From positions 216,028 through 280,027 of the forward strand of contig CAWHIB010000010.1 of assembly GCA_963829265.1 (NCBI GenBank): a stretch of 64,000 nucleotides of DNA. Reading direction: 5' to 3'. Below, piece after piece: positions 1 to 64,000 of this stretch. Each line of letters opens with the position of its first letter. The stretch's first letter is position 1. The notes beneath the pieces were generated by a model. The model was given only the letters and a program-made list of their open reading frames with translations. It searched no databases and was not told the DNA's origin. Made by a program: the position numbers and the translations under genes. The stretch is from an uncultured Acidimicrobiaceae bacterium. GTDB taxonomy: Bacteria > Actinomycetota > Acidimicrobiia > Acidimicrobiales > RAAP-2.

Positions 1-653
1 GCTCTAGGACCGCCGGACGGCACGCCGTGGCGACCCGGGTGGGTCAGCGCGGGCAGCTCGGGGCGGCCCGACGAGCGCATCGTGGCCAGGCCCGCATCGA
101 GCAGCGACAGCTCGTGTCCGGCGTCCTCGGTCAGGTCGTGGATCCGCTGGCTGCTGGCCTCACCGGCCGAGGCCACCGCGGCCTCCTGCACATCGGTGGC
201 CGCCCGGATGACCTCGAGCACCTGGTCACCCAGCGAGGTGGGTACCCGTGCCCCGGGATCGACCCGCAGCACCTTGTCGACGTCGACGGCTGCGGCCTGG
301 AGGCGCCGGCACAGCGACGGCAGTTCGGCGGTGGGGCCACCGAGCTCGTCCGCGGCCCGGACGGCCGCCGTGGCCCGGTCGACCGAGCGCCACATCTCCT
401 TGGCCACCCGGGCCGACGACCACTGCTCCAGCTCGGCCGACGTGACGACGGAGGCCGAGCGGTTCCAGCGGTTCGACGCGGCGGCGTCCCACAGGGCCGT
501 GGCGCCGATGACCGCGCCGTGGGACCGGAAGGCCCGCAGCTTGCGGCGGCCGTACCGCCACAGGAGGAATCCGCCGGTCAGCACGGCGACACCCACCAGT
601 CCGGCCATGAGGACCAGACCGAGGAACAGCGATTCGAGGATCGACCCGATCAT
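1..653 (-). CDS. hypothetical membrane-anchored protein (3' end runs off window start)
   Basis: Manual reverse translation from the ATG (cat at 651-653) gives MIGSILESLFLGLVLMAGLVGVAVLTGGFLLWRYGRRK... It is open to position 1 with strong GC3 bias and an N-terminal TM helix. It is absent from the ORF track because no stop lies inside the window. Confidence 0.5.
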   Translation of the reverse strand, partial: MIGSILESLFLGLVLMAGLVGVAVLTGGFLLWRYGRRKLRAFRSHGAVIGATALWDAAASNRWNRSASVVTSAELEQWSSARVAKEMWRSVDRATAAVRAADELGGPTAELPSLCRRLQAAAVDVDKVLRVDPGARVPTSLGDQVLEVIRAATDVQEAAVASAGEASSQRIHDLTEDAGHELSLLDAGLATMRSSGRPELPALTHPGRHGVPSGGPR

Positions 654-748
654 GGGTCCATCCTACGGCGGGCCCGGGCCGAGCGGGCATCTGGCCGGCG
701 CGGTCCACCCCCGGCCGGCCGCCCGGAAGTCCTGGTCGAACCCCCAGG

Positions 749-1546
749 TCAGGATCGCGGTTCGAGCAGGAGGTCGATCATCCGGTCGAGCGCCTCGGCC
801 GGCACGCCGGCCGACAGCGCCCAGGCCCGGGCCCCGCCGTGTCGGACCTGCAGGTGGTCGAGGAAGCCCTCCATGGTCGATGCCTCCACGCTGAGCCGCG
901 AGGCCGGCACCTTGGCCATCCGCTCGGCGAACTCGGGTTCGGCGAGCCAGCGGTCCAGGATGAAGCGGAGGCGTTCGGCGGTGATCACGTAGTCGGCCAC
1001 GATCACGTCGCGGTCGACGCCGACGATCTCGAGCACGAGGGCGGCCAGCACGCCGGTCCGGTCCTTGCCGGCCGCGCAGTGGAACACGAGCGGGTAGTGC
1101 TCGTCACCACCGAGCAGGGTCAGGGCCCCGACCAGCGAGTGGCGTCCCACGTCGAGGTACCAGAGGTAGCGCTCGGCCAGGTCGTCGCCGGCGGGGGCGG
1201 GGGCGGCCACCGACTCTCGCTCGGCCACTCCGTCGGGGGTGCGGTCACCCCGGATCCCGTCCTGCACCCCTTCCTTCACCACGGCCAGGTGGTGGTAGGC
1301 CACGTCCTCGGGCTCGAGCGGACCCCGTCCGGTGCGGGCCAGTTCGCGCTCGGTCCGGAGGTCGACCACGGTGCGCAGTCCCAGCCCCTGGAGCCGGTCG
1401 ACGTCGTCGGACGTCAGCTCATGGAGCGCGTCGGCCCGGAAGAGGCGCCCCCACCGGGTGGGCCGCCCGTCGCGCCCCGGATAGCCGCCCAGGTCCCGGA
1501 AGTTGAACGAACCCTGCAGGGGGATGAGGCGGGCATCGGAGTCCAT
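749..1546 (-). CDS. protein-tyrosine phosphatase family protein
   Basis: Lies within ORF 749..1828. CX5R active-site loop VFHCAAGKDRTG. An internal start MDSDARLIPLQGSFNFRDLGG is typical of this family. Confidence 0.85.
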   Translation of the reverse strand: MDSDARLIPLQGSFNFRDLGGYPGRDGRPTRWGRLFRADALHELTSDDVDRLQGLGLRTVVDLRTERELARTGRGPLEPEDVAYHHLAVVKEGVQDGIRGDRTPDGVAERESVAAPAPAGDDLAERYLWYLDVGRHSLVGALTLLGGDEHYPLVFHCAAGKDRTGVLAALVLEIVGVDRDVIVADYVITAERLRFILDRWLAEPEFAERMAKVPASRLSVEASTMEGFLDHLQVRHGGARAWALSAGVPAEALDRMIDLLLEPRS

Positions 1547-1724
1547 CGGCCCATCTTGGCCGCTCGACGGAGCGGGGTGTTCCAGGCGGGGTCCTCCGAT
1601 GAGCGAGAATGGGGGCGAACCGTCGGTCGGCCACCACTGGACACCCGGTGCGGCCACCGCCTTCCCCCGGGCGGCCGATGGCGACCCCAGCATCACCCCC
1701 ACCGCCAAACAGGAGTCCCACCTC

Positions 1725-4003
1725 ATGAAGTCCCTTGCCACTTGGTGCGTCCGGCACCGCCGCGTCGTCGTGCTGCTCTGGATCGCCGCCCTCGTCGGCA
1801 TGACCCTGCTCTCCCAGACCGTCGGCACCGCCTACTCGAACAGCTTCTCGCTTCCCCACACCGAGTCGACGCAGGCGCTCGACCTCCTGCAGGCCGCCGC
1901 GCCACGTCAGGCCGGCGACCAGGAGCGCATCGTGATCCACACCACCGACGGGACACCGGTCACCGACCCGTCGGTGCAGGCACCGGTCGAGGCGATGATG
2001 GCCAAGGTCGAGCAGCTCCCCCACGTCAGCGTCGTCGAGGGTCCCTACACCCCGGTGGGCGCCCACCAGATCAGCGCGGACAAGCAGACGGCCTTCATCA
2101 ACGTCACCTTCGACGTGCAGGGCCAGAACGTGACGACCGCGCACGCCAAGACGTTCGTCAACACCGCGCTCACCGCCCAGGGACCGCACCTCCAGGTGGC
2201 GGTGTCCGGCCAGGTGGCCGAGGAGGCCGACCGCCAGTCGTTCGGTGGCACCGGGCTCGGCATCCTGCTGGCCGCCGCTCGTGCTGCTCCTCGTCTTCGG
2301 GTCGCTGTTCGCCATGGCCCTGCCGATCCTGTCGGCCCTGGCCTCACTCGGCACCGCCATCGGCCTGATCGGCATCCTGAGCAACACGCTCAAGATGCCC
2401 GAGTTCTCGACGAAGCTGGTCCTGCTCATCGGCCTCGGCGTCGGCGTCGACTACGCGCTGTTCATCGTCACCCGGCACCGGCAGGGTCTGATCGCCGGCG
2501 ACGACGTCGAGTCGTCGATCGTGAACGCCGTCAACACGTCGGGTCGGGCCGTCCTGTTCGCCGGCATCATCGTCTGCATCGCCCTGCTCGGGATGTTCGC
2601 GCTGGGCGTCTCGTTCCTCTACGGGCTCGCCGTGGCGGCGTCGATCGGTGTGGCCTTCACCATGATCGCCGCACTCACCCTGCTGCCCGGCCCTGCTCGG
2701 CTTCATCGGGCCGCGGGTGCTCAGCCGCAAGCAGAAGAAGAACCTGGCCGCCAACGGCCCCCGCGTGGTCGGCGCCGGCACCAAGGGCTTCTGGCCGAAA
2801 TGGGCCGACTTCATCCAGTCCGGCCCCGTCCTGCCGGCGGTCATCGCCCTGATCATCATCGGCATCATGGCCATGCCGTTCTTCTCGCTCCGACTCGGCA
2901 ACTCCGACCAGGGGAACGACCCGACGGGCACGACCACCCGCCAGGCCTACGACCTGCTCTCCGCCGGATTCGGACCCGGCTTCAACGGCCCGCTGCAGCT
3001 GGTGGCCGCCGAGAACGGCCCGATCGACACGGCCACGCTCGACAAGCTGGCCGCCGAGGTGCGCGACCCAGCCCAACGTGGCCGCCGTGGTCCCGCCCGG
3101 TGGTCCTGCCCCCCACGACGGCCAGCAGGTGGCGCTGATCAACGTCTACCCCGACCTCGTCGCCCCAGTCGTCGGCCACCACCGACCTGATCAACCACCT
3201 GCGGGCCAGCGACGATCCCGGCCGTGGTGACCGGGACCGGGGTGACCGTCTACGTCGGCGGCACCACGGCGATCTTCGCCGACTTCGCCAAGGTGCTGTC
3301 GTCCAAGCTGCCGCTCTTCATCGGGCTGGTGGTCTGCCTGTCGTTCCTCCTGCTGGCCATCGTCTTCCGGAGCCTGGTCATCCCGCTGACCGCGGCGGTC
3401 ATGAACCTGCTGTCGATCGCCGCCGCCTTCGGCATCCTGGTCGCCGTCTTCCAGTGGGGCTGGGCCGGCTCGGTGTTCCAGGTGAACCAGACCGGGCCGA
3501 TCGAGGCCTTCCTGCCGGTGATGATGTTCGCCATCCTCTTCGGGCTGTCGATGGACTACGAGGTGTTCCTCATCACCCGCATCCAGGAGGAGTACGCCAA
3601 GACCGGCGACAACCGGACCGCGGTGCGCAACGGGCTGGCCGCCACCGGCAAGACCATCACCGCGGCCGCACTGATCATGATCCTGGTCTTCGGCGCCTTC
3701 ATCCTCGGCGGCATCCGGGTCATCAAGGAGTTCGGCCTCGGGCTGGCCGGCGGCATCCTCATGGACGCCGTGGTCATCCGGATGGCGGTCGTCCCGGCGG
3801 TCATGATCCTGCTGGGCAGGTCCAACTGGTGGTTCCCGAAGTGGCTCGAGTGGCTCCCCCACGTGACGGTCGACCCCGACGCGCCCACCGGCGACCGTCC
3901 CGCCACCACCGCCGACCGTGCCCGAAGAGGAGCCGGTCCCGGTCTGACCGGCCGCCCGGTGCGCTCCACCCGGGTTGCACCACAGGTGGGCGGGGCGCCC
4001 TAG
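1725..4003 (+). pseudogene. MMPL family RND-type transporter, multiply frameshifted as sequenced
   Basis: AGGAG RBS at 1711 and ATG at 1725 (MKSLATWCVRHRRVVVLLWIAALVG). The protein continues through ORFs 1503..2852, 2245..3138, 2717..3190, a third-frame piece and 3224..4003. MMPL hallmarks are present (GVGVDYALFIVTRHR, LSMDYEVFLITRIQEEY). Frame switches occur near 2270, 2695, 3065, 3140 and 3205. The true 3' end is uncertain; an alternative stop lies near 3947. Confidence 0.85.
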
Positions 4004-4068
4004 GAATCCACCGCACCCCCGGTGTAGGTTCGCGGGCGGAACGCACCACACACCCAGGGGGATCCGCC

Positions 4069-5516
4069 ATGTCCGACTTCGTCATGACCATCGGGGGCGA
4101 CTCGGCACCCGCCGCCGACTCCTTCGGGGTCATCAACCCGGCCAACGGCGAGGTCTTCGCCCACGCCCCGGAGTGCACCGCGTGACCAGCTGGATGCCGC
4201 CTTCGAGTCGGCGGCCAAGGCCCAGCGGGACTGGAAGCTCGACGAGGCCGCCCGACGCAAGACGCTGCTCGACATGGCCGACGTGCTCATGGGTGCGTCG
4301 GGCGAGCTCGCCCCCATCCTCACCGCCGAGCAGGGCAAGCCCCTGGCCGAAGCCGGCGTCGAGGTGTTCGCCTCGGCCATCTGGTGCCAGTACTTCGCCA
4401 ACCTCGAGACGCCGCCCCAGGTGATCCAGGACGACACCGAGGCCTACGTCGAGGTCGTCCGGCGCCCGATCGGCGTGGTGGCCGGCATCACCCCGTGGAA
4501 CTTCCCCCTGACCCTGGCCTTCTGGAAGATCGCCCCGGCCCTGCTGGCCGGCAACACCATGGTCCTGAAGCCGTCGCCGTTCACCCCGCTCACCACCCTG
4601 AAGGTGGTCGAGCTGCTCCGCGACGTGATGCCGGCCGGCGTCCTCAACGTGGTCAGCGGAGGTGACCAGCTCGGCGCCTGGATGACCGGGCCACCCGGTT
4701 CCCCGCAAGGTCAGCTTCACCGGGTCGATCGAGACCGGCAAACTGGTCGCCCAGTCGGCCGCCCCCGACCTCAAGCGGGTCACCCTGGAACTGGGCGGGA
4801 ACGACCCGGCCATCGTGCTCGACGACGCCGACCCGGCCATCGTGAGCCGGGCCATCTTCAGTGCCGCCTTCCAGAACAACGGGCAGGTGTGCTCGGCCGT
4901 CAAGCGGGTCTACGTGCCCGAGTCGATCTACGCCGAGGTGCTCGACGGTCTGACCGCCCAGGCCGCGGCGGTCAAGGTGGGCGACGGCACCGAGGCCGAC
5001 TCCAAGCTCGGCCCGATCAACAACGCTCCGCAGTTCGAGCGGGTCAAGGAGCTGGTCGCCGACGCACTGGCCCACGGCGCCCGGGCCACCACCGGCGGCA
5101 AGGCCATGGACCGGCCCGGCTACTTCTTCGAGCCGACCATCCTCACCGACATCAGCGACGGCACCCGCATCGTCGACGAGGAGCAGTTCGGTCCCGCCCT
5201 GCCGGTCATCCCCTACCGGAGCGTGGACGAGGTGGTCGAGCGGGCCAACGGGACCCACTTCGGCCTGTCCGGCTCGGTGTGGGGCGCCGACGCCGACCGT
5301 GCGGCCGAGGTGGCCGGCCGGCTCGAGTGCGGCACCGCCTGGGTGAACACCCATCTGGCCCTCGCCCCCCAGCAGCCGTTCGGCGGCTTCAAGTGGAGCG
5401 GCATCGGGATCGAGAACGGCCCGTGGGGCCTCGCCGAGTTCACCGAGGTCCAGGCCGTCCACCGGTCGAAGGCGGCCGACGGGCTCAACATCACCACGGC
5501 CGGACTCGTCTCGTAG
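4069..5516 (+). pseudogene. NAD(P)-dependent aldehyde dehydrogenase, two frameshifts as sequenced
   Basis: ATG at 4069 (MSDFVMTIGG) after an AGGGGGA RBS. It continues in ORF 4274..5566 and ORF 4815..5516. Motifs ELGGNDP and catalytic NNGQVCSAVKR are present. Frame switches lie near 4180 and 4690. Confidence 0.9.
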
Positions 5517-5562
5517 CCGGGTCCTTCCCGGACCCGGGGTCGGTGCGCCACTCGGGGCCCCG

Positions 5563-6568
5563 GTGAGACGGACCGCCCGGACCGCCCTGGCGGGCCTCGT
5601 CGCCCTGGCCGCGGCGCCAGGGGCCGCCGGGTGCTCGTCGACGGGATCGCCGGCCGGCTCCGCCACGACGGCGGCCGCCACGACCACCCGCGCCGCCGCC
5701 CTCGGGAGCGGCTGCGGACGGGCCCCGGATCCCGGGCCGACGGCGTCCGCCCCGTTCGGGGACGTCGTCCAGACGGTGACCGTGGCCGGTACGCCCCGCA
5801 CCTACCGACTGGCCGTGCCCGCCGCCTACCGACGGGACCGGCCCGCGCCGCTCATCCTCGACTTCCACGGCAGCGGGTCGAACGCCGTCCAGCAGTCGGC
5901 CTACTCGCAACTGCCGAGCCGGGCCGCGGCGGCCGGGTACCTGGTGGTCACCCCGGACGCCCTCGATGCCAACTGGGACCTGGCCGCACCGGGCACGCCG
6001 ACCCACGACCAACAGCTGGTGGCGGCCCTGGAGTCCGACCCTCGGCGCCCACTACTGCGTCGACCGCACCCGGATCTATGCGGCCGGGATCTCGTTGGGG
6101 AGCGAGTTCGCCACCATCGTCGCCTGCGATCCGGCGAACCGCATCGCCGCCGTCGGACTGGTTGCGGCCGAGTACCTGCTGCGCCCGTGCCGCGGTCCGG
6201 TCCCGGTCCTCGCCTTCCACGGCACGGCCGACCCGGTCGTCCCGTACGCCTCCGGCGCCACCGGCCGCTCGGTGCCCGGCATCCCGGTGGTGGGGACCAT
6301 GCAGAACCTGCAGGCCTGGGCCCGGCTCGACGGCTGTCGTCCCCGGCCGGTGGTCACCACGCCGGCCACCGCCGTCACCAGGACGACCTGGTCCGGGTGC
6401 GCCGCGGGGAGCTCGGTGGTCCTCTACTCCATCACCGGGGGTGGACACACCTGGCCGGGATCACCGGTCGTCCTGTCGGCCGCGGCACTCGGCACCACCA
6501 CGGAGGCCATCGACGCGACCGGGCTCATGCTGGGCTTCTTCCGCGCCCATCGGGCGCCGCACCCGTGA
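5563..6568 (+). CDS. secreted esterase lipoprotein (PHB depolymerase / LpqC-like alpha/beta hydrolase), one frameshift
   Basis: Signal peptide plus lipobox (LAAAPGAAGCSS), GxSxG nucleophile (GISLGS) and FHGTADPVVP. The N-terminal half is in ORF 5563..6621 and the C-terminal half in ORF 5966..6568. The switch lies near 6040. Confidence 0.75.
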
Positions 6569-6574
6569 GCCGGG

Positions 6575-7708
6575 TCAGCCCCCTGCGCCCGTGCCCGTCA
6601 TGCTGGACGCCGCCTGGGTGAACGCCTGGAACGACGTCACCTGGTCGGCCGGCGGCGGGGTCACGGACACCGGGACCCCGAAGTCCGAGGTGTCCTCGGT
6701 CGCCTTGACGGTGGCCGATTGCCCGGCCACCGTCATGTGCATGTAGATGACCACCCGGGCGAGCATGTGGTTGGCGTCGGAGACGTAGACGTCCATCGAC
6801 AGCCCGCCGTTGCGGAACATCCCCTTGGCCGCCTCGGCGGCCTGGCGGATCGCATCGGGGATACCGGGATCACGGAGGCGCTTGTCCATGGCCGCCTGCG
6901 TGATGACCACGTGATAGCCCTCCGCCGGACTCCCGTTGACGACACTCGGACCCAACGGGGTCACGATGTCCCCGTCGGCCTGCAGGACCTGGAACATCGA
7001 CGCCGGATTGGAGCTGCCCGGGGCCACCGACGATCCACCGAGCGGGAGGGCGATCCATGACTTGCCGGGCACGACCGTCGAGATCTGCGGCATCGACATG
7101 TAGATGGACCCACCCACATAGCGCTCGGTGATCCGCAGGTTGTCGAGACCCGGCTGTCCGTTGTAGCCGATGGTCAGCTGTGCGGTGTTTGCGGCGAAAT
7201 CCACCGACCCGTCACCGGAGGCCGTGATCTGGCCCTTGCCGGGCACCGTGATCAGCATCGTCATGTGCATGTCGGCGGTCTTCGCGCCGAGAGTCGAATC
7301 GATGGCCGTCAGCACCGCCCTGTTCGGCGACCCCGTCGGGGCCGGAGGCGACGCGGAGTGGGTGGTTGCGGTCACGCCCACGACGACGCCCACCATGGCG
7401 ACGAGCACCACGACCACCAGGCCGACCACCAGGCCGGCGCGTGAGCCCCTGGTGGCGGCAGGAGTGGTCGCCAGGATCGGTGCGGGGGTGCCGGGAGTGG
7501 CCGCAGACTCCACCGGTCCATACGGGTCCACCGGTCCATACGGGTCCACCGGTCCGAACGGGTCCACCGGCCCCGCACCCTCCGCGGCACGCTGTCCGTC
7601 CTCCAGCTGCGGGAACTGCACCTCGTCGTCCACGACCCACCTCCTCGGTCTATCCAACGTACTTCCGCAGGGTGCGCAACTGCCACGATCGTCGGTCAGC
7701 TCAGGCAA
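6575..7708 (-). CDS. membrane-anchored hypothetical protein with Pro-rich repeat and LppX/LprAFG-like globular domain
   Basis: Intact 377-aa ORF. It has VDPFGPVDPYGPVDPYGP repeats, a TM segment (LVVGLVVVVLVAMVGVVVGV), then a beta-rich extracytoplasmic domain. The start codon is uncertain. Confidence 0.6.
   Translation of the reverse strand: MPELTDDRGSCAPCGSTLDRPRRWVVDDEVQFPQLEDGQRAAEGAGPVDPFGPVDPYGPVDPYGPVESAATPGTPAPILATTPAATRGSRAGLVVGLVVVVLVAMVGVVVGVTATTHSASPPAPTGSPNRAVLTAIDSTLGAKTADMHMTMLITVPGKGQITASGDGSVDFAANTAQLTIGYNGQPGLDNLRITERYVGGSIYMSMPQISTVVPGKSWIALPLGGSSVAPGSSNPASMFQVLQADGDIVTPLGPSVVNGSPAEGYHVVITQAAMDKRLRDPGIPDAIRQAAEAAKGMFRNGGLSMDVYVSDANHMLARVVIYMHMTVAGQSATVKATEDTSDFGVPVSVTPPPADQVTSFQAFTQAASSMTGTGAGG
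7509..7570. repeat. 18-bp tandem repeat (3.4 copies) inside CDS 6575..7708
   Basis: tccaccggtccatacggg occurs twice, then tccaccggtccgaacggg, then a partial tccaccgg. On the minus strand this encodes the (V)DP(F/Y)GP repeats. Confidence 0.95.
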
Positions 7709-7889
7709 CAGGTGGTGCTCAGTCCGTGCGCTCCACGATCACGTCGAGCCGCACGGTCGGCACCGACCTGGTCGCCATCCCTAAGATCACGGTGCTCACC
7801 GGACGAGAACCGTGGATTGGACAGTGGATGCCCGGAGACGACCTGCGCATCGGCGACACCGTCACCAACCATGCCCGGGCCGGCTACTG

Positions 7890-8741
7890 ATGGGACCGGA
7901 CGACCTGGTCCTGTGTGCCGGCACCCTGCCGAGGGGCGTGCCGTTCGCCGAGCGGCTGTCCGTGGCCGCCGACGCGGGATTCCGGTACGTCTCCCTTTGG
8001 GGGCGCGACATCGCCGCGGCCCGGGCCGAGGGGCGCAGCGACGCCGACCTGCGGGCCATGCTGGCCGACCACGGGCTGGGGGTCGCCGAGGTGGACCCGG
8101 CCTGGTGGTGGCTGCCCGGGGCGGCCGAGGTCCGGATCGACCCGGCCTTCGACACCGAGGAGGTCTTCCGCTTCGGGGAAGCGGAGCTCATGGCCATGGC
8201 CGGGGCCGTCGGTGCCCGTTCGCTCAACGCCGTGGACGTCTTCGGCGGCCCCTGGGGCGTCGACGACGCGGCCGAGGCGTTCGCCGGCCTGTGCGCCCGG
8301 GCCGCCGAGCACGACCTCCTGGTCCACATCGAGTGGCTGCCGTGGTCGAAGATCCCGGACCTGGCCACGGCCCGGGCCATCGTGGAGGCGGCCGACGCGC
8401 CGAACGGGGGACTCAACATCGACGCCTGGCACCTGGTCCGGGCCGGGGTCCGCCTGGAGGAGCTGGCCGCGGTGCCGGGCGACCGCATCCTCGGCATCCA
8501 ACTCGACGACGGACCCGCGGCGGCCGAGGAGAACCTGGTGGAGGCCACCCTCCACCACCGCCGCCTGCCCGGCGACGGCGAGTTCGATCTCGTCGGCCTC
8601 CTGCGCGCCCTGGCCGCCACCGGAACCACCGCCCCACTCGGCGTCGAGGTGTTCAGCGACACCCTGCACGAGCTCGGACCACTCGAGGCGGCCCGGCGGG
8701 CCGCCGACACCACCCGCACCGTCCTGGAGGAGAGCACATGA
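7890..8741 (+). CDS. sugar phosphate isomerase/epimerase (xylose isomerase-like TIM barrel)
   Basis: ORF 7812..8741, with ATG at 7890 (MGPDDLVLCAGTL). The family-typical pattern of HIEWLPWS and NIDAWH metal-binding residues is present. Confidence 0.75.
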   Translation: MGPDDLVLCAGTLPRGVPFAERLSVAADAGFRYVSLWGRDIAAARAEGRSDADLRAMLADHGLGVAEVDPAWWWLPGAAEVRIDPAFDTEEVFRFGEAELMAMAGAVGARSLNAVDVFGGPWGVDDAAEAFAGLCARAAEHDLLVHIEWLPWSKIPDLATARAIVEAADAPNGGLNIDAWHLVRAGVRLEELAAVPGDRILGIQLDDGPAAAEENLVEATLHHRRLPGDGEFDLVGLLRALAATGTTAPLGVEVFSDTLHELGPLEAARRAADTTRTVLEEST

Positions 8742-9829
8742 GCGGAGTCGTCGTCATCGGGACCGGGTTCGGGTGCGTCACCCACGTGCGCGCCCTGCGT
8801 GCGGCCGGGTTCGACGTGGTCGGCCTCGTCGGCCGCGACCCGGACAGGACGGCGGCCCGGGCCGCCCTGTTCGACATCCCCCGGTCCCTGACCTCGGTCG
8901 ACGAGGCGCTGGCCCTCGACGGGGCGGACGCCGTCACCATCGCCACCCCGCCCCACACCCACGCGCCCATCGCGCTGGCCGCCATCGCCGCCGGCAAGCA
9001 CCTCATCTGTGAGAAGCCGTTCGCCCGCGACGCCGCCGAGGGCCGGGCGGTCCTGGCCGCCGCCGAGGCGGCCGGCGTGGTCCACCTGCTCGGGTGCGAG
9101 TTCCGGTGGGACGCCGGACAGGCCCTGCTGGCCCAGGCCGTCCGGGACGGCGAGATCGGCGAGCCCCGTATGGCCACCGTGCTGCTCAACGTGCCGCTGC
9201 TCGCCGACCCCGCGGCCGAGGTACCCGAGTGGTGGGCCGACGCCGACCAGGGCGGCGGGTGGATGGCCGCCCACGGCTCCCAGATCATCGACCAGATCCG
9301 CTGCACCCTCGGCGAGTTCGACCGGGTCAGCGCCTCGTTGCCCCACATCGCGGCCCGCGCCATGACGGCCGACGACGCCTTCGTGGTGCACTTCACCATG
9401 CGCTCCGGGGCGGTGGGGGTGCTCCAGAGCACCTCGAGCGACTGGGGACCGCCCATCATCGAGACCCGGGTCGTCGGCTCGACGGGGACGGCCTGGATCG
9501 AAGGGGTCGGGTCGACCGTCAAGGTCGCCGACCGCACCGGCACCCGCACCCTGCCCGTGCCCGAGTACCTGCCCACCGGGTCGGCACCCCCCCTTCCCGA
9601 CGGACTGGTCAGCACCGCCTACGAGCGGATGATCTCCCACGGGATGGACCTCGCCCCGTACACCCGGCTGGCCGAGGTGCTGGCGTGCCGGATGGCGGGC
9701 CGGCCCGATCCGCCGGGCCCGATCGCGGCCACGTTCGTCGACGGGGTGCGGGACATCGCCGTGCTCGACGCGGTGAAGCGCTCGGCGGCCGAGGGCGTCA
9801 CCGTGGTGGTCGACGACGGACTGGACTGA
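8738..9829 (+). CDS. Gfo/Idh/MocA family oxidoreductase
   Basis: ATG at 8738 overlaps the upstream stop (ATGA). Rossmann N-terminus MSGVVVIGTGFGCVTHVRAL and an EKPFA motif are present. It lies in frame within ORF 7712..9829. Confidence 0.85.
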   Translation: MSGVVVIGTGFGCVTHVRALRAAGFDVVGLVGRDPDRTAARAALFDIPRSLTSVDEALALDGADAVTIATPPHTHAPIALAAIAAGKHLICEKPFARDAAEGRAVLAAAEAAGVVHLLGCEFRWDAGQALLAQAVRDGEIGEPRMATVLLNVPLLADPAAEVPEWWADADQGGGWMAAHGSQIIDQIRCTLGEFDRVSASLPHIAARAMTADDAFVVHFTMRSGAVGVLQSTSSDWGPPIIETRVVGSTGTAWIEGVGSTVKVADRTGTRTLPVPEYLPTGSAPPLPDGLVSTAYERMISHGMDLAPYTRLAEVLACRMAGRPDPPGPIAATFVDGVRDIAVLDAVKRSAAEGVTVVVDDGLD

Positions 9830-9887
9830 GGGGGAGTCGGGCGCACCCGCCCGCCCGGGACCGTGCACGGACCGGCCAACTCCTTCG

Positions 9888-9900
9888 ATAGTCTAACTAT
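9888..9900. promoter_or_regulatory. AT-rich perfect palindrome ATAGT-CTA-ACTAT abutting the MarR start, candidate MarR operator or -10 region
   Basis: atagtctaactat lies directly 5' of GTG 9901 in otherwise very GC-rich DNA. The function is inferred only. Confidence 0.35.
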
Positions 9901-10367
9901 GTGAATCCCGAAAGAACCCCCGCGGCGACCGCGGTCGACGACGATCGCCGCATGCTGGGCCGCACCGCCGCCTGGCTGGCCAAGCAGGTGGAGATCGGGC
10001 TCGGCACCGTCGACCTGTCCCTCCCCCAGTACCGGATCCTCGGCCTGCTCGACGAGAGCTCCGCCGTCTCCTCCCACCTGGCCGAGCGCCTGGCCGTCCG
10101 GCCGCCCACCATCACCGCGGTGGTGGACGGCCTGGTGGCCAAGGGCCTGGTGGAGCGTCGAACGGTCGAGGGCGACCGCCGACGGGTGGACCACGTCCTC
10201 ACCGATGCCGGCCACCGGGTGCTGGACGCGGCCGACGCGGCCATCGACGCCCGCCTCCACGAGATCACCGATGCGCTGGGCGATCCCGCCGCGGCCGAGG
10301 AGGCCTTCTGCGGCCTGGCCGGCTGGCGCAGGGCGCTCGTCGCCTACCGGCAGGCCCGGTGGGGCCG

Positions 10368-10371
<4 letters not shown>
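9901..10371 (+). CDS. MarR family transcriptional regulator
   Basis: Winged-helix core LSLPQYRILGLLDESSAVSSHLAERLAVRPPTITAVVDGLVAKGLVER. An alternative start is M18 at 9952. Confidence 0.85.
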
Positions 10372-12320
<1,949 letters not shown>

Positions 12321-12324
<4 letters not shown>

Positions 12325-14286
12325 GCTTCGGCGGCGGCATGGGATTCGGCGGGGCACCCGGGGGGTTCGGTCGACCGGCCGCACCCGGGCTCCCGTTCGC
12401 CGGGATCCCGAGCGAGCTCCAGACCCGGGTCGACGGGCTGCTGGCCACCGAGCCCGAGCATCCCGAGCCCGACATCGTGTTCGAGCAGAGCGCGTCGGAG
12501 GACGAGCTCAAGCGGCTCTCGTTGCGCCAGCTGCTCACCAAGTACCCGGGGATGCTGGCCCTGGCCGGCCTGCTGGTGGTGGTCATCGCCGTGGCCGGCC
12601 AGGTCGGCCCCAAGCTGACCGAGTACGCCATCAACTACGGGATGACGCCCGCCTCCCCCCAGAACGGCAACGTCGACCACCTCGATTTCGGCGTGGTGGT
12701 GGCCATGGCCGCCGCCTACCTGGTGTTCATCGCCATCACGGCCCTGGCCCAGCGGTTCAACGCCCAGGTGACGGGCCGGTTGGCCGCCTGGGTGATGAAC
12801 GACCTCCGGGTGAAGATCTTCGCCCACCTCCAGCGCCTGTCCCTCAGCTTCTTCACCGAGGAGAAGGCGGGCGTGGTCATGTCCCGCATGACGAGCGACA
12901 TCGAGAACCTCCAGCAGCTGCTCCAGGACGGCCTCTCCCAGCTGGCCGTCCAGGGCCTGACCATGGTGGTCATCGTCGTCATCCTGTTCGCCACGAACGT
13001 CACCCTGGCCCTCATCACCGTGGCCCTGATCGTGCCCGCCCTCCTGGCCGCGTCGATCTGGTTCACCCGGGCCTCCGAACGGGGCTACGACCGGGTCCGC
13101 GACCGGATCGCCGACGTGCTGGCCGACCTGTCCGAGAGCCTCCACGGCGTGCGCATCGTGACGGCCCACAACCGCCAGCGTCACAACGTCATCCATCACC
13201 GCAACGTGGTCGGCGACTACCGCGAGGCCAACAACTACACGGCCCACGTGAATGCCCTCTACGGCCCCGGCACCCAACTGCTCGGGGTCCTCGGCCAGGC
13301 CGCCCTGCTGGCCATCGGCGGCACCATGGTGCTCCGCGGTTCGTTGTCCGCCGGCGCCCTGGTGGCCTTCTTCCTCTACCTGGGCCGCCTGTTCCAGCCC
13401 ATCCAGCTGCTCGTGCAGCAGTACAACACGTACCAGCAGGGCCAGTCGTCGATCACCAAGTTGCGCGACGCTGGTCGACACCGAGCCCGAGGTGGTCGAG
13501 GCGGCCGACGCCATCCCGCTCCCCGCCATCGAGGGGCGGATCGCCTTCGAGGACCTGTCGTTCGGCTACGTGCCCGGACGGTTGGTGATCGAGCACGTCG
13601 ACCTGGTGGTCGAGCCCGGCCAGACGGTGGCATTCGTGGGCCCGACCGGGGCGGGCAAGTCCACGTTGGCCAAGCTGGTCACCCGCTTCTACGACCCCAC
13701 CGAGGGCCGGGTCACCATCGACGGGCACGATCTCCGCACCGTCACCATGCACTCGCTGCGCAGCCAGCTGGGCGTGGTCCCCCAGGAGCCGTTCCTCTTC
13801 GCCGGGACCATCGGCGACAACATCGCCTTCGCCCGCCCGGATGCGTCCCCCGACGAACTCCGCGAGGCGGTGGAGCGCGTGGGGCTGACCGACGTCATCG
13901 ACCGGATGCCCGAGGGCCTCGACACCGTCGTCCACGAGCGGGGCCAGACCCTGTCCTCCGGCGAACGCCAGCTCATCGCCCTGGCCCGGGCCTTCCTGGC
14001 CCATCCCCGTGTCCTGGTGCTCGACGAGGCCACGTCGAACCTCGACCTCCAGTCGGAGACGAAGATCGAGTCGGCCCTCGACGTGCTGCTCGAGAACCGC
14101 ACCGCCATCCTGATCGCCCACCGGCTGTCGACGGCCATGCGGGCCGACCGGATCGCCGTGGTCGACGAGGGCCGGATCATCGAGGTGGGCAGCCACGACG
14201 AGCTGGTGGCCCGGGGCGGCCGCTACGCCGAGATGTACGAGACCTGGGTCAGCCAGTCCGACGTGGCCGGCCACCCGACGGCCTGA
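12321..14286 (+). CDS. ABC transporter permease/ATP-binding protein (partner half-transporter), one frameshift
   Basis: ATGA overlap at 12321. Walker A GPTGAGKST, signature LSSGERQL and Walker B LVLDEATSN are present. The frame switches near 13465 between ORF 12321.. and ORF 13252..14286. Confidence 0.9.
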
Positions 14287-14318
14287 TCAACGCGGGCCCG
14301 GATCCCCGCCGCGTCGGA

Positions 14319-14885
14319 TCAGGGTCGGCGTCCGGTCAGGTCGAGGAGGCGGGTCAGCGCCGGGGCGTCCTCGCCCACCGAGCCCGACGGTCCGGTCCCG
14401 AAGATCCCGATCTCGCCGATGAACGGTGCCATGGGCAGGATCTGCCCGAGGGCGACGGTGGCCAGGTCGTCGGGGATCCCGTCGTCGACGCCGATGGCCG
14501 TGGCCAGGTCCCACGCGTGCAGGGTCAGGTCGCCGATGCGGAACTCGAGGAGCCGCGAGGCGGGGACGTCGCCGATGGTGTGATGGACCACCGCGTCCCA
14601 ATCGGAGACGGCGCCGAGCCGGTCGAGTTGGTCGGCGACGGTCTCCCGGCACCGGTCGACGACGTCATCGCCGAACGACTGGCCCCAGAAGGCCTTGGCC
14701 TCGTCCTGGCTGGCCCCGTCCAGCAGGGCCACCGCCATCTGGCTGCCCACGATGACGTGGCCGAGCAGGTCCCGGACGTCCCACTCCTCGCACGGCGTGG
14801 ACAGGCCGAGCTGGTCGGTCCCCACCTGGTCGAGCACGGCGACGAAGGTCGACGAGGCGGCGGCGATGGCGTCGAGGGGTTCCAT
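14319..14885 (-). CDS. DinB-like / mycothiol-dependent maleylpyruvate isomerase N-terminal domain protein (TIGR03086-like)
   Basis: Intact 188-aa ORF. The pattern PCEEWDVRDLLGHVI ... RIGDLTLHAWDLA is typical of the actinobacterial DinB-fold family. Confidence 0.7.
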   Translation of the reverse strand: MEPLDAIAAASSTFVAVLDQVGTDQLGLSTPCEEWDVRDLLGHVIVGSQMAVALLDGASQDEAKAFWGQSFGDDVVDRCRETVADQLDRLGAVSDWDAVVHHTIGDVPASRLLEFRIGDLTLHAWDLATAIGVDDGIPDDLATVALGQILPMAPFIGEIGIFGTGPSGSVGEDAPALTRLLDLTGRRP

Positions 14886-14923
14886 GGCCAGAACCTATCC
14901 CGCACCCGGTGCGGGCACCCGGA

Positions 14924-16303
14924 TCAGGACACCGACGGCACGGTGGACAGGCCCTCGGCGAACCGGGCGTCACTGATCACCTCGTCGACCATGGTTCCGC
15001 TCAGGTACGAGTCGTAGGCGGCGAGGTCGAAGTGGCCGTGGCCGCACAGGGCGGTCAGGATCACCTTCTCCTCACCGGACTCCCGGCACGCCGCCGCCTC
15101 GCGCACGGCGGCCGCGATGGCGTGTGTCGGTTCCGGGGCCGGAAGGATCCCCTCGGTGCGCACGAACTGCATGGCCGCCGCGAAGCACTCGGTCTGCGGG
15201 ATGGCGATGGCCTCCATCATCCCGAGTTCGTAGATGTGGGAGATGAGGGGGGACATGCCGTGATAGCGGAGCCCTCCGGCGTGGATCGGGTCGGGGATGA
15301 AGTCGTGGCCGAGGGTGTGCATCTTCATCAGCGGGGTCATGCCGGCGGTGTCGCCGAAGTCGTAGGCGTAGACACCCCGGGTCAGCGATGGACACGAGGC
15401 GGGCTCGACGGCCCGGATCACCGGGTTCATCCTGCCGGCCAACTTCTCGCGCAGGAAGGGGAAGGCCAGGCCTCCGAAGTTCGATCCCCCTCCGGTGCAG
15501 CCCACCAGGACGTCGGGTGCGGTCTCGCCGGCCTTGGCCAGCTGCAGCAGGGCCTCCTCGCCGATGATCGTCTGGTGCATCAGCACATGGTTCAGCACGC
15601 TGCCGAGGGCGTAGCGGGTCTCGGGGTCGGGTGCCGCGACCTCGACGGCCTCACTGATGGCGATGCCGAGGGAACCCGGGTTGTCCGGATCGGCGGCGAG
15701 GATGGCCCGGCCGGCGGCCGTCAGCTCGCTGGGCGACCGGTGGACGACGCCACCGAAGGCCTCCATCATCAGGCGCCGGTAGGGCTTCTGGTCGAAGCTC
15801 GCCCCGACCTGCCAGATCTCGCACTCGAGACCGAACAGGGCGCAGGCGAAGGCCAGGGCCGTGCCCCACTGCCCGGCACCCGTCTCGGTGGTGAGGCGCC
15901 TGATGCCGGCCTTGGCGTTGTAGTACGCCTGCGGGACCGCCGTGTTGGGCTTGTGCGAGCCCGCCGGCGAGCCTCCCTCGTACTTGTAGTAGATCCGGGC
16001 CGGAGTGTCGAGCAGCTGCTCGAGGCGGCGGGCCCGGTAGAGCGGGCTGGGCCTCCACTGGCGGTAGACGTCGAGCACGGCACCGGGGATGTCGATGTAC
16101 CGGTCCTGGCTCACCTCCTGGAGGATGAGGTCCATCGGGAACAGCGGCGCGAAGTCGTCGGGCCCGGCCGGCTCGAGGGTGCCGGGATGGAGGGCCGGCG
16201 GGGGCGGCGACGGCAGGTCGGGCACGATGTTGTACCAGGCGGTCGGCATCTCGCTCTCGTCCAACAGGTACTTGTGCTGGTGGACGGTTTCATCGATGGC
16301 CAT
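14924..16303 (-). CDS. trpB: TrpB-like PLP-dependent enzyme (tryptophan synthase beta, TrpB2 type)
   Basis: Intact 459-aa ORF. It has the PLP-lysine context [25 protein letters not shown] and GGGSNFGG. No trpA lies adjacent. Confidence 0.85.
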
Positions 16304-16409
16304 GGTGGACCTCCTGGGTGCCGGTGCTGCTCAAGATAGCCACGTACGGGCCTCGTGTCCCCTGGTCCACGCGGACCCCGGCGCGTCCCTCCGCTTCGGC
16401 GAGGTGATC

Positions 16410-17813
16410 TCAGTCGTAGGTCGGGTAGCGGTCGGCCCACGGGTCCGCCACCTCGAGCTGGGATGCCACCCGGATGAGCTGGGCGTCGCGGAAGGCGCCG
16501 GCCACGAGCTGCACCCCCACCGGGAGCCCCGACGGGGAGACGTGCAGGGGCAGGCTCACGGCCGGCTGCCCGGTGATGTTGAACAGTGCGGTGAACGCGG
16601 CCATCGACACGATCTCCATGGGCGGGAAGTCGGGCTGGGCGTGGACCTGGGCCAGCAGGCCCACGGCCGGCGGCTCGATGGCCATGGTCGGGGTCAGCAG
16701 GAGGTCGAATTCGTCGTCGAACCGGGCCAGGATCCCGCGTGTCCGGGCCTGGAGGGTCCGGACGGCGTGCACGAACGAGACGCTGTCGACGGCCCGGCCG
16801 GCGGCACAGGAGACCCGGTTGTGCGGCTCCATGGCACCGGGGTCGATGTCCAGGTGCTCGGCGAAGCCGGAGTTCATCAGGCTGAGGAAGTGCCCGAGGT
16901 CCGCCGGGTCGAACAGATCGGCGTCGAGTCGGACGACGTGGTGGCCGAGGGACTCGAGCAGCCCGGCGGCGTGGTCGACCGCGGCCACCGCCTCCGGTGC
17001 GGTCTCGACACCCAGGGCGGAGACGGTGTTGACGGCGATCCGGAGCCGTCCCGGATCGGCGCCGACCTCCTCGGCGAACGGGCGATCCTTGGTCGGCGGG
17101 CTCCACCAGGCCAACGGGTCGGGGTTGCTGATCACGTCGAGGACGGCCGCCGCGTCGGCCACCGTGCGGGTGAGCACTCCCTCGGTCGCCAGTCCGGACC
17201 ACAACGGGACGGTGTCGGCCACCCGACCGCGGCTGGGCTTGTGCCCGACGAGTCCGCAGCACGACGCCGGGATGCGGATCGATCCGCCGCCGTCGCTGGC
17301 GTTGGCCGCCGGGAACATTCCCGAGGCGACCGCCGATCCGGCGCCGCCGCTCGAGCCACCGGACGTGTACGCGGTGTCCCACGGGTTGCGGGTGGCGCCG
17401 AACCGTGTGTTCTCCGTGACGGTGATCGAGCCGAACTCCGGGGTGTTCGTGCGCCCGCACAGGATGAACCCGGCATCCACGAACGCGGTGGCCACCAGCT
17501 CCGAGTGCTCGGCGGGTCCGTCGGGTGCTCCGAGCGAACCGAAGGTGACGGGTTGGCCCGCCACCGGGAGCAGGTCCTTGATCGGGAGGGGGACCCCGGC
17601 GAACGGCGGGAGCTCGGTGTCGCCCGCCGCGATCCGCTCACCCAGGGCGCGGGCGGCGGCCCGGGCCTCGTCGTCGTTGCGCCAGATGACCGCATTGAGC
17701 CCGGGATTCCGGGCGTCGACCCGGGCCAGCGTCGCCTCCAGGACTTCGAGCGGACTCACCTCCTTGGTCCGGATGGCCGTGGCGGTGTCGATGGCGGAAG
17801 CGTGCTCGTCCAT
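16410..17813 (-). CDS. amidase (amidase signature family)
   Basis: ORF 16410..17894. The AS motif GGSSGGAGSAVASG and a probable start MDEHASAIDTATAIR at 17813 are present. Confidence 0.85.
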   Translation of the reverse strand: MDEHASAIDTATAIRTKEVSPLEVLEATLARVDARNPGLNAVIWRNDDEARAAARALGERIAAGDTELPPFAGVPLPIKDLLPVAGQPVTFGSLGAPDGPAEHSELVATAFVDAGFILCGRTNTPEFGSITVTENTRFGATRNPWDTAYTSGGSSGGAGSAVASGMFPAANASDGGGSIRIPASCCGLVGHKPSRGRVADTVPLWSGLATEGVLTRTVADAAAVLDVISNPDPLAWWSPPTKDRPFAEEVGADPGRLRIAVNTVSALGVETAPEAVAAVDHAAGLLESLGHHVVRLDADLFDPADLGHFLSLMNSGFAEHLDIDPGAMEPHNRVSCAAGRAVDSVSFVHAVRTLQARTRGILARFDDEFDLLLTPTMAIEPPAVGLLAQVHAQPDFPPMEIVSMAAFTALFNITGQPAVSLPLHVSPSGLPVGVQLVAGAFRDAQLIRVASQLEVADPWADRYPTYD

Positions 17814-17902
17814 GGGGCACTGTAGGTCAGGGCCGGCGACGCGGACCGGGAGCGCACCGGAGGGTCGATGGCCGCTGCCGTCGGGGTGTGGCACGGTGGA
17901 CC

Positions 17903-18634
17903 ATGGTCGCCTACGAGCGCTTCGCCGCCTTCTACGACGTGGTCATGGACGACCCCGGGCCACGGGCGGCCCGGGTCAACGCGGCCATCGACCGCTACCA
18001 CCCCGACGCCACATCCCTCCTGGAGTTGGGGTGCGGGACGGGATCGATCCTGGCCCGCCTCGACTCCGGGGCCCAGCTGACCGGCCTCGACCGGTCGCCC
18101 GCCATGCTGGCCGTTGCCGCCACCAAGGTGCCCGGGGCCAGACTGATCGAGGGCGACATGGCCGCATTCGACCTCGGACGCCGGTTCGACGTCGTCGTCT
18201 GCGTGTTCGACTCGGTCAACCACCTACTCGACGTGGGCTCCTGGGCCTCGCTGTTCGCCGGAGTCCACGCGCACCTGGCCGGGGGCGGACTGTTCGTGCT
18301 CGACGTGAACACCGTGGGTGAGCTGCACCGGTTGGGAGAGGAGCTGCCGTGGGTCTACGACTTCGCGGGCGGCACCGCCATCATCGACGTGTCGTTCGCC
18401 CTCGATCCGGACGGACTGGGGGTGACGGACTGGGACATCCGGATCTTCGAGCAGATCACCGACACGCGCTACGAGCTCCACCACGAGCGGATCGGCGAGC
18501 TGGCCCTGCCCCTCGAACGGGTGCGGGGACTGCTGGCTGACGGGTTCGAGCTCCTCGAAGAGGTCGACGAGGACGGGCTGGCGGCCACCGACGCCTCGGT
18601 GAAGGCGTACTACGCCCTCCGACGCAGGGGGTAG
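17903..18634 (+). CDS. class I SAM-dependent methyltransferase
   Basis: Motif I LLELGCGTG. ORF 17888..18634 with an internal ATG at 17903. Confidence 0.8.
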   Translation: MVAYERFAAFYDVVMDDPGPRAARVNAAIDRYHPDATSLLELGCGTGSILARLDSGAQLTGLDRSPAMLAVAATKVPGARLIEGDMAAFDLGRRFDVVVCVFDSVNHLLDVGSWASLFAGVHAHLAGGGLFVLDVNTVGELHRLGEELPWVYDFAGGTAIIDVSFALDPDGLGVTDWDIRIFEQITDTRYELHHERIGELALPLERVRGLLADGFELLEEVDEDGLAATDASVKAYYALRRRG

Positions 18635-18651
18635 GCGGTCAGGCGCGGGGC

Positions 18652-20522
18652 TCAGGCATCCGGCCAGAGCCGGTCCCGCAGTCCCGAGGCCCGGGCGACC
18701 GGTCGTTCGATGGCCTCCACGATCGCATCCTCGCCTCCGACCAGGGTCACCCGTTGCTTGCCGCGGGTCACCGCCGTGTACAACAGCTCGCGGGTCAGGA
18801 TCCGGGACCCGTGCTCCGGCAACGACACCACAGCATGGGCGAACTCCGATCCCTGGCTCTTGTGGATGGTCATCGCCCACCACGTCTCCCACGTGCCCAG
18901 TCGTGACAACGGAAGGAACCGGATGCCCTCTGCGGACGGCACCGCAACACGCAGGCCCTCAGGACGTTGGACGACGACGCCGGTGTCGCCGTTGAAGAGT
19001 CGGTTGGCACGGTCGTTGCTCGTCACGATGACCGGCGTGCCCGACCAGACTCCTCCGACCCGCGGTGCGTCCGCGAACGCTGCCCTCACCACGCGCTCCA
19101 CCCGATCGCTCCAATCGAAGCGCCCGAACGCTCCGAAGCGGGTGGCGGCCAGCACCTTGATGCGGTCAGCCTCATCGACAGCGCCCTCCGGATCCACCGC
19201 GGCCGCCGCCGCCACCGCCACCGCCGAGGCAGTGACCTCGGCACGCAGCACGTCGAGCGCAGGTGCGTCGTCCGGGCGCACCCAGGACACCTCCCCCCGG
19301 GGCGCCGGAGCACGTCGAAGACGGCAGGTAGGTCCCCGCGGCGGACGGCCCCGGCCAGCTCGGCGATCTCGGAGTCCTCGGCGAAGCGGTGCCTCGCCGT
19401 CAGCTCGGTCACTCGGCCGCGCAGGGGTGCTTCGGGTGGACCGGCGTCACGGTTGTCCGGTCCGACCACGTCGCCGATCACCGTGCCGGCCTCGATGCTG
19501 GCCAGCTGATCGGGGTCACCCACCAGGACGAGGCGGGCGTCGGGGCGGAGCGCGTCCAGCAGGCGGGCCATGAGGGGCAGGGCCACCATCGACGTCTCGT
19601 CGACGATCACCAGGTCCACTGGGAGGAAGGTCGATCCGTCCTCGCCCCTCCGCCCTCGCCCGGACCCCATGAGGAGCCGGTGGAGGGTGCCGGGCTCCGT
19701 GGCGACCAGACGGCCAGCCAGGTCGGTGTCCACCAGTCCCTCGGCCAGCATCGCGTCAACCCGGGCCACCACTGCTGTGCGCATCCGCATGGCTGCCTTG
19801 CCCGTGGGTGCCGCCAGGGCGATGCGGACCTCTCCCCCGCCCCGGTCGGCCAGGATCTGCGCAGCTGCCAGGATCCGGGCGACCGTGTGGGTCTTTCCCG
19901 TGCCCGGGCCGCCGGCCACGACGGAAATGCAGTGGCGGATGGCCCGCTCTGCAGCAAGACGCTGGAGATCCGGCCCGTCCGGGTCCGGGTCCGCATCGGC
20001 GAAGAGCGCGCCCAGCACCTCGTCCACGTCGACGTCGAGGAGGGGCACTCCGCCGAACGGTGCCCCGGAACGCCGGCTCCGCTCCGTCAGCTGGCGGGTG
20101 ACCTCGAGTTCGTAGGCCCAGTAGCGGTGGAGATAGAGCCGTCGGCCGTGGAGCACCAGGGGGCGCAGCCGCTCGGGGGGCGTCGCGTCCTCGAGTGTCA
20201 CGATGCCGGAGGTGGCCAGGACCTGCTCCCAGTGGTCACCGGTCGGCCAGTCGAGCCCGTCGGCGGCACCGCCGTCACCCGACCCGCGGTCGATCAGGCC
20301 GTCGATGTGGTCCAGGTCGAGGCAGACGTGCCCGTTCCGTGTCGCCCGGGAGGCGAGACCCAGCGCCAGCAGCTCGAGCGACGTGGCCTCCGGGGCCAGC
20401 CTCGAGACGCGGTCGACCAGATGGACGTCGGCCTGTTCGAGGGCTCCCGCGTCCATGAACGGGTGCAGCGGGTCGGGCGCCGAGGACCAGGCCGAACTGC
20501 GTACCACCGGGTCTTCAGCCAC
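18652..20522 (-). CDS. recD: exodeoxyribonuclease V alpha subunit RecD, one frameshift at a C6G4 run
   Basis: N-terminal ORF 19086..20522 has Walker A VVAGGPGTGKTHTV and DETSM. C-terminal ORF 18652..19290 has TIHKSQGSEF and ELLYTAVTRGK. The frames join at the homopolymer around 19293-19302. Confidence 0.9.
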
Positions 20523-23500
20523 CCGTGCGCCTCCCCCCGGAACTGCCGGCCAGCAGGTCGCTCAGCTCCAGCACCAGGTCCGGCGGGATGGGCCAGGAGA
20601 ACACGCCGAGCGAGGCGCCGTCGTCCGCCGGCTCGTTGACCGTGGTCATCCCTCGGAGGAACAGGTAGGCGGCCCCGCCGAGGTGGTCCCCGGGCCGGTA
20701 GTCCGGAAGCCGCCAACGCAGGTAGCGGTGGAGGGCGACCGAGTAGATCAGGGCCTGGACGGGATAGTGGTGTGCGGCCATGGCGGTGGCCAGGCCCGTG
20801 GGGGAGTAGTCCCCCCTGGACGGATCGACACCCCGGGGCACCAGCTGGTTGGTCTTGTAGTCGACCACCACGAAGTGGGCACCGTCTCCGGCCCCGATCC
20901 TGGCGATCAGGTCGATCGATCCGGTCAGGAACCCCGCCAGTTCCATACCGGGAGCGGACGCGGCGAAGGCGTCGGCCCACGCACGGAGGGGGTCGTCCGG
21001 GGCGAGGTGGGAGCGGACCAACTCGGCGATCCCCTGCATCGTCGCCCGCCCTCCCCCGCCGGCCAGACGCAGGTCGAAATCCATCTCGTTGAGCCGGTCA
21101 CCCGGGTGGAGGTCGACCAGGCTGCCCCCGTGGAAGAGGGGGCCGAGAGGGGCTCGCAGGGCGTCCGAGAGGCCGCTCGCCAGCAGGTGCCGGCCGGTCC
21201 GGGGCGACCGGTCGGCACCGACCAGCGGCGTGAGGTCCACCGGTCCGCCCGTCAGGACGATGCCGGCGGCGCGGTCGAGTTCGTCGGCGAGCGGGTCGGC
21301 CGTGAAGTCGGCCCCCTCGAGGACCGAGTGGACGAGCGTCCCGAATGCGGTGCCGGCCGGCAGGGTCGACAGGTCCCCCACGGCGAACGGCGTCGAGGTG
21401 CCATCGCCAGCTCCCGGCCCACGGTGGGCGGTCGATCCGGAGCCCAGCGCATCGTCGAACCCGCCCTCGTCGCCGGCGCCCCGGTCGGCCCCCGAGTCGT
21501 CGTAGGGATCCGAGCCGGTCTGGTCGATGTGGCGGGTCAGCGACGAGAACGACCATCGGTGGACCGACCGGTCCAGCACCCGATCGAACGAGGCGACGTG
21601 GTACTGGTCGGCCCCGGTCGGCGATGACGCCGACCTCTCGGGTGGCACCGGTGGATCGGGAGGGTCCTCCACGATGGTGACGGCGATGGTGCCGGTCGAG
21701 GCATCGACCACGGGCCGCAACGCGTCGGCGAGGTCGACGGCCGGCGGGACCGCCACGGAAGGTGCTCCGAACGCCGCCGCGTCGAGGTCGGCGCCATCGC
21801 GGGCAAAGAGCAGGTGAGCCAGTGCCGTGGCGCTGCTGGATTGACGGTTCGCCCACCACACGGCGGTCAGATGATGGGCACGGGTCAGCGCCACGTAGAG
21901 GAGTCGGAGCTGCTCACCCGCCACCTCGGCGTCCCTCCGGGCCACTCGGGCCGCCGCCCCGGTGCGGTCCGGCCAGTCCTTCCCATTGGCCAGGTCGAGT
22001 ACCCACTGCACCCCACCCTCCGGGGTTCGGTCGGCGAACACGGTGAGGCCCTGCGGCGGCGGCCACCACAGGGTGGGCACGCAGACGATGGGGAATTCCA
22101 GGCCCTTCGCCTTCCAGATCGTCATGATCTGGACCGCGTCGCTGTCGGACTCGATCCGGCGGGCCGTAACGTTGCCGTCGACCTCGGTGTCGGCCTGGAC
22201 ATCCGGGGGGATCTCCAGCACGGCCAACAGACCGGGCACCGCCGACCGGCCGCGGGGCGCGGCGTCGTGCAGGAGTTCGACCAGATGCTCCAGGTCCGTG
22301 ACGTGGCGGTCCCCCTCACGGGTTCCGATGACCCGGGAGATGACCCGCGTCCTCCCCCAGATCCGGGCGAATACCTCGGCCACCGGTTCCGAGCGGAGGA
22401 GGCCGGCCCAGGTGGCCAGATCCTCCTGGAGCCCCATCCACTCGGCATCCGACGCCGCGACGATGCGCTCCGGCGACCAGTCCACGAACCACGACGACGC
22501 GTAGGCGTGGACCAGTGCCGGATCGAATGGTCGGGCCATGGCCCGCAGGAGCATCCGGAGCTGGACTGCGGCCCGTGATCCCAGCACCGTCCCGTCGGCG
22601 GCCACGACGGCGGGGATGCCCGCATCGACGAGCTCGCGCTGCACCTGCTCGGCGTGGACGTTCCGTGTGACCAGTACGGCGATGTCGGACGCCACGACGC
22701 GTCGCACGGTCCCAGGCTCCTTGCCCGGCACCTCGGCCGCGGACAGCAGCGACGCCACATAAGCAGCCAGGTCCTCCGCCACCGCGTCCCTGGCCCCGTC
22801 GGACATGAGCACGTCCGGATCCCTGACCGTCCGGGCCAGATCGTGACGCACCATGGCCCGGATATCGAGGACCGGAGGTTCGACCTCGGGGCCGATCCGG
22901 ATCCGGCGGTCGACGTGCGGATCCGACACGCCGACCGAGGTGAACGGGATCAGCGGGTCACCGAAGGTGGCCCCGGCCAGCAGGGCCTCGAGCGACCGGA
23001 GCACCGGCTCGTCGGACCGCCAGTTGGTCGCCAGCGTCTCCCGCCGGACCCCGGAGCCCTCGCCCACCGCGTGGAGGTAGGTGTGGACGTCGGCGCCACG
23101 GAACCGGTAGATCGCCTGCTTCGGATCCCCCACCGTGATCAGCACGTTCCCGGTCCCCGGAACGGCGAACAGCGTCGAAAAGATGTCCCACTGCACGGCA
23201 TCCGTGTCCTGGAACTCGTCGATCAGGGCCACCTTGTACCTACTGCGGAGGGCAGCGACGACTCCGGGACCGGTCTTCGGGTCCTGGATGGCGTCGAGAA
23301 GCTGGGCCAGCAGATCGTCGAACCCGATCGCGGCCCGCTCCGTCCGGCGTCGGGCGCACTCGTCGACCGCCCGGAGGACCAGTCGACGCAGCGTGACGTG
23401 GATCGGCTTCGCCTTGGGCTGTCCAGGGTCGGGCTGCACATCGATTCCCGGACGGCGCAGCGCCTCGGTCGTGGCCCGCACCAGGTCCCCGAGCCCCGGC

Positions 23501-24024
23501 AGAGAGCCGGGGGCCGCCGGGGCCGACGCCTCCTGGGCCAGGAGGTCGGTGCAGGTGGCGACGACGAGGTCCTCCGCGTTCGACACCAGTTCGGCATCGG
23601 GGTCGATGTCCCCGGAGATCCCGAGCATCCGGTGTATCTGCCGGGCGAAGCCGTGAATGGTGGCGATCGTGACGGAGTCGAATTCGGACAGGGCAGCCGA
23701 GAGGCGCTGGGCACGGAGGTCCCGGTCACGGTCGCACACGAAAGCGAGGAGTTCGTCCTCCGCCGGCAGCTCGTGGCCGTCCACGAGGTGGGCGACGGCG
23801 GTGGCGAGGCGCTCGCGCAGACGCGCCCGGAGCTCGTCGGTGGCCGCCCGGGTGTAGGTGACCACCAGCAGCTCCGAGGCGACGATGCGCCCCTCGGCCA
23901 GGTACCGCGTCGCCAGTCCAGTGAGGGCATACGTCTTACCGGTCCCGGCACTGGCCTCGATGGCGAGTTGCCCCTCGGGCAGTCGGGCGTGTCCGTCGAA
24001 CTCGGCCTCGCCTCCGTCCCTCAT
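20515..24024 (-). CDS. recB: exodeoxyribonuclease V beta subunit RecB (UvrD-like helicase-nuclease)
   Basis: Intact ORF 20515..24120. The probable start MRDGGEAEF at 24024 overlaps the recC stop (ATGA). It has Walker A EASAGTGKTYAL and a C-terminal PD-(D/E)xK nuclease region (VVVDYKTN). Confidence 0.9.
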   Translation of the reverse strand: MRDGGEAEFDGHARLPEGQLAIEASAGTGKTYALTGLATRYLAEGRIVASELLVVTYTRAATDELRARLRERLATAVAHLVDGHELPAEDELLAFVCDRDRDLRAQRLSAALSEFDSVTIATIHGFARQIHRMLGISGDIDPDAELVSNAEDLVVATCTDLLAQEASAPAAPGSLPGLGDLVRATTEALRRPGIDVQPDPGQPKAKPIHVTLRRLVLRAVDECARRRTERAAIGFDDLLAQLLDAIQDPKTGPGVVAALRSRYKVALIDEFQDTDAVQWDIFSTLFAVPGTGNVLITVGDPKQAIYRFRGADVHTYLHAVGEGSGVRRETLATNWRSDEPVLRSLEALLAGATFGDPLIPFTSVGVSDPHVDRRIRIGPEVEPPVLDIRAMVRHDLARTVRDPDVLMSDGARDAVAEDLAAYVASLLSAAEVPGKEPGTVRRVVASDIAVLVTRNVHAEQVQRELVDAGIPAVVAADGTVLGSRAAVQLRMLLRAMARPFDPALVHAYASSWFVDWSPERIVAASDAEWMGLQEDLATWAGLLRSEPVAEVFARIWGRTRVISRVIGTREGDRHVTDLEHLVELLHDAAPRGRSAVPGLLAVLEIPPDVQADTEVDGNVTARRIESDSDAVQIMTIWKAKGLEFPIVCVPTLWWPPPQGLTVFADRTPEGGVQWVLDLANGKDWPDRTGAAARVARRDAEVAGEQLRLLYVALTRAHHLTAVWWANRQSSSATALAHLLFARDGADLDAAAFGAPSVAVPPAVDLADALRPVVDASTGTIAVTIVEDPPDPPVPPERSASSPTGADQYHVASFDRVLDRSVHRWSFSSLTRHIDQTGSDPYDDSGADRGAGDEGGFDDALGSGSTAHRGPGAGDGTSTPFAVGDLSTLPAGTAFGTLVHSVLEGADFTADPLADELDRAAGIVLTGGPVDLTPLVGADRSPRTGRHLLASGLSDALRAPLGPLFHGGSLVDLHPGDRLNEMDFDLRLAGGGGRATMQGIAELVRSHLAPDDPLRAWADAFAASAPGMELAGFLTGSIDLIARIGAGDGAHFVVVDYKTNQLVPRGVDPSRGDYSPTGLATAMAAHHYPVQALIYSVALHRYLRWRLPDYRPGDHLGGAAYLFLRGMTTVNEPADDGASLGVFSWPIPPDLVLELSDLLAGSSGGRRTGG

Positions 24025-27000
24025 CGTCCACTCTCCTGGTCGGACGACCCACCGGATCCGGACGGCGCCGTCGCGGGGTCGTCTCCCACTGGTACGACGG
24101 ACCGGTCGTAGGCCGACCACAGATGCTCGGCGAAACAGCGGGCTCGGCCATCGGCGCCCGGTGGATCATGCGGCTGAACGGGCAGGGCCAGGACATCGTG
24201 GAACCCGAGTTCGCCGAGAGCGAACACGATGTCCCGATCCGAGGCATCGCCGCCTCCGGCATAGGACGACCAGTGGTCGGGCGCGGCATCGCCCGCGTGC
24301 AGGTGGTAGGAGAGCGTCGGAAACAGCGGGATCGGCTCCTGCCTCCCCCGCCGGAAGCAGTCCACCATCCGGCCGAGGGCACGTCGTGCTTCGTTGCCCC
24401 GTTCGGACCGCTCGTGCGCCGACACGAGATCGACCACCTCGGCTTCGCCCTTGGTCGTCGGGGACCGCCCGGCGACGATGGATCGCCACGCCTGGTCCGG
24501 GTCCTGCGCCTGGAGGGCCATCAAGTCGAGCCAGGCCTGGAGCATGTGGACCGGCTTGAGCTTCGAATACGTGGATCGGGCCGAACCCGGGGTTTCCGGA
24601 CCGAGGCGGAGTGGGACCGACCCCACCACTCGTGTGCGTTCGTCGACGAGGACGTCGATGCCGACATGGGAGTGGACCGAAGGTGCCACCGCACGCAGGG
24701 CCAGCTCGGCGAGGATCGCCTCCACGGTGCCACGGACGTCGGCGAGCAGTTCTGTGGACAGGGAGCCGGGCGGGAGCGACGACGCGGCACGCTCCCAGGC
24801 CAGCCACTCCTGGTAGTACCGACCGTGAAGGCGGGCGTCGAGCAGCCGGGTCCCCACGTGCCACTGCTCGAGGGCATCGATGGCGACTGGTAGTTGCATT
24901 GGAGGCGCCTCGACGGGTTCGGGCAGCCGGATGCCGAGGATCGATCGGACGAAGTAGGGCACGGGCTTGGAGAGGAACGACCTGAGGTCGTCGAGCTCGA
25001 CGACGTCGATCCCCGGAATCGACAGGGGACGAGGGACGAGCGGCGGTGCCGTCACCTGCCGGTCGGAGCGCGCCGTCGCCGCCAGGCGGTCCAGCGGATC
25101 GAAGGACCAGGGCGTATCACGAGCCAGCGCGGCCGGGTCGAACGAGTGGCGGGTGTGCACGATTTCCAGAGTTGAGCGCAGCGCTTCCTGCTCCCCTCCG
25201 GGGACGAGGGCCAGCACCGCTTCGAACAGCTCGGTCGCCACGACCGATGGACGGACCTCCTGGTTGGTGCGCACGTCCCGGCCCTCCCGCACGACGACGA
25301 GGTGGTCTTGGGCGGCGAGGACCGCTTCGAGCAGGCGCTGCCGGTCGTCCGAGCGGGCGTCGGGGTCGCCCAGCTGGGGCATCGAGGCGAGGAGGTCCTC
25401 GGTCGACGCCGGTGGAACGCCGAACGCGTCCTGGTCCATGCCGAGAATGCAGACGACCCGGAAGGGCACCCAGCGCAGGGGCGCCATGGAGGTGACCGTG
25501 ATCCCCCCGCGGAAGAATCCGGGGCGCTCCGGGGAGTCGTCCAAGAGCCCGCCCAGGAAACGGCGGATGTCGAGAAAGTCCACGACGGTGGCAGAGGGGG
25601 TGTCGTCCACCCGGGCCTGCTCACGGGCCGAAGCGACGATCGATGCCAACGCCTGCATCTGCCATGCCTGGTCGGTCGGCGCGTCGAACAGGCTGCTGCA
25701 CGACGCCCACACGAGGTCGAGCCATTGCGACGCGGTCCTCGGCTGGCGCGATGCTCGGGACAGGTCAGCGAGCAGGGTGACCACTTCGGCCAGCCGGCCG
25801 AGCACCTCGACGTCGCCGCCGTCGATCCCGTGGACGGCAACGCCGCCGATCGCCAGCTCGAACGACCCGTCAGCCACGGCCGTGCCGAGGAGGAGTCGGT
25901 CCAGCGCCGACTGCCACGAGTAGCCGTCGACCGCCGCGGTCACGCCGAAGAGCTCGCGGTGCTCGGCGTCGAGCCCCCACCGGACGTTGCAGTCCCCCAC
26001 CCAACGGGCGCACTTCGCCAGGTCGTCGTCGTCAAAGCCGAACCGCTGCCGGACCGGAGCGAGGGCCAGGAAATCGAGCACGTCCGCAGCCTCGAATCTC
26101 CCGACCACCAGGTCCAGGAGCGTCGCCGCCGCCCCGATGACGGGATTGACCGACCTGATCGATTGGTCGGCGATGGTGAACCGGAGCGAGGGCGGACCAT
26201 CCGCAGGTTCACCGGCTCCCGAGCCGCCACCGAAGACTGCCTCGACGAGCGGTGCGAAGCGATCCAGCTTCGGGCACAGCACGAGGACGTCCTCCTCCGT
26301 GAGGCCGGTCGACCCGTCCGCCAGGAGATGGAGGAGGGCATCCCTGGCCACCTGGACCTGGCGCATGGCTCCGAAGCAGGCGTGGAATCCGATGGACCGG
26401 TCGTCGGCGCGGGCGGACCGGGCGGCCGGGACCTCGTCGGACCGGAGGGCGCGTTGGAGCCGGGCGAGGAGCGTGTCGGGAGTCCCGTCATCGTCGTCGG
26501 CGACGAGGCGCTCGATGGGCGGAAGGCCATCGGCAGTGGCGTCGGCGATCAGGATGGCCGCCTCGCGCGGTACGCGACCCCATGACCGTAGGAGGGGATG
26601 GCGTACGAGGTCAGCCGTCGGATCGGCGGCCCGTAGGCGCGCCTGGCCGGGCATGGGTCGAGGAAACATGCGCTGCATGGCGATCACGTCGAAAGCGCTG
26701 GGTTCGAGGAGGAAGACGTGGACGTCGACTTGCGCCGCCACCGCCCGGATCAGTTCCGGGAATTCGGGACCGGGCAGGGAGGTGAAGCCGAAGAAGAGCA
26801 GCCGGTCGGGCAGTTCCAATCGCAGTGCGCCAGACCGAAGGCGCTCCATGGATTCCTGCAGCTGCTCCGGCGGGCTCTGTAGGCCGATGCGGGCGCGCAG
26901 CGTCCTCCACAGGTGGGGCTGCCACGCCTGCGAGGGGTCGATCCGTCCACCCCCCGCGTCCACGTCGTCGCCGGCCTGCCAGGCACGTACCATGGTCGGC

Positions 27001-27434
27001 CGGTGGCGGTGGTAGCGGTCGAACAGGTCGGCGACCCTTCGGGCCCGGGAGTAACGGGACCCGCTCACCGGGAGGCGAACGAACTCCGCCAGCTGGGGAT
27101 CGTCAACCCCGGACTCGGCAACCTCGAGGAGCGGCCACACGATCCGGTCGAGCGTCCATGCGCGATCGTCGCCCACCTCCGAATCGGCACGGAGGAGGGC
27201 GTCGCGGAGGTCGGCCGGCAACGCCACCTCGAAATTGGCGGCGATCCCATCGCCGAGTCGAGGATCCGACGCCCCCAGCGTCCCGGCGAGCTGGATCATG
27301 AGCCATCGCCGCAGGCCGACGGTCGGGACCGTGAGCCATTCCCTCTCCATCGGGTCGAGTGGGTCGGACCGGAGGACCTCGGCGAGTCTCCCCACCAGGT
27401 CCTCCGCCCGGTCCGCCGAGTAGAGATGCATCAC
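24021..27434 (-). CDS. recC: exodeoxyribonuclease V gamma subunit RecC
   Basis: Intact 1137-aa ORF directly upstream of recB. The N-terminus MHLYSADRAEDLVGRLAEVL is typical of RecC. Confidence 0.85.
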   Translation of the reverse strand: MMHLYSADRAEDLVGRLAEVLRSDPLDPMEREWLTVPTVGLRRWLMIQLAGTLGASDPRLGDGIAANFEVALPADLRDALLRADSEVGDDRAWTLDRIVWPLLEVAESGVDDPQLAEFVRLPVSGSRYSRARRVADLFDRYHRHRPTMVRAWQAGDDVDAGGGRIDPSQAWQPHLWRTLRARIGLQSPPEQLQESMERLRSGALRLELPDRLLFFGFTSLPGPEFPELIRAVAAQVDVHVFLLEPSAFDVIAMQRMFPRPMPGQARLRAADPTADLVRHPLLRSWGRVPREAAILIADATADGLPPIERLVADDDDGTPDTLLARLQRALRSDEVPAARSARADDRSIGFHACFGAMRQVQVARDALLHLLADGSTGLTEEDVLVLCPKLDRFAPLVEAVFGGGSGAGEPADGPPSLRFTIADQSIRSVNPVIGAAATLLDLVVGRFEAADVLDFLALAPVRQRFGFDDDDLAKCARWVGDCNVRWGLDAEHRELFGVTAAVDGYSWQSALDRLLLGTAVADGSFELAIGGVAVHGIDGGDVEVLGRLAEVVTLLADLSRASRQPRTASQWLDLVWASCSSLFDAPTDQAWQMQALASIVASAREQARVDDTPSATVVDFLDIRRFLGGLLDDSPERPGFFRGGITVTSMAPLRWVPFRVVCILGMDQDAFGVPPASTEDLLASMPQLGDPDARSDDRQRLLEAVLAAQDHLVVVREGRDVRTNQEVRPSVVATELFEAVLALVPGGEQEALRSTLEIVHTRHSFDPAALARDTPWSFDPLDRLAATARSDRQVTAPPLVPRPLSIPGIDVVELDDLRSFLSKPVPYFVRSILGIRLPEPVEAPPMQLPVAIDALEQWHVGTRLLDARLHGRYYQEWLAWERAASSLPPGSLSTELLADVRGTVEAILAELALRAVAPSVHSHVGIDVLVDERTRVVGSVPLRLGPETPGSARSTYSKLKPVHMLQAWLDLMALQAQDPDQAWRSIVAGRSPTTKGEAEVVDLVSAHERSERGNEARRALGRMVDCFRRGRQEPIPLFPTLSYHLHAGDAAPDHWSSYAGGGDASDRDIVFALGELGFHDVLALPVQPHDPPGADGRARCFAEHLWSAYDRSVVPVGDDPATAPSGSGGSSDQESGR

Positions 27435-27564
27435 GGGGACGGACCTTACTCATGTGGTGCGACGGCGATCCGGCCGACGACGGGTATCGCCACCCGGTCC
27501 CGGTCCCGATGCCACGATGGAGAGGGCGCCCCGACCGCGGGGCGACGGCATCCGGGAGGTGTCC

Positions 27565-28408
27565 ATGGGGCAAGCCATCATCGCGGCCTCGAACGGAGCC
27601 GGATTCCTGCTCTTCCTCGTGGTGGCCGCCTTCTTCTACGTGCTCTTCGCGCTACCCGTGTGGGGCACGTACCAGAAGGCTTCGCCCCAGGGTGAGCCCG
27701 CATGGGCGGCATTCGTTCCGGTCTACAGCTTCATCATCCTGCTGCGGGTGGCGGGACGTCCGGCGTGGTGGGCCTGGTTCCTCCTGCTTCCGCTGTTCCC
27801 GTACCTCGGAACCATCGCCCTGCTCGTGCTGTCGATCATCGTCCTGAACGACGTCTCGAAGGGCTTCGGCCACGGAGGCGGATTCACCGTCGGCCTCGTC
27901 CTGCTCCCGATCGTCTTCTGGTTCATCCTGTGGCTGGGGAGCAGCACCTACCGCGGGCCCCAGGGTCCGACCGCCATGGCCGGTGGCTATGGCGGGTACC
28001 CCAACCAGGGCTTCCCTCCATCCGGGGGATACGCCCAACCCGGCTACCCCAGCACGGCTACCAGCAGCAGGGCTATCCGCAGCAGGGCTACCAGCAGCAG
28101 GCCTATCCGCAGCAGGGCGGGTACCCTCCCCCTCCCCCCCGCCGCCCGGTGCCGGCTATCCGCCCCCGCCCCCGCCCCCGCCTCCCGGTAACTACCCGCC
28201 ACCCCCCCGGCCGGGTACCGCCTACCCGCCACCACCCCGGCCGGGTACCGCCTACCCGCCACCTCCCCCACCCGGCGGACCGGCCGGCCAGCCGACGCCG
28301 GGAACGGCATCACCACCGCCGACGCCTCCCGGCACCTATCCGCCACCACCTCCCCCGGCGCCGGGCGGCATGCCACCCGAGGTTCCTCCCGACGCGCCGG
28401 CCCGGTAG
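27565..28408 (+). CDS. DUF5684-like small membrane protein with long Pro/Gln/Tyr-rich C-terminal tail (frame changes within the low-complexity tail)
   Basis: ATG at 27565 (MGQAIIAASNGAGFLLFLVVAAFFYVLFALPVWGTYQKA...AWAAFVPVYSFIILLRVAGRPAWWAWF). The tail is readable as GYPQHGYQQQGYPQQGYQQQAYPQQGGYPPPPP and PPPPGNYPPPPRPGTAYPPPP in two other frames. Confidence 0.65.
28205..28264. repeat. 30-bp tandem duplication in the Pro-rich coding tail
   Basis: ccccggccgggtaccgcctacccgccacca occurs twice with one mismatch. It encodes PRPGTAYPPP twice. Confidence 0.9.
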
Positions 28409-28453
28409 CGGGCGATCCCTACCGGGATCGCCCGCCGGATCCCGAATTCCGGG

Positions 28454-28720
28454 CTACGAGCGGATCAGGCCGTCCGGCGCCGAGTCGAGCATGTCCAGGA
28501 TGGCCAGGGCCAGTGCCCGGGCCGACACCGGGTCGAGCTCGACGGCCACCCGGGCCGCGGCCCCCCGGGACGGGTTGCGCAGGTCGACGTTGAGCGTGTG
28601 GTCGGCCGGGGCGTGGACGGGATGGTCGAAGTAGACCGAGGCGTCGGTCACCGGGAACCAGCCCGCCGCCCCTTTCCCGCTGCCCTCGACCTCCAGGGTC
28701 GTCGTCCGGTAGGTGCACAT
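28454..28720 (-). CDS. small conserved hypothetical protein (88 aa)
   Basis: This is the tail of ORF 28454..29476, starting MCTYRTTTLEVEGSGKGAAGWFPVTDASVYFDHPVHAPADHTLNVDL. It is co-directional with and downstream of the hydrolase gene. Coding bias is good. Confidence 0.55.
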   Translation of the reverse strand: MCTYRTTTLEVEGSGKGAAGWFPVTDASVYFDHPVHAPADHTLNVDLRNPSRGAAARVAVELDPVSARALALAILDMLDSAPDGLIRS

Positions 28721-28781
28721 GGCGTTGTCCTTCCCTCGTGCGTCGTCGGGCCCTCGTGTGTCGTCGTCGGGTTTGCCAGGT

Positions 28782-29528
28782 TCAGATCGACAGGTGCCGG
28801 CCGAAGAACGCCCAGATCCGCTCCCAACCGTCGCCGGCCGCTTCGGCCCGGAAGCTCGGCCGGTCGGTGTTGAAGAAGGCGTGGCCCGCTCCCTCGTAGG
28901 AGTGGAACTCCACTTCTTTGCCCGCGGCCACCAGCAACCGCTCCAGTTCTGCGACCTCCTCGGGCCCCGGGTACAGGTCCTCGGACCCGAACAGCCCGAG
29001 CAGGGGGCAGGAGAGGCCCGCCACCTTGTCACCGAGCGGGGTGACCGCCAACGGGAAGCCGTCGGGCGGTGCGGACAACGCGAAGGCGCCGTAGCAGTCG
29101 ACGGCCGCGTCGAGCTCCAGGCTGCAGGCGGCCAGCAGCGACTGGCGACCTCCGGAGCAGTAGCCGATGGAGGCGAGCTTGCCGTTCGATTCGGGCAGTG
29201 CGGCGAGGTGGGCCATCGACCCCGCCACGTCGCCGACCAGGCGGTCGTCGGGGACGCCCCCGTTGGCTCTGGCCGCGGCCGCCGCGTCGTCGGGGCCGGC
29301 CCCGGGCGCCTCCCGGAAGTAGAGGTTGGGCATGAGGGCCAGGTAGCCGTGGGCGGCGAACTTGCGGGTGATCTCCTTGGTGCCGGCGTCGTAGCCCGGC
29401 ATGTGGTGGATGACCACCACTCCCCCGGCCGGTGGGGCGTCGAGCGGCATGGCCAGGTAGGCCTCCACGGGGTCACCGCCGTGGCCGACGATGGTCACCG
29501 TCTCTGCCGTCAGGTCTCCGGGTGTCAC
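28782..29528 (-). CDS. dienelactone hydrolase family protein
   Basis: Intact 248-aa ORF with the Cys nucleophile elbow GYCSGG. The GTG start overlaps the MerR stop by 4 nt. Confidence 0.85.
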   Translation of the reverse strand: MTPGDLTAETVTIVGHGGDPVEAYLAMPLDAPPAGGVVVIHHMPGYDAGTKEITRKFAAHGYLALMPNLYFREAPGAGPDDAAAAARANGGVPDDRLVGDVAGSMAHLAALPESNGKLASIGYCSGGRQSLLAACSLELDAAVDCYGAFALSAPPDGFPLAVTPLGDKVAGLSCPLLGLFGSEDLYPGPEEVAELERLLVAAGKEVEFHSYEGAGHAFFNTDRPSFRAEAAGDGWERIWAFFGRHLSI

Positions 29529-30016
29529 GTGTCGCCCTCCTCGGGTTCGGTGTGGTGGTCGAGTTCGGTGCGGAGCTCGGTCAGGTGCTCGCCCTTGGCC
29601 GCCCGCTCGTCGCGGAAGGCCCGGATCCGGGCCAGGGTGTCGTCGAGGCGGACGAGCAGGTGCGCGTTGGCCTCGATCGCTTCGTCGAGCAGTTGGCGCC
29701 TACGGGATGGATCGGCGTCCCCCCACCGGAACTCGGATCGGGCCCGGTCGAGGGCGTCGACGTCCTCCGTCTCCAGCACCACCCGCACCTCGGCCAACGA
29801 GAAGCCGAGGAGCTCCTGGAGATCGCGGATCCGGGTCACCCGAGCCATGTCGGTGGGAAGGTAGAGCCGCTCCCCTCCGGTGCGGTGGCCACTCGGACGG
29901 AGGAGTCCCAGCTCCTCCCAGTAGCGGAGGGTCCGCGTGGTCACCCCCGTGCGCTGGGCCAGTTCGCCGATGCGCAGCACGCCGGACGTCTCGAACGAGG
30001 TCCCCGCGCCGCTCAC
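29525..30016 (-). CDS. MerR family transcriptional regulator
   Basis: HTH LRIGELAQRTGVTTRTLRYWEELGLLRP followed by a coiled-coil dimerisation region. The GTG start at 30016 overlaps the MFS stop. Confidence 0.85.
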   Translation of the reverse strand: MSGAGTSFETSGVLRIGELAQRTGVTTRTLRYWEELGLLRPSGHRTGGERLYLPTDMARVTRIRDLQELLGFSLAEVRVVLETEDVDALDRARSEFRWGDADPSRRRQLLDEAIEANAHLLVRLDDTLARIRAFRDERAAKGEHLTELRTELDHHTEPEEGDT

Positions 30017-31929
30017 GGGAGGGCCTCGGTGTCGGCCCCGACGGCCTCGGCCGCGGCCAGGTCGGCGCTCGCCCGCACCTGACCCTCGCCGGGTCGACCA
30101 CCCTCGGCGGTGGGCGGCGCGCCCGCGCCGATCTGCTGGTCGCCCTCGGCATCGGCCTCGTCGCCCTCGGTGTAGACGTACCGTCCGCCTCGCAACCACG
30201 AGGCCCATGCCGCGCCGAGGCTGGCGACGATGGCGAAGTCGAGCGCGGCGTGCAACCCGGCCTGGAACGGACCACCGATCAGCCGGGGGAAGAAGCCCCG
30301 GCCGGTGAGCGCGGCCTGCTGGGCCGGGGTGAGCTGGGCCAGGACGTGGGGGCCGACGAGGTGCTCGACCGGGTTGTAGCCGAGGAACGCCGCGAACAGG
30401 GTGGACACGGGCGACAGGTGGGCGGCCCGGTCGGCCACCCCGACCGGTACCCCGTGGGCGGTCAGTCCGTGCAGCAGGTGGTCGGGCAGCGACGCGGTGA
30501 TGCCGACGATCATCAGCGTGAAGAAGATCCCGATCGACAGGACCTGGGCCGAATTCTGGAAGGTGGTGTTCATGCCGGATCCCGCGCCGCGGTGCTGGGC
30601 GGGCAGGCTGTTCATGACCCCGGCCCGGTTGGGCGAGCCGAACGAGGCCATGCACAGCCCGGTCCCGAGGAGGAGCAGGGCGAAGACCGGGTAGGGGAAG
30701 TCGACGGGCAGCAGCTCGAGGAGGACGAAGCAGGCGGCCGTCCCGAGCATCCCGCCGGTGGCGAACGGGCGCGGCCCGAACCGGTCGGACAGCACCCCCG
30801 AGAGCGGGCCGGCGACGAGGAAGCCCAGCGTCAGCGGCAGCATGGCGATTCCGGCCCACAGCGGGGTGACGGCGAAGGCGTAGCCGTGCAGGGGCAGCCA
30901 GATCCCCTGGAGCCAGATGATGAGCATGAGCATCAGCCCGCCCCGGCTGAGGGCGGCGAGGAAGCTGGCCAGCACTCCCGAGGTGAAGGCCCGGATCTTG
31001 AACAGCTGCAGCCGGAACATGGGCTGGGCCACCCGGGTCTCCACCACGCAGAAGGCGGCGAGGAGGACCACACCCAGGGCGAGGGACCCGAGCACCACGG
31101 GGTTGGTCCATCCCATCACGTGGTCGCCGTACGGCTCGATGCCGTAGGTGATCCCGATCATGACCAGCACCAGGCCGAGGCCGAAGGTGATGTTGCCGGG
31201 CCAATCGATCCGGGCCGGGCGGCGCGGGCTCGTCTCGCGGAGCTCCCGGTAGCCGAGGACGGTCCCGAACAGCCCGATGGGCACCGAGACGAGGAAGATC
31301 CACCGCCAGTTGAGCGGGGCCAGGACGCCGCCCAGCACCAGCCCGATGAACACACCGCTGAAGGCGGCGGCCTGGTTGACCCCGAGGGCCATCCCCCGCC
31401 GGTCGTCGGGGAACACGTCGGTGAGGATGGCCGCCGAGTTGGCCATCAACATGGCTGCGCCCACGCCCTGGAAGATCCGCATGACGATGAGCCACACCCC
31501 GGCCGCGTGACCGGTCATCCAGGTGATGCTGAGCATCAACGAGAAGAACGTGAACACGGCGAAGCCGAGGTTGTAGATGCGCACACGTCCGTAGATGTCG
31601 CCCATGCGGCCGAGCGTGACCACCAGGACGCTGGTGACGACGAGGAACCCGAGGATCATCCACAACAGGTAGAAGGTGTTGCCCGGCTGGAGGGGGTCGA
31701 TGCCGATCCCCCGGAAGATGTTGGGAAGCGAGATCAGGACGATCGAGCTGTCGATGGTGGCCATCAGCATCCCGAGCGTCGAGATGAACAGCGCCATCCA
31801 CTTGTAGCTGGACGGCAGGGTGTCGAGGCCGCCCCGGAGGCGGGCCTCACGGTCGGACCGGGGCGAGGTGCCGGGCTGGCGGTCCGGACCGTCCCCTGTC
31901 CCTGCGGACCGCTGGATGAGGGCCATCAC
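30013..31929 (-). CDS. MFS transporter, DHA2 (EmrB/QacA-like, about 14 TMS) drug:H+ antiporter type
   Basis: Intact 638-aa ORF. It has many TM segments, a GRMGDIYGR motif A-like loop, and a long acidic C-terminal tail. Confidence 0.85.
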   Translation of the reverse strand: MMALIQRSAGTGDGPDRQPGTSPRSDREARLRGGLDTLPSSYKWMALFISTLGMLMATIDSSIVLISLPNIFRGIGIDPLQPGNTFYLLWMILGFLVVTSVLVVTLGRMGDIYGRVRIYNLGFAVFTFFSLMLSITWMTGHAAGVWLIVMRIFQGVGAAMLMANSAAILTDVFPDDRRGMALGVNQAAAFSGVFIGLVLGGVLAPLNWRWIFLVSVPIGLFGTVLGYRELRETSPRRPARIDWPGNITFGLGLVLVMIGITYGIEPYGDHVMGWTNPVVLGSLALGVVLLAAFCVVETRVAQPMFRLQLFKIRAFTSGVLASFLAALSRGGLMLMLIIWLQGIWLPLHGYAFAVTPLWAGIAMLPLTLGFLVAGPLSGVLSDRFGPRPFATGGMLGTAACFVLLELLPVDFPYPVFALLLLGTGLCMASFGSPNRAGVMNSLPAQHRGAGSGMNTTFQNSAQVLSIGIFFTLMIVGITASLPDHLLHGLTAHGVPVGVADRAAHLSPVSTLFAAFLGYNPVEHLVGPHVLAQLTPAQQAALTGRGFFPRLIGGPFQAGLHAALDFAIVASLGAAWASWLRGGRYVYTEGDEADAEGDQQIGAGAPPTAEGGRPGEGQVRASADLAAAEAVGADTEALP

Positions 31930-31975
31930 TGCTCCTACCGGACGGGAGGACCCCTACCGGGCGGTGCGGGGTGCC

Positions 31976-32005
31976 GACGTCGAGCTTAACGCATACGTCA
32001 ACGTC
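31976..32005. promoter_or_regulatory. imperfect inverted repeat GACGTCGAG-N12-GTCAACGTC upstream of the MFS-MerR operon (candidate MerR-type operator/promoter)
   Basis: The arms match at 7 of 9 positions. On the coding (minus) strand it contains TTGACG. It lies 47-76 nt upstream of the MFS start, in a locally AT-richer patch. Confidence 0.3.
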
Positions 32006-32112
32006 AGTCGATGTCCGTGGTCGCCGCGGTGCCCCGGGCCCGACATTCCCACGGCCGTCGCCGGGCCGATTGGCCACCGGGCGGTGGATGGCCGGGCCTA
32101 TCGTCAGGGGTC

Positions 32113-33087
32113 ATGACCCGCGCCCCGGCCGTCATCCGCCCGCGCCGTCCGGTGGCGCGCCACCTGTCGGTCCTGTCCGTGGCCGGGTTGGGGCTGCTCG
32201 CCGGCTGCGGCTCGTCGCTCCTCGGGTCGACCTCGTCGACCGGTGCCTCGTCGACCTCGACCACCTCGGGCAGCTCGTCGTCGACCACCGTGCCCATCAA
32301 CGGCGAGGTGGCGGTGGCCTTCCCGGTGGTCGCCTGCATCGATCCGTCCTACGGGGGAAGTGCGATCAAGGCGTCCTCGGGCTGGCGCCCCTCCATCATC
32401 CTGGCCCCCGTCCCCACCTCCCTCGTCGGGAAGGTCACCTTCTACACCGACGGTGTCCACACCCTCCTCGCCCCGTCCGGGTGGACGTGCGCGTTGGTGG
32501 CCCCGATCCCGACCGGCCACGGGAACCAGGGGACGACCTCCAGCACGACCCCGACGCCGTTCAACGGCGGGACGACCACGACCTCGTCCCCGTCGGCGGG
32601 CCCGACGTCTGGGCAGTACGCCGCCATCGGATCGCCGGGATCGACCACGCTGGCCGTCTACCCCACGAACGACCCCAACCCCCCGACGACCGGGCCCCCG
32701 GCCCCGGGCACCGAGGGCGTCTTCGGCACCTGGGCCTCCACCGGGTCCGCCGCCGGGGTCGACCTCGTGTGCCCGTTCTTCGCCATCCCGACCTGGCAGG
32801 CCCAGTCGGCCGGCTGCTCGACGACGAAGCCGGCGGGAGAGCTGACCAACGCCCTGACCCCCGACGTGACCGCCGTGGCCGACCCGACCGGTGTCGTGGG
32901 CAGCCTGGCCGCTTCGGGCGGGCAGACGGTGGCCACGGGCGTGGTGCTGTTCCCCCAGACGCCGTCGGCCGTCTCCTACGGATCGGCGACGGCCGTGGCC
33001 GCCGAGTCCTGTGTGCTGAGCACGTCCCCGTTGTGCCCGACCGTCCTGTCGGACTTCGAGGTGCGCGAGTTCCCCGTCCCGAAGTAG
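32113..33087 (+). CDS. hypothetical lipoprotein with Ser/Thr-rich linkers
   Basis: ATG at 32113 within ORF 32011..33087. It has a signal peptide plus lipobox (LGLLAGCGSS), an STS-rich linker and conserved Cys pairs. Confidence 0.7.
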   Translation: MTRAPAVIRPRRPVARHLSVLSVAGLGLLAGCGSSLLGSTSSTGASSTSTTSGSSSSTTVPINGEVAVAFPVVACIDPSYGGSAIKASSGWRPSIILAPVPTSLVGKVTFYTDGVHTLLAPSGWTCALVAPIPTGHGNQGTTSSTTPTPFNGGTTTTSSPSAGPTSGQYAAIGSPGSTTLAVYPTNDPNPPTTGPPAPGTEGVFGTWASTGSAAGVDLVCPFFAIPTWQAQSAGCSTTKPAGELTNALTPDVTAVADPTGVVGSLAASGGQTVATGVVLFPQTPSAVSYGSATAVAAESCVLSTSPLCPTVLSDFEVREFPVPK

Positions 33088-33258
33088 GCAACCCGACCAC
33101 GACGGGAGCGCCGCCGAGCGCCCCCGGCCGGACGCTCCGTCCAACCGGTCGTCGTGCGACGGAATCGCGAGCGGTTGCTCCCGGAATCCCACGTTGGGTG
33201 GCCGTTCGGTTGCAAACCACCCGTTTCCCACAGATTCGGCCACCCTGCGTGGAATTGG

Positions 33259-33287
33259 TTGACCTCTGCACGACCGACCCGTAGGTT
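33259..33287 (+). promoter_or_regulatory. candidate sigma-70-type promoter (TTGACC-17 nt-TAGGTT) for the FtsH-like gene
   Basis: -35 at 33259-33264 and -10 at 33282-33287. It is preceded by a perfect 9-bp inverted repeat GGGTGGCCG(33196-33204)/CGGCCACCC(33237-33245). This is prediction only. Confidence 0.3.
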
Positions 33288-33417
33288 CGGCACAGGTCGT
33301 CACCTGCTTCCCGGGTCGGCGATCGTGTTCGACAGCGGGACCCGGCGACAGCCGGTGGACCGACGGCAGGGGCATCGGGGCCACGTCGGCCCCGAGAACA
33401 CAGGACGGAGCACGACC

Positions 33418-35286
33418 ATGGCTGCACGGCACACCCGGGACACCGACGGTCTGGAGGCGCTCTCCGGTGGCGGGGTGGCCACCATGGCCACCACCGATGT
33501 CGGGGCCCACAAGGCCCGGGCCCGCTCGGGTCGACTCCAGCGGCTGGCCGTGGTCCTCGGGATCGTGGCCGCCCTCCTCGTCCTGCGTGACCTGTTCGCC
33601 CCGGGCATGGCGCTCCCGAGTCCGTCGATCCCGCCGGCCCTCACCCCCTTCCTCGTGCCGCTGGCCCTGATCGTCGTCCTGACCATGGTGATGGTGGTCC
33701 CGATGGTCGTCGCCGGTCGGTCCCCCCACATCCTGTACCGACCCGACGAGCTCACCATGACCTTCGACGACGTCCGGGGGTCCGAAGGACTCGTCGAAGA
33801 GGTCACCAAGACCCTCAACCTGTTCCTCGCCTACCGCACGTTCAACGAACAGATGGGCGGCACTCCCCGAAAGGCCATCCTGTTCGAGGGACCTCCGGGA
33901 ACGGGCAAGACCTACATGGCCAAGGCCATGGCCTCCGAAGCCGGCGTGCCGTTCCTGTTCGTGTCCTCGTCGGCCTTCCAGTCCATGTTCTACGGGCAGA
34001 CGAACCGGAAGATCCGCGCCTACTTCAAGGAGCTGCGCCGCCAGGCCCGGCGCGAGGGCGGTGCCATCGGCTTCATCGAGGAGCTCGACGCCATCGGCGG
34101 CAAGCGGGGGTCCGGCTCGACCCAGGGCGAGGGCGTGCCCGGGGTGGTCAACGAGCTCCTGATCCAGCTGCAGTCGTTCGAGCAGACCCCGTGGTCGATC
34201 CGCTTCCGCGGCAAGATCGTCGAGGCCGTCAACGGCTGGCTGCCGGCGGGCCACAAGCTCGCCAAGCCGAGCTTCGTACCCGCCAACATCCTGGTGATCG
34301 GGGCGACCAACCGGGCCGAGGACCTCGACGCCGCGCTGGTGCGCCCGGGCCGGTTCGACCGCAACATCTACTTCGGGCTGCCCGGCCGGGCCGGGCGACG
34401 GGACATCTTCGACTACTACCTGGGCAAGAAGGCCCACGAGTCCGAGCTCGACGAGCCGGCCCGGCGCGAGACGCTGGCCGCCATGACCGCCGGGTACTCC
34501 CCGGTCATGATCGAGCACCTCCTCGACGAGGCCCTGGTGTGGGCGCTGCGCCGCGGGGCCAACCGGCTGTCCTGGCACGACCTCCAGCAGGCCAAGATGA
34601 CCGAGGAGATCGGGCTCGCCCAGCCGGTCGAGTACACCGAGGCGGAGCGCCGCTCCATCGCCACCCACGAGGCGGGGCACGCCACCGTGGCGTGGCTGGT
34701 CGGCAAGGGGCGCAAACTCGAGGTCCTGACCATCATCAAGCGCAAGGACGCCCTCGGGCTCCTCAGCCACTCCGAGACCGAGGAGCGGTTCACCAAGTCC
34801 AAGTCCGAGGTCCGGGCCATGATCGACATCGCCTTCGGCGGCATGGTGGCCGAGGAGCTGTTCTTCGGCGAGTCCTCCACCGGGGTGTCGAGCGACCTCC
34901 AGGCGGCCACCGTCAACGCCTGCCAGATGATCGGCCTGCTCGGCATGGGCAGCTCACTCATCTCGGTCGGGGCCATCGAGCACGCCGGCGGCGGACTGGT
35001 CGGCAAGGTGCTGTCCGACGAGGCCAGCCGCGCCGAGGTCGAGGAGCTCCTGCGGGAGGCCAAGGCATCGGTCACCACCATGCTGGACGAGCACCGACCG
35101 GTGGTCGAGGCCCTACGGGACGCCCTCCTGGTCCGGTCCGAGCTCATCGGCGAGGAGATCCTGGAGGTCATCCGGCGGTCTCAGGCCGACCGCGACATCC
35201 TGCCCGGCAGCCTCCGTGACCAGCCCCGCCTGCCGTCGGGCGCGTCGCCGCTGGCCCGGGTCGAGCGCGCCGACCCGGCCGACTGA
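33418..35286 (+). CDS. divergent FtsH-like AAA+ zinc metalloprotease
   Basis: ATG at 33418 in ORF 33154..35286. Two N-terminal TM segments, Walker A GPPGTGKT, an SRH region ATNRAEDLDAALVRPGRFD and zinc motif HEAGHA are present. It has an atypical Walker B (FIEELD) and an insertion of about 35 aa before the SRH. Confidence 0.85.
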   Translation: MAARHTRDTDGLEALSGGGVATMATTDVGAHKARARSGRLQRLAVVLGIVAALLVLRDLFAPGMALPSPSIPPALTPFLVPLALIVVLTMVMVVPMVVAGRSPHILYRPDELTMTFDDVRGSEGLVEEVTKTLNLFLAYRTFNEQMGGTPRKAILFEGPPGTGKTYMAKAMASEAGVPFLFVSSSAFQSMFYGQTNRKIRAYFKELRRQARREGGAIGFIEELDAIGGKRGSGSTQGEGVPGVVNELLIQLQSFEQTPWSIRFRGKIVEAVNGWLPAGHKLAKPSFVPANILVIGATNRAEDLDAALVRPGRFDRNIYFGLPGRAGRRDIFDYYLGKKAHESELDEPARRETLAAMTAGYSPVMIEHLLDEALVWALRRGANRLSWHDLQQAKMTEEIGLAQPVEYTEAERRSIATHEAGHATVAWLVGKGRKLEVLTIIKRKDALGLLSHSETEERFTKSKSEVRAMIDIAFGGMVAEELFFGESSTGVSSDLQAATVNACQMIGLLGMGSSLISVGAIEHAGGGLVGKVLSDEASRAEVEELLREAKASVTTMLDEHRPVVEALRDALLVRSELIGEEILEVIRRSQADRDILPGSLRDQPRLPSGASPLARVERADPAD

Positions 35287-35306
35287 ACCCCGGCCTCGTC
35301 AGCAGG

Positions 35307-36378
35307 TCACCACAGCGAATTCCAGTCGTCCGGCTCGAGGTAGCCGGTCGGGCCCGCGTCGGGTCGGACCACCCGGACGGTGTCGACGTCGATCCAGGTG
35401 GGCTCGTCGAATCCGGACTGGCGCCAATGGCGCACCGGGACCGACTTCCAGTCCCTGCTCTTGACCCCGCCGGCCGAATAGCCCGGGCGGACGAGCAGGT
35501 GGGTCGGGGAGCCGGCGACCACCACGCACGGACGGACCTTGCCCTCGAGGTCCGGATGCTCGGCGTCCGCGGCGTCGAACGGCACCCAGGCCAGGACCAC
35601 GCCCGCGGACCACGGGTCGTCGCGGTCGAACTCCTCCTCCTCGAGCGGCGTCAGGATCGGATGCCGGCGGCCCAGGGTGGGGAGCACCGGCGCCGACGCG
35701 GCGACCTCGCCCGATGCGTCGGGTCGCTCGATCGCCGCGGCCCGCTCCTTCTTCCGGGCCGAGCGGACCTGCTCCGCCGCCTTGGCCGCGGCATCGGCCT
35801 TCTTCCTCCGCTCCTCCGCATCCCGCTGCTTCTTGGCCCGCCGGGCCTCACGTTGCTCCTGGCTCGCCCCGGTGCCAGCCGGGACGCGCGCCGGGGACGG
35901 CTCGGCGACGGCCCGCTCGAACTCCTGCCAACCGGGCAGTGCGAACCGCTCGTCGCCGTCCAGGATCGAGAAGCACAGGTCGGAGGCCGGCATGTCGCCG
36001 TCGGCCACCGAGGCCAGCATCACGGTCACGGTCCGGTCGTCGAATTCACCGTCCCGCGGCGTCGATCGCCTCGAGGAGCTGTGCCCGGGTCGGGTCGTCG
36101 GCGTGCTCACCCAGTGCCTCGATGGTGGCAGCCAGGCAGGGCTCGGCGTACACGGCCGCCGCGTAGGGCAGGGCCGCCCGGTACTGGGCCTTGCCGAGCA
36201 CCGAGGCCGGGTCCCGGTGCTTGCGCAGGGCGGCCAGGGCGTTGGCGATCGGCTTGGCGATCGGGAAGCGGGGGTCGGCCACCCGCTGCAGCGACTCCTT
36301 GAGCGACCGGACGTCCACCCGGTCCAGTGCGGCCAGCAGCATCGCCTCTCGGGCGCTGTCGGTGATGGGGCCTTCCAT
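35307..36378 (-). CDS. hypothetical fusion protein with C-terminal PemK/MazF-like (SH3-barrel toxin fold) domain, one frameshift
   Basis: GGGAGGA RBS plus ATG at 36378 (MEGPITDSAREAM...). The frame switches near 36050 into ORF 35307..36716. A Lys/Arg/Glu/Ala-rich linker (REARRAKKQRDAEERRKKADAAAKAAEQ) is present. The C-terminus is VVLAWVPFDAADAEHPDLEGKVRPCVVVAGSPTHLLVRPGYS. Confidence 0.6.
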
Positions 36379-36504
36379 ACTGCCGGTCCTCCCGGGTCCG
36401 TGCCGCCCCGGTCGGGACGGCACCACGGTCGGCCATCTTCGCACCTGTCGGCACCCCCGCCGACCCGCCTCCCCCGCCGGCCGCCCGGGACGGGAGGGCC
36501 CCGG

Positions 36505-37947
36505 TCAGCGGGCGAAGGGTGGCGGGCCTCCGAATCGGTCGTGGAGGACGGTGCGCGCCGCGGCGACCCCGCACATCCCGTGCACGCCGGCCCCGGGCGG
36601 CGTCGACGACGAGCACAGGTAGACCCCGTCGACGGGCAGGCGGTACGGGTTCCACCGCAGCACGGGGCGGGAGAGGGTCTGGAGCACCGTGGAGGCCCCC
36701 CCACCGATGTCGCCACCGACGTGGTTGGGGTTGTGGTGGGCCATCCCGGCGGCGGTCACCGTGGAACGGGCCAGGACGAGGTCACCGAATCCGGGGGCGA
36801 ACCGCTCGATCTGGGCCTCGACCGACGCCGTCATGTCCCGGTCCGACCCCGAGGGCACGTGGCAGTAGGCCCAGAGTGTCTCGTTCGGCGGGCGGGCCCG
36901 GGTCGGGTCGACCACCCCGGGCTGGACCACGATGCTGTAGGGCCGGGCCGGATGGCGGCCGGCCCGGACCGCACCCTCGGACTCCGCCACCTCGGCCGCC
37001 GTCCCCCCGAGGTGGACGGTGGCCGCCGACCGGCACGCCTCGGCCGCCCAGGGGACCGGGCCCGACAGTGCCCAGTCGATCTTGCACACGCCGGGTCCGT
37101 GACGGAACCGCCCGATGGCCCGCCGGTAGGCGTCCGGCAGGGTCGGGCCGACCAGGTCGGGGAGCGCGCCGGGCGCCACGTCGAGCAGGACGGCCGCGGC
37201 GGACGGCAGATCGTCCAGTCGTCGGACCCACCGCCCCGTCTCCACCGTCCCCCCGAGGCGGCCCAGCTCGACCAGCAAGGCGTCGGTGACCCCCGCGCTC
37301 CCCCCGGCCACCACCGGCCACCCCACCGCGTGGGCGGCGGCGGTCAGCAACAGGGCCACCCCGGCGGTCACCGGGGCCGACAGGGGCTGCATGGCGTGGG
37401 CCCCGGCACCGGCCAGCAGGGCCCGGGCCGGCTCGTCCCCGAACCGGCCCACCAGGTGCTGGAGGCTCCGGGCCCCCTCCCACCCGAATCGGGCCGCCGT
37501 CAGCGGGCGGCGGGGCACGGTGCGCAACGGAGCGAGCGCCAGGGCGGCCAGGTCGCCGGCCCGGGTGACCAGCGGACCGAGCAGGCGCCGGTAGGCCGCA
37601 CCGTCGCGGCCGAGCGCGTCGGCGGTCTCCTCGAGCGAGCGGAAGGCGGCCACGGCCGTTCCCCCGTCCAGGGGGTGGGCGAAGGGGACCTCGGGCTGGC
37701 GCAGATCGGCGAGCAGGCCCGCGAAGGCCGGATCGGCGAAGAACGGCGACAGTGCCAGCAGCGGATGGACCGCCGAGCAGACGTCGTGGTGGAATCCGGG
37801 CAGGGTGCGCTCGTCGGTCCGGCAGCCGCCCCCCGGCCACGCCGCACCCTCCACCACGTGCACGGCGAGGCCGGCCCGGGCCAGGGTCACGGCTGCGGCC
37901 AGGCCGTTCGGGCCGGAGCCCACCACGACGGCGTCGAACCGTGTCAC
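36505..37947 (-). CDS. phytoene desaturase-family NAD(P)/FAD-dependent oxidoreductase
   Basis: Intact 480-aa ORF with the dinucleotide-binding N-terminus FDAVVVGSGPNGLAAAVTLARAG. Confidence 0.8.
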   Translation of the reverse strand: MTRFDAVVVGSGPNGLAAAVTLARAGLAVHVVEGAAWPGGGCRTDERTLPGFHHDVCSAVHPLLALSPFFADPAFAGLLADLRQPEVPFAHPLDGGTAVAAFRSLEETADALGRDGAAYRRLLGPLVTRAGDLAALALAPLRTVPRRPLTAARFGWEGARSLQHLVGRFGDEPARALLAGAGAHAMQPLSAPVTAGVALLLTAAAHAVGWPVVAGGSAGVTDALLVELGRLGGTVETGRWVRRLDDLPSAAAVLLDVAPGALPDLVGPTLPDAYRRAIGRFRHGPGVCKIDWALSGPVPWAAEACRSAATVHLGGTAAEVAESEGAVRAGRHPARPYSIVVQPGVVDPTRARPPNETLWAYCHVPSGSDRDMTASVEAQIERFAPGFGDLVLARSTVTAAGMAHHNPNHVGGDIGGGASTVLQTLSRPVLRWNPYRLPVDGVYLCSSSTPPGAGVHGMCGVAAARTVLHDRFGGPPPFAR

Positions 37948-38161
37948 CCGGTCACCACCGGGCCCACCGGGAACCGTCGGGACGAGTTGGCGGACCGGTC
38001 ACCCACCGATCCTCCCATCGGGTCGGGGATCCCGGGCAACTCCACCTTGGTTGCAGGAACGGGGATCTACGGGGAATGCGGATGAAATGGCGCGCACAGG
38101 GTGTTGAATGGGAGGTACACCAACGCGGTGGCGTGGACGAGACCATGAAAGGCAGTCGACC

Positions 38162-38485
38162 ATGGACCAGGAGCTTGCAGAGCAGACGGCGACGGCCGAC
38201 ACGGCCACCCCGGGGGACGCGCTGCGCGCCCTTCCCGCCGAGGCTGCCGGCCGCGGCACCCGTTTCGTCTCGGCCCAGGCCATGCAGGCCCGGCTCTTCT
38301 CGGTGTACGACGCCGCCGCGGCGGCCGAGGACGCCCTCTCCCTCGTCCAGGATCAGCTCACGCTCACCCTCAACCGCAGCTACTACGAGGCCGACGAGAT
38401 CGAACAGATGGCGCAGCAGCTCGACGCGCTGCTCGCCCTCGACACGGTCGAGCCCACCCAGGGGGAGCTCGTCTCCGACGAGTGA
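38162..38485 (+). CDS. hypothetical acidic helical protein (107 aa)
   Basis: GAAAGG RBS plus ATG at 38162 within ORF 38108..38485. I recognised no family. Confidence 0.45.
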   Translation: MDQELAEQTATADTATPGDALRALPAEAAGRGTRFVSAQAMQARLFSVYDAAAAAEDALSLVQDQLTLTLNRSYYEADEIEQMAQQLDALLALDTVEPTQGELVSDE

Positions 38486-38517
38486 CCCTGCGGCCGGTGG
38501 TCCCCGATGGGGGCCGT

Positions 38518-39567
38518 TCAGCCGATCAGTTCCTTGACCTTGGCGATCACGTCGACCTGGGTCTGGTCGCCGGTGGGCACCGGCACCACCTGCAGGTGGC
38601 TGACGCCTGCCGCCTTGAAGGCGGCGATCCGCTCGGCCACGTAGCTCTCCGGGCCGCACAGCGACATGGACTCGAGCAGGTCGTCCGGCACGAGCGCCTC
38701 GGCCTCGGCCTTCTTGCCGTCGAGGTAGAGGTCCTGGATCTTCTCGGCCTCCTCCTCGTAGCCGTAGCGCCGGACCACGTCGTTGTAGAAGTTCCGCCCC
38801 TTGGCGCCCATCCCGCCCACGTAGAGGGCGACCATGGGACGGGCCAGGTCCCGCAGCGCGACGACGTCGTCGCCCTCGCCGATGGCGACCATGCCCCCGA
38901 CCGTGATCTGCAGCGGATCGAGCGACGGGTCCCGCTTGGCCCGTCCCGCCTCGAGGGCGTCGCCCCACACCGTGTGGGCCTTCTCGGGCACGTACAGCAT
39001 GGGGATCCAGCCGTCGGCGATCTCGGCCGTCATGGCCACGTTCTTCTCCCCCAGTGACGCCACCCACACCGGGATCCGGGGTCGCACCGGGCGCCCGATG
39101 ATCTTGAGGGCCTTGCCGAGCCCGGTGCCCCGTCCCTCGGCCAGCGGCATGTCGTAGAACCGACCGTGGTGCTCGAGCGGTGCCTCACGGGCCCACACCT
39201 GGCGGCAGACGTCGACGATCTCCCGGGTCCGCCCGATCGGCGCGTCGAACGGCACGCCGTGCCAGCCCTCGATGACCTGGGGGCCCGAGGAGCCGAGGCC
39301 GAGGTGGAAGCGACCCTCGGACAGGGCGTCGACCCCGGCCGCGGTCATGGCCAGCAGGGTCGGGGTGCGGGTGAAGATCGGGAGGATGGCGGATCCGATC
39401 TCGACCGTCTCGGTCAGCGCGGCCAGATACCCCATCTGGCTCGGGCTGTCGATCCCGTAGGCCTCGGCCACCCACACCAGGTCCAGGCCCGCCTTCTCCA
39501 TCTCGGCGACCTGGGCGGCCGCCTTGCGGAAGCCACCGGCGTAGCTGAGCATCGTGCTGATCTTCAT
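38518..39567 (-). CDS. LLM class F420-dependent oxidoreductase
   Basis: Intact 349-aa ORF. The luciferase-like monooxygenase pattern is present (MKISTMLSYAGG..., GRFHLGLGSSGPQVIEGWHG). Confidence 0.85.
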   Translation of the reverse strand: MKISTMLSYAGGFRKAAAQVAEMEKAGLDLVWVAEAYGIDSPSQMGYLAALTETVEIGSAILPIFTRTPTLLAMTAAGVDALSEGRFHLGLGSSGPQVIEGWHGVPFDAPIGRTREIVDVCRQVWAREAPLEHHGRFYDMPLAEGRGTGLGKALKIIGRPVRPRIPVWVASLGEKNVAMTAEIADGWIPMLYVPEKAHTVWGDALEAGRAKRDPSLDPLQITVGGMVAIGEGDDVVALRDLARPMVALYVGGMGAKGRNFYNDVVRRYGYEEEAEKIQDLYLDGKKAEAEALVPDDLLESMSLCGPESYVAERIAAFKAAGVSHLQVVPVPTGDQTQVDVIAKVKELIG

Positions 39568-39904
39568 CGTCGTCCCCGATCGGTGCGGCTGTAGAACGTG
39601 CGACCCGACACTAGGGGACGACCCGGGGGTCGGACGTGCCCCACGGCGGCACCCCGGGAGGCACCGCCGTGGGAACGGTCGGACGGTGGCTTCAGCCCTT
39701 GACGGGGTACGTGGCCACGGTGCCGCAGGTGGCGGGTGTCGACTCGCCGTTCACCGACGTGACCGTGCCCTTCACGTCGAGCGCCGTCGACGGTGAACCC
39801 GCGCCATCGTCCCTTTGTTGCGGGCGACCCGACCACTCCCGGGGCAGTGCCACCTCGTCTCCAACGACGTGGCGGATGGCGGTCCCGTTACCGCGACGGG
39901 TGGG

Positions 39905-40723
39905 TCAGGGGAGCGGCGGGGCGAAGCGGACGCTCATGGACTGGCTGGCGGTGGCGAGCAGATTCCCCGACTCCGACCACAAGAAGGCGGTCCCCTGTCC
40001 GTAGCCATCGGCGAGGGCCTGGATCCGGATGTCGCACAACACCCACTCCGTGGGCTCGAGGCGGACCACACGCAAGGTGTTGTCGAGGCTGCGGGAGAAC
40101 ACGCGGCGGCCCAGCGGCTGGGCCATCCCCCCCGTCACGTAGTCGCCGAGGATGGCCAGGGTGGCGGCCGACGGTTCGAGGTGACCGGGCACCCGGGCCC
40201 ACAGCGCACTCGTCGGCTCCCCCGGGGTGGACGGCCCGCGGCTGATGTCCTCGAAACTCCGCCCCCGGGCCAGGCGGACGTCGATCTGGTCGAAGATCGA
40301 CGTGGTGAAGAACGACGGCAGCCGTCGGGGCGGGCACTCGTCGGGCGGGGGCACGTCGGGCGGCGCGTCCCACACGCCCTCGGCGTCCATCCCGCCCGGC
40401 AGGCCCAGGGCGGCGTTGACCGTCAGGATCTCGACGTCGCCCGCCATGCCCACGGCCCGGGCCTGGGTGACCCGGTTGCCGACGGCGGCCAGGGTGACGG
40501 TCAGGTCGAGGACGGAGTCGGTCGGGGCGAACGACAGGTACTGGCAGGTCGACCACACCGTCGGGCGACCGGCGGCGGCCTCCAGGGCGACCAGGGCGGC
40601 GGCGAGGCCACAGCCACCGAACAGGAAGTTGCCGGGGGTCGTCAGCTCGGGCACCACGTGCAGCCGCCAGTGGAGCGGGTCGCCGAGCTCCTCCATCCCG
40701 AGGAACTGACGGGCGTCGGTCAC
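39905..40723 (-). CDS. acyl-CoA thioesterase II-like (double hotdog)
   Basis: Intact 272-aa ORF. GNFLFGGCGLAAALVALE and the C-terminal LATASQSMSVR are typical of the TesB family. Confidence 0.75.
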   Translation of the reverse strand: MTDARQFLGMEELGDPLHWRLHVVPELTTPGNFLFGGCGLAAALVALEAAAGRPTVWSTCQYLSFAPTDSVLDLTVTLAAVGNRVTQARAVGMAGDVEILTVNAALGLPGGMDAEGVWDAPPDVPPPDECPPRRLPSFFTTSIFDQIDVRLARGRSFEDISRGPSTPGEPTSALWARVPGHLEPSAATLAILGDYVTGGMAQPLGRRVFSRSLDNTLRVVRLEPTEWVLCDIRIQALADGYGQGTAFLWSESGNLLATASQSMSVRFAPPLP

Positions 40724-40748
40724 CGGTCACCCCCGTGCCGGGGGCCGC

Positions 40749-41946
40749 TCAACTCCGCGGGACCTCGGCCCACGGGAGCTCCTTGTCCACCCGGACGTCA
40801 CCGGGCAGGCCGAGGATGCGCTCACCGAGGATGTTGCGCTGGATCTCCGACGTCCCGCCCTCGATGGAGTTGGCCCGGGACCGGAGGAAGAACTTCCGCG
40901 ACGTGCCGGGCGGACCGACCAGGCCCAGCACCTCGGAGCGGCGCATGGTGTAGTCGTACCCGACCATGGCGTCGGCGCCCAGCAGGTCGACGCACAGGTC
41001 GAAGACCCGCTTGTTCACCTCGGCGAACATGAGCTTGGCGATCGAACCCTCGGGTCCGGGATTGCCGGCCTTGCGGTTCTGGGAGGCGCGCATGTTGGTC
41101 AGGCGCAGGACCTCCATCTCGACCCACAGCTGCATCAGGCGCTCGCGCTCGACCGCGGTCCGCCGGGCACCCTGGCTCCGGAAGATGCGCACGGCCTCGG
41201 CGATCGATCCCGAGCCGCGGGGCGGGGCGCCGCCCCCACCGCCGATGGTGGTGCGCTCGTTGGACAGGGTGGTCATGGCCACCCGCCAGCCCTCGCCCAC
41301 GTCGCCGATGCGGTCGGCGTCCGGCACCCGGACCTCGGTCAGGTAGACCTCGTTGAACTCGGCTTCGCCGGTCATCTGGCGCAGTGGTCGCACCTCGACC
41401 CCCGGCGCGTGCATGTCGAGGGCGAAGTAGGTCAGGCCCTTGTGCTTGGGGAGGTCGGGGTCGGTACGGGCCACCAGCATCCCCCGGTCGGCGATGTGGG
41501 CCAGGGTGTTCCACACCTTCTGCCCGGAGATCACCCACTCGTCGCCGTCCCGCACGGCCCGGGTGGCGAGGCCGGCCAGGTCGGAGCCGGAGCCCGGCTC
41601 GCTGAACAGCTGGCACCAGGCCTCCTCGCCGGTGAACGTCCGCCGCAGCAGGCGGGTCCGCAGTTCGTCGGATCCGTGGGTCACCACCGTGGGGCCGGCC
41701 ATGGTCATGCCGAAGAACTCGCGTGCGCCGGCGGTGGTGGCTCCGGCGTCGCTCACGCGCCGGTCGACGATGCGCTGGAGGTTCGGCGGCAAGGCCGAGA
41801 CCCCCGAATCCCTCGGGAAAGGAGATCCAGGCCAGTCCGAGGTCGTACTGGCGGCCGCGGAACTCCTCGACCGGCACCGACCTCGGGTCGAGCTCCTCCA
41901 GGAGGCGGGTGACCCGCTCCTCGACGATCGTCGTGTCATCTGCCAT
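40749..41946 (-). CDS. acyl-CoA dehydrogenase, one frameshift
   Basis: Start MADDTTIVEERV at 41946, in the frame of ORF 40822..42138. It switches near 41790 to the frame of ORF 40749..42560. The C-terminal signature is GGTSEIQRNILGERILGLP. Confidence 0.85.
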
Positions 41947-42016
41947 GGGCAGAACATACCGCCCGGGGGACGACACGGCCCAGGTGCGGCCGGTCGCCGG
42001 AGCCGGCGGCCGGCGG

Positions 42017-42649
42017 TCAGGGCTGGAGGCGCCGCACACGCCAGCCGTCGCCGTCGACGTCGTAGCGGACACGGTCGTGGAGGCGGCTGACTCCCTGCTG
42101 CCAGAACTCGAAGGTGCGGGGCGTGATCCGCCAACCACCCCACCAGTCCGGTCGGGGCACGTCGCCCTGGGCGAACGTGGCCGACCAGGTCGTCATCCCG
42201 GCGTCCAGATCGGCCCGGCTCCCGATGGGACGGCTCTGGTGGGAGGCGTAGGCACCGATGCGGCTGCCCAGGTCCCGGGAGGCGAAGTAGGCGTCGGACT
42301 CGGCCCCGGAGGTCCGGGTGACCGACCCCTCGATGCGCACCTGGCGGCCGAGGGCCTCCCAGTAGAAGAGGAGGGCGGCCTCGGGGTTGGCCTCGAGGTC
42401 GTGGCTCTTGTGCCCGTCGTAGTTCGTGTAGAAGACGAAGCCGTCGGCACCCCACGACTTGAGCAGCACCATGCGCACCGAGGGCCGTCCCTCGGCGTCG
42501 GCGGTGGCCAGTGCCATGGCCTCGGGAGCGTCCACCGCCCGGCCGGCCCGTTCGTACCACGTGGCGAACTGGACCAGCGGATCAGGGTCGACCGTCCGCT
42601 CGTCGAGCGTCCCGTCGTCGGACCCGTTCGGCGGCTGTGCGGCGTCCAT
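42017..42649 (-). CDS. pdxH: pyridoxamine 5'-phosphate oxidase
   Basis: Lies within ORF 42017..42850 from M68 (MDAAQPP). Motifs RMVLLK, QVRIEG and WGGWRITPRTFEFWQ are present. Confidence 0.9.
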   Translation of the reverse strand: MDAAQPPNGSDDGTLDERTVDPDPLVQFATWYERAGRAVDAPEAMALATADAEGRPSVRMVLLKSWGADGFVFYTNYDGHKSHDLEANPEAALLFYWEALGRQVRIEGSVTRTSGAESDAYFASRDLGSRIGAYASHQSRPIGSRADLDAGMTTWSATFAQGDVPRPDWWGGWRITPRTFEFWQQGVSRLHDRVRYDVDGDGWRVRRLQP

Positions 42650-42737
42650 GGCACCGACCCTACGTGACGGTGGCAGCGGCCCGCGTCGCTGGCCGGGGTC
42701 GGCAGTCACCGCAGGGCCCGGCGCTAGCCTCCGGGAC

Positions 42738-43945
42738 GTGCCCCCACCGTTGGACGTCGCCGCCGAACGAGCCGCCACTCCCGGCTGTGCGTCGGTCGCC
42801 CACCTGAACAACGCCGGGGCGGCACTGCCGACGGCGGCCACCCTCGACACGGTGATCGCCCACCTCCGGCTCGAGTCGGAGATGGGCGGCTACGAGGCGG
42901 AAGCGGCGGTGCGGGACCGGATCGTCCGCGGTGCGGGCATCGGCCGCCACCCTGCTGGGCGCCGATCCCGACGAGGTGGCCATCACCGGCTCGGACACCG
43001 AGGGCTTCACCAAGGCGCTGTGGGGCCTCCTCCTGGGTGGCGGGCTCCAGCGGGGACAGCGGATCCTGGTCGACCGCATCGCCTACGACAGCCACTACAT
43101 GGGCCTGCTCCAGGTGTGCGGCGTCGCCGGCACGACCATCGAGGCGGTCCCGAGCACCCCGGACGGGACCCTCGACCTCGACGCCCTGGCCGCCGCCCTG
43201 GCCGGCGGCGGACGTGGCCCTGGCCAGCCTGACCCACGTCGGCACCCACCGGGGACTGGTCAATCCGGTGGCCGAGGCCGCCCGGATCTGCCGCGACGCG
43301 GGCAGCGCCACGTTCGTGGACGCCTGCCAGAGCATCGGTCAGCTGCCGGTCGACGTCGGCGTCATCGGGTGCGACGTCCTGACCGGAACCGGGCGCAAGT
43401 GGCTGCGGGGGCCCCGGGGCACCGGCCTCGTCTACGTCCGGGCCGGGTTCGCGTCCGTCCCTGCGCCCCATCGGCATCGACGGACGCTCCGCCACGTGGG
43501 ACGAGCGACCACCACTACCGGTTGGAGGACGGGGCCCAGCGGTTCATCCCCTTCGAGACCCCGGTGGCCGTGCGGCTCGGGTTGGGCACGGCCATCGACC
43601 ACGCCCTCGACCTGGGGATCGACGCCATCGCCGCACGGGTGGGGTCGCTGGCCGAGGAGCTCCGCACCCTGCTCGGCGGCATCGCGGGGATCGCCGTCCA
43701 CGACGGTGGTCGGGTCCGGTGCGGGATCGTCACCTTCACGGTGGACGGACACGCTCCGGCCGAGGTGGCGGCCGCGGCCCGGGCGGCCGGCGTCAACGTG
43801 TCGGTGACCGACCGACCGGCCGCCCGGCTCGACCTCGGCGGCGACCGGCCGGCCGGCGTGGTGCGGGCCTCGCCCGCACTACTACAACGACTCCGACGAG
43901 CTGGGCCGTCTGGCCGAGGTCGTGTCCGGCCTGGCCGCCCGGTGA
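42738..43945 (+). pseudogene. class V aminotransferase / cysteine desulfurase-like PLP enzyme, about 4 frameshifts
   Basis: GTG at 42738 (VPPPLDVAAERAATPGCASVAHLNNAGAALP). The pieces lie in ORFs 42459..43232, 42931.., 43037..43807 and 42931.. again. The PLP-lysine context is TGTGRKWLRGPRGTG. The corrected C-terminus is ASPHYYNDSDELGRLAEVVSGLAAR. Confidence 0.8.
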
Positions 43946-44569
43946 GGGTGCGGGCGGCAGGGGTCGCGTTCCTGGTCGCCGGGGCACTGGCCGCCTGCGG
44001 CGGGTCGGCGTCGGCACCACCGACGACCGATCCCGGACTCCTGGCCCCCACGGCGGCGGAACCGTCGGCCACCACCGGGGTCGAGGCCGCGCTGCGCCCG
44101 GTCTGGCAGGCCATCGTGCACAACGACCCCACCGCCGCCCACGCGGCGTTCTTCCCCCGATCGGCCTACCTCCGGATGAAGGCGGGGGAGATCCGTGACC
44201 CGTCCTCGGACTACGCCGGTCGGCTCCTCGGGATGTTCGACCAGGACATCGGCGCGTACGCCAGCACGAGCTGGGGGGCGACCCGACCGGTGCGACCCTC
44301 GTGGCCATCACGGCCGATCCCGGTGACGCGGCCTGGATACCGCCCCGGGACCTGCAAGAACTCCATCGGCTACTGGCATCTCCCCGGGGCCCGGTTCGTC
44401 TACCGCGCCCACGGGAGGGTCCGGTCGTTCGCCGTGGCCTCGCTCATCTCCTGGCGGGGCGCCTGGTACGTGGTGCACCTCGGGCCGAACCCCCGTGCGT
44501 TCCCGGTGGGGAGCGTGGACCTCCCCGAGCGCGGGCGCGGGGACTCCGGGGCCGCCCGGCGGTTGCTGA
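43942..44569 (+). pseudogene. hypothetical lipoprotein, frameshifted; 3' end uncertain
   Basis: GTGA overlap at 43942. It has a signal peptide plus lipobox (VAFLVAGALAACGGS). The frame switches near 44290 and 44345. Confidence 0.5.
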
Positions 44570-44588
44570 CCAGCCGGCCCGGACACGG

Positions 44589-45138
44589 TCAGGCCGGACG
44601 GAACGGGCTCCCGTGGCCGGGCACCACCAACACCGGGCGCAGGGCCAACAGCTCGGCCCGGGACGCCTCGAGCAGCTGCTGGTCGGCGGCCAGGGGGTCG
44701 ATGTCCGGGCCCTGGCTCGGACCACCACAGGTGGGTGCACGCCACCAGGCCGCCATCGGTCTCGACCAGGGTGGTGATGTCCTCGGCCGAGTGCCCCGGC
44801 GTCGCCTTCAGGCGGACCGAGGGGCCCAGCTCGAAGCCGTCGGCCTCCCGGTCGGTCCAGACGTCGTCCTGGTAGATGGCCCAGTGGTCGTGGAACCGTG
44901 CCTCGGTGAACAGGGCGGCGTTCAGGGTGTGGTCGGGATGATGGTGGCTGAAGACCACGTCGGTCACCTGGCGGGGGTCGACGCCCAGCGCGGCCAGCGG
45001 GTCCAGGATCAGGCTCCGACGGGCCACCATGCCCGGATCGACGACGATGACGGCGTCGCCGTCGCGGACCAGCACCACGGTGCTCGCCACCCGGTCGTCC
45101 GCATACCCCTCGGCCAGGACGTCGAGCCGTGCCGTCAT
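44589..45138 (-). CDS. MBL-fold metallo-hydrolase, one frameshift
   Basis: GGGAGG RBS plus ATG at 45138 (MTARLDVLAEGYADDR). The HxHxDH motif SHHHPDH is present. The frame switches near 44715. Manual translation gives the C-terminus ...LVVPGHGSPFRPA with a stop at 44589. Confidence 0.8.
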
Positions 45139-45272
45139 CGTGCCTCCCGTCGTCCGGACCGACCGTAGCGAGTGCGCCCACCGGGCGCGCCACTCGCGGT
45201 GTCCGTGCACGCCCGCCGCTACTGTCGACCGGAGGCGTCCGGCGTGGGCCGCCCGGGCACGGGAGGGTAGCC

Positions 45273-46845
45273 ATGACGCAAGCGCACCCCGAGGACGTCG
45301 GGATCGGGTGGCACCGGTCCGCCCCGACAACCTCGTCGTGGTCCTGCTCGACAGCCTCAACCGCCACCTGCTCGGGCGCCTACGGCGGCGACCGAGTTCG
45401 CCACGCCGGTCGATCGACGCCTTCGCCCGCGTCCGCCCTCCGGTTCACCGGCCACCACGCCGGCTCGCTCCCCTGCATGCCCGCCCGCCACGACATCCTG
45501 GTCGGTGCCCTCGACTTCCCCTGGCGGCCCTGGGGGTCGATCGAGGTCTGGGAGGACGCCGTCACCCGGAGCCTCCGCCGGGCCGGGGTCACGACGATGC
45601 TGGTGTCGGACCATCCCCACCTGTTCGAGACCGGTGGCGAGAACTACCACACCGACTTCACGGCCTGGGCCTACGAGCGGGGCCACGAGAACGACCCGTG
45701 GCGGACGACGCCCGACCCCACGTGGATGGGGTCGCCGGCGCTGCCGGTCGAGCGCCCGCGACTACCACCACGCCTACGACGACTCCCGCACCTGGTTCCG
45801 CGCCGAGGAGGACTTCCCCGGCCCCCGGACCATGCGGGCGGCGGCCGAGTGGATCCGGACCTCGGCGCCGGCCCACGACCGGTTCTTCCTCATGGTCGAC
45901 GAGTTCGACCCCCACGAGCCGTTCGACACGCCCGAGCCCTACGCCTCGCTCTACAACGGCGACGAGGAGGGGGCCGACCGGGCCATCTGGCCGCCCTACC
46001 TGATCGACGCCGTGGCCAGCGGCCTGCTCGACCCGGCCCGGGCCCGGCACCTGCGCAACAACTACGGGTCCAAGCTCACCATGATCGACCACTGGTTCGG
46101 CCGCCTGCTCGAGGCCGTCGACGAGGCCGGGCTGGCGGGAACCACGGCGTGGTGCTGTGCCACCGACCACGGCCACTACCTCGGCGAGCACGACCTGTTC
46201 GGCAAGCCCGCCGCCCCCGTCTACAGCGAGCTCGGGCGGATCCCCCTCCTGGTGCGGTGGCCCGGGCAGCCGGCCCGGGACGGTCGACGCCCTCACCACG
46301 TCGGTCGACCTCCACGCCACCATCGCCGACCTGTTCGGCGCGGACGTCGGGCACCCGACCCACGGGCACGTCCCTGCTCCCGCTCATCGAGGGGACGGCC
46401 ACGTCGGTGCGCGAACTCGCCCTCTTCGGCTACTGGGGCCGGCACGTCGGGGTCACCGACGGCCGGCACCGCTACCTGCGGGGCTGCGGCGACGAGAACC
46501 TGCCGCTGTCGATGTGGTCCAACCGGTGGTCGACCATGCCGGTGCACCCGCTCCCCGAGCTGCGCCTGCCCCGGCCGGACGAGCCGGGCCGAGCTGCGGA
46601 CCATGCCCGGGCACGGCGGTGCCGGTCATCGTCCAGCCGTTCGGCCCCGGTGACGCCCTCCCCTACTGGGCCCTCGGGCCACCGCCGGACCAGACGCTCC
46701 TGTTCGACACCTCCGTCGACCCGGGCGAGACCGAGAACCGGGCCGGCGAGCGCCTGGAGGACGAGCTCGCTCGACGGACTGGCCGGGGCCCTCCACGCCA
46801 TCAGCGCCGCCCGAGGACCTCCTGGCCCGGCTGGGGCTGGCCTGA
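45273..46845 (+). pseudogene. type I (Cys-type, formylglycine) sulfatase, heavily frameshifted (about 11-12 switches)
   Basis: GGGAGGG RBS plus ATG at 45273. The FGly motif is LPCMPARHDIL and DHGHYLGEHDLFGKP is present. Segments alternate among all three forward frames (ORFs 45029.., 45129.., 45505.., 46157..). Confidence 0.8.
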
Positions 46846-46882
46846 GCGTCCGGGCCCCGCCGGGCCGCTGCCGCGCGTGGCG

Positions 46883-47074
46883 TCAGCGCGCCACGTGGCC
46901 GGACCCCGGCCAGCTCGGGCCCGCACGGCCTGGAGGTGGTCCCGACGCGCCTTGAGGGCCAGCCGGTAGCCGGGATTGTCGGTATCGGCGATCTCGCTCG
47001 ACAGGTCCCCGAGCGACCCGTCGAGCAGGTCGCGCAGCTCGGTGGCCTCGTGCCTCGGTCAGGGTGAGTTCCAT
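46883..47074 (-). CDS. small hypothetical protein, frameshifted; boundaries uncertain
   Basis: GAGGAG RBS plus ATG at 47074 (MELTLTE...). The best reading continues in another frame as ATELRDLLDGSLGDLSSEIADTDNPGYRLALKARRDHLQAV. Confidence 0.4.
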   Translation of the reverse strand: MELTLTEARGHRAARPARRVARGPVERDRRYRQSRLPAGPQGASGPPPGRAGPSWPGSGHVAR

Positions 47075-47263
47075 CGTGGTCCATCTCCTCGTGTTGCCGT
47101 CGCGCCCGTCGGGGCACACGTCCATCATCGGGCCGCCCGCACCGGGCGCACAGGGCCGAAGGTCCCAACGGACGACGCGTGGCCGGGGCCGCCGACGGGG
47201 CGCACGCGCGTCCGAGCGGCCGCTCGATTGACACCCCAGGTGCCGACCCGATAGACGGGTGCG

Positions 47264-48045
47264 ATGATCCTCGAAGGCAAGACCGTATTGGTGACCGGCG
47301 TGGGTGGGGGGCTCGGACGGGAGTGCGCCGCCTCCGCCCTCCGCGACGGGGCGAACGTGGTGATCGCGGCCCGGACCGCCGACGCCCTGGCGACCATCGC
47401 CGCCGAGCTCGACCCGACGCGGCGCGCGGGTGGCGTCGCACGTGACCGACATCACCGACGCCGACTCGTGCGCCGGCCTCGTCGACCTGGCCAAGGAGCG
47501 GTTCGGCTCCGTCGACGCCCTGGTCCAGGTGGCCGCCTTCGAGAACGCCTGGGGCGGGCTCTACGACATGAAGTTCGAGGACTGGCGGGCCGCCTTCGAG
47601 ACCAACGTGCTCGGGGCCATCAACGTCATCCGACCGGCCGCCGCCGCCATGAAGGCGGGTGGGGGCGGCGCCGTCGTCCTCATCGGGTCGCAGTCGATGT
47701 TCGCCCCCCAGATGCCCCAGGGCGGGTACGCGGCGTCCAAGAGCGCCCTGCTGTCGGCCATGTACTACCTGTGCGACGAGCTCGGGCCGGACAACATCCG
47801 CTGCAACATGGTGATCCCCTCGTGGATGTGGGGCCCGCCGGTCGAGATGCTCATGAACTGGCGGGCCAAGAACGAGGACAAGACGGTGGAGGAGGCCCTC
47901 GACGACGTGGTGGGCAAGTTCCCCCTGCGCCGGATGACCGAGGACGGCGAGGTCGCCGACGTGGTCGCCTTCTTCGCCTCGGACCACGCCAAGGCCGTGA
48001 CCGGCCAGTACCTGCTGGTCAACTCCGGGCGAGATGTTCCGGTGA
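47264..48045 (+). pseudogene. short-chain dehydrogenase/reductase, two frameshifts
   Basis: TGxxxGxG (LVTGVGGGLG) and YxxxK (YAASKSAL) are present. The frame switches near 47420 and 48030. The corrected end ...LLVNSGEMFR overlaps the next GTG (GTGA at 48042). Confidence 0.8.
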
Positions 48046-49120
48046 GCGCCCCCAAGCGGGTCGTCGTGTGGGGCACCGGGTTCGTCGGGCAGGATGGTGA
48101 TCCCCGAGATCGTCGAGCACCCGCGTGTTCGAGCTGGTCGGCGTCGGGGTGTCCAATCCGGACAAGGTGGGCCGGGACGCGGCGACATCTGCGGCATCGA
48201 CCCGATCGGGATCGCCGCCACCGACGACATCGACGCCCTGATCGCCCTGGCCCCGGACGCGCTCGTCCACTACGGGCCGACGGCGGCCAAGGCCGACGTC
48301 AACATCGCCCAGATGGGCGCCTTCCTGCGGGCCGGGATCGACGTGTGCTCGACGGCCATGACCCCGTGGGTGTGGCCGCACATGACCCAGAACCCGCCGT
48401 CGTGGATCGACCCCATCACCGAGGCGTGCGCGGCCGGCGGGGCGTCGTGCTTCACCACCGGGCATCGACCCCGGGTTCGCCAACGACCTCTTCCCCATGA
48501 CCCTGATGGGCCTGTGCAGCGAGGTCCGCCAGGTCCGGGCCCTCGAGATCCTCGACTACATCAACTACGAGGGCGACTACGAGGTCGAGATGGGGATCGG
48601 CATGCCGCCGGACTACGTCCCCATGCTCGAGCACACCGAGATCCTGGCCATGTCCTGGGGCGGGACCGTCCCGATGATGGCCCATGCCCTCGGCGTCGAG
48701 CTCGACGGGATCACCTCCACGTGGGAGAAGTGGGTGACCCCCACCGCCATCACCACGGCCAAGGGGACCATCGAGCCCGGCCAGGTGGCGGCCATCCGCT
48801 TCACCATCAACGGCATCGTCGGCGGGCAGCCCCGCATCTGCCTGGAGCACGTCAACCGGGTCGGCCAGGACGCCGCCCCGGACTGGCCCCGCGGCAACGA
48901 GAACGACGTCTACCGGGTGGTGATCGACGGCACCCCGTCGATCACCCAGGAGACGGCCTTCCGGTTCACCGACGGCTCGGGGCGGGACGCGGCCGCCGCC
49001 GGCTGCCTGGCCACCGGCCTGCGGGCCCTCAACGCCGTGCCCTACGTCAACGAGCTGCCCGCCGGGTGGGTGACCGCACTGGACCTCCCGCTCATCCCCG
49101 GCGTCGGCACCATCCGCTGA
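48042..49120 (+). pseudogene. NAD(P)-binding oxidoreductase of the dihydrodipicolinate reductase N-terminal-like family, about 4 frameshifts
   Basis: VSAPKRVVVWGTGFVGQ / MVIPEIVEHPR / FELVGVGVSNPDKVGRDAA / DICGIDPIGIAATDDIDALIA... / IDPGFANDLFPMTLMGL...IPGVGTIR are read across three frames. Confidence 0.65.
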
Positions 49121-49214
49121 CGCCCCGACCGTCGACCGAACCCTGTCCGACCCGGGGCCGCCGCCGCCGGCCGGACCGCCACCGACCGATCGGAACCACG
49201 ACACAGGAGCTGCC

Positions 49215-49711
49215 ATGACCCCCGAGGACCTCGTCGAGCTGGAGCTGATCAAGCGGCTCAAGTACCGCTACCTCCGGAGCATCGACCAGAAGCTGTGGGA
49301 CTCGCTCGAGTCCTGCTTCGTGCCCGAGGCCACCGCCCGCTACGGCGGCGGCCTGTACGAGTTCTCGAGCCGGGACGACATCATGGCGTTCTGCCGCGAC
49401 TCGATGGGCGCGACCACGTTCCTGTCGAGCCACCGCTGCCACCACCCGGAGATCGACCTGGTCGGCGACCGACGAGGCGACCGGCACCTGGGCGCTCGAG
49501 GACACCGTGATCCTCACCGACTTCGGGCTCACCATCCAGGGCGCCGCCTTCTACGAGGACCGCTACGTCAAGCGGGACGGCGAGTGGAAGATCCTCCACA
49601 CCGGCTACAAGCGCTCGTTCGAGGAGCTGATCCCCCGGGCCTCCATCGCCGGCATCAAGCTGACCGCCGAGTGGTGGGCCACGGACGGGCGCTCGAACCT
49701 CGGGCAGCTGA
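49215..49711 (+). CDS. SnoaL-like / NTF2-fold protein, frameshifted; 3' end uncertain
   Basis: MTPEDLVELELIKRLKYRYLRSIDQKLWD is the typical SnoaL_4 start. The frame switches near 49470 to ...EATGTWALEDTVILTDFG...YVKRDGEWKILHTGYKR. Confidence 0.65.
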
Positions 49712-49771
49712 TCCGGGCCGGCACACCGGCGCCGGGTGGCCCGCCGGCCGGCGGACCGGCCACGCCGCGGC

Positions 49772-50529
49772 TCAGGACAGGGTGGCGCCGTCGACCCGGA
49801 TGTCGGCCCCGTTCATGTGGGAGGCCTCGTCGGAGGCCACGTAGGCGATCGTGGCGGCGATCCCCTCGGGCGTGCCGAACGCCCCGAGCGGCATCACCCG
49901 GTTGATCAGCTTGGGGTTCGCCCCCTCGGGCACCGAGAACGACGCGGTGATGGGCGTGTCGATGGCCCCGGGACTGACGCTGTTGCAGCGCAGGCCGGCC
50001 TTGGCGTACTCGACGGCCAGCTCACGGGTCATGGCCAGCACGCCGCCCTTCGAGGCCGAGTAGGCCAGCGCCCAGGGCTGTCCGGCGTGGGCCGCCGTCG
50101 AGGCGATGTTGACGATGTTCCCCTTGGTCGCCAGCAGGTGGGGCAGCGACTCCCGGCACATCAGGAAGGTGCCGGTCAGGTTGATGGTGATCAGGCGGTT
50201 CCACTCGTCGAGGGTCAGCTCGTGGGAGTGGCCGAAGGACAGGACCCCGGCCACGTTGACCACCACGTCGAGCGAGCCGAGGGTGTCGACCGCCCCCGAC
50301 ACGATGGCCCGGACCCCGTCCTCGCGTGGAGACGTCGCCCGGGCGGGCCACGATCGAGCCGGACAGCCCGGCCGCCTCGGCGGCCACGCGCCTCGAGGGC
50401 CTCGGCATTGACGTCGACGGCGACCACGGCCGCCCCCTCGTCGGCCAGGCGGAGGGCGGTGGACCGCCCGATACCCGAGGCGGCCCCCGTCACCAGCACG
50501 TGCTTCCCGTCGAATCGCTCCAGAGCCAT
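49772..50529 (-). pseudogene. short-chain dehydrogenase/reductase, two frameshifts
   Basis: ATG at 50529 ([21 protein letters not shown]). YSASKGG and ...NGADIRVDGATLS are present. The frame switches at about 50330-50400. Confidence 0.8.
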
Positions 50530-50674
50530 GGCGGGCACTGTAGGACGGATCCGGCGGCGCGGGCATCCCGGTCCGCCCGGTCCGCCCGGGTCCCCGCGGC
50601 CGGCGACCCGGAGGGCGGACCGGCGTGCAAGGCTGGGACGGACGGCGTCGCACCCCACCACCTCCGAGGATCCC

Positions 50675-51476
50675 ATGCCCATCGCCCACGTCAACGGTGT
50701 CGACCTGTTCTACGAGCTGTCCGGATCGGGTCCGCGCCTGCTCGCCTGCAACGGCTCGGGGATGACCCTGGCCTCGGCCCGACCCCTGCTCACGCTGCTG
50801 GGACGGGACGTCACCCTGCTCGCCTTCGACCAGCGGGGACTGGGTGCGAGCGGACCGGCACCCGGGCCCTACGGGATGGCCACCTGCGCGGCCGACGCCC
50901 TCGGCCTGTTGGACGTCGTCGGGTGGGACACCACCCGGGTGGTCGGCGTGAGCTTCGGGGGGATGGTGGCCCAGGAGCTGGCCGTCACCGCCCCGGACCG
51001 GGTGGAGCGACTCGCCCTCCTGTGCACGTCCCCCGGGGGGGACGGCGGCTCCTCCTACCCGCTGCACGAGCTCGAGGCGCTCGACCCCGTCTCCCGGGCG
51101 TCCGTCCGGCGGACGCTGCTCGACGACCGCTTCGACGATGCCTGGCTCGGGACCCATCCGGGCGACCGGGCCCTCGTCGAGTTCCTGGACCGCCCCGATG
51201 CCGACGACGACCCGACGGTCGTGGCCGGGCGACGGGCCCAGCTCGAGGCGCGACGGGGCCACGACGTGTGGGACGCGACTGGGCGCCATCGACTGCCCCA
51301 CCTTCATCGGGTGCGGGCGGTTCGACCCGATCGCCCCGATGGCCAACTCGGAGGCCATGGCCACGAGGATCCGGGGGGCCGAGCTCCACGCCTACGAGGG
51401 AGGCCATGCCTTCTTCGCCCAGGACCCGGCCGCCCTGCCCGATCTCCACGCCTTCCTCACCGCGGCCGCCCGATGA
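50675..51476 (+). CDS. alpha/beta hydrolase, one frameshift
   Basis: [17 protein letters not shown] and the nucleophile elbow GVSFGG are present. The frame switches near 51275 into ORF 51138..51476. Confidence 0.8.
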
Positions 51477-52636
51477 GCGGGGCGACCGAGCCGCACCCCC
51501 CGGTCGGGGTCCCCGTCTCGGGTCGGTGCGACCCACGGTTCGCCGCGGTGCGGGACGCATTCCGCGACAACTTCGCCGACCGGGGCGAGGTGGGTGCCGG
51601 GGTGGCCGTCTTCGTCGACGGACTCCCGGTGGTCGACCTGGTCGGCGGGTGGGCCGACGCGGACCGCACCCGCGCCTGGGCGGCCGACACCCTGGTCGAC
51701 GTCTACTCGGTCGGCAAGGCGCTGGTGGCCCTCCTGGCGCTCCAGCTGGTCGACGAGGGCCGGATCGGCCTCGACGACCCGGTCGCCTCGACGTGGCCCG
51801 AGTTCGCGGCAGGCGGCAAGGCGGGCGCCACCGTGCGCCACGCCCTGTGCCACCGGGCGGGCGTCCCCGCCATCCGACAGCCGCTGACCAACGAGGACCT
51901 GTGGGACTGGGACACCATGGCGGCCGCGCTGGCCGCCACCGAGGCGTGGTGGGAGCCGGGGACCCGCCACGCCTACCACACCAACACCTACGGCCACCTG
52001 GTGGGCGAGCTGGTCCGACGGACGGGCGGCGACCTGCCCGGTGACCGGCTGGCGGCACTGGCCGGGCCGCTCGGAGCCGACGTCTGGTGCGGGCTGCCGG
52101 TCCACCAGCAGGCCCGCTGCGCCGAGGTGATCTGGGCGTTCGGCGGCGCGACGCCGGTGGTGGACTACACCGGGATGACGGGCGACGAGTTGATGGTGAA
52201 CATGGGCTACGTGAACCCGCCGGGATACTCCTCGATGGGCGTGGCCAACTCCGCCGAGTGGCGTGCCGCCCAGGTGCCGTCGACCAACACCCACGCCACC
52301 GCGGCCGGCGTGGCCCGGATCTACCGGGCCCTGCTCGACCCGGGTCGACTCGTCTCCGCCGACCTGCTGGCCGAGGCCGTGTCCCCCCAGTCGGTGGGCT
52401 TCTGCCCGGTACTCGGCGAGGAGGTCACCTTCGGGCTCGGGTTCGAGCCGGCCACGCCCCGTCGTCCCTTCGGCCCCAACCCGTCGGCCTTCGGCCACTT
52501 CGGGACCGGCGGTGCCGTGGGCTTCGCCGACCCCGAAGCCGGCATCGCCTTCGGGTACGCCATGAACCACGTGATCCCCCGGTGGCAGTCGAGCCGGAAC
52601 CGGGCCCTGATCGACGCCCTCTACTCCTGCCTCTGA
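51473..52636 (+). CDS. serine hydrolase (beta-lactamase / esterase EstB-like family)
   Basis: ATGA overlap at 51473. The SxxK motif YSVGK is present. It is intact to the stop at 52636 within ORF 49736..52636. Confidence 0.85.
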   Translation: MSGATEPHPPVGVPVSGRCDPRFAAVRDAFRDNFADRGEVGAGVAVFVDGLPVVDLVGGWADADRTRAWAADTLVDVYSVGKALVALLALQLVDEGRIGLDDPVASTWPEFAAGGKAGATVRHALCHRAGVPAIRQPLTNEDLWDWDTMAAALAATEAWWEPGTRHAYHTNTYGHLVGELVRRTGGDLPGDRLAALAGPLGADVWCGLPVHQQARCAEVIWAFGGATPVVDYTGMTGDELMVNMGYVNPPGYSSMGVANSAEWRAAQVPSTNTHATAAGVARIYRALLDPGRLVSADLLAEAVSPQSVGFCPVLGEEVTFGLGFEPATPRRPFGPNPSAFGHFGTGGAVGFADPEAGIAFGYAMNHVIPRWQSSRNRALIDALYSCL

Positions 52637-52865
52637 CCTCCCGGGCCAGTCCCGCCCCATAGGAGCCAGTCCCTTCCACCCCGACTGTCCCGACACGCCC
52701 GAACCCGGCGAGCCACGACAGCAGCGCCGCATAGCCCTCGGGGGTCGCGTCGAAGGACTCGGTGCCGAGCAGTCCGCCTACTTCGTCGAGTGCGGCAGCC
52801 ACGTGGACGTCGCCGTGGGTGTCGATGCCACCAGTGATGCCACGCGCAGCTTCTACGATGGTCAT
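52637..52865 (-). mobile_element. IS110-family transposase, N-terminal (DEDD/RuvC-like) fragment only, 3'-truncated
   Basis: GGAAAGGAAGGG RBS plus ATG at 52865. MTIVEAARGITGGIDTHGDVHVAAALDEVGGLLGTESFDATPEGYAALLSWLAGFGRVGTVGVEGTGSYGAGLAR matches the IS110 N-terminal domain. Similarity ends at the stop codon of the neighbouring hydrolase gene, and the rest of ORF 52425..52865 is read-through. Confidence 0.8.
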
Positions 52866-53201
52866 CGCCCATCCCTTCCTTTCCTTTAGCGGGTTGAGGG
52901 GTGGCTCGGCCGTCCCGGAAAGGAGTGACGGTGCGGGTCGGTCTGCTCGTAACAGAACGACCCATCACCCCCTCTGGAACGGGGCGCGCCGCGCCTCGAC
53001 TCAGTTGGTCCGGAGTACCGACCGACGGGGCGCGGCTGCGGTTGGCAGCCACTGATCTGAAGTCAGGCCGACGACCCCGGTGCATCCGAAATTACAAAGG
53101 ACCAACCATTCGGCGGTGGACCCTCACGGATGCTCAACAACATCATTGGTGGTAGGGGACGGCCGGCCAGGGTCGGAAAGCAGCCGGATACTCCACCTGT
53201 T

Positions 53202-53606
53202 CTAGCCTTGAGGCGCGAAGAACTCGAGTGCGATGTTGTCGGGATCTCGAAATGACAATGCCGAGTAGGAAGTTGCGTCCACGATGCCACCGTTTGGAAT
53301 GCCGAGTTCGTTCAGGCGCACTTCCCACGCTCTCAACTCTTCGCGGTTGGCACAGCCGAAAGCCAGATGATCGAGACCCGGTCGGCGCTCGTTGAACGGC
53401 TGAGTGCTGTTCAAATCAGGAAACTGAGTTAGACCGACGATGGTGCCGCTCGTAAGCCAAGCGACACGCTGGAAAGGACCTAGGTCCTCTTCAAGGATCG
53501 GATCTGAGCCAAACAGCGCCTTGTACCAGGGCACACTTCGATCGAGGCTCGTAACCGTTAGCGCCACGTGAGTAATCGCAGGGAACTCTGCCATGTCTAT
53601 TGGCAC
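53202..53606 (-). CDS. VOC (glyoxalase/bleomycin resistance/dioxygenase) family protein
   Basis: Intact 134-aa ORF with ITHVALTVTSLDRSVPWYKALFG and GLDHLAF. An alternative start lies at 53594. Confidence 0.8.
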   Translation of the reverse strand: MPIDMAEFPAITHVALTVTSLDRSVPWYKALFGSDPILEEDLGPFQRVAWLTSGTIVGLTQFPDLNSTQPFNERRPGLDHLAFGCANREELRAWEVRLNELGIPNGGIVDATSYSALSFRDPDNIALEFFAPQG

Positions 53607-53673
53607 CTCTCTTGGCCGGCACCTCTGTGGGAGTACAAGCTATCTGGCGTCACACGTTCCCGCTCTGGATGAT

Positions 53674-53699
53674 GCCCCGCTCCCATTGTTGTGGGACAC
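53674..53699 (+). repeat. island repeat copy (variant)
   Basis: GCCCCGCTCCCATTGTTGTGGGACAC. The stem TCCCA/TGGGA shows compensatory changes relative to the consensus. Confidence 0.7.
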
Positions 53700-53921
53700 G
53701 CAGGCCGGAGTTCACCGCCACCAGATGATCGACCAGAAGACTGCACTCAGGACCCGTCCTACTCGGCGGATGAGGCGAGCATCCTGTTCAGGAGTGCGCA
53801 TCGCTCAGTAGGCAAGTGGGCTGTTGTCGGCATTCACCGTCCGTGTATCGGAAGTTGCGCCGCCACCCTTGACCACCAGTCGATTCGTTGGCAATGGTGA
53901 TCTCTGGCCGCCGGTAGGGCG

Positions 53922-53952
53922 GCGCGCCACTCTCCCAGCGGTGTGGAGCAGG
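53922..53952 (+). repeat. island repeat copy (variant)
   Basis: GCGCGCCACTCTCCCAGCGGTGTGGAGCAGG, with stem CTCC/GGAG. It abuts the kinase stop codon. Confidence 0.55.
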
Positions 53953-53954
53953 GG

Positions 53955-54494
53955 TCAGTGATCCAGCGCATAGGTTTCGATCCACGTGGCAACCGCTCCA
54001 ATGTCGACGGGTCCCGTGGTGTCAACCTCGACCAAGAGGGCATTCGGCAAGTCCAGCGGAGTCGGTACGTCGTTCATCCACCGCTCGATGACCTGGTCAC
54101 TCTGATGCTCAGGGAGGTGACCAGGATGCCTGCCTAGATCGTCGATGCGCCTGCGGTATCGCTCCGCAGCAACGTCGACGGGGCATCGACAGTAGATCTG
54201 TGCGATCCGCCGATTGAGAGCCTGTAGTTCGGTTTCGGCGATTCCTCGCCGGAAGTGGGCTTCGAGAATCACTTGCGGAATCTTTGCCGCCAAGGAGTAC
54301 ATGACAACGTGGCCCGCCCGGCCCAGTCGTTGAGACCACTCCAAGTCTCCGGTTCCGAGGGCGTCAAAGAGAGCTTCCTTGACGACATCCTTGGAGATGA
54401 GAGGCCATCCAAGTTGAGTGCTGAGTGCAGTCGCCAAGGTCGTCTTGCCCGAGGCAGGAATGCCTGTGACGACAACCACCACGTCCTCATCCAT
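53955..54494 (-). CDS. P-loop kinase-like AAA family ATPase
   Basis: Intact 179-aa ORF with Walker A VTGIPASGKTTLA. Its size and layout resemble small-molecule or nucleotide kinases. Confidence 0.7.
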   Translation of the reverse strand: MDEDVVVVVTGIPASGKTTLATALSTQLGWPLISKDVVKEALFDALGTGDLEWSQRLGRAGHVVMYSLAAKIPQVILEAHFRRGIAETELQALNRRIAQIYCRCPVDVAAERYRRRIDDLGRHPGHLPEHQSDQVIERWMNDVPTPLDLPNALLVEVDTTGPVDIGAVATWIETYALDH

Positions 54495-54534
54495 CCCATG
54501 ATCATGGCAGCTGGAATGCCTCGCTCGACTGGGA

Positions 54535-54565
54535 GTGCGCCCCGCTCCCGGCGATCGGGGGCACC
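54535..54565 (+). repeat. island repeat copy (consensus-like)
   Basis: GTGCGCCCCGCTCCCGGCGATCGGGGGCACC. Confidence 0.9.
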
Positions 54566-54717
54566 TTGAATTGAATAGCGAGGCGGCGCGGGGTGCTGGC
54601 CGAAATCATCCATGAGAGCGGAACTTGGTTCGCTACTCCTATTCCGATCGCACTCCTGTTGGACTTGGAGCACTCATCGGATCCCTCTGGACCCGGCGTC
54701 GTGAGCAGGAAAGGTAG

Positions 54718-54743
54718 CCGCTCACCGGGCGATCGGGGGCAGC
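54718..54743 (+). repeat. island repeat copy (5'-divergent)
   Basis: CCGCTCACCGGGCGATCGGGGGCAGC, lying 14 nt upstream of the ECF sigma ORF. Confidence 0.75.
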
Positions 54744-54756
54744 GCCCTGAGGCGAC

Positions 54757-55336
54757 GTGACACACTTTCCGTTGAGCGGTCATATACAGAGTGTGAACAG
54801 ATGGACGGACCAGTCGGACGCCGAGTTGTTGGTCCTCGACGACCCTGACGCCTTCGCCGAGCTCTACGACCGACACGTAGGCCAGATCCTCGCCTGGTCG
54901 AGGGCCCGGGTGGGTGACTATGACGCCGATCTGACCGCCGAGGTCTTTGCGGCGGCGTGGCATAGCCGAAAGCGCTTCCGAGACCTGCATGATGGCTCTG
55001 CACTTCCGTGGCTCTATGGCATCGCTCACAATCTGTTTCGGTCATCGCTGCGCAAGCGCAGGGTCGAGTACGGCGCTCGGGAGCGTCTGGGTCTCCCGAT
55101 CACCGTCATGCATGCCGACTTGGAGGCCGTGGACGACCGCTTGTCGTTTCCCTCGGCCGTCCTTCGAGCAGTCGCGGACCTCCCTGACTCGGAGCGCGAG
55201 CTACTGGTTCTGCGCTTGGTCGAGGAACAGCCCTATAAGGAGATCGCCCAGCACCTCCAATGCACTCCTGTCGCAGCCCGCCTGCCGCGTCTCTCGATCG
55301 CTTCGACGTCTCCATCTCGCCCTAGGAGGGTTCTGA
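54757..55336 (+). CDS. ECF-type RNA polymerase sigma-70 factor, probable frameshift in region 4
   Basis: Region 2 is FAELYDRHVGQILAWSRARVGDYDADLTAEVFAAAW and region 4 is LPDSERELLVLRLVEEQPYKEIAQHLQCTPVAAR. The recognition-helix continuation RVSRSLRRLHLAL lies in the +1 frame (ORF 54947..55336), with a switch near 55275. Confidence 0.75.
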
Positions 55337-55337
55337 C

Positions 55338-56141
55338 ATGACCATGCTTCCTGAACTCGAGTCATACCGCCACGAGCTGCGCGCAGCCGTCGAGGCGGAT
55401 CTGGTTAGCCAACGAGATCGCCGGCGCCATCTCCGGCGAGCGGTTGCGATCGGCACCCCGGCAGTGCTGTCCGCGTTTGGTCTCAGCCTCGCTCTCGTGC
55501 TCGGAGGTGGAGGTAAGCCGAGTTCTGCGGACGCAGCGATACTCACATCCGCACAAAGCGCGCTCACCCCTCCGCCCAATACCGTGTTTCACGTCGCGGC
55601 CTCGATCGCTGTGGGGTCGAGTCCGGGCCAGCACTACGAACTGTGGACCGCTGGTTCCTCGTATCGGTTCATCAAGTTCGGCTACGAGGCTGCGTGGAAC
55701 GGATCGACGATGTCCAGCTATGACGCCGCTACCAACACGATGTACGTCGGGATCTACAGCCCTCAGAACCACGGGCCGGTCGACACCGCCGCCGCCATCC
55801 GCTCCCTCATCGCGTCAGGCCAGGCGCAAGTCGCTGGTTCGGCAGTCGTCGACGGGGTCCCCGCCTACGTCTTGTCATTGTCAGGTCAACCTTCTGGCAG
55901 TGGGCTTGCCAATGCGACCTATGACGTGGCCAAGAGCGACTACCACCCGCTGCTCATTCAGGGGATGACGGTGTGTCAGCAGGGACCGTGCTCAGAGACC
56001 GTCCAGTTCCAGACCTACGAGTACCTGCCCGAAAGTCCCGCCAATCTCTCCCTGCTCGATCTGAGGGCACAACACCCAGGGGCGACCGTGGTGAATGCAA
56101 ACGGAGTCCCCGGTGTCGGGACCTCGTTCGGTAGCGATTGA
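55338..56141 (+). CDS. single-pass membrane protein downstream of the ECF sigma (putative anti-sigma/partner)
   Basis: GGAGGG RBS plus ATG at 55338. It has a cytoplasmic helix, a TM segment (AVAIGTPAVLSAFGLSLALVLGG) and an extracytoplasmic beta-rich domain. There is no recognisable zinc anti-sigma motif. Confidence 0.6.
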   Translation: MTMLPELESYRHELRAAVEADLVSQRDRRRHLRRAVAIGTPAVLSAFGLSLALVLGGGGKPSSADAAILTSAQSALTPPPNTVFHVAASIAVGSSPGQHYELWTAGSSYRFIKFGYEAAWNGSTMSSYDAATNTMYVGIYSPQNHGPVDTAAAIRSLIASGQAQVAGSAVVDGVPAYVLSLSGQPSGSGLANATYDVAKSDYHPLLIQGMTVCQQGPCSETVQFQTYEYLPESPANLSLLDLRAQHPGATVVNANGVPGVGTSFGSD

Positions 56142-56180
56142 TTTAGCCTCCACGTCTGGGTCGGTCGGATCGCTAGGTAT

Positions 56181-56208
56181 GGCTCCCAGAGCCGGTGCGG
56201 GGGCAGTC
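56181..56208 (+). repeat. island repeat copy (long-loop variant)
   Basis: GGCTCCCAGAGCCGGTGCGGGGGCAGTC, with stem GCTCCC/GGGGGC. Confidence 0.65.
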
Positions 56209-56904
56209 TCAGACTCGCCTAAGGCAGGTGTATGCCCCGTAGGCGGACCGGACGAACGACCGATCAACGACCTCAAAGCCGACCTTGTCGAGCATCCGCT
56301 CGAAGAGCCAGCTATACGTACTGAACTCGCCTCGAATGTGCGCAGCAAGTTCACTCGCGGTGAAGCCAACGGCGGGGTCCGATACCGCTCCGCCCATCCA
56401 CGCTTCGATCCTTTCGTCCGCCTCCGACGGGTCGAAGTCGAAGATCAGGTCGCGGATCCGGGCGATCCCACCAGGCCGGAGCATCGAAGCCATGCGTTCC
56501 AGCGCAGCGACCTTCCAGTAATCCGGCAACTGGTGGAGAGCGTTCCGGGTAAAGATCACATCCGCGTGGTCCCTTTGCTGCTCGAAGCTCAGGAAACCCG
56601 CATGGACGACGCTCACATTCGTCACCCCGAGTTCGCTGGCCTTGCGGCGAAGGAACTCAACCATGGCGCTGGAAATGTCGACGGCGAAGACCTCATTGCA
56701 GTACCGAGACGCCGCAAACGAGAAGGCACCCGTGCCAGCGCCAAGGTCGATCACGACTGAGTGCTCGCTCATGCCCGCAGCGAGGAGGAGGTCGATGTCC
56801 TCAGTCGGATCGAACTGAGCCTTTCTGTCGTAGGTGGCGACGTAGTCAGCCTGCAGGTGTTCAGCGCCTGCGTACAGCTGCTCATCTGGGTGCCAGGACT
56901 CCAT
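56209..56904 (-). CDS. class I SAM-dependent methyltransferase
   Basis: Lies within ORF 56209..56970 from M23 (MESWHPDEQ). Motif I is VIDLGAGTG. Confidence 0.8.
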   Translation of the reverse strand: MESWHPDEQLYAGAEHLQADYVATYDRKAQFDPTEDIDLLLAAGMSEHSVVIDLGAGTGAFSFAASRYCNEVFAVDISSAMVEFLRRKASELGVTNVSVVHAGFLSFEQQRDHADVIFTRNALHQLPDYWKVAALERMASMLRPGGIARIRDLIFDFDPSEADERIEAWMGGAVSDPAVGFTASELAAHIRGEFSTYSWLFERMLDKVGFEVVDRSFVRSAYGAYTCLRRV

Positions 56905-56934
56905 GAGGCCGATTGTCTCAGAGTTCACCGCCCA

Positions 56935-56974
56935 GTGAGTGCCGCCCCGCTCCCGGCATGGGGCAGGCACTCAC
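56935..56974 (+). repeat. island repeat copy with extra perfect 9-bp outer inverted repeat
   Basis: GTGAGTGCC-GCCCCGCTCCCGGCATGGGGCA-GGCACTCAC. Confidence 0.9.
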
Positions 56975-57192
56975 CGGTCCGCTTGGTCGGTGAGATCACT
57001 CAGAATCGCAGCCCGTTTCCTTGCCTCGTGTGAGGCCAGTTCCACTGGATCACCGAACGAAGTGACGGCCTTGATGTGAACGGATGAACCCTGCTCGAGC
57101 CAGAGCTGGACATCGTCCACGTGGTGGACGTTTGGCTTTGAGGCGTCAGTCATCCCACCCTCTGATGGCAGCTCAGAGTCGGAGGTCGCCAT
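56971..57192 (-). CDS. hypothetical small acidic protein (73 aa)
   Basis: Intact ORF between two island repeats. I recognised no family. Confidence 0.4.
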   Translation of the reverse strand: MATSDSELPSEGGMTDASKPNVHHVDDVQLWLEQGSSVHIKAVTSFGDPVELASHEARKRAAILSDLTDQADR

Positions 57193-57230
57193 CTACGAAT
57201 CATGTCACCGTCCAGCATCCCGGATGTTCA

Positions 57231-57267
57231 GGAGTGTGCCGCACTCCCGGTGATATGGGGCAGTCAT
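57231..57267 (+). repeat. island repeat copy (variant with alternative 5' hairpin)
   Basis: GGAGTGTGCCGCACTCCCGGTGATATGGGGCAGTCA. Confidence 0.8.
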
Positions 57268-57282
57268 GGCGGACGGCAAGCC

Positions 57283-57633
57283 CTATTGAACGGAAACCTT
57301 CCCGCCCATTTCGGTCACCTTGCCACGGCGGAGCGGAAATACCTTGGTCAACAGTCGGAAGCCCGCATCAAGGCCTGGGACCTTGGCGAAGGCACCCTGC
57401 GGACCGAGGGTCATGCGACCCGTCGAGACGTCGTACTTTGCGCCGTGCCAGGGGCATACAAGGCAACCCTCTTCATCGAGTGAACCTTCAGCGAGATCGG
57501 CGCGAAGGTGGCGGCAACGCCGACTCACAGCGAATAGTTCGCCTCCGGAGTTCCCCACGGCATAGTGGCCTGCGCCTCGAATGACGCCGGGTTGCAGTTC
57601 CGCAACGGTTCCCACTTCGACTTCTTCACTCAT
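57283..57633 (-). CDS. Rieske (2Fe-2S) domain protein
   Basis: GGGAGGG RBS plus ATG at 57633 (MSEEVEVG). The cluster ligands are CRH...CPWHG. Confidence 0.85.
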   Translation of the reverse strand: MSEEVEVGTVAELQPGVIRGAGHYAVGNSGGELFAVSRRCRHLRADLAEGSLDEEGCLVCPWHGAKYDVSTGRMTLGPQGAFAKVPGLDAGFRLLTKVFPLRRGKVTEMGGKVSVQ

Positions 57634-57778
57634 GGTGACCCTCCCGGTCCCTGTCAGAACCTTAGGCACACATGGAGCCCAATGTCTCTAAGTGCTCAAT
57701 CCAGGTGGTTCGGGACGCCCGGTACGAGCCGGAATAGTTCGGTTGCCGTTGTTCCGCTGTCTCGCGTAGCTTGTGCGT

Positions 57779-58147
57779 ATGTCGAACATACGTTTGGGAT
57801 CCATAGCGCTGGATTGTGCCGACCCGGGCCAGCTCAGCACCTTCTGGGCTGACTTGCTCGGAGGCGAGGTTGCATTTTCTAATGAGGATTTTGCCGCCGT
57901 GAAGATTGATCGAATGTGGCTGGCCGCCACTCGGGTCGAGGCCTACGCGGCTCCGACGTGGCCGGAGGGCCTGGTGCCCAAACAGGTGCACCTTGACTTG
58001 GCTGTCGATGATCTTGACCTCGCTGAGGAGCGGGCAACTTCGCTCGGTGCCGTTCGAGCGGAGACGCAGCCGGCACCCAACCGCTACCTCGTGCTGATTG
58101 ATCCTGCCGGTCACCCATTCTGCTTGTCGACGCAGATTCCCGATTGA
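57779..58147 (+). CDS. VOC family protein (glyoxalase-like domain)
   Basis: MSNIRLGSIALDCADPGQLSTFWADLLGG ... HLDLAVDDLD ... IDPAGHPFCL. It is divergent from the Rieske gene. Confidence 0.8.
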   Translation: MSNIRLGSIALDCADPGQLSTFWADLLGGEVAFSNEDFAAVKIDRMWLAATRVEAYAAPTWPEGLVPKQVHLDLAVDDLDLAEERATSLGAVRAETQPAPNRYLVLIDPAGHPFCLSTQIPD

Positions 58148-58174
58148 TCGTTGACCACACCCGTTCGCCGATGT

Positions 58175-58200
58175 CTCACCGACCCATTGTAGGGGGCAGG
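58175..58200 (+). repeat. island repeat copy (variant)
   Basis: CTCACCGACCCATTGTAGGGGGCAGG. It resembles both the 54718 and the 53674 copies. Confidence 0.6.
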
Positions 58201-58203
58201 GGG

Positions 58204-58452
58204 TCAGATCGGTTCGCCGGTCCAACGTGGCCCGTCCTCGGTGACCCACACTTTCGTGTGAGGCAACACCTTCATCAGGGCGAGAGGGGCGGAGTCCGAG
58301 TCGGTTCGAGCGAAGTCGGCGGGCTCTAGGAGAAAGACCTCCTCGGTCGAGTCGATAGTGACGGCACGTCGGCAGCCGTGAATGTCGAACCGAGCGAGTA
58401 CGGCGAGAACATCCCTCCGAGCGAGTGGATTCATTGACCAGAGGGTAGCCAC
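58204..58452 (-). CDS. hypothetical small protein (76-82 aa)
   Basis: Intact ORF with an alternative start MNPLARRD at 58434. I recognised no family. Confidence 0.4.
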   Translation of the reverse strand: MATLWSMNPLARRDVLAVLARFDIHGCRRAVTIDSTEEVFLLEPADFARTDSDSAPLALMKVLPHTKVWVTEDGPRWTGEPI

Positions 58453-58477
58453 AAGGACCGGGCCACCTCATCTGCCT

Positions 58478-58506
58478 GCTCCGCCTAACCGGTGTCAGGG
58501 GACAGC
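58478..58506 (+). repeat. island repeat copy (weak variant)
   Basis: GCTCCGCCTAACCGGTGTCAGGGGACAGC. Confidence 0.4.
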
Positions 58507-58548
58507 AGCGGACGCCGCCGAGTCACCGATCGATCGGACGTGCGATTT

Positions 58549-58587
58549 GGCCACCCGCCAGCACTAGCTGTTCACCGACGGGTGGCC
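58549..58587 (-). terminator. stem-loop 10 nt downstream of the repeat-protein stop codon (candidate intrinsic terminator)
   Basis: GGCCACCCG ... CGGGTGGCC forms a 9-bp perfect stem, with an inner CAGC/GCTG pairing. There is no clear U-tract. Confidence 0.35.
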
Positions 58588-58596
58588 AAGCAACAC

Positions 58597-59943
58597 TCAG
58601 ACGGAGATGCCCACGACGTCGGTGACAGAGACGCCGTCTCCAGGAAGACTTCCGTAGTACGGAACATTGAAGGCGAAGATGCCACCGTCATTGGCGATCA
58701 GCCAGTAACCGGTGCCTGCCGAGTTGGCTGCCATGCCGACGATCGGTTGGTTCAGCGAGATGTTGCCCGTCGAGCCGTGGAATCCTGCATTCCCGTAGGC
58801 GAAAATTCCGCCGTCGGACGCCACGAACCAGTAGCCCTGGCCATTGGGGGTCGGCGTCATCCCGACAACCGGCTTGTTGAGGTTGATGTTCCCGGTGGAT
58901 CCCAAGAACGGCGCATTCCCGAACACGAAGATCCCGCCGTCGGACGCCACGAGCCAGTAGCCCCCCGTGGGGTTGGGTGCCATGCCGACAATCGGCTTGT
59001 TCAGCGTGGCCCCACCCATCGAGCCTCGGAACGCCGCATCACCGAACGCGAAGATTCCTCCGTCCGAGGCCACCAGCCAGTAGCCCTTGCCGTCGGAGGT
59101 CGCGGCCATCCCGACGATGGGTCTGTTGAGCACGATGTTCCCGGTCGAGCCGTAGAAGCCGGTGTCGCCGAAGCTGAAGATGCCGCCGTCGGACGCAACC
59201 ATCCAGTACCCGCCACCGTCGGCCGTCTGGGCCATGCCGACGATCGGCTTGTTCAGCGGGGTGGCGGACAGGTCGCCCAGATAGGTCAGAAAGGCGTCGT
59301 TCCCGTACGGGCTGAGGAGGCCGTTCGACTCGTAGGAGTAGTAGCCCTGGTGCGGGGTCGACGGGGTGATGTTGTACCCGAGGGCTCCCCAGACGAGACT
59401 GAACCCGTCACTCGAGGCGCAGGTGAACCGGATGCCGTAGGAGTTGACCGAGGGACCGCTCGTCGTCAACTGGTCGAACTCGAACGAACCGCTCCCCTGC
59501 AGGACGCCGACGCTGTAATTGCCGGCACTGCAGCTGCTGAAGTTGCCAGTGATGCCGAGAGTGAGCTGAGCGGAGGTCTGGTAGACGACCCCCGGCACCA
59601 ACGGCTGTCCCGTCTGGTTGCTTATGCCGACGTTCACGAGGCTGCCTGAACTGTGGACACGAATCGAGAACTCTCCGGGCGACGAAGCGGTGGAGCCGAG
59701 GTCCTCGACCGAACCAGGGTCGTACACGGAGTCCCCGTACGCATCGACGGTCTGGATCCAGCCGGTGCTCATCGGCGGCACAGTGTTGTGCGTCACCGGG
59801 TGCCGGCCGTCGGTGGTCGCCACCGCATGGGGAACGAGGCTAACGGGATGGGACGAGGCTCCTGCCGTGCTTCCGCCGAGAATAAGGAGGGTCATCGGAA
59901 CGGCGGCCGCGCACAGGATCCGCCCGATGGTGTGAGTTCGCAT
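58597..59943 (-). CDS. secreted protein with six tandem repeats of about 41 aa (GYWLVASDGGIFAFG-type), probable beta-propeller
   Basis: The signal peptide starts at M16 (MRTHTIGRILCAAAVPMTLLILGGSTAGASS). The C-terminal half has repeats G-Y-W-[LMF]-V-A-S-D-G-G-I-F-x-[FY]-G-x-A-x-F-x-G-S-x-G-x-x-x-L-N-x-P-[IV]-V-G-M. Confidence 0.75.
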   Translation of the reverse strand: MRTHTIGRILCAAAVPMTLLILGGSTAGASSHPVSLVPHAVATTDGRHPVTHNTVPPMSTGWIQTVDAYGDSVYDPGSVEDLGSTASSPGEFSIRVHSSGSLVNVGISNQTGQPLVPGVVYQTSAQLTLGITGNFSSCSAGNYSVGVLQGSGSFEFDQLTTSGPSVNSYGIRFTCASSDGFSLVWGALGYNITPSTPHQGYYSYESNGLLSPYGNDAFLTYLGDLSATPLNKPIVGMAQTADGGGYWMVASDGGIFSFGDTGFYGSTGNIVLNRPIVGMAATSDGKGYWLVASDGGIFAFGDAAFRGSMGGATLNKPIVGMAPNPTGGYWLVASDGGIFVFGNAPFLGSTGNINLNKPVVGMTPTPNGQGYWFVASDGGIFAYGNAGFHGSTGNISLNQPIVGMAANSAGTGYWLIANDGGIFAFNVPYYGSLPGDGVSVTDVVGISV

Positions 59944-60294
59944 GGCGGCACAGTAGCCAATCCCAGGAACGAGTGAGTGACCGTTCATGCAAGAACTCTT
60001 CGGATCAGACCTATCGGTGATTTAACAGCGTCTCAACCGACGTCCGGTGGCGCGGAACAAGCTTCGTGGGACTTTTGGACGTCTTGCATTCTCCACCACG
60101 AAATGCAATGGCCATGAGGATTGTCTGTCCTCCGGGGGATGTGCGGTGGAATCGAAGCTCCAGGGACGACCTACCTCGATCCACCGATTGAACGGGTGAT
60201 CTGAAGGCCGCGCATCCGCGGAAAGTGCCTCCCTGCCTGGGAAAATAGCGGTGTCGAAGACACTGATTCACACCAGAACCAGGAGGCACTTCCA

Positions 60295-61629
60295 GTGGGT
60301 TCATCATCGCGCAGCATCGACCGGATTGCCGTGACCTTCGACGAGCCCACGTTGGTGGCCGACGCCGGGCTGGTGGTGCCGGCCACCCTCATGGTCCGCC
60401 TGGGCCTGGAGTCCCTCGTGAACCAGATGGTGCGGCTGCGTGGCCGTGTCGGTGGAGCTCATCCCGGCCGCAAGGTGCTGACGCTGGTGACGGCGATCCT
60501 GGCCGGGGCATCCCACATCGACCACGCCGATCGACTGCGGGCCGGGGCGACCGGCCGGGTGCTGCCCTTCCGGGTGATGGCCCCGTCCACGTTGGGCACG
60601 TTCCTGCGGTCGTTCACCTTCGGCCACGTCCGCCAGCTGGACGCGGTGATCGCCGAGACGATCCGAGGGCGTGGTCGCTCGGGGCCGGTCCGGGGAACGA
60701 GGCCATGACCATCGACCTCGACTCGACCATCGTCGAGGTCCACGGCAAGCAGAAGCATGGTGCCGCGTTTGGCTACACCAGGGTGCTCGGCTACCACCCC
60801 CTCCTCGCCACCCGGGCGGGAACCGGCGAGGTGCTCCACGCCCGCCTGCGCAAGGGCTCCTCCCAGCGGGGCACCAAGCGCTTCTGCGAGGAACTCATCG
60901 CCCGGGTGCGGCGGGCCGGGGCCAGCGGCGCCCTCACCCTCCGGGCCGACTCGGGGTTCTTCAGCTGGGACCTGCTCGCCATCCTCGACCGGCTCTCGGT
61001 GACCTGGTCGATCACCGTGCACCAGAATGCCAGCGTGCAGGCGGTGATCGCCGCCATTCCCGAGGATGCCTGGGTGCGACATCACCTACCCGGACGGCGG
61101 TGCCGCCCAGGTGGCGGAGACCATTTACGTGACCGGTGGAGGCAAGACCAAGCGGGCCGAGCGTCGGGTCCGCCTGGTCGTTCGCCGCACCCGGCTCACC
61201 GATCGGGTGCAGCGACAGCTCTGGCCCGACTGGCGTCACCACGCCTTTGTGACCAACCTCGAACTGGATGCGGTCGAGGCCGACCGGTTCCACCGGGCCC
61301 ACGCCACCGTCGAGCTCGCCATCCGGGATCTGAAGGAAGGAGCCGGCCTCGAGCACTGCCCGTCAGGGCGGTTCTTCGCCAACGCCGCATGGCTCGGGTG
61401 CGCGGTGCTCGCCCACAATCTGATTCGCTGGACCGCTTCCCTCGGCGGAGTCCACACCGACGATCGGCTGACGGTCGCCTCGACGGTCCGCTTCCGGATG
61501 CTCACCGTTCCTGGGCGCCTCGTCCATCCTGGTGGCCGACCCGTCCTCCGTCTTCCCGAACGCTGGCCATGGGCGCAGTCGTTCACCACCGCCTTGTCGA
61601 ACCTGCGTGCCCTGCCGCTCGTCACCTGA
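60295..61629 (+). mobile_element. IS1380-family DDE transposase, two frameshifts (decayed copy); element ends not defined
   Basis: ORF 60295..60708 has IAVTFDEPTLVADAGLVVPATLMVRLGLE. ORF 60705.. has MTIDLDSTIVEVHGKQKHGAAFGYTRVLGYHPLLA and LRADSGFF. ORF 61066..61629 has HHAFVTNL...ADRFHRAHATVELAIRDLKEGAGLEHCPSGRFFANAAWL. The frame switches near 60700 and 61075. Confidence 0.8.
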
Positions 61630-62387
61630 GCAACGACCCCGTGGCTGGCGCAGCCGCAGACGACTTCACCCGTGCGCTGACAACCGACGACCATCACGAG
61701 GCCTTGGGCGATCACGTCCTCGATCGGCTGCGCCCTGCCAGCTTGGACGTAATCAATGCCGCCTCAGGTGAGCGTGCCACTCCTGCAGTCGGTCGGTGGA
61801 AGTGGTTGGTGGTTCTTGGATTCGTCACCGGCACGATTGGCGGAATCGTGATCGCACAGGCGCTGTCGACGCCAGGCCAAGGAACATTTCCCTATGCCAT
61901 AGGAATCGTGGTGATGCTGAGGTGCGTCGGGTTGGTGGTAGTAGCAAGGGTCTTCCACCGACGTGCTCACGGGCTTTAGTTCGGGGGTGCGCCGGACACC
62001 GCAGCTAGGACTCCATGGGTCCTGCAAGTGGCAGAGCGGGGCAGCTCGTGGAGGGCAAGCGGACATGTCCATGGGGTACCGCCGTGCCGGTGTTTGGGGA
62101 GATGTTGCTCTGGCTCGCTCCATCGGATCCCTGCCAAGGAAGCCGGGCCTGGGCGTGAGAGCCGCATGGATGAGCCATCTCTGAGCGGCAGTGGACAGAG
62201 CAGAATTCTCAGCCAATTCCAAGGTTTGTAATCCAAAAGTAACATGTGTTTCAGCCCCGTCACATTTGAACTCGAAATGTCACGAATACATGAGGCGATT
62301 CTTACCGATCCTTCATTCTGGCGTCATGTTCGGTGTCCAGAATGGAGTTGAAAGGAGAACGCAAGCCTCGCCGACGGTGCTTGTTAA

Positions 62388-62741
62388 ATGGATATGTCCA
62401 CTGCATTCGTTATCACTATCCCTCTAATGCTCCTCGCAGTTGGGGTGGCCGTAGCCCCGGTACTCGTGGTGAGCATCCGTGAGCATCGACTCTCGACGGG
62501 GCAGCGTTCACGGCACGAGGTGTCTGCACCTCGTGTACCTGCTCGGACCTCTCCATCGGTGGTCGAACAAGACGCCGAAGCCCGAGCTGCTGTCATTGTG
62601 TTGGAGGAAGCGACGATTGCAGTCAATCGTCTGCGGGCCCGACGGGACGGAGCGACCAATGCGGACGTCGATGAGAGCCTCCGCCTAGCAAGCGTTGACC
62701 TGCGCCGTGCATTGGTTTCGCTCGGAGACGTGGGCCGCTAG
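62388..62741 (+). CDS. hypothetical small membrane protein (117 aa)
   Basis: It has an N-terminal TM segment (FVITIPLMLLAVGVAVAPVLVV) and a helical C-terminus. An AGGAG-like sequence (aaaggagaa) lies upstream at 62351-62359. Confidence 0.45.
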   Translation: MDMSTAFVITIPLMLLAVGVAVAPVLVVSIREHRLSTGQRSRHEVSAPRVPARTSPSVVEQDAEARAAVIVLEEATIAVNRLRARRDGATNADVDESLRLASVDLRRALVSLGDVGR

Positions 62742-62940
62742 TCGGATGAGGTGCTTGACGCCTACATCTCAACAGTGCACCGAGTGGAGGACGGCAATGC
62801 CGTCTCCCGCCTCTAGCTTTCGAGGATCCACAGTCGCGGTGCCGTCGCTCAGAGCGGAACGGCAGCCACGGTAGTCGGGTATGGCAGATGTGCCGGTCGA
62901 CGGCGGTTAGCCCCTGGCAAGCGCGACCCAGTCGATACCG

Positions 62941-62966
62941 CCGCCGTCCCGGCGATCGGGGGCACC
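62941..62966 (+). repeat. island repeat copy (consensus-like)
   Basis: CCGCCGTCCCGGCGATCGGGGGCACC. Confidence 0.9.
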
Positions 62967-62982
62967 CTTTCCGGGCCTTCCG

Positions 62983-63459
62983 TTGGGCGTCCAGACGTGG
63001 TCTGATCTAGAGATGATCAGGGACTTGGCTGAATCGGAAGCAGGGTGGGCGGCCCCGCTGGCGGGGTTCGATGTCATCGAGGTCAACTTCAGCGGTGCGA
63101 TCTATGTCACCGCCTACGGGAAACGTGCTGAGGACGAGAAGCAAGCCCCGAGTACGACGATCACGCTGGGGGGAGCCTTCGGTCTCGTCGATCGATCTGG
63201 TGTCGATCACAGGCTGAGTGCGGAGGACCCGTGGGAAACGCTGACACCGCTCTTTTCTCTGCGGCACGACACAATCGAATCAGCGATTGCCGATCGAAAC
63301 GGGTGGCTGGTGGTGAAGTTCGACAGTGGTGCGACGCTGGAAGCTGGACCCGTCGGCGGGTATGAGAACTGGCAGATCTCGGGTCCGGGCGGAATCCTGA
63401 TCGTCGGCCTGCCGAGAGGCGGCGAACCGGCTGTTTGGCGTGCAGTGAAAGAAGACTGA
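62983..63459 (+). CDS. hypothetical protein (158 aa)
   Basis: Intact ORF with a TTG start at 62983, or ATG at 63013. It is bounded on both sides by island repeats. Confidence 0.5.
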   Translation: MGVQTWSDLEMIRDLAESEAGWAAPLAGFDVIEVNFSGAIYVTAYGKRAEDEKQAPSTTITLGGAFGLVDRSGVDHRLSAEDPWETLTPLFSLRHDTIESAIADRNGWLVVKFDSGATLEAGPVGGYENWQISGPGGILIVGLPRGGEPAVWRAVKED

Positions 63460-63469
63460 GCATCTGGCC

Positions 63470-63497
63470 GCACCCCGTCCCGGCGATCAAGGGCACC
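63470..63497 (+). repeat. island repeat copy
   Basis: GCACCCCGTCCCGGCGATCAAGGGCACC. Confidence 0.85.
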
Positions 63498-63544
63498 TAA
63501 TCGGCGAGGAGGTGGTACCCGATCGCTAGTGGCTCTTCGCCAGC

Positions 63545-63850
63545 TCAGGTACCGAGGTGATGGTGTGCCACCAACTCGATCCAAGTGATGCTTGACGGCG
63601 GACCGGCGATGCCTCCCTTGGCCAGCGCTTCCCCAAGGCGGCCCTCCATGAATCGGGCCTGGTGTTCAGGTGTATCCCAGACCTCGATCACGACGAGATG
63701 TCCGGCCTCGTTCAACCCGGCCGAATGTGCTACCAGTCCATCGGGCCAGTTCCCCTCACCGCTTTCGGGGTCAATGCCCAACTCCTTGTTGACGGCGTGA
63801 TACTCCGCCAACGTGACACCTTCGAATTCCAGGATCAGTTCAGCAGCCAT
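63545..63850 (-). CDS. hypothetical small protein, possibly ferredoxin-like (ABM/Dabb-type) fold
   Basis: Intact 101-aa ORF (MAAELILEFEGVTLAEYHAVNKELG...VIEVWDTPEHQARFMEGRL). The fold assignment is a guess. Confidence 0.45.
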   Translation of the reverse strand: MAAELILEFEGVTLAEYHAVNKELGIDPESGEGNWPDGLVAHSAGLNEAGHLVVIEVWDTPEHQARFMEGRLGEALAKGGIAGPPSSITWIELVAHHHLGT

Positions 63851-63975
63851 TGGCTTCCGCCTTCCATGCTCGTAGCCCCTCAGCTCACCCGCTTAGCCTG
63901 GCAGGTCCGCCACGGACCTGCCACCAGATTCGGGCCTCAGTCAGGCAATGTGTCCATCAGCCACGATCGACGGCC

Positions 63976-64000
63976 GATCCCGCTCCCGGTGATCGGAGGC
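63976..64000 (+). repeat. island repeat copy (cut by window end)
   Basis: GATCCCGCTCCCGGTGATCGGAGGC. Confidence 0.8.

Follow-up and report, generated by a model that had tools for sequence, protein, structure and literature searches.

What are the short GC-rich repeats that divide a low-GC island of an Acidimicrobiales genome into small gene units, and what moves these units? The window, the whole stretch of 64,000 nucleotides that was analysed, joins core DNA of 72% GC to an island of 61% GC, and related arrays are likewise low-GC islands (59-66%) within genomes of 71-74% GC. The initial annotation had listed 12 positions of the repeat, all on one strand, intergenic, not noticed in the core, and delimiting units of 0-2 genes in both orientations. 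A recognisable copy was found at 12/12 of these positions, and two further copies (anchors 53146 and 62087) and a deleted remnant (54744-54770) bring the family to 14 copies plus one remnant. All copies lie on the plus strand, between ORFs and within 53.1-64.0 kb, and the description of the units was equally sound. Site 14 is cut by the window end, and therefore the array runs on beyond 64 kb. The features are, from left to right:

52645-53145, minus: truncated IS110-family element (Pfam DEDD_Tnp_IS110, E=1.9e-7; blastn to intact IS110 in loci L040, L110 and L029)
53137-53162, plus: site 1, anchor 53146; TTGG instead of CCGG, IS110 end replacing the left arm
53202-53606, minus: VOC/glyoxalase family cassette gene, 134 aa (Pfam PF00903)
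53674-53699, plus: site 2, anchor 53683; decayed core, CCAT for CCGG
53926-53951, plus: site 3, anchor 53935; decayed, CCAG core and GGAG for GGGG
53955-54494, minus: AAA_33/CPT-like P-loop kinase cassette gene, 179 aa (Pfam)
54539-54564, plus: site 4, anchor 54548; canonical, 19.5 bits
54717-54742, plus: site 5, anchor 54726; CGGG core, 13.1 bits
54744-54770: putative deleted remnant site after site 5, from the L029 alignment
54757-56141, plus: two-gene cassette, ECF sigma factor 54757-55341 (Pfam Sigma70_r2/r4) and 267-aa partner 55338-56141
56183-56207, plus: site 6, anchor 56192; right half with 1-nt deletion
56209-56905, minus: SAM-dependent methyltransferase cassette gene (Pfam Methyltransf_25, E=7e-19)
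56944-56966, plus: site 7, anchor 56953; 2-nt deletion
56971-57192, minus: 73-aa orphan cassette gene (ORF only, no Pfam match)
57238-57263, plus: site 8, anchor 57247; 20.2 bits
57283-58147: two-gene cassette, Rieske [2Fe-2S] 57283-57669 (minus) and Glyoxalase_6 57773-58147 (plus) (Pfam)
58175-58199, plus: site 9, anchor 58184; decayed, CCAT core and 1-nt deletion
58204-58452, minus: 82-aa orphan cassette gene (ORF)
58480-58505, plus: site 10, anchor 58489; 11.8 bits
58597-59988, minus: secreted protein gene, 463 aa, five internal repeats of 126 nt
60295-61629, plus: IS1380-type (DDE_Tnp_1_4) transposase pseudogene in three frames, inside a long cassette interval (Pfam)
62078-62103, plus: site 11, anchor 62087; weak, 7.4 bits
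62388-62741, plus: 117-aa orphan cassette gene (ORF)
62940-62965, plus: site 12, anchor 62949; 20.6 bits
62983-63459, plus: DUF6188 cassette gene, 158 aa (Pfam PF19686, E=2e-14)
63471-63496, plus: site 13, anchor 63480; 16.2 bits
63545-63850, minus: 101-aa orphan cassette gene (ORF)
63977-64000, plus: site 14, anchor 63986; incomplete at the window end

The logo of 97 unique related sites defines a conserved asymmetric element of ~26 bp with the consensus C-N-C-N-N-W-C-CCGG-YGWT-MK-GGGRCA. With the first C of CCGG numbered as position 0, a weakly conserved 5' arm (C at -7, C at -5, W at -2 and C at -1) precedes an invariant CCGG and a strongly conserved 3' part (YGWT-MK-GGGRCA). Even the decayed site 3 matches conserved positions -7, -5, -2, -1, 0, 1, 3-5, 7, 10, 11 and 13-16. 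With 3 or fewer mismatches allowed, the strict pattern CTCCCGGYGATCGGGGGCA has 5 matches against 0.27 expected. At a threshold of 10 bits, a profile built from the 97 sites matches 7 times in the 11.4-kb island and 0 times in the 52.6-kb core; unrelated GC-rich DNA (718 kb) has ~5 non-seeded matches.

C predominates in the left part of the site and G in the right part, so that short stems can always be drawn, and the repeats had been described as hairpins whose pairing is conserved. That the sites are folded single strands of attC or REP type, recognised by structure on plus-strand DNA or transcript, would also agree with their strict orientation within arrays and with the one copy that folds significantly better than shuffled sequence (56936-56970, containing site 7; z = -2.87), but this reading is very unlikely. 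Column composition explains the pairing frequency among the 97 sites in every register tested, with no covariation in any, and for the register originally proposed the observed total was reached by 832/1000 shuffles. Position -2 is T or A, with C in 1/97 sites, yet it stands opposite an invariant G. DNA folding of the 13 complete window copies (mean z-score about -0.25) is no better than that of shuffled sequence, and their minimum-energy structures vary from copy to copy. The sites measure ~26 nt versus roughly 55-141 nt for attC and contain no RYYYAAC/GTTRRRY boxes, an Rfam search gave no match at the window repeats, no RAYT was seen, and the core holds 0 copies. Moreover, the two 'arms' are parts of different cassettes, because the crossover falls between them (below), and are therefore unable to co-evolve as attC arms do. 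The variants once seen as compensatory (TCCCA/TGGGA and others) are decayed copies and do not speak for a conserved structure, and a G.U wobble or ssDNA argument for the single orientation is unneeded, since integrative recombination at asymmetric sites gives the same result. As no structure-defined hairpin is present, REP-like and attC-like anatomy are both inapplicable; of the initial annotation's cassette array of hairpin repeats matching no described class, the array stands and the hairpins do not.

Window cassettes recur in other Acidimicrobiales genomes with 84-87% identity and in different contexts, among related arrays sampled as pieces of 8-20 kb, most of which come from MAGs and metagenome contigs. 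The VOC cassette, which includes the right half of site 1 (TGGTAGGGGAC), shows this same linkage and 84-86% identity among the window, L063, L029, L096 and L167 in differing contexts, and the sigma/partner cassette matches positions 4865-3437 of L029 with 87% identity over 1432 nt. In both cases homology stops at the flanking sites: for example, the left arm of site 6 (GCTCCCAGAGCCGG) is common to L029 while the right halves differ, and site 2 is the positional homologue of the L063 site at 3249. The break falls inside the repeat, from -4 to +5 around the invariant CCGG, so that the 5' arm moves with the left cassette and the remainder with the right one. Pairs of sites sharing only their right flank (n=7) show background identity up to -1, except for the conserved C at -7, and are identical from ~0 to +2 onward, variable positions +4, +6, +8 and +9 included; pairs sharing only their left flank (n=8) are identical up to -5 and fall off after +4. 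Some of these 7 + 8 pairs are non-independent, and HSP boundaries cluster in agreement with them.

Gain and loss of modules at repeat boundaries, which had been put forward as a check of the initial annotation, was found in relatives as both insertion/absence and duplication polymorphisms. The VOC cassette lies directly at the recombinase-proximal site in L167, and a site-bounded 2.7 kb intervenes in L029; L139 and L140 share a recombinase-side arm followed by different first cassettes; and in L142 a 426-bp cassette segment, beginning exactly at CCGG|CGTT, is duplicated with 98.4% identity in mirror orientation on either side of the recombinase. The 95 cassettes delimited have a median length of 673 bp, and across related arrays they encode glyoxalase, GNAT, APH, CPT and HAD proteins, as environmental integron cassettes typically do. 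In 8 kb of L063 alone, the profile detects at least 11 sites, and inspection by eye gives ~13.

The intergenic position of the motif, often at stop codons, and its strong sequence conservation would also suit a regulatory or termination signal, with shuffling arising incidentally when short repeats undergo homologous recombination. We regard this as highly improbable: the motif stays on one strand whichever way the flanking genes face (37 co-oriented, 44 opposite), is missing from the core genome, and has neither a T-tract nor a stable stem; breakpoints are limited to ~9 nt of a conserved block of 17 nt; and the link of the motif to a recombinase gene is close and directional.

This gene encodes a 303-aa Xer-like tyrosine recombinase that adjoins related arrays and has the catalytic R-K-H-R-H-Y residues. 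Its closest solved structure is XerD (1a0p, E=7.7e-16). Assignment to IntI, XerC or XerD was rejected on scores far under the curated cut-offs (35 bits against 265 for the IntI model TIGR02249; 114 vs 335 and 110 vs 330 bits for the XerC/XerD equivalogs). Among 22 array-bearing loci seeded by the site pattern alone, four contain the recombinase; conversely, sites occur on 52/66 metagenome contigs seeded by the recombinase alone (99 sites in 265 kb versus a background of ~0.008 per kb). Sites upstream of the recombinase are in minus orientation (36 vs 2 plus) and those downstream in plus orientation (52 vs 9 minus), a rule also followed by L188-L190, with exceptions at 9/61 downstream sites and in loci L048, L138, L154 and L181. 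The arrays on the two sides of the recombinase are thus mirror images. A recombinase at the array end, for which the initial annotation had proposed to look, is therefore present in related loci; within the 64-kb window there is none, which bears out the reported lack of an integrase.

In its stead, the window array begins with the truncated IS110 element, of which the 5' non-coding end and ~73 initial transposase codons (52647-52865) are left. The fragment joins core DNA ~10 nt past the stop codon of a serine-hydrolase gene, and by end alignment it borders directly, at its outer end, on the right half of site 1. Homology of the window to relative L191 ends at 52638, close relatives have sbcDC at the position of the island, and relatives with 92% nucleotide identity have no island between the serine-hydrolase gene and sbcD. 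The window array is an orphan or displaced one, in which a truncated IS110 fused to core DNA replaces the recombinase-proximal end.

Could IS110-family (DEDD, bridge-RNA type) recombinases, with the sites as their targets or substrates, move the cassettes instead of the tyrosine recombinase? Their transposases occur in 4/22 related array-bearing loci, besides the window fragment, and the ends of these elements border exactly on site halves (..CCGGYGA on the left flank, GATC/GTAC-GGGG.. on the right). However, each of these copies is a separate insertion whose ends are conserved in their own right, as expected of a site-targeting parasite, a behaviour already known from IS1111-type elements at attC sites. 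IS110 is lacking from most arrays, IS-end sequence is absent from cassette junctions, and the link to the tyrosine recombinase, with its orientation rule, is far stronger, which makes an IS110-driven system very unlikely.

We therefore favour, with a probability of about 0.75, the interpretation that the repeats serve as core recombination sites in a gene-cassette system of integron-like type in Acidimicrobiales. By its association with the sites, the dedicated 303-aa recombinase would be the catalyst of cassette movement, swapping strands at or around CCGG, probably on duplex DNA and not on a folded single strand. Each cassette unit [YGWT..GGGRCA - one or two genes - C.C..WC-CCGG] would be excised as a circular intermediate with one reconstituted site, and the circle could re-insert at any other site, which would produce same-orientation arrays. 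As cassette genes lie in both orientations, they presumably have their own promoters. Our literature search found no description of such a system, and an integron-like platform with its own Xer-like recombinase is apparently undescribed. Acidimicrobiales belong to the Actinobacteria, a phylum from which integrons are reported to be essentially absent (PMC9024848).

In place of REP elements, which had been named as the nearest analogue, the closest counterpart is an integron-type platform with a simple dif/loxP-like core site and an Xer-like tyrosine recombinase. As in integrons, small and mostly single-gene cassettes (here median ~0.7 kb) lie between same-orientation sites, each site is divided between neighbouring cassettes, cassettes are common to and reshuffled among genomes, the array locus encodes a tyrosine recombinase, and most of the contents are orphans and small enzymes of detoxification or modification; arrays with no recombinase beside them recall CALINs. 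The targeting of the sites by IS110-family elements parallels that of attC by IS1111. Unlike in integrons, the recombinase is nearer to XerC/XerD than to IntI, the ~26-bp sites are simple and conserved in sequence whereas the 55-141-nt attC hairpins are conserved in structure, crossover is at a central CCGG and not at G|TT near one end, and arrays flank the recombinase on both sides in mirror orientation. Cassette genes face both ways without bias and so cannot be driven from a single Pc promoter.

Xer/dif-exploiting elements (IMEX) and the pdif modules of Acinetobacter plasmids share the Xer-like tyrosine recombinase fold and short simple sites (~26-30 bp) with a central crossover region bounding gene modules. 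In contrast to both, the recombinase here is well under XerC/XerD cut-offs and encoded inside the element, arrays are long, and the site is GC-rich and asymmetric; pdif sites alternate, whereas those within an array here are in direct orientation. To our knowledge the site is unlike actinobacterial dif sites, and its weakly conserved left arm differs from textbook two-armed core sites. REP elements likewise are short, rich in GC and intergenic and have a degree of dyad symmetry, but they occur genome-wide, often as inverted pairs, in association with a Y1 HUH transposase (RAYT, TnpA_REP); the present copies are array-confined, in one orientation, without structural conservation or a nearby RAYT, and bound mobile cassettes. 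Tycheposons and SCC-type composite islands also combine tandem units, repeated att-type sequences and a site-specific recombinase acting in trans, but their units are kilobase-scale, sit at tRNA or orfX targets and often have their own recombinase, whereas here the units are single-gene, no tRNA is involved, and one recombinase module lies between two arrays.

The GC content of the window is about 72% up to roughly 52.6 kb and about 61% from there to the window end, and it is in this island that the repeats lie. When the sequence between 53.4 and 64.0 kb was read and the 12 positions proposed by the initial annotation were extracted, a recognisable motif was found at each of them. Allowing up to 3 mismatches, the strict pattern CTCCCGGYGATCGGGGGCA matched 5 times against 0.27 expected, always on the + strand and between 54.5 and 63.5 kb. 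A site profile built from 97 related sites had, at 10 bits or more, 7 matches in the 11.4-kb island and 0 in the 52.6-kb core (about 5 non-seeded matches in 718 kb of unrelated GC-rich DNA), in agreement with the earlier remark that no copy had been noticed in the core. Further copies were recognised at anchors 53146 and 62087 (the anchor being the first C of the CCGG core), together with a deleted remnant at 54744-54770, giving a window total of 14 sites and one remnant, the last site being cut at the window end. All 14 sites are on the + strand and each lies between ORFs, as had been described, and the ORFs and Pfam matches between them bear out the division into modules, here called cassettes, with 0-2 genes in either orientation.

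Genes of the window cassettes by strand (5 on +, 8 on -)
Minus strand (-): VOC protein; P-loop kinase; methyltransferase; 73-aa, 82-aa and 101-aa orphans
+ strand: ECF sigma factor with its partner; 117-aa orphan; DUF6188 protein
Mixed strands in one cassette: Rieske protein (-) and Glyoxalase_6 protein (+)
Single long interval: 463-aa repeat protein and IS1380-type pseudogene

Some individual features of the window array may be recorded here. The remnant is that of a second site directly 3' of site 5 (anchor 54726): where the related locus L029 has GCCCCTGGTTGTGAGGTGACGGGACAC, the window has GCGCCC-TGAGGCGACGTGACAC, which implies a small deletion. Window sites 53683 and 58184 have in common the core variant CCATTGT instead of CCGGYGA; such sites may be inactivated, locking cassettes in place, or may form a compatible sub-class that recombines only with itself. 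The 463-aa ORF (-) contains five tandem coding repeats of 123-126 nt (58669-59263, motif GYW..ASDGGIF.FG.A.F.GS) and an N-terminal signal-like segment, and related repeats are found in two loci from elsewhere (L067 and L047). The IS1380-type (DDE_Tnp_1_4) transposase gene, in the region 60175-61629, is broken into three frames, and just upstream of it 60175-60294 matches the actinobacterial sRNA family Ms_IGR-7 of Rfam at 40 bits, below the gathering score of 45; this match is probably the IS end.

The family had been proposed as a hairpin whose arms CTCCC/GGGGG pair. We aligned 97 sites, no two of them identical, taken from the window and from related loci and anchored on the invariant CCGG. 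Their information content is strongly asymmetric: the left arm is weakly conserved, at -7 (C), -5 (C), -2 (T/A) and -1 (C) only, and the right part is strongly conserved, positions 0 to +16 being nearly fixed (CCGG Y G W T M K G G G R C A S). The resulting conserved block of about 26 nt (C.C..WC-CCGG-YGWT-MK-GGGRCA) contains no AAC/GTT boxes in the 97-site logo, and the earlier statement that attC core sites are absent stands. Pairing was assessed for the proposed stem (i+j=10), neighbouring registers, an outer TGCCCC/GGGGCA stem and a symmetric 30-bp palindrome on CCGG; in each scheme, the fraction of pairable cells equalled the value obtained after permuting right halves among the 97 sites, and in the proposed register the observed total was reached in 832 of 1000 shuffles. 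Position -2 is C in 1 of the 97 sites and otherwise T or A, although it faces an invariant G. RNAalifold on 28 near-canonical copies returned only four invariant pairs (a 4-bp stem), and folding of the 13 window copies as single-stranded DNA gave z values from +1.29 to -2.87 (mean about -0.25), with only the copy at 56936 folding significantly and minimum-energy folds varying between copies. An Rfam E-value scan of 50-64 kb had no match at the repeats. With no covariation and shuffles doing equally well, it is sequence rather than structure that is conserved, and the conserved hairpin is rejected. The C-rich left part and the G-rich right part make it possible to draw stems, and these are not evidence of selection for structure. 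REP elements, previously considered the nearest analogue, are spread through intergenic DNA genome-wide and are imperfect palindromes with a stable stem-loop, whereas the present sites are restricted to the island (0 in the core versus 7) and have neither covariation nor a mean folding z that departs from that of shuffled sequence. REP elements are also associated with a RAYT transposase (Y1, IS200/IS605-like); none was present among the window ORFs or in the 25 most frequent of the 58 Pfam families matched by 78 cassette ORFs.

When 185,579 species genomes were searched for TCCCGGYGATCGGGGGCA, at least 119 loci matched. Most of these were chance coding matches, notably in purL; examples are the PVIGGNVSLYNE motif of PurL and an '..IPAIGG..' motif, and such matches were set aside after inspection of the flanks. 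Among the matches listed, at least about 22 loci had flanks that also matched and additional, degenerate copies of the motif on that strand, and these came nearly all from uncultured Acidimicrobiaceae or Acidimicrobiales MAGs. In the locus L063, the profile detects at least 11 copies within an 8-kb block, and about 13 can be recognised by eye; they lie on a single strand at intervals of 400-700 bp, and each unit has one gene. The related arrays are known as 8-20-kb pieces of MAGs and metagenome contigs. In the profile scan the sites were concentrated in arrays, and the core loci of Acidimicrobiia MAGs gave only the purL chance match; the repeat is a sequence-defined, asymmetric site confined to arrays. 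Array loci have a GC content of 59-66%, versus 71-74% for core loci of the same kind of MAG, and all Acidimicrobiia arrays are low-GC. This bears on the possibility that the GC break of the window stems from a chimeric contig: one MAG (MFD09222.bin.2.119) supplies both a core locus of 71.5% GC and an array locus of 61.9% GC, so the break is normal for the system and a chimeric join is rejected. The window core gene next to the island has orthologues at 80-94% identity, annotated as Acidimicrobiales.

Comparison of the window with the related loci by blastn revealed two cassettes common to other genomes. For the VOC cassette (53148-53699), identity is 84% to L063 and 86% to L029 and L096; for the sigma/partner cassette (54748-56176), L029 matches at 87% over 1432 nt. 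In both cases the neighbours are unrelated and homology stops at the flanking repeats. In junction alignments, the 5' arm through CCGG belongs with the left cassette (for example GCTCCCAGAG-CCGG in the window and L029) and the sequence after CCGG with the right cassette. Accordingly, the unusual right half GGTA(G/T)GGGA(T/C) is linked to the VOC cassette in five contexts, and L029 and L096 are identical rightward of CCGGCGGTATGGG and unrelated leftward. Crossover positions were mapped on few pairs of sites. Those alike in the right flank only (n=7) have background identity up to -1, except for the conserved C at -7, and are identical from about 0 to +2 onward, including the variable positions +4, +6, +8 and +9; those alike in the left flank only (n=8) are identical to -5 and partly so from -4 to -1, falling after +4. 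The ends of the blastn blocks agree with this picture. Exchange thus falls between about -4 and +5, with the invariant CCGG at its centre, and a staggered cut with a 6-8-bp overlap would fit these breakpoints. Since the conserved block spans 17 nt and the range of exchange is far shorter, site-specific recombination is more likely than homologous recombination.

Gain and loss of modules at repeat boundaries is also seen among relatives, and these polymorphisms support the mobility of cassettes. In L167 the VOC cassette lies directly at the site proximal to the recombinase described below, and at that same position L029 has an extra 2.7 kb, bounded by sites and including the sigma cassette. Two further loci (L139 and L140) have a common recombinase-side arm and different first cassettes. 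In L142, a 426-bp cassette segment is duplicated (98.4% identity; 9348-9771 and 11539-11964) on either side of the recombinase in mirror orientation, the duplication beginning exactly at CCGG|CGTT. Cassettes of this system thus move between contexts.

When the ORFs of the array loci were clustered, two proteins recurred as neighbours: an IS110-family transposase, and a 303-aa protein with Phage_integrase and Phage_int_SAM_1 domains (L017, 2851-3762), in the sequence of which the catalytic residues R-K-H-R-H-Y are visible. Its nearest solved relatives are XerD (1a0p, E=7.7e-16) and a XerC-like protein, and the match to IntI4 (2a3v) covers the last 60 residues only (E=0.0023). All NCBIfam scores are well below cut-off.

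NCBIfam scores of the 303-aa protein of L017, with the highest score of related proteins or the range of scores
XerC: 114 bits (related proteins to 126); cut-off 335
XerD: 110 bits (related proteins to 123); cut-off 330
XerA: 101 bits (related proteins to 110); cut-off 220
XerS: 27-38 bits; cut-off 267
Integron integrase TIGR02249: 35 bits (related proteins to 46); cut-off 265
NF011946: 25-34 bits; cut-off 435

Judged by these scores, the protein is a Xer-like recombinase in a family of its own. More than 4000 protein clusters (90% identity) match it at E <= 1e-30, and the best 120 of them, at 78% identity or more, are named only 'XerD' or 'tyrosine-type recombinase/integrase'. As an independent test, we picked metagenome contigs by the recombinase protein alone (n=68, mostly from peat and soil). 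The flanks of 52 of 66 close homologues carried at least one site (9 bits or more), placing a recombinase at the end of related arrays, and the 99 sites in 265 kb correspond to 0.37 per kb, versus a background of about 0.008 per kb. With the recombinase set to +, upstream sites were 36 '-' versus 2 '+' and downstream sites 52 '+' versus 9 '-', a pattern repeated in three 20-kb genome contexts. The sites are therefore linked strongly and directionally to one recombinase family, whose module lies between two mirror-image arrays, both module ends being 5' arms. In most loci the module also contains a conserved ORF of 166-171 aa, convergent to the recombinase and with no Pfam or NCBIfam match (L017 3759-4274 (-); L188 10920-11420; L190 10909-11412), which could encode an accessory or directionality factor. 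Where it is present, the first downstream site lies about 550 bp past the recombinase stop codon; a subgroup at 77-83% identity is without it, and there a site overlaps the stop codon.

No integrase had been noticed in the window, and none is found among its ORFs and Pfam matches. The array starts with a truncated IS110 element (52645-53145, -), of which only the N-terminal DEDD part is kept and whose outer end abuts the right half of site 1; intact relatives (L040, L091) have both DEDD_Tnp_IS110 and Transposase_20. Like this fragment, which conforms to the site-specific insertion without inverted repeats of the IS110 family, the intact copies in L040 (2083-3598), L110 (198-1707) and L029 (6204-6549) lie inside cassette sites, and the latter three are flanked by ..CCGGYGA on the left and GATC/GTAC-GGGG.. 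on the right. These IS110 elements therefore target cassette sites and appear to be site-targeting parasites of the cassette system. There is a precedent in IS1111-type elements, whose targets are attC sites.

At its other end, the IS fragment of the window joins core DNA about 10 nt past the stop codon of a serine-hydrolase gene. In relatives at 92% nucleotide identity over 3.4 kb, this gene is followed by sbcD-sbcC (compared junctions: window 52636-52650; L191 3489-3566; L192 8029-8116; L193 11089-11188), so the whole island is absent from that position in close relatives; in the window it takes the place of sbcD-sbcC. A pre-existing attB was considered and rejected, since the empty hydrolase-sbcD intergenic region of the relatives holds no site-like sequence; the left boundary of the window island is thus an IS110-associated truncation rather than a junction formed by integration. 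The orientation rule predicts a recombinase to the left of a + array; that of the window was probably lost together with the remainder of the IS110, and the array would then be an orphan of the CALIN-like kind. Alternatively, it may lie beyond 64 kb, in a minority arrangement.

The 95 non-redundant cassette intervals have a median length of 673 bp (interquartile range 477-954 bp), and their longest ORF is co-oriented with the site in 37 and opposite in 44. Many ORFs are orphans; the Pfam matches of 78 ORFs, to 58 families, include glyoxalase/bleomycin-resistance proteins (4), chloramphenicol-phosphotransferase-like proteins (2), GNAT (2 to 4), APH (2) and HAD (2), and single matches including enoyl-CoA hydratase, PMSR, LOG, ankyrin, amidohydrolase, isochorismatase and SnoaL. 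In size and content these resemble environmental integron cassettes, and differ from them in having no orientation bias.

A mechanism can be proposed from the sequence comparisons. The recombinase would bind the left arm less tightly than the strongly conserved right part, and would carry out strand exchange around CCGG. The substrate would be duplex DNA, because there is no structural signal and the two arms belong to different cassettes. Cassettes would be excised as circles with one reconstituted site and inserted at any site on either side of the recombinase module, and they would carry their own promoters. More speculatively, the mirror layout might have arisen from a circular recombinase module, with two weak arms at its junction, integrated into a two-strong-arm target, as the palindromic CCGG core would allow.

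Single genes are, by textbook account, captured and reshuffled by integrons, and the present system works like one of these, in that it forms arrays of same-orientation, site-bounded cassettes that are mobile between contexts. Yet it fails the tests of membership. Integrons have an IntI-type integrase with its specific extra domain, whereas the 303-aa protein scores 35-46 bits with its relatives against TIGR02249 and aligns with IntI4 over the C-terminal 60 residues; attC sites are 55-141 nt long, with R''-L''...L'-R' boxes (RYYYAAC / GTTRRRY), and are folded hairpins of conserved structure and variable sequence, whereas here a site of about 26 nt is conserved in sequence and folds as shuffles do; and integron cassettes mostly lack promoters and share one orientation, their expression being driven from Pc beside attI, in contrast to the 37 versus 44 found here. 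The crossover is also central, and the arrays are two-sided. Nor is the system of the REP/RAYT type; Xer/dif elements (IMEX, pdif modules) use a host XerC/XerD or XerS/H/A orthologue, unlike a recombinase below the XerC, XerD, XerA and XerS cut-offs, and their site resembles the host dif (11-6-11 bp) at the replication terminus, the site described here being asymmetric, with strong conservation in its right part only; and tRNA-derived att sites, as in tRNA-based tandem islands, are ruled out by the absence of tRNA and tmRNA genes from the window.

We rate this as an integron-type cassette platform built from different parts. A more far-reaching reading, at a probability of roughly 0.6, is that it is an independently evolved analogue of integrons specific to Acidimicrobiales and related Actinomycetota, with a conserved Xer-like module between mirror arrays, promoter-bearing cassettes and a duplex CCGG site of about 26 bp, widespread in soil and peat metagenomes (more than 4000 clusters). 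If so, it fills the niche held by integrons in Proteobacteria, with its own site-targeting IS110 parasites. A second platform, with a different tyrosine recombinase and a simple, sequence-defined site, would show that cassette systems arose repeatedly in evolution. It would give access to a large and uncharted reservoir of mobile genes in the Acidimicrobiales that abound in soil and peat, including glyoxalase/bleomycin-type, GNAT, APH and chloramphenicol-phosphotransferase-like enzymes; would account for low-GC hypervariable islands and thousands of 'XerD' labels in MAGs; and would offer a compact site of about 26 bp and a 303-aa recombinase as a candidate recombination tool for high-GC Gram-positive hosts. 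Integrons are reported to be essentially missing from Actinobacteria, with no complete integron, one In0 and few CALINs (IntegronFinder 2.0, PMC9024848). Our literature search, which included the site sequence, found no description of the system, and the 'attC-like' motif of DUF1874 (PMC5737381) is unrelated.

Two observations on the recombinase loci may be added. A conserved leader precedes the recombinase start codon (GTGTTCGCTG-TCTTCCTC-GACAC-AAGGAGGAAGA-ATG; L017 2800-2853 and about 14 other loci) and includes a CU-rich stretch able to pair with the Shine-Dalgarno sequence, with a matching variant in L142 (GGTTCTCC/GGAGAACC); this pairing may provide translational control of the recombinase. 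One recombinase locus, L188 on a 4.1-Mb contig, also encodes within 10 kb a relaxase of the TrwC type, a reverse transcriptase and two other tyrosine recombinases that form a pair (intervals 1-1700, 7299-8144 and 13647-16006), and its array may thus lie inside a larger mobile region.
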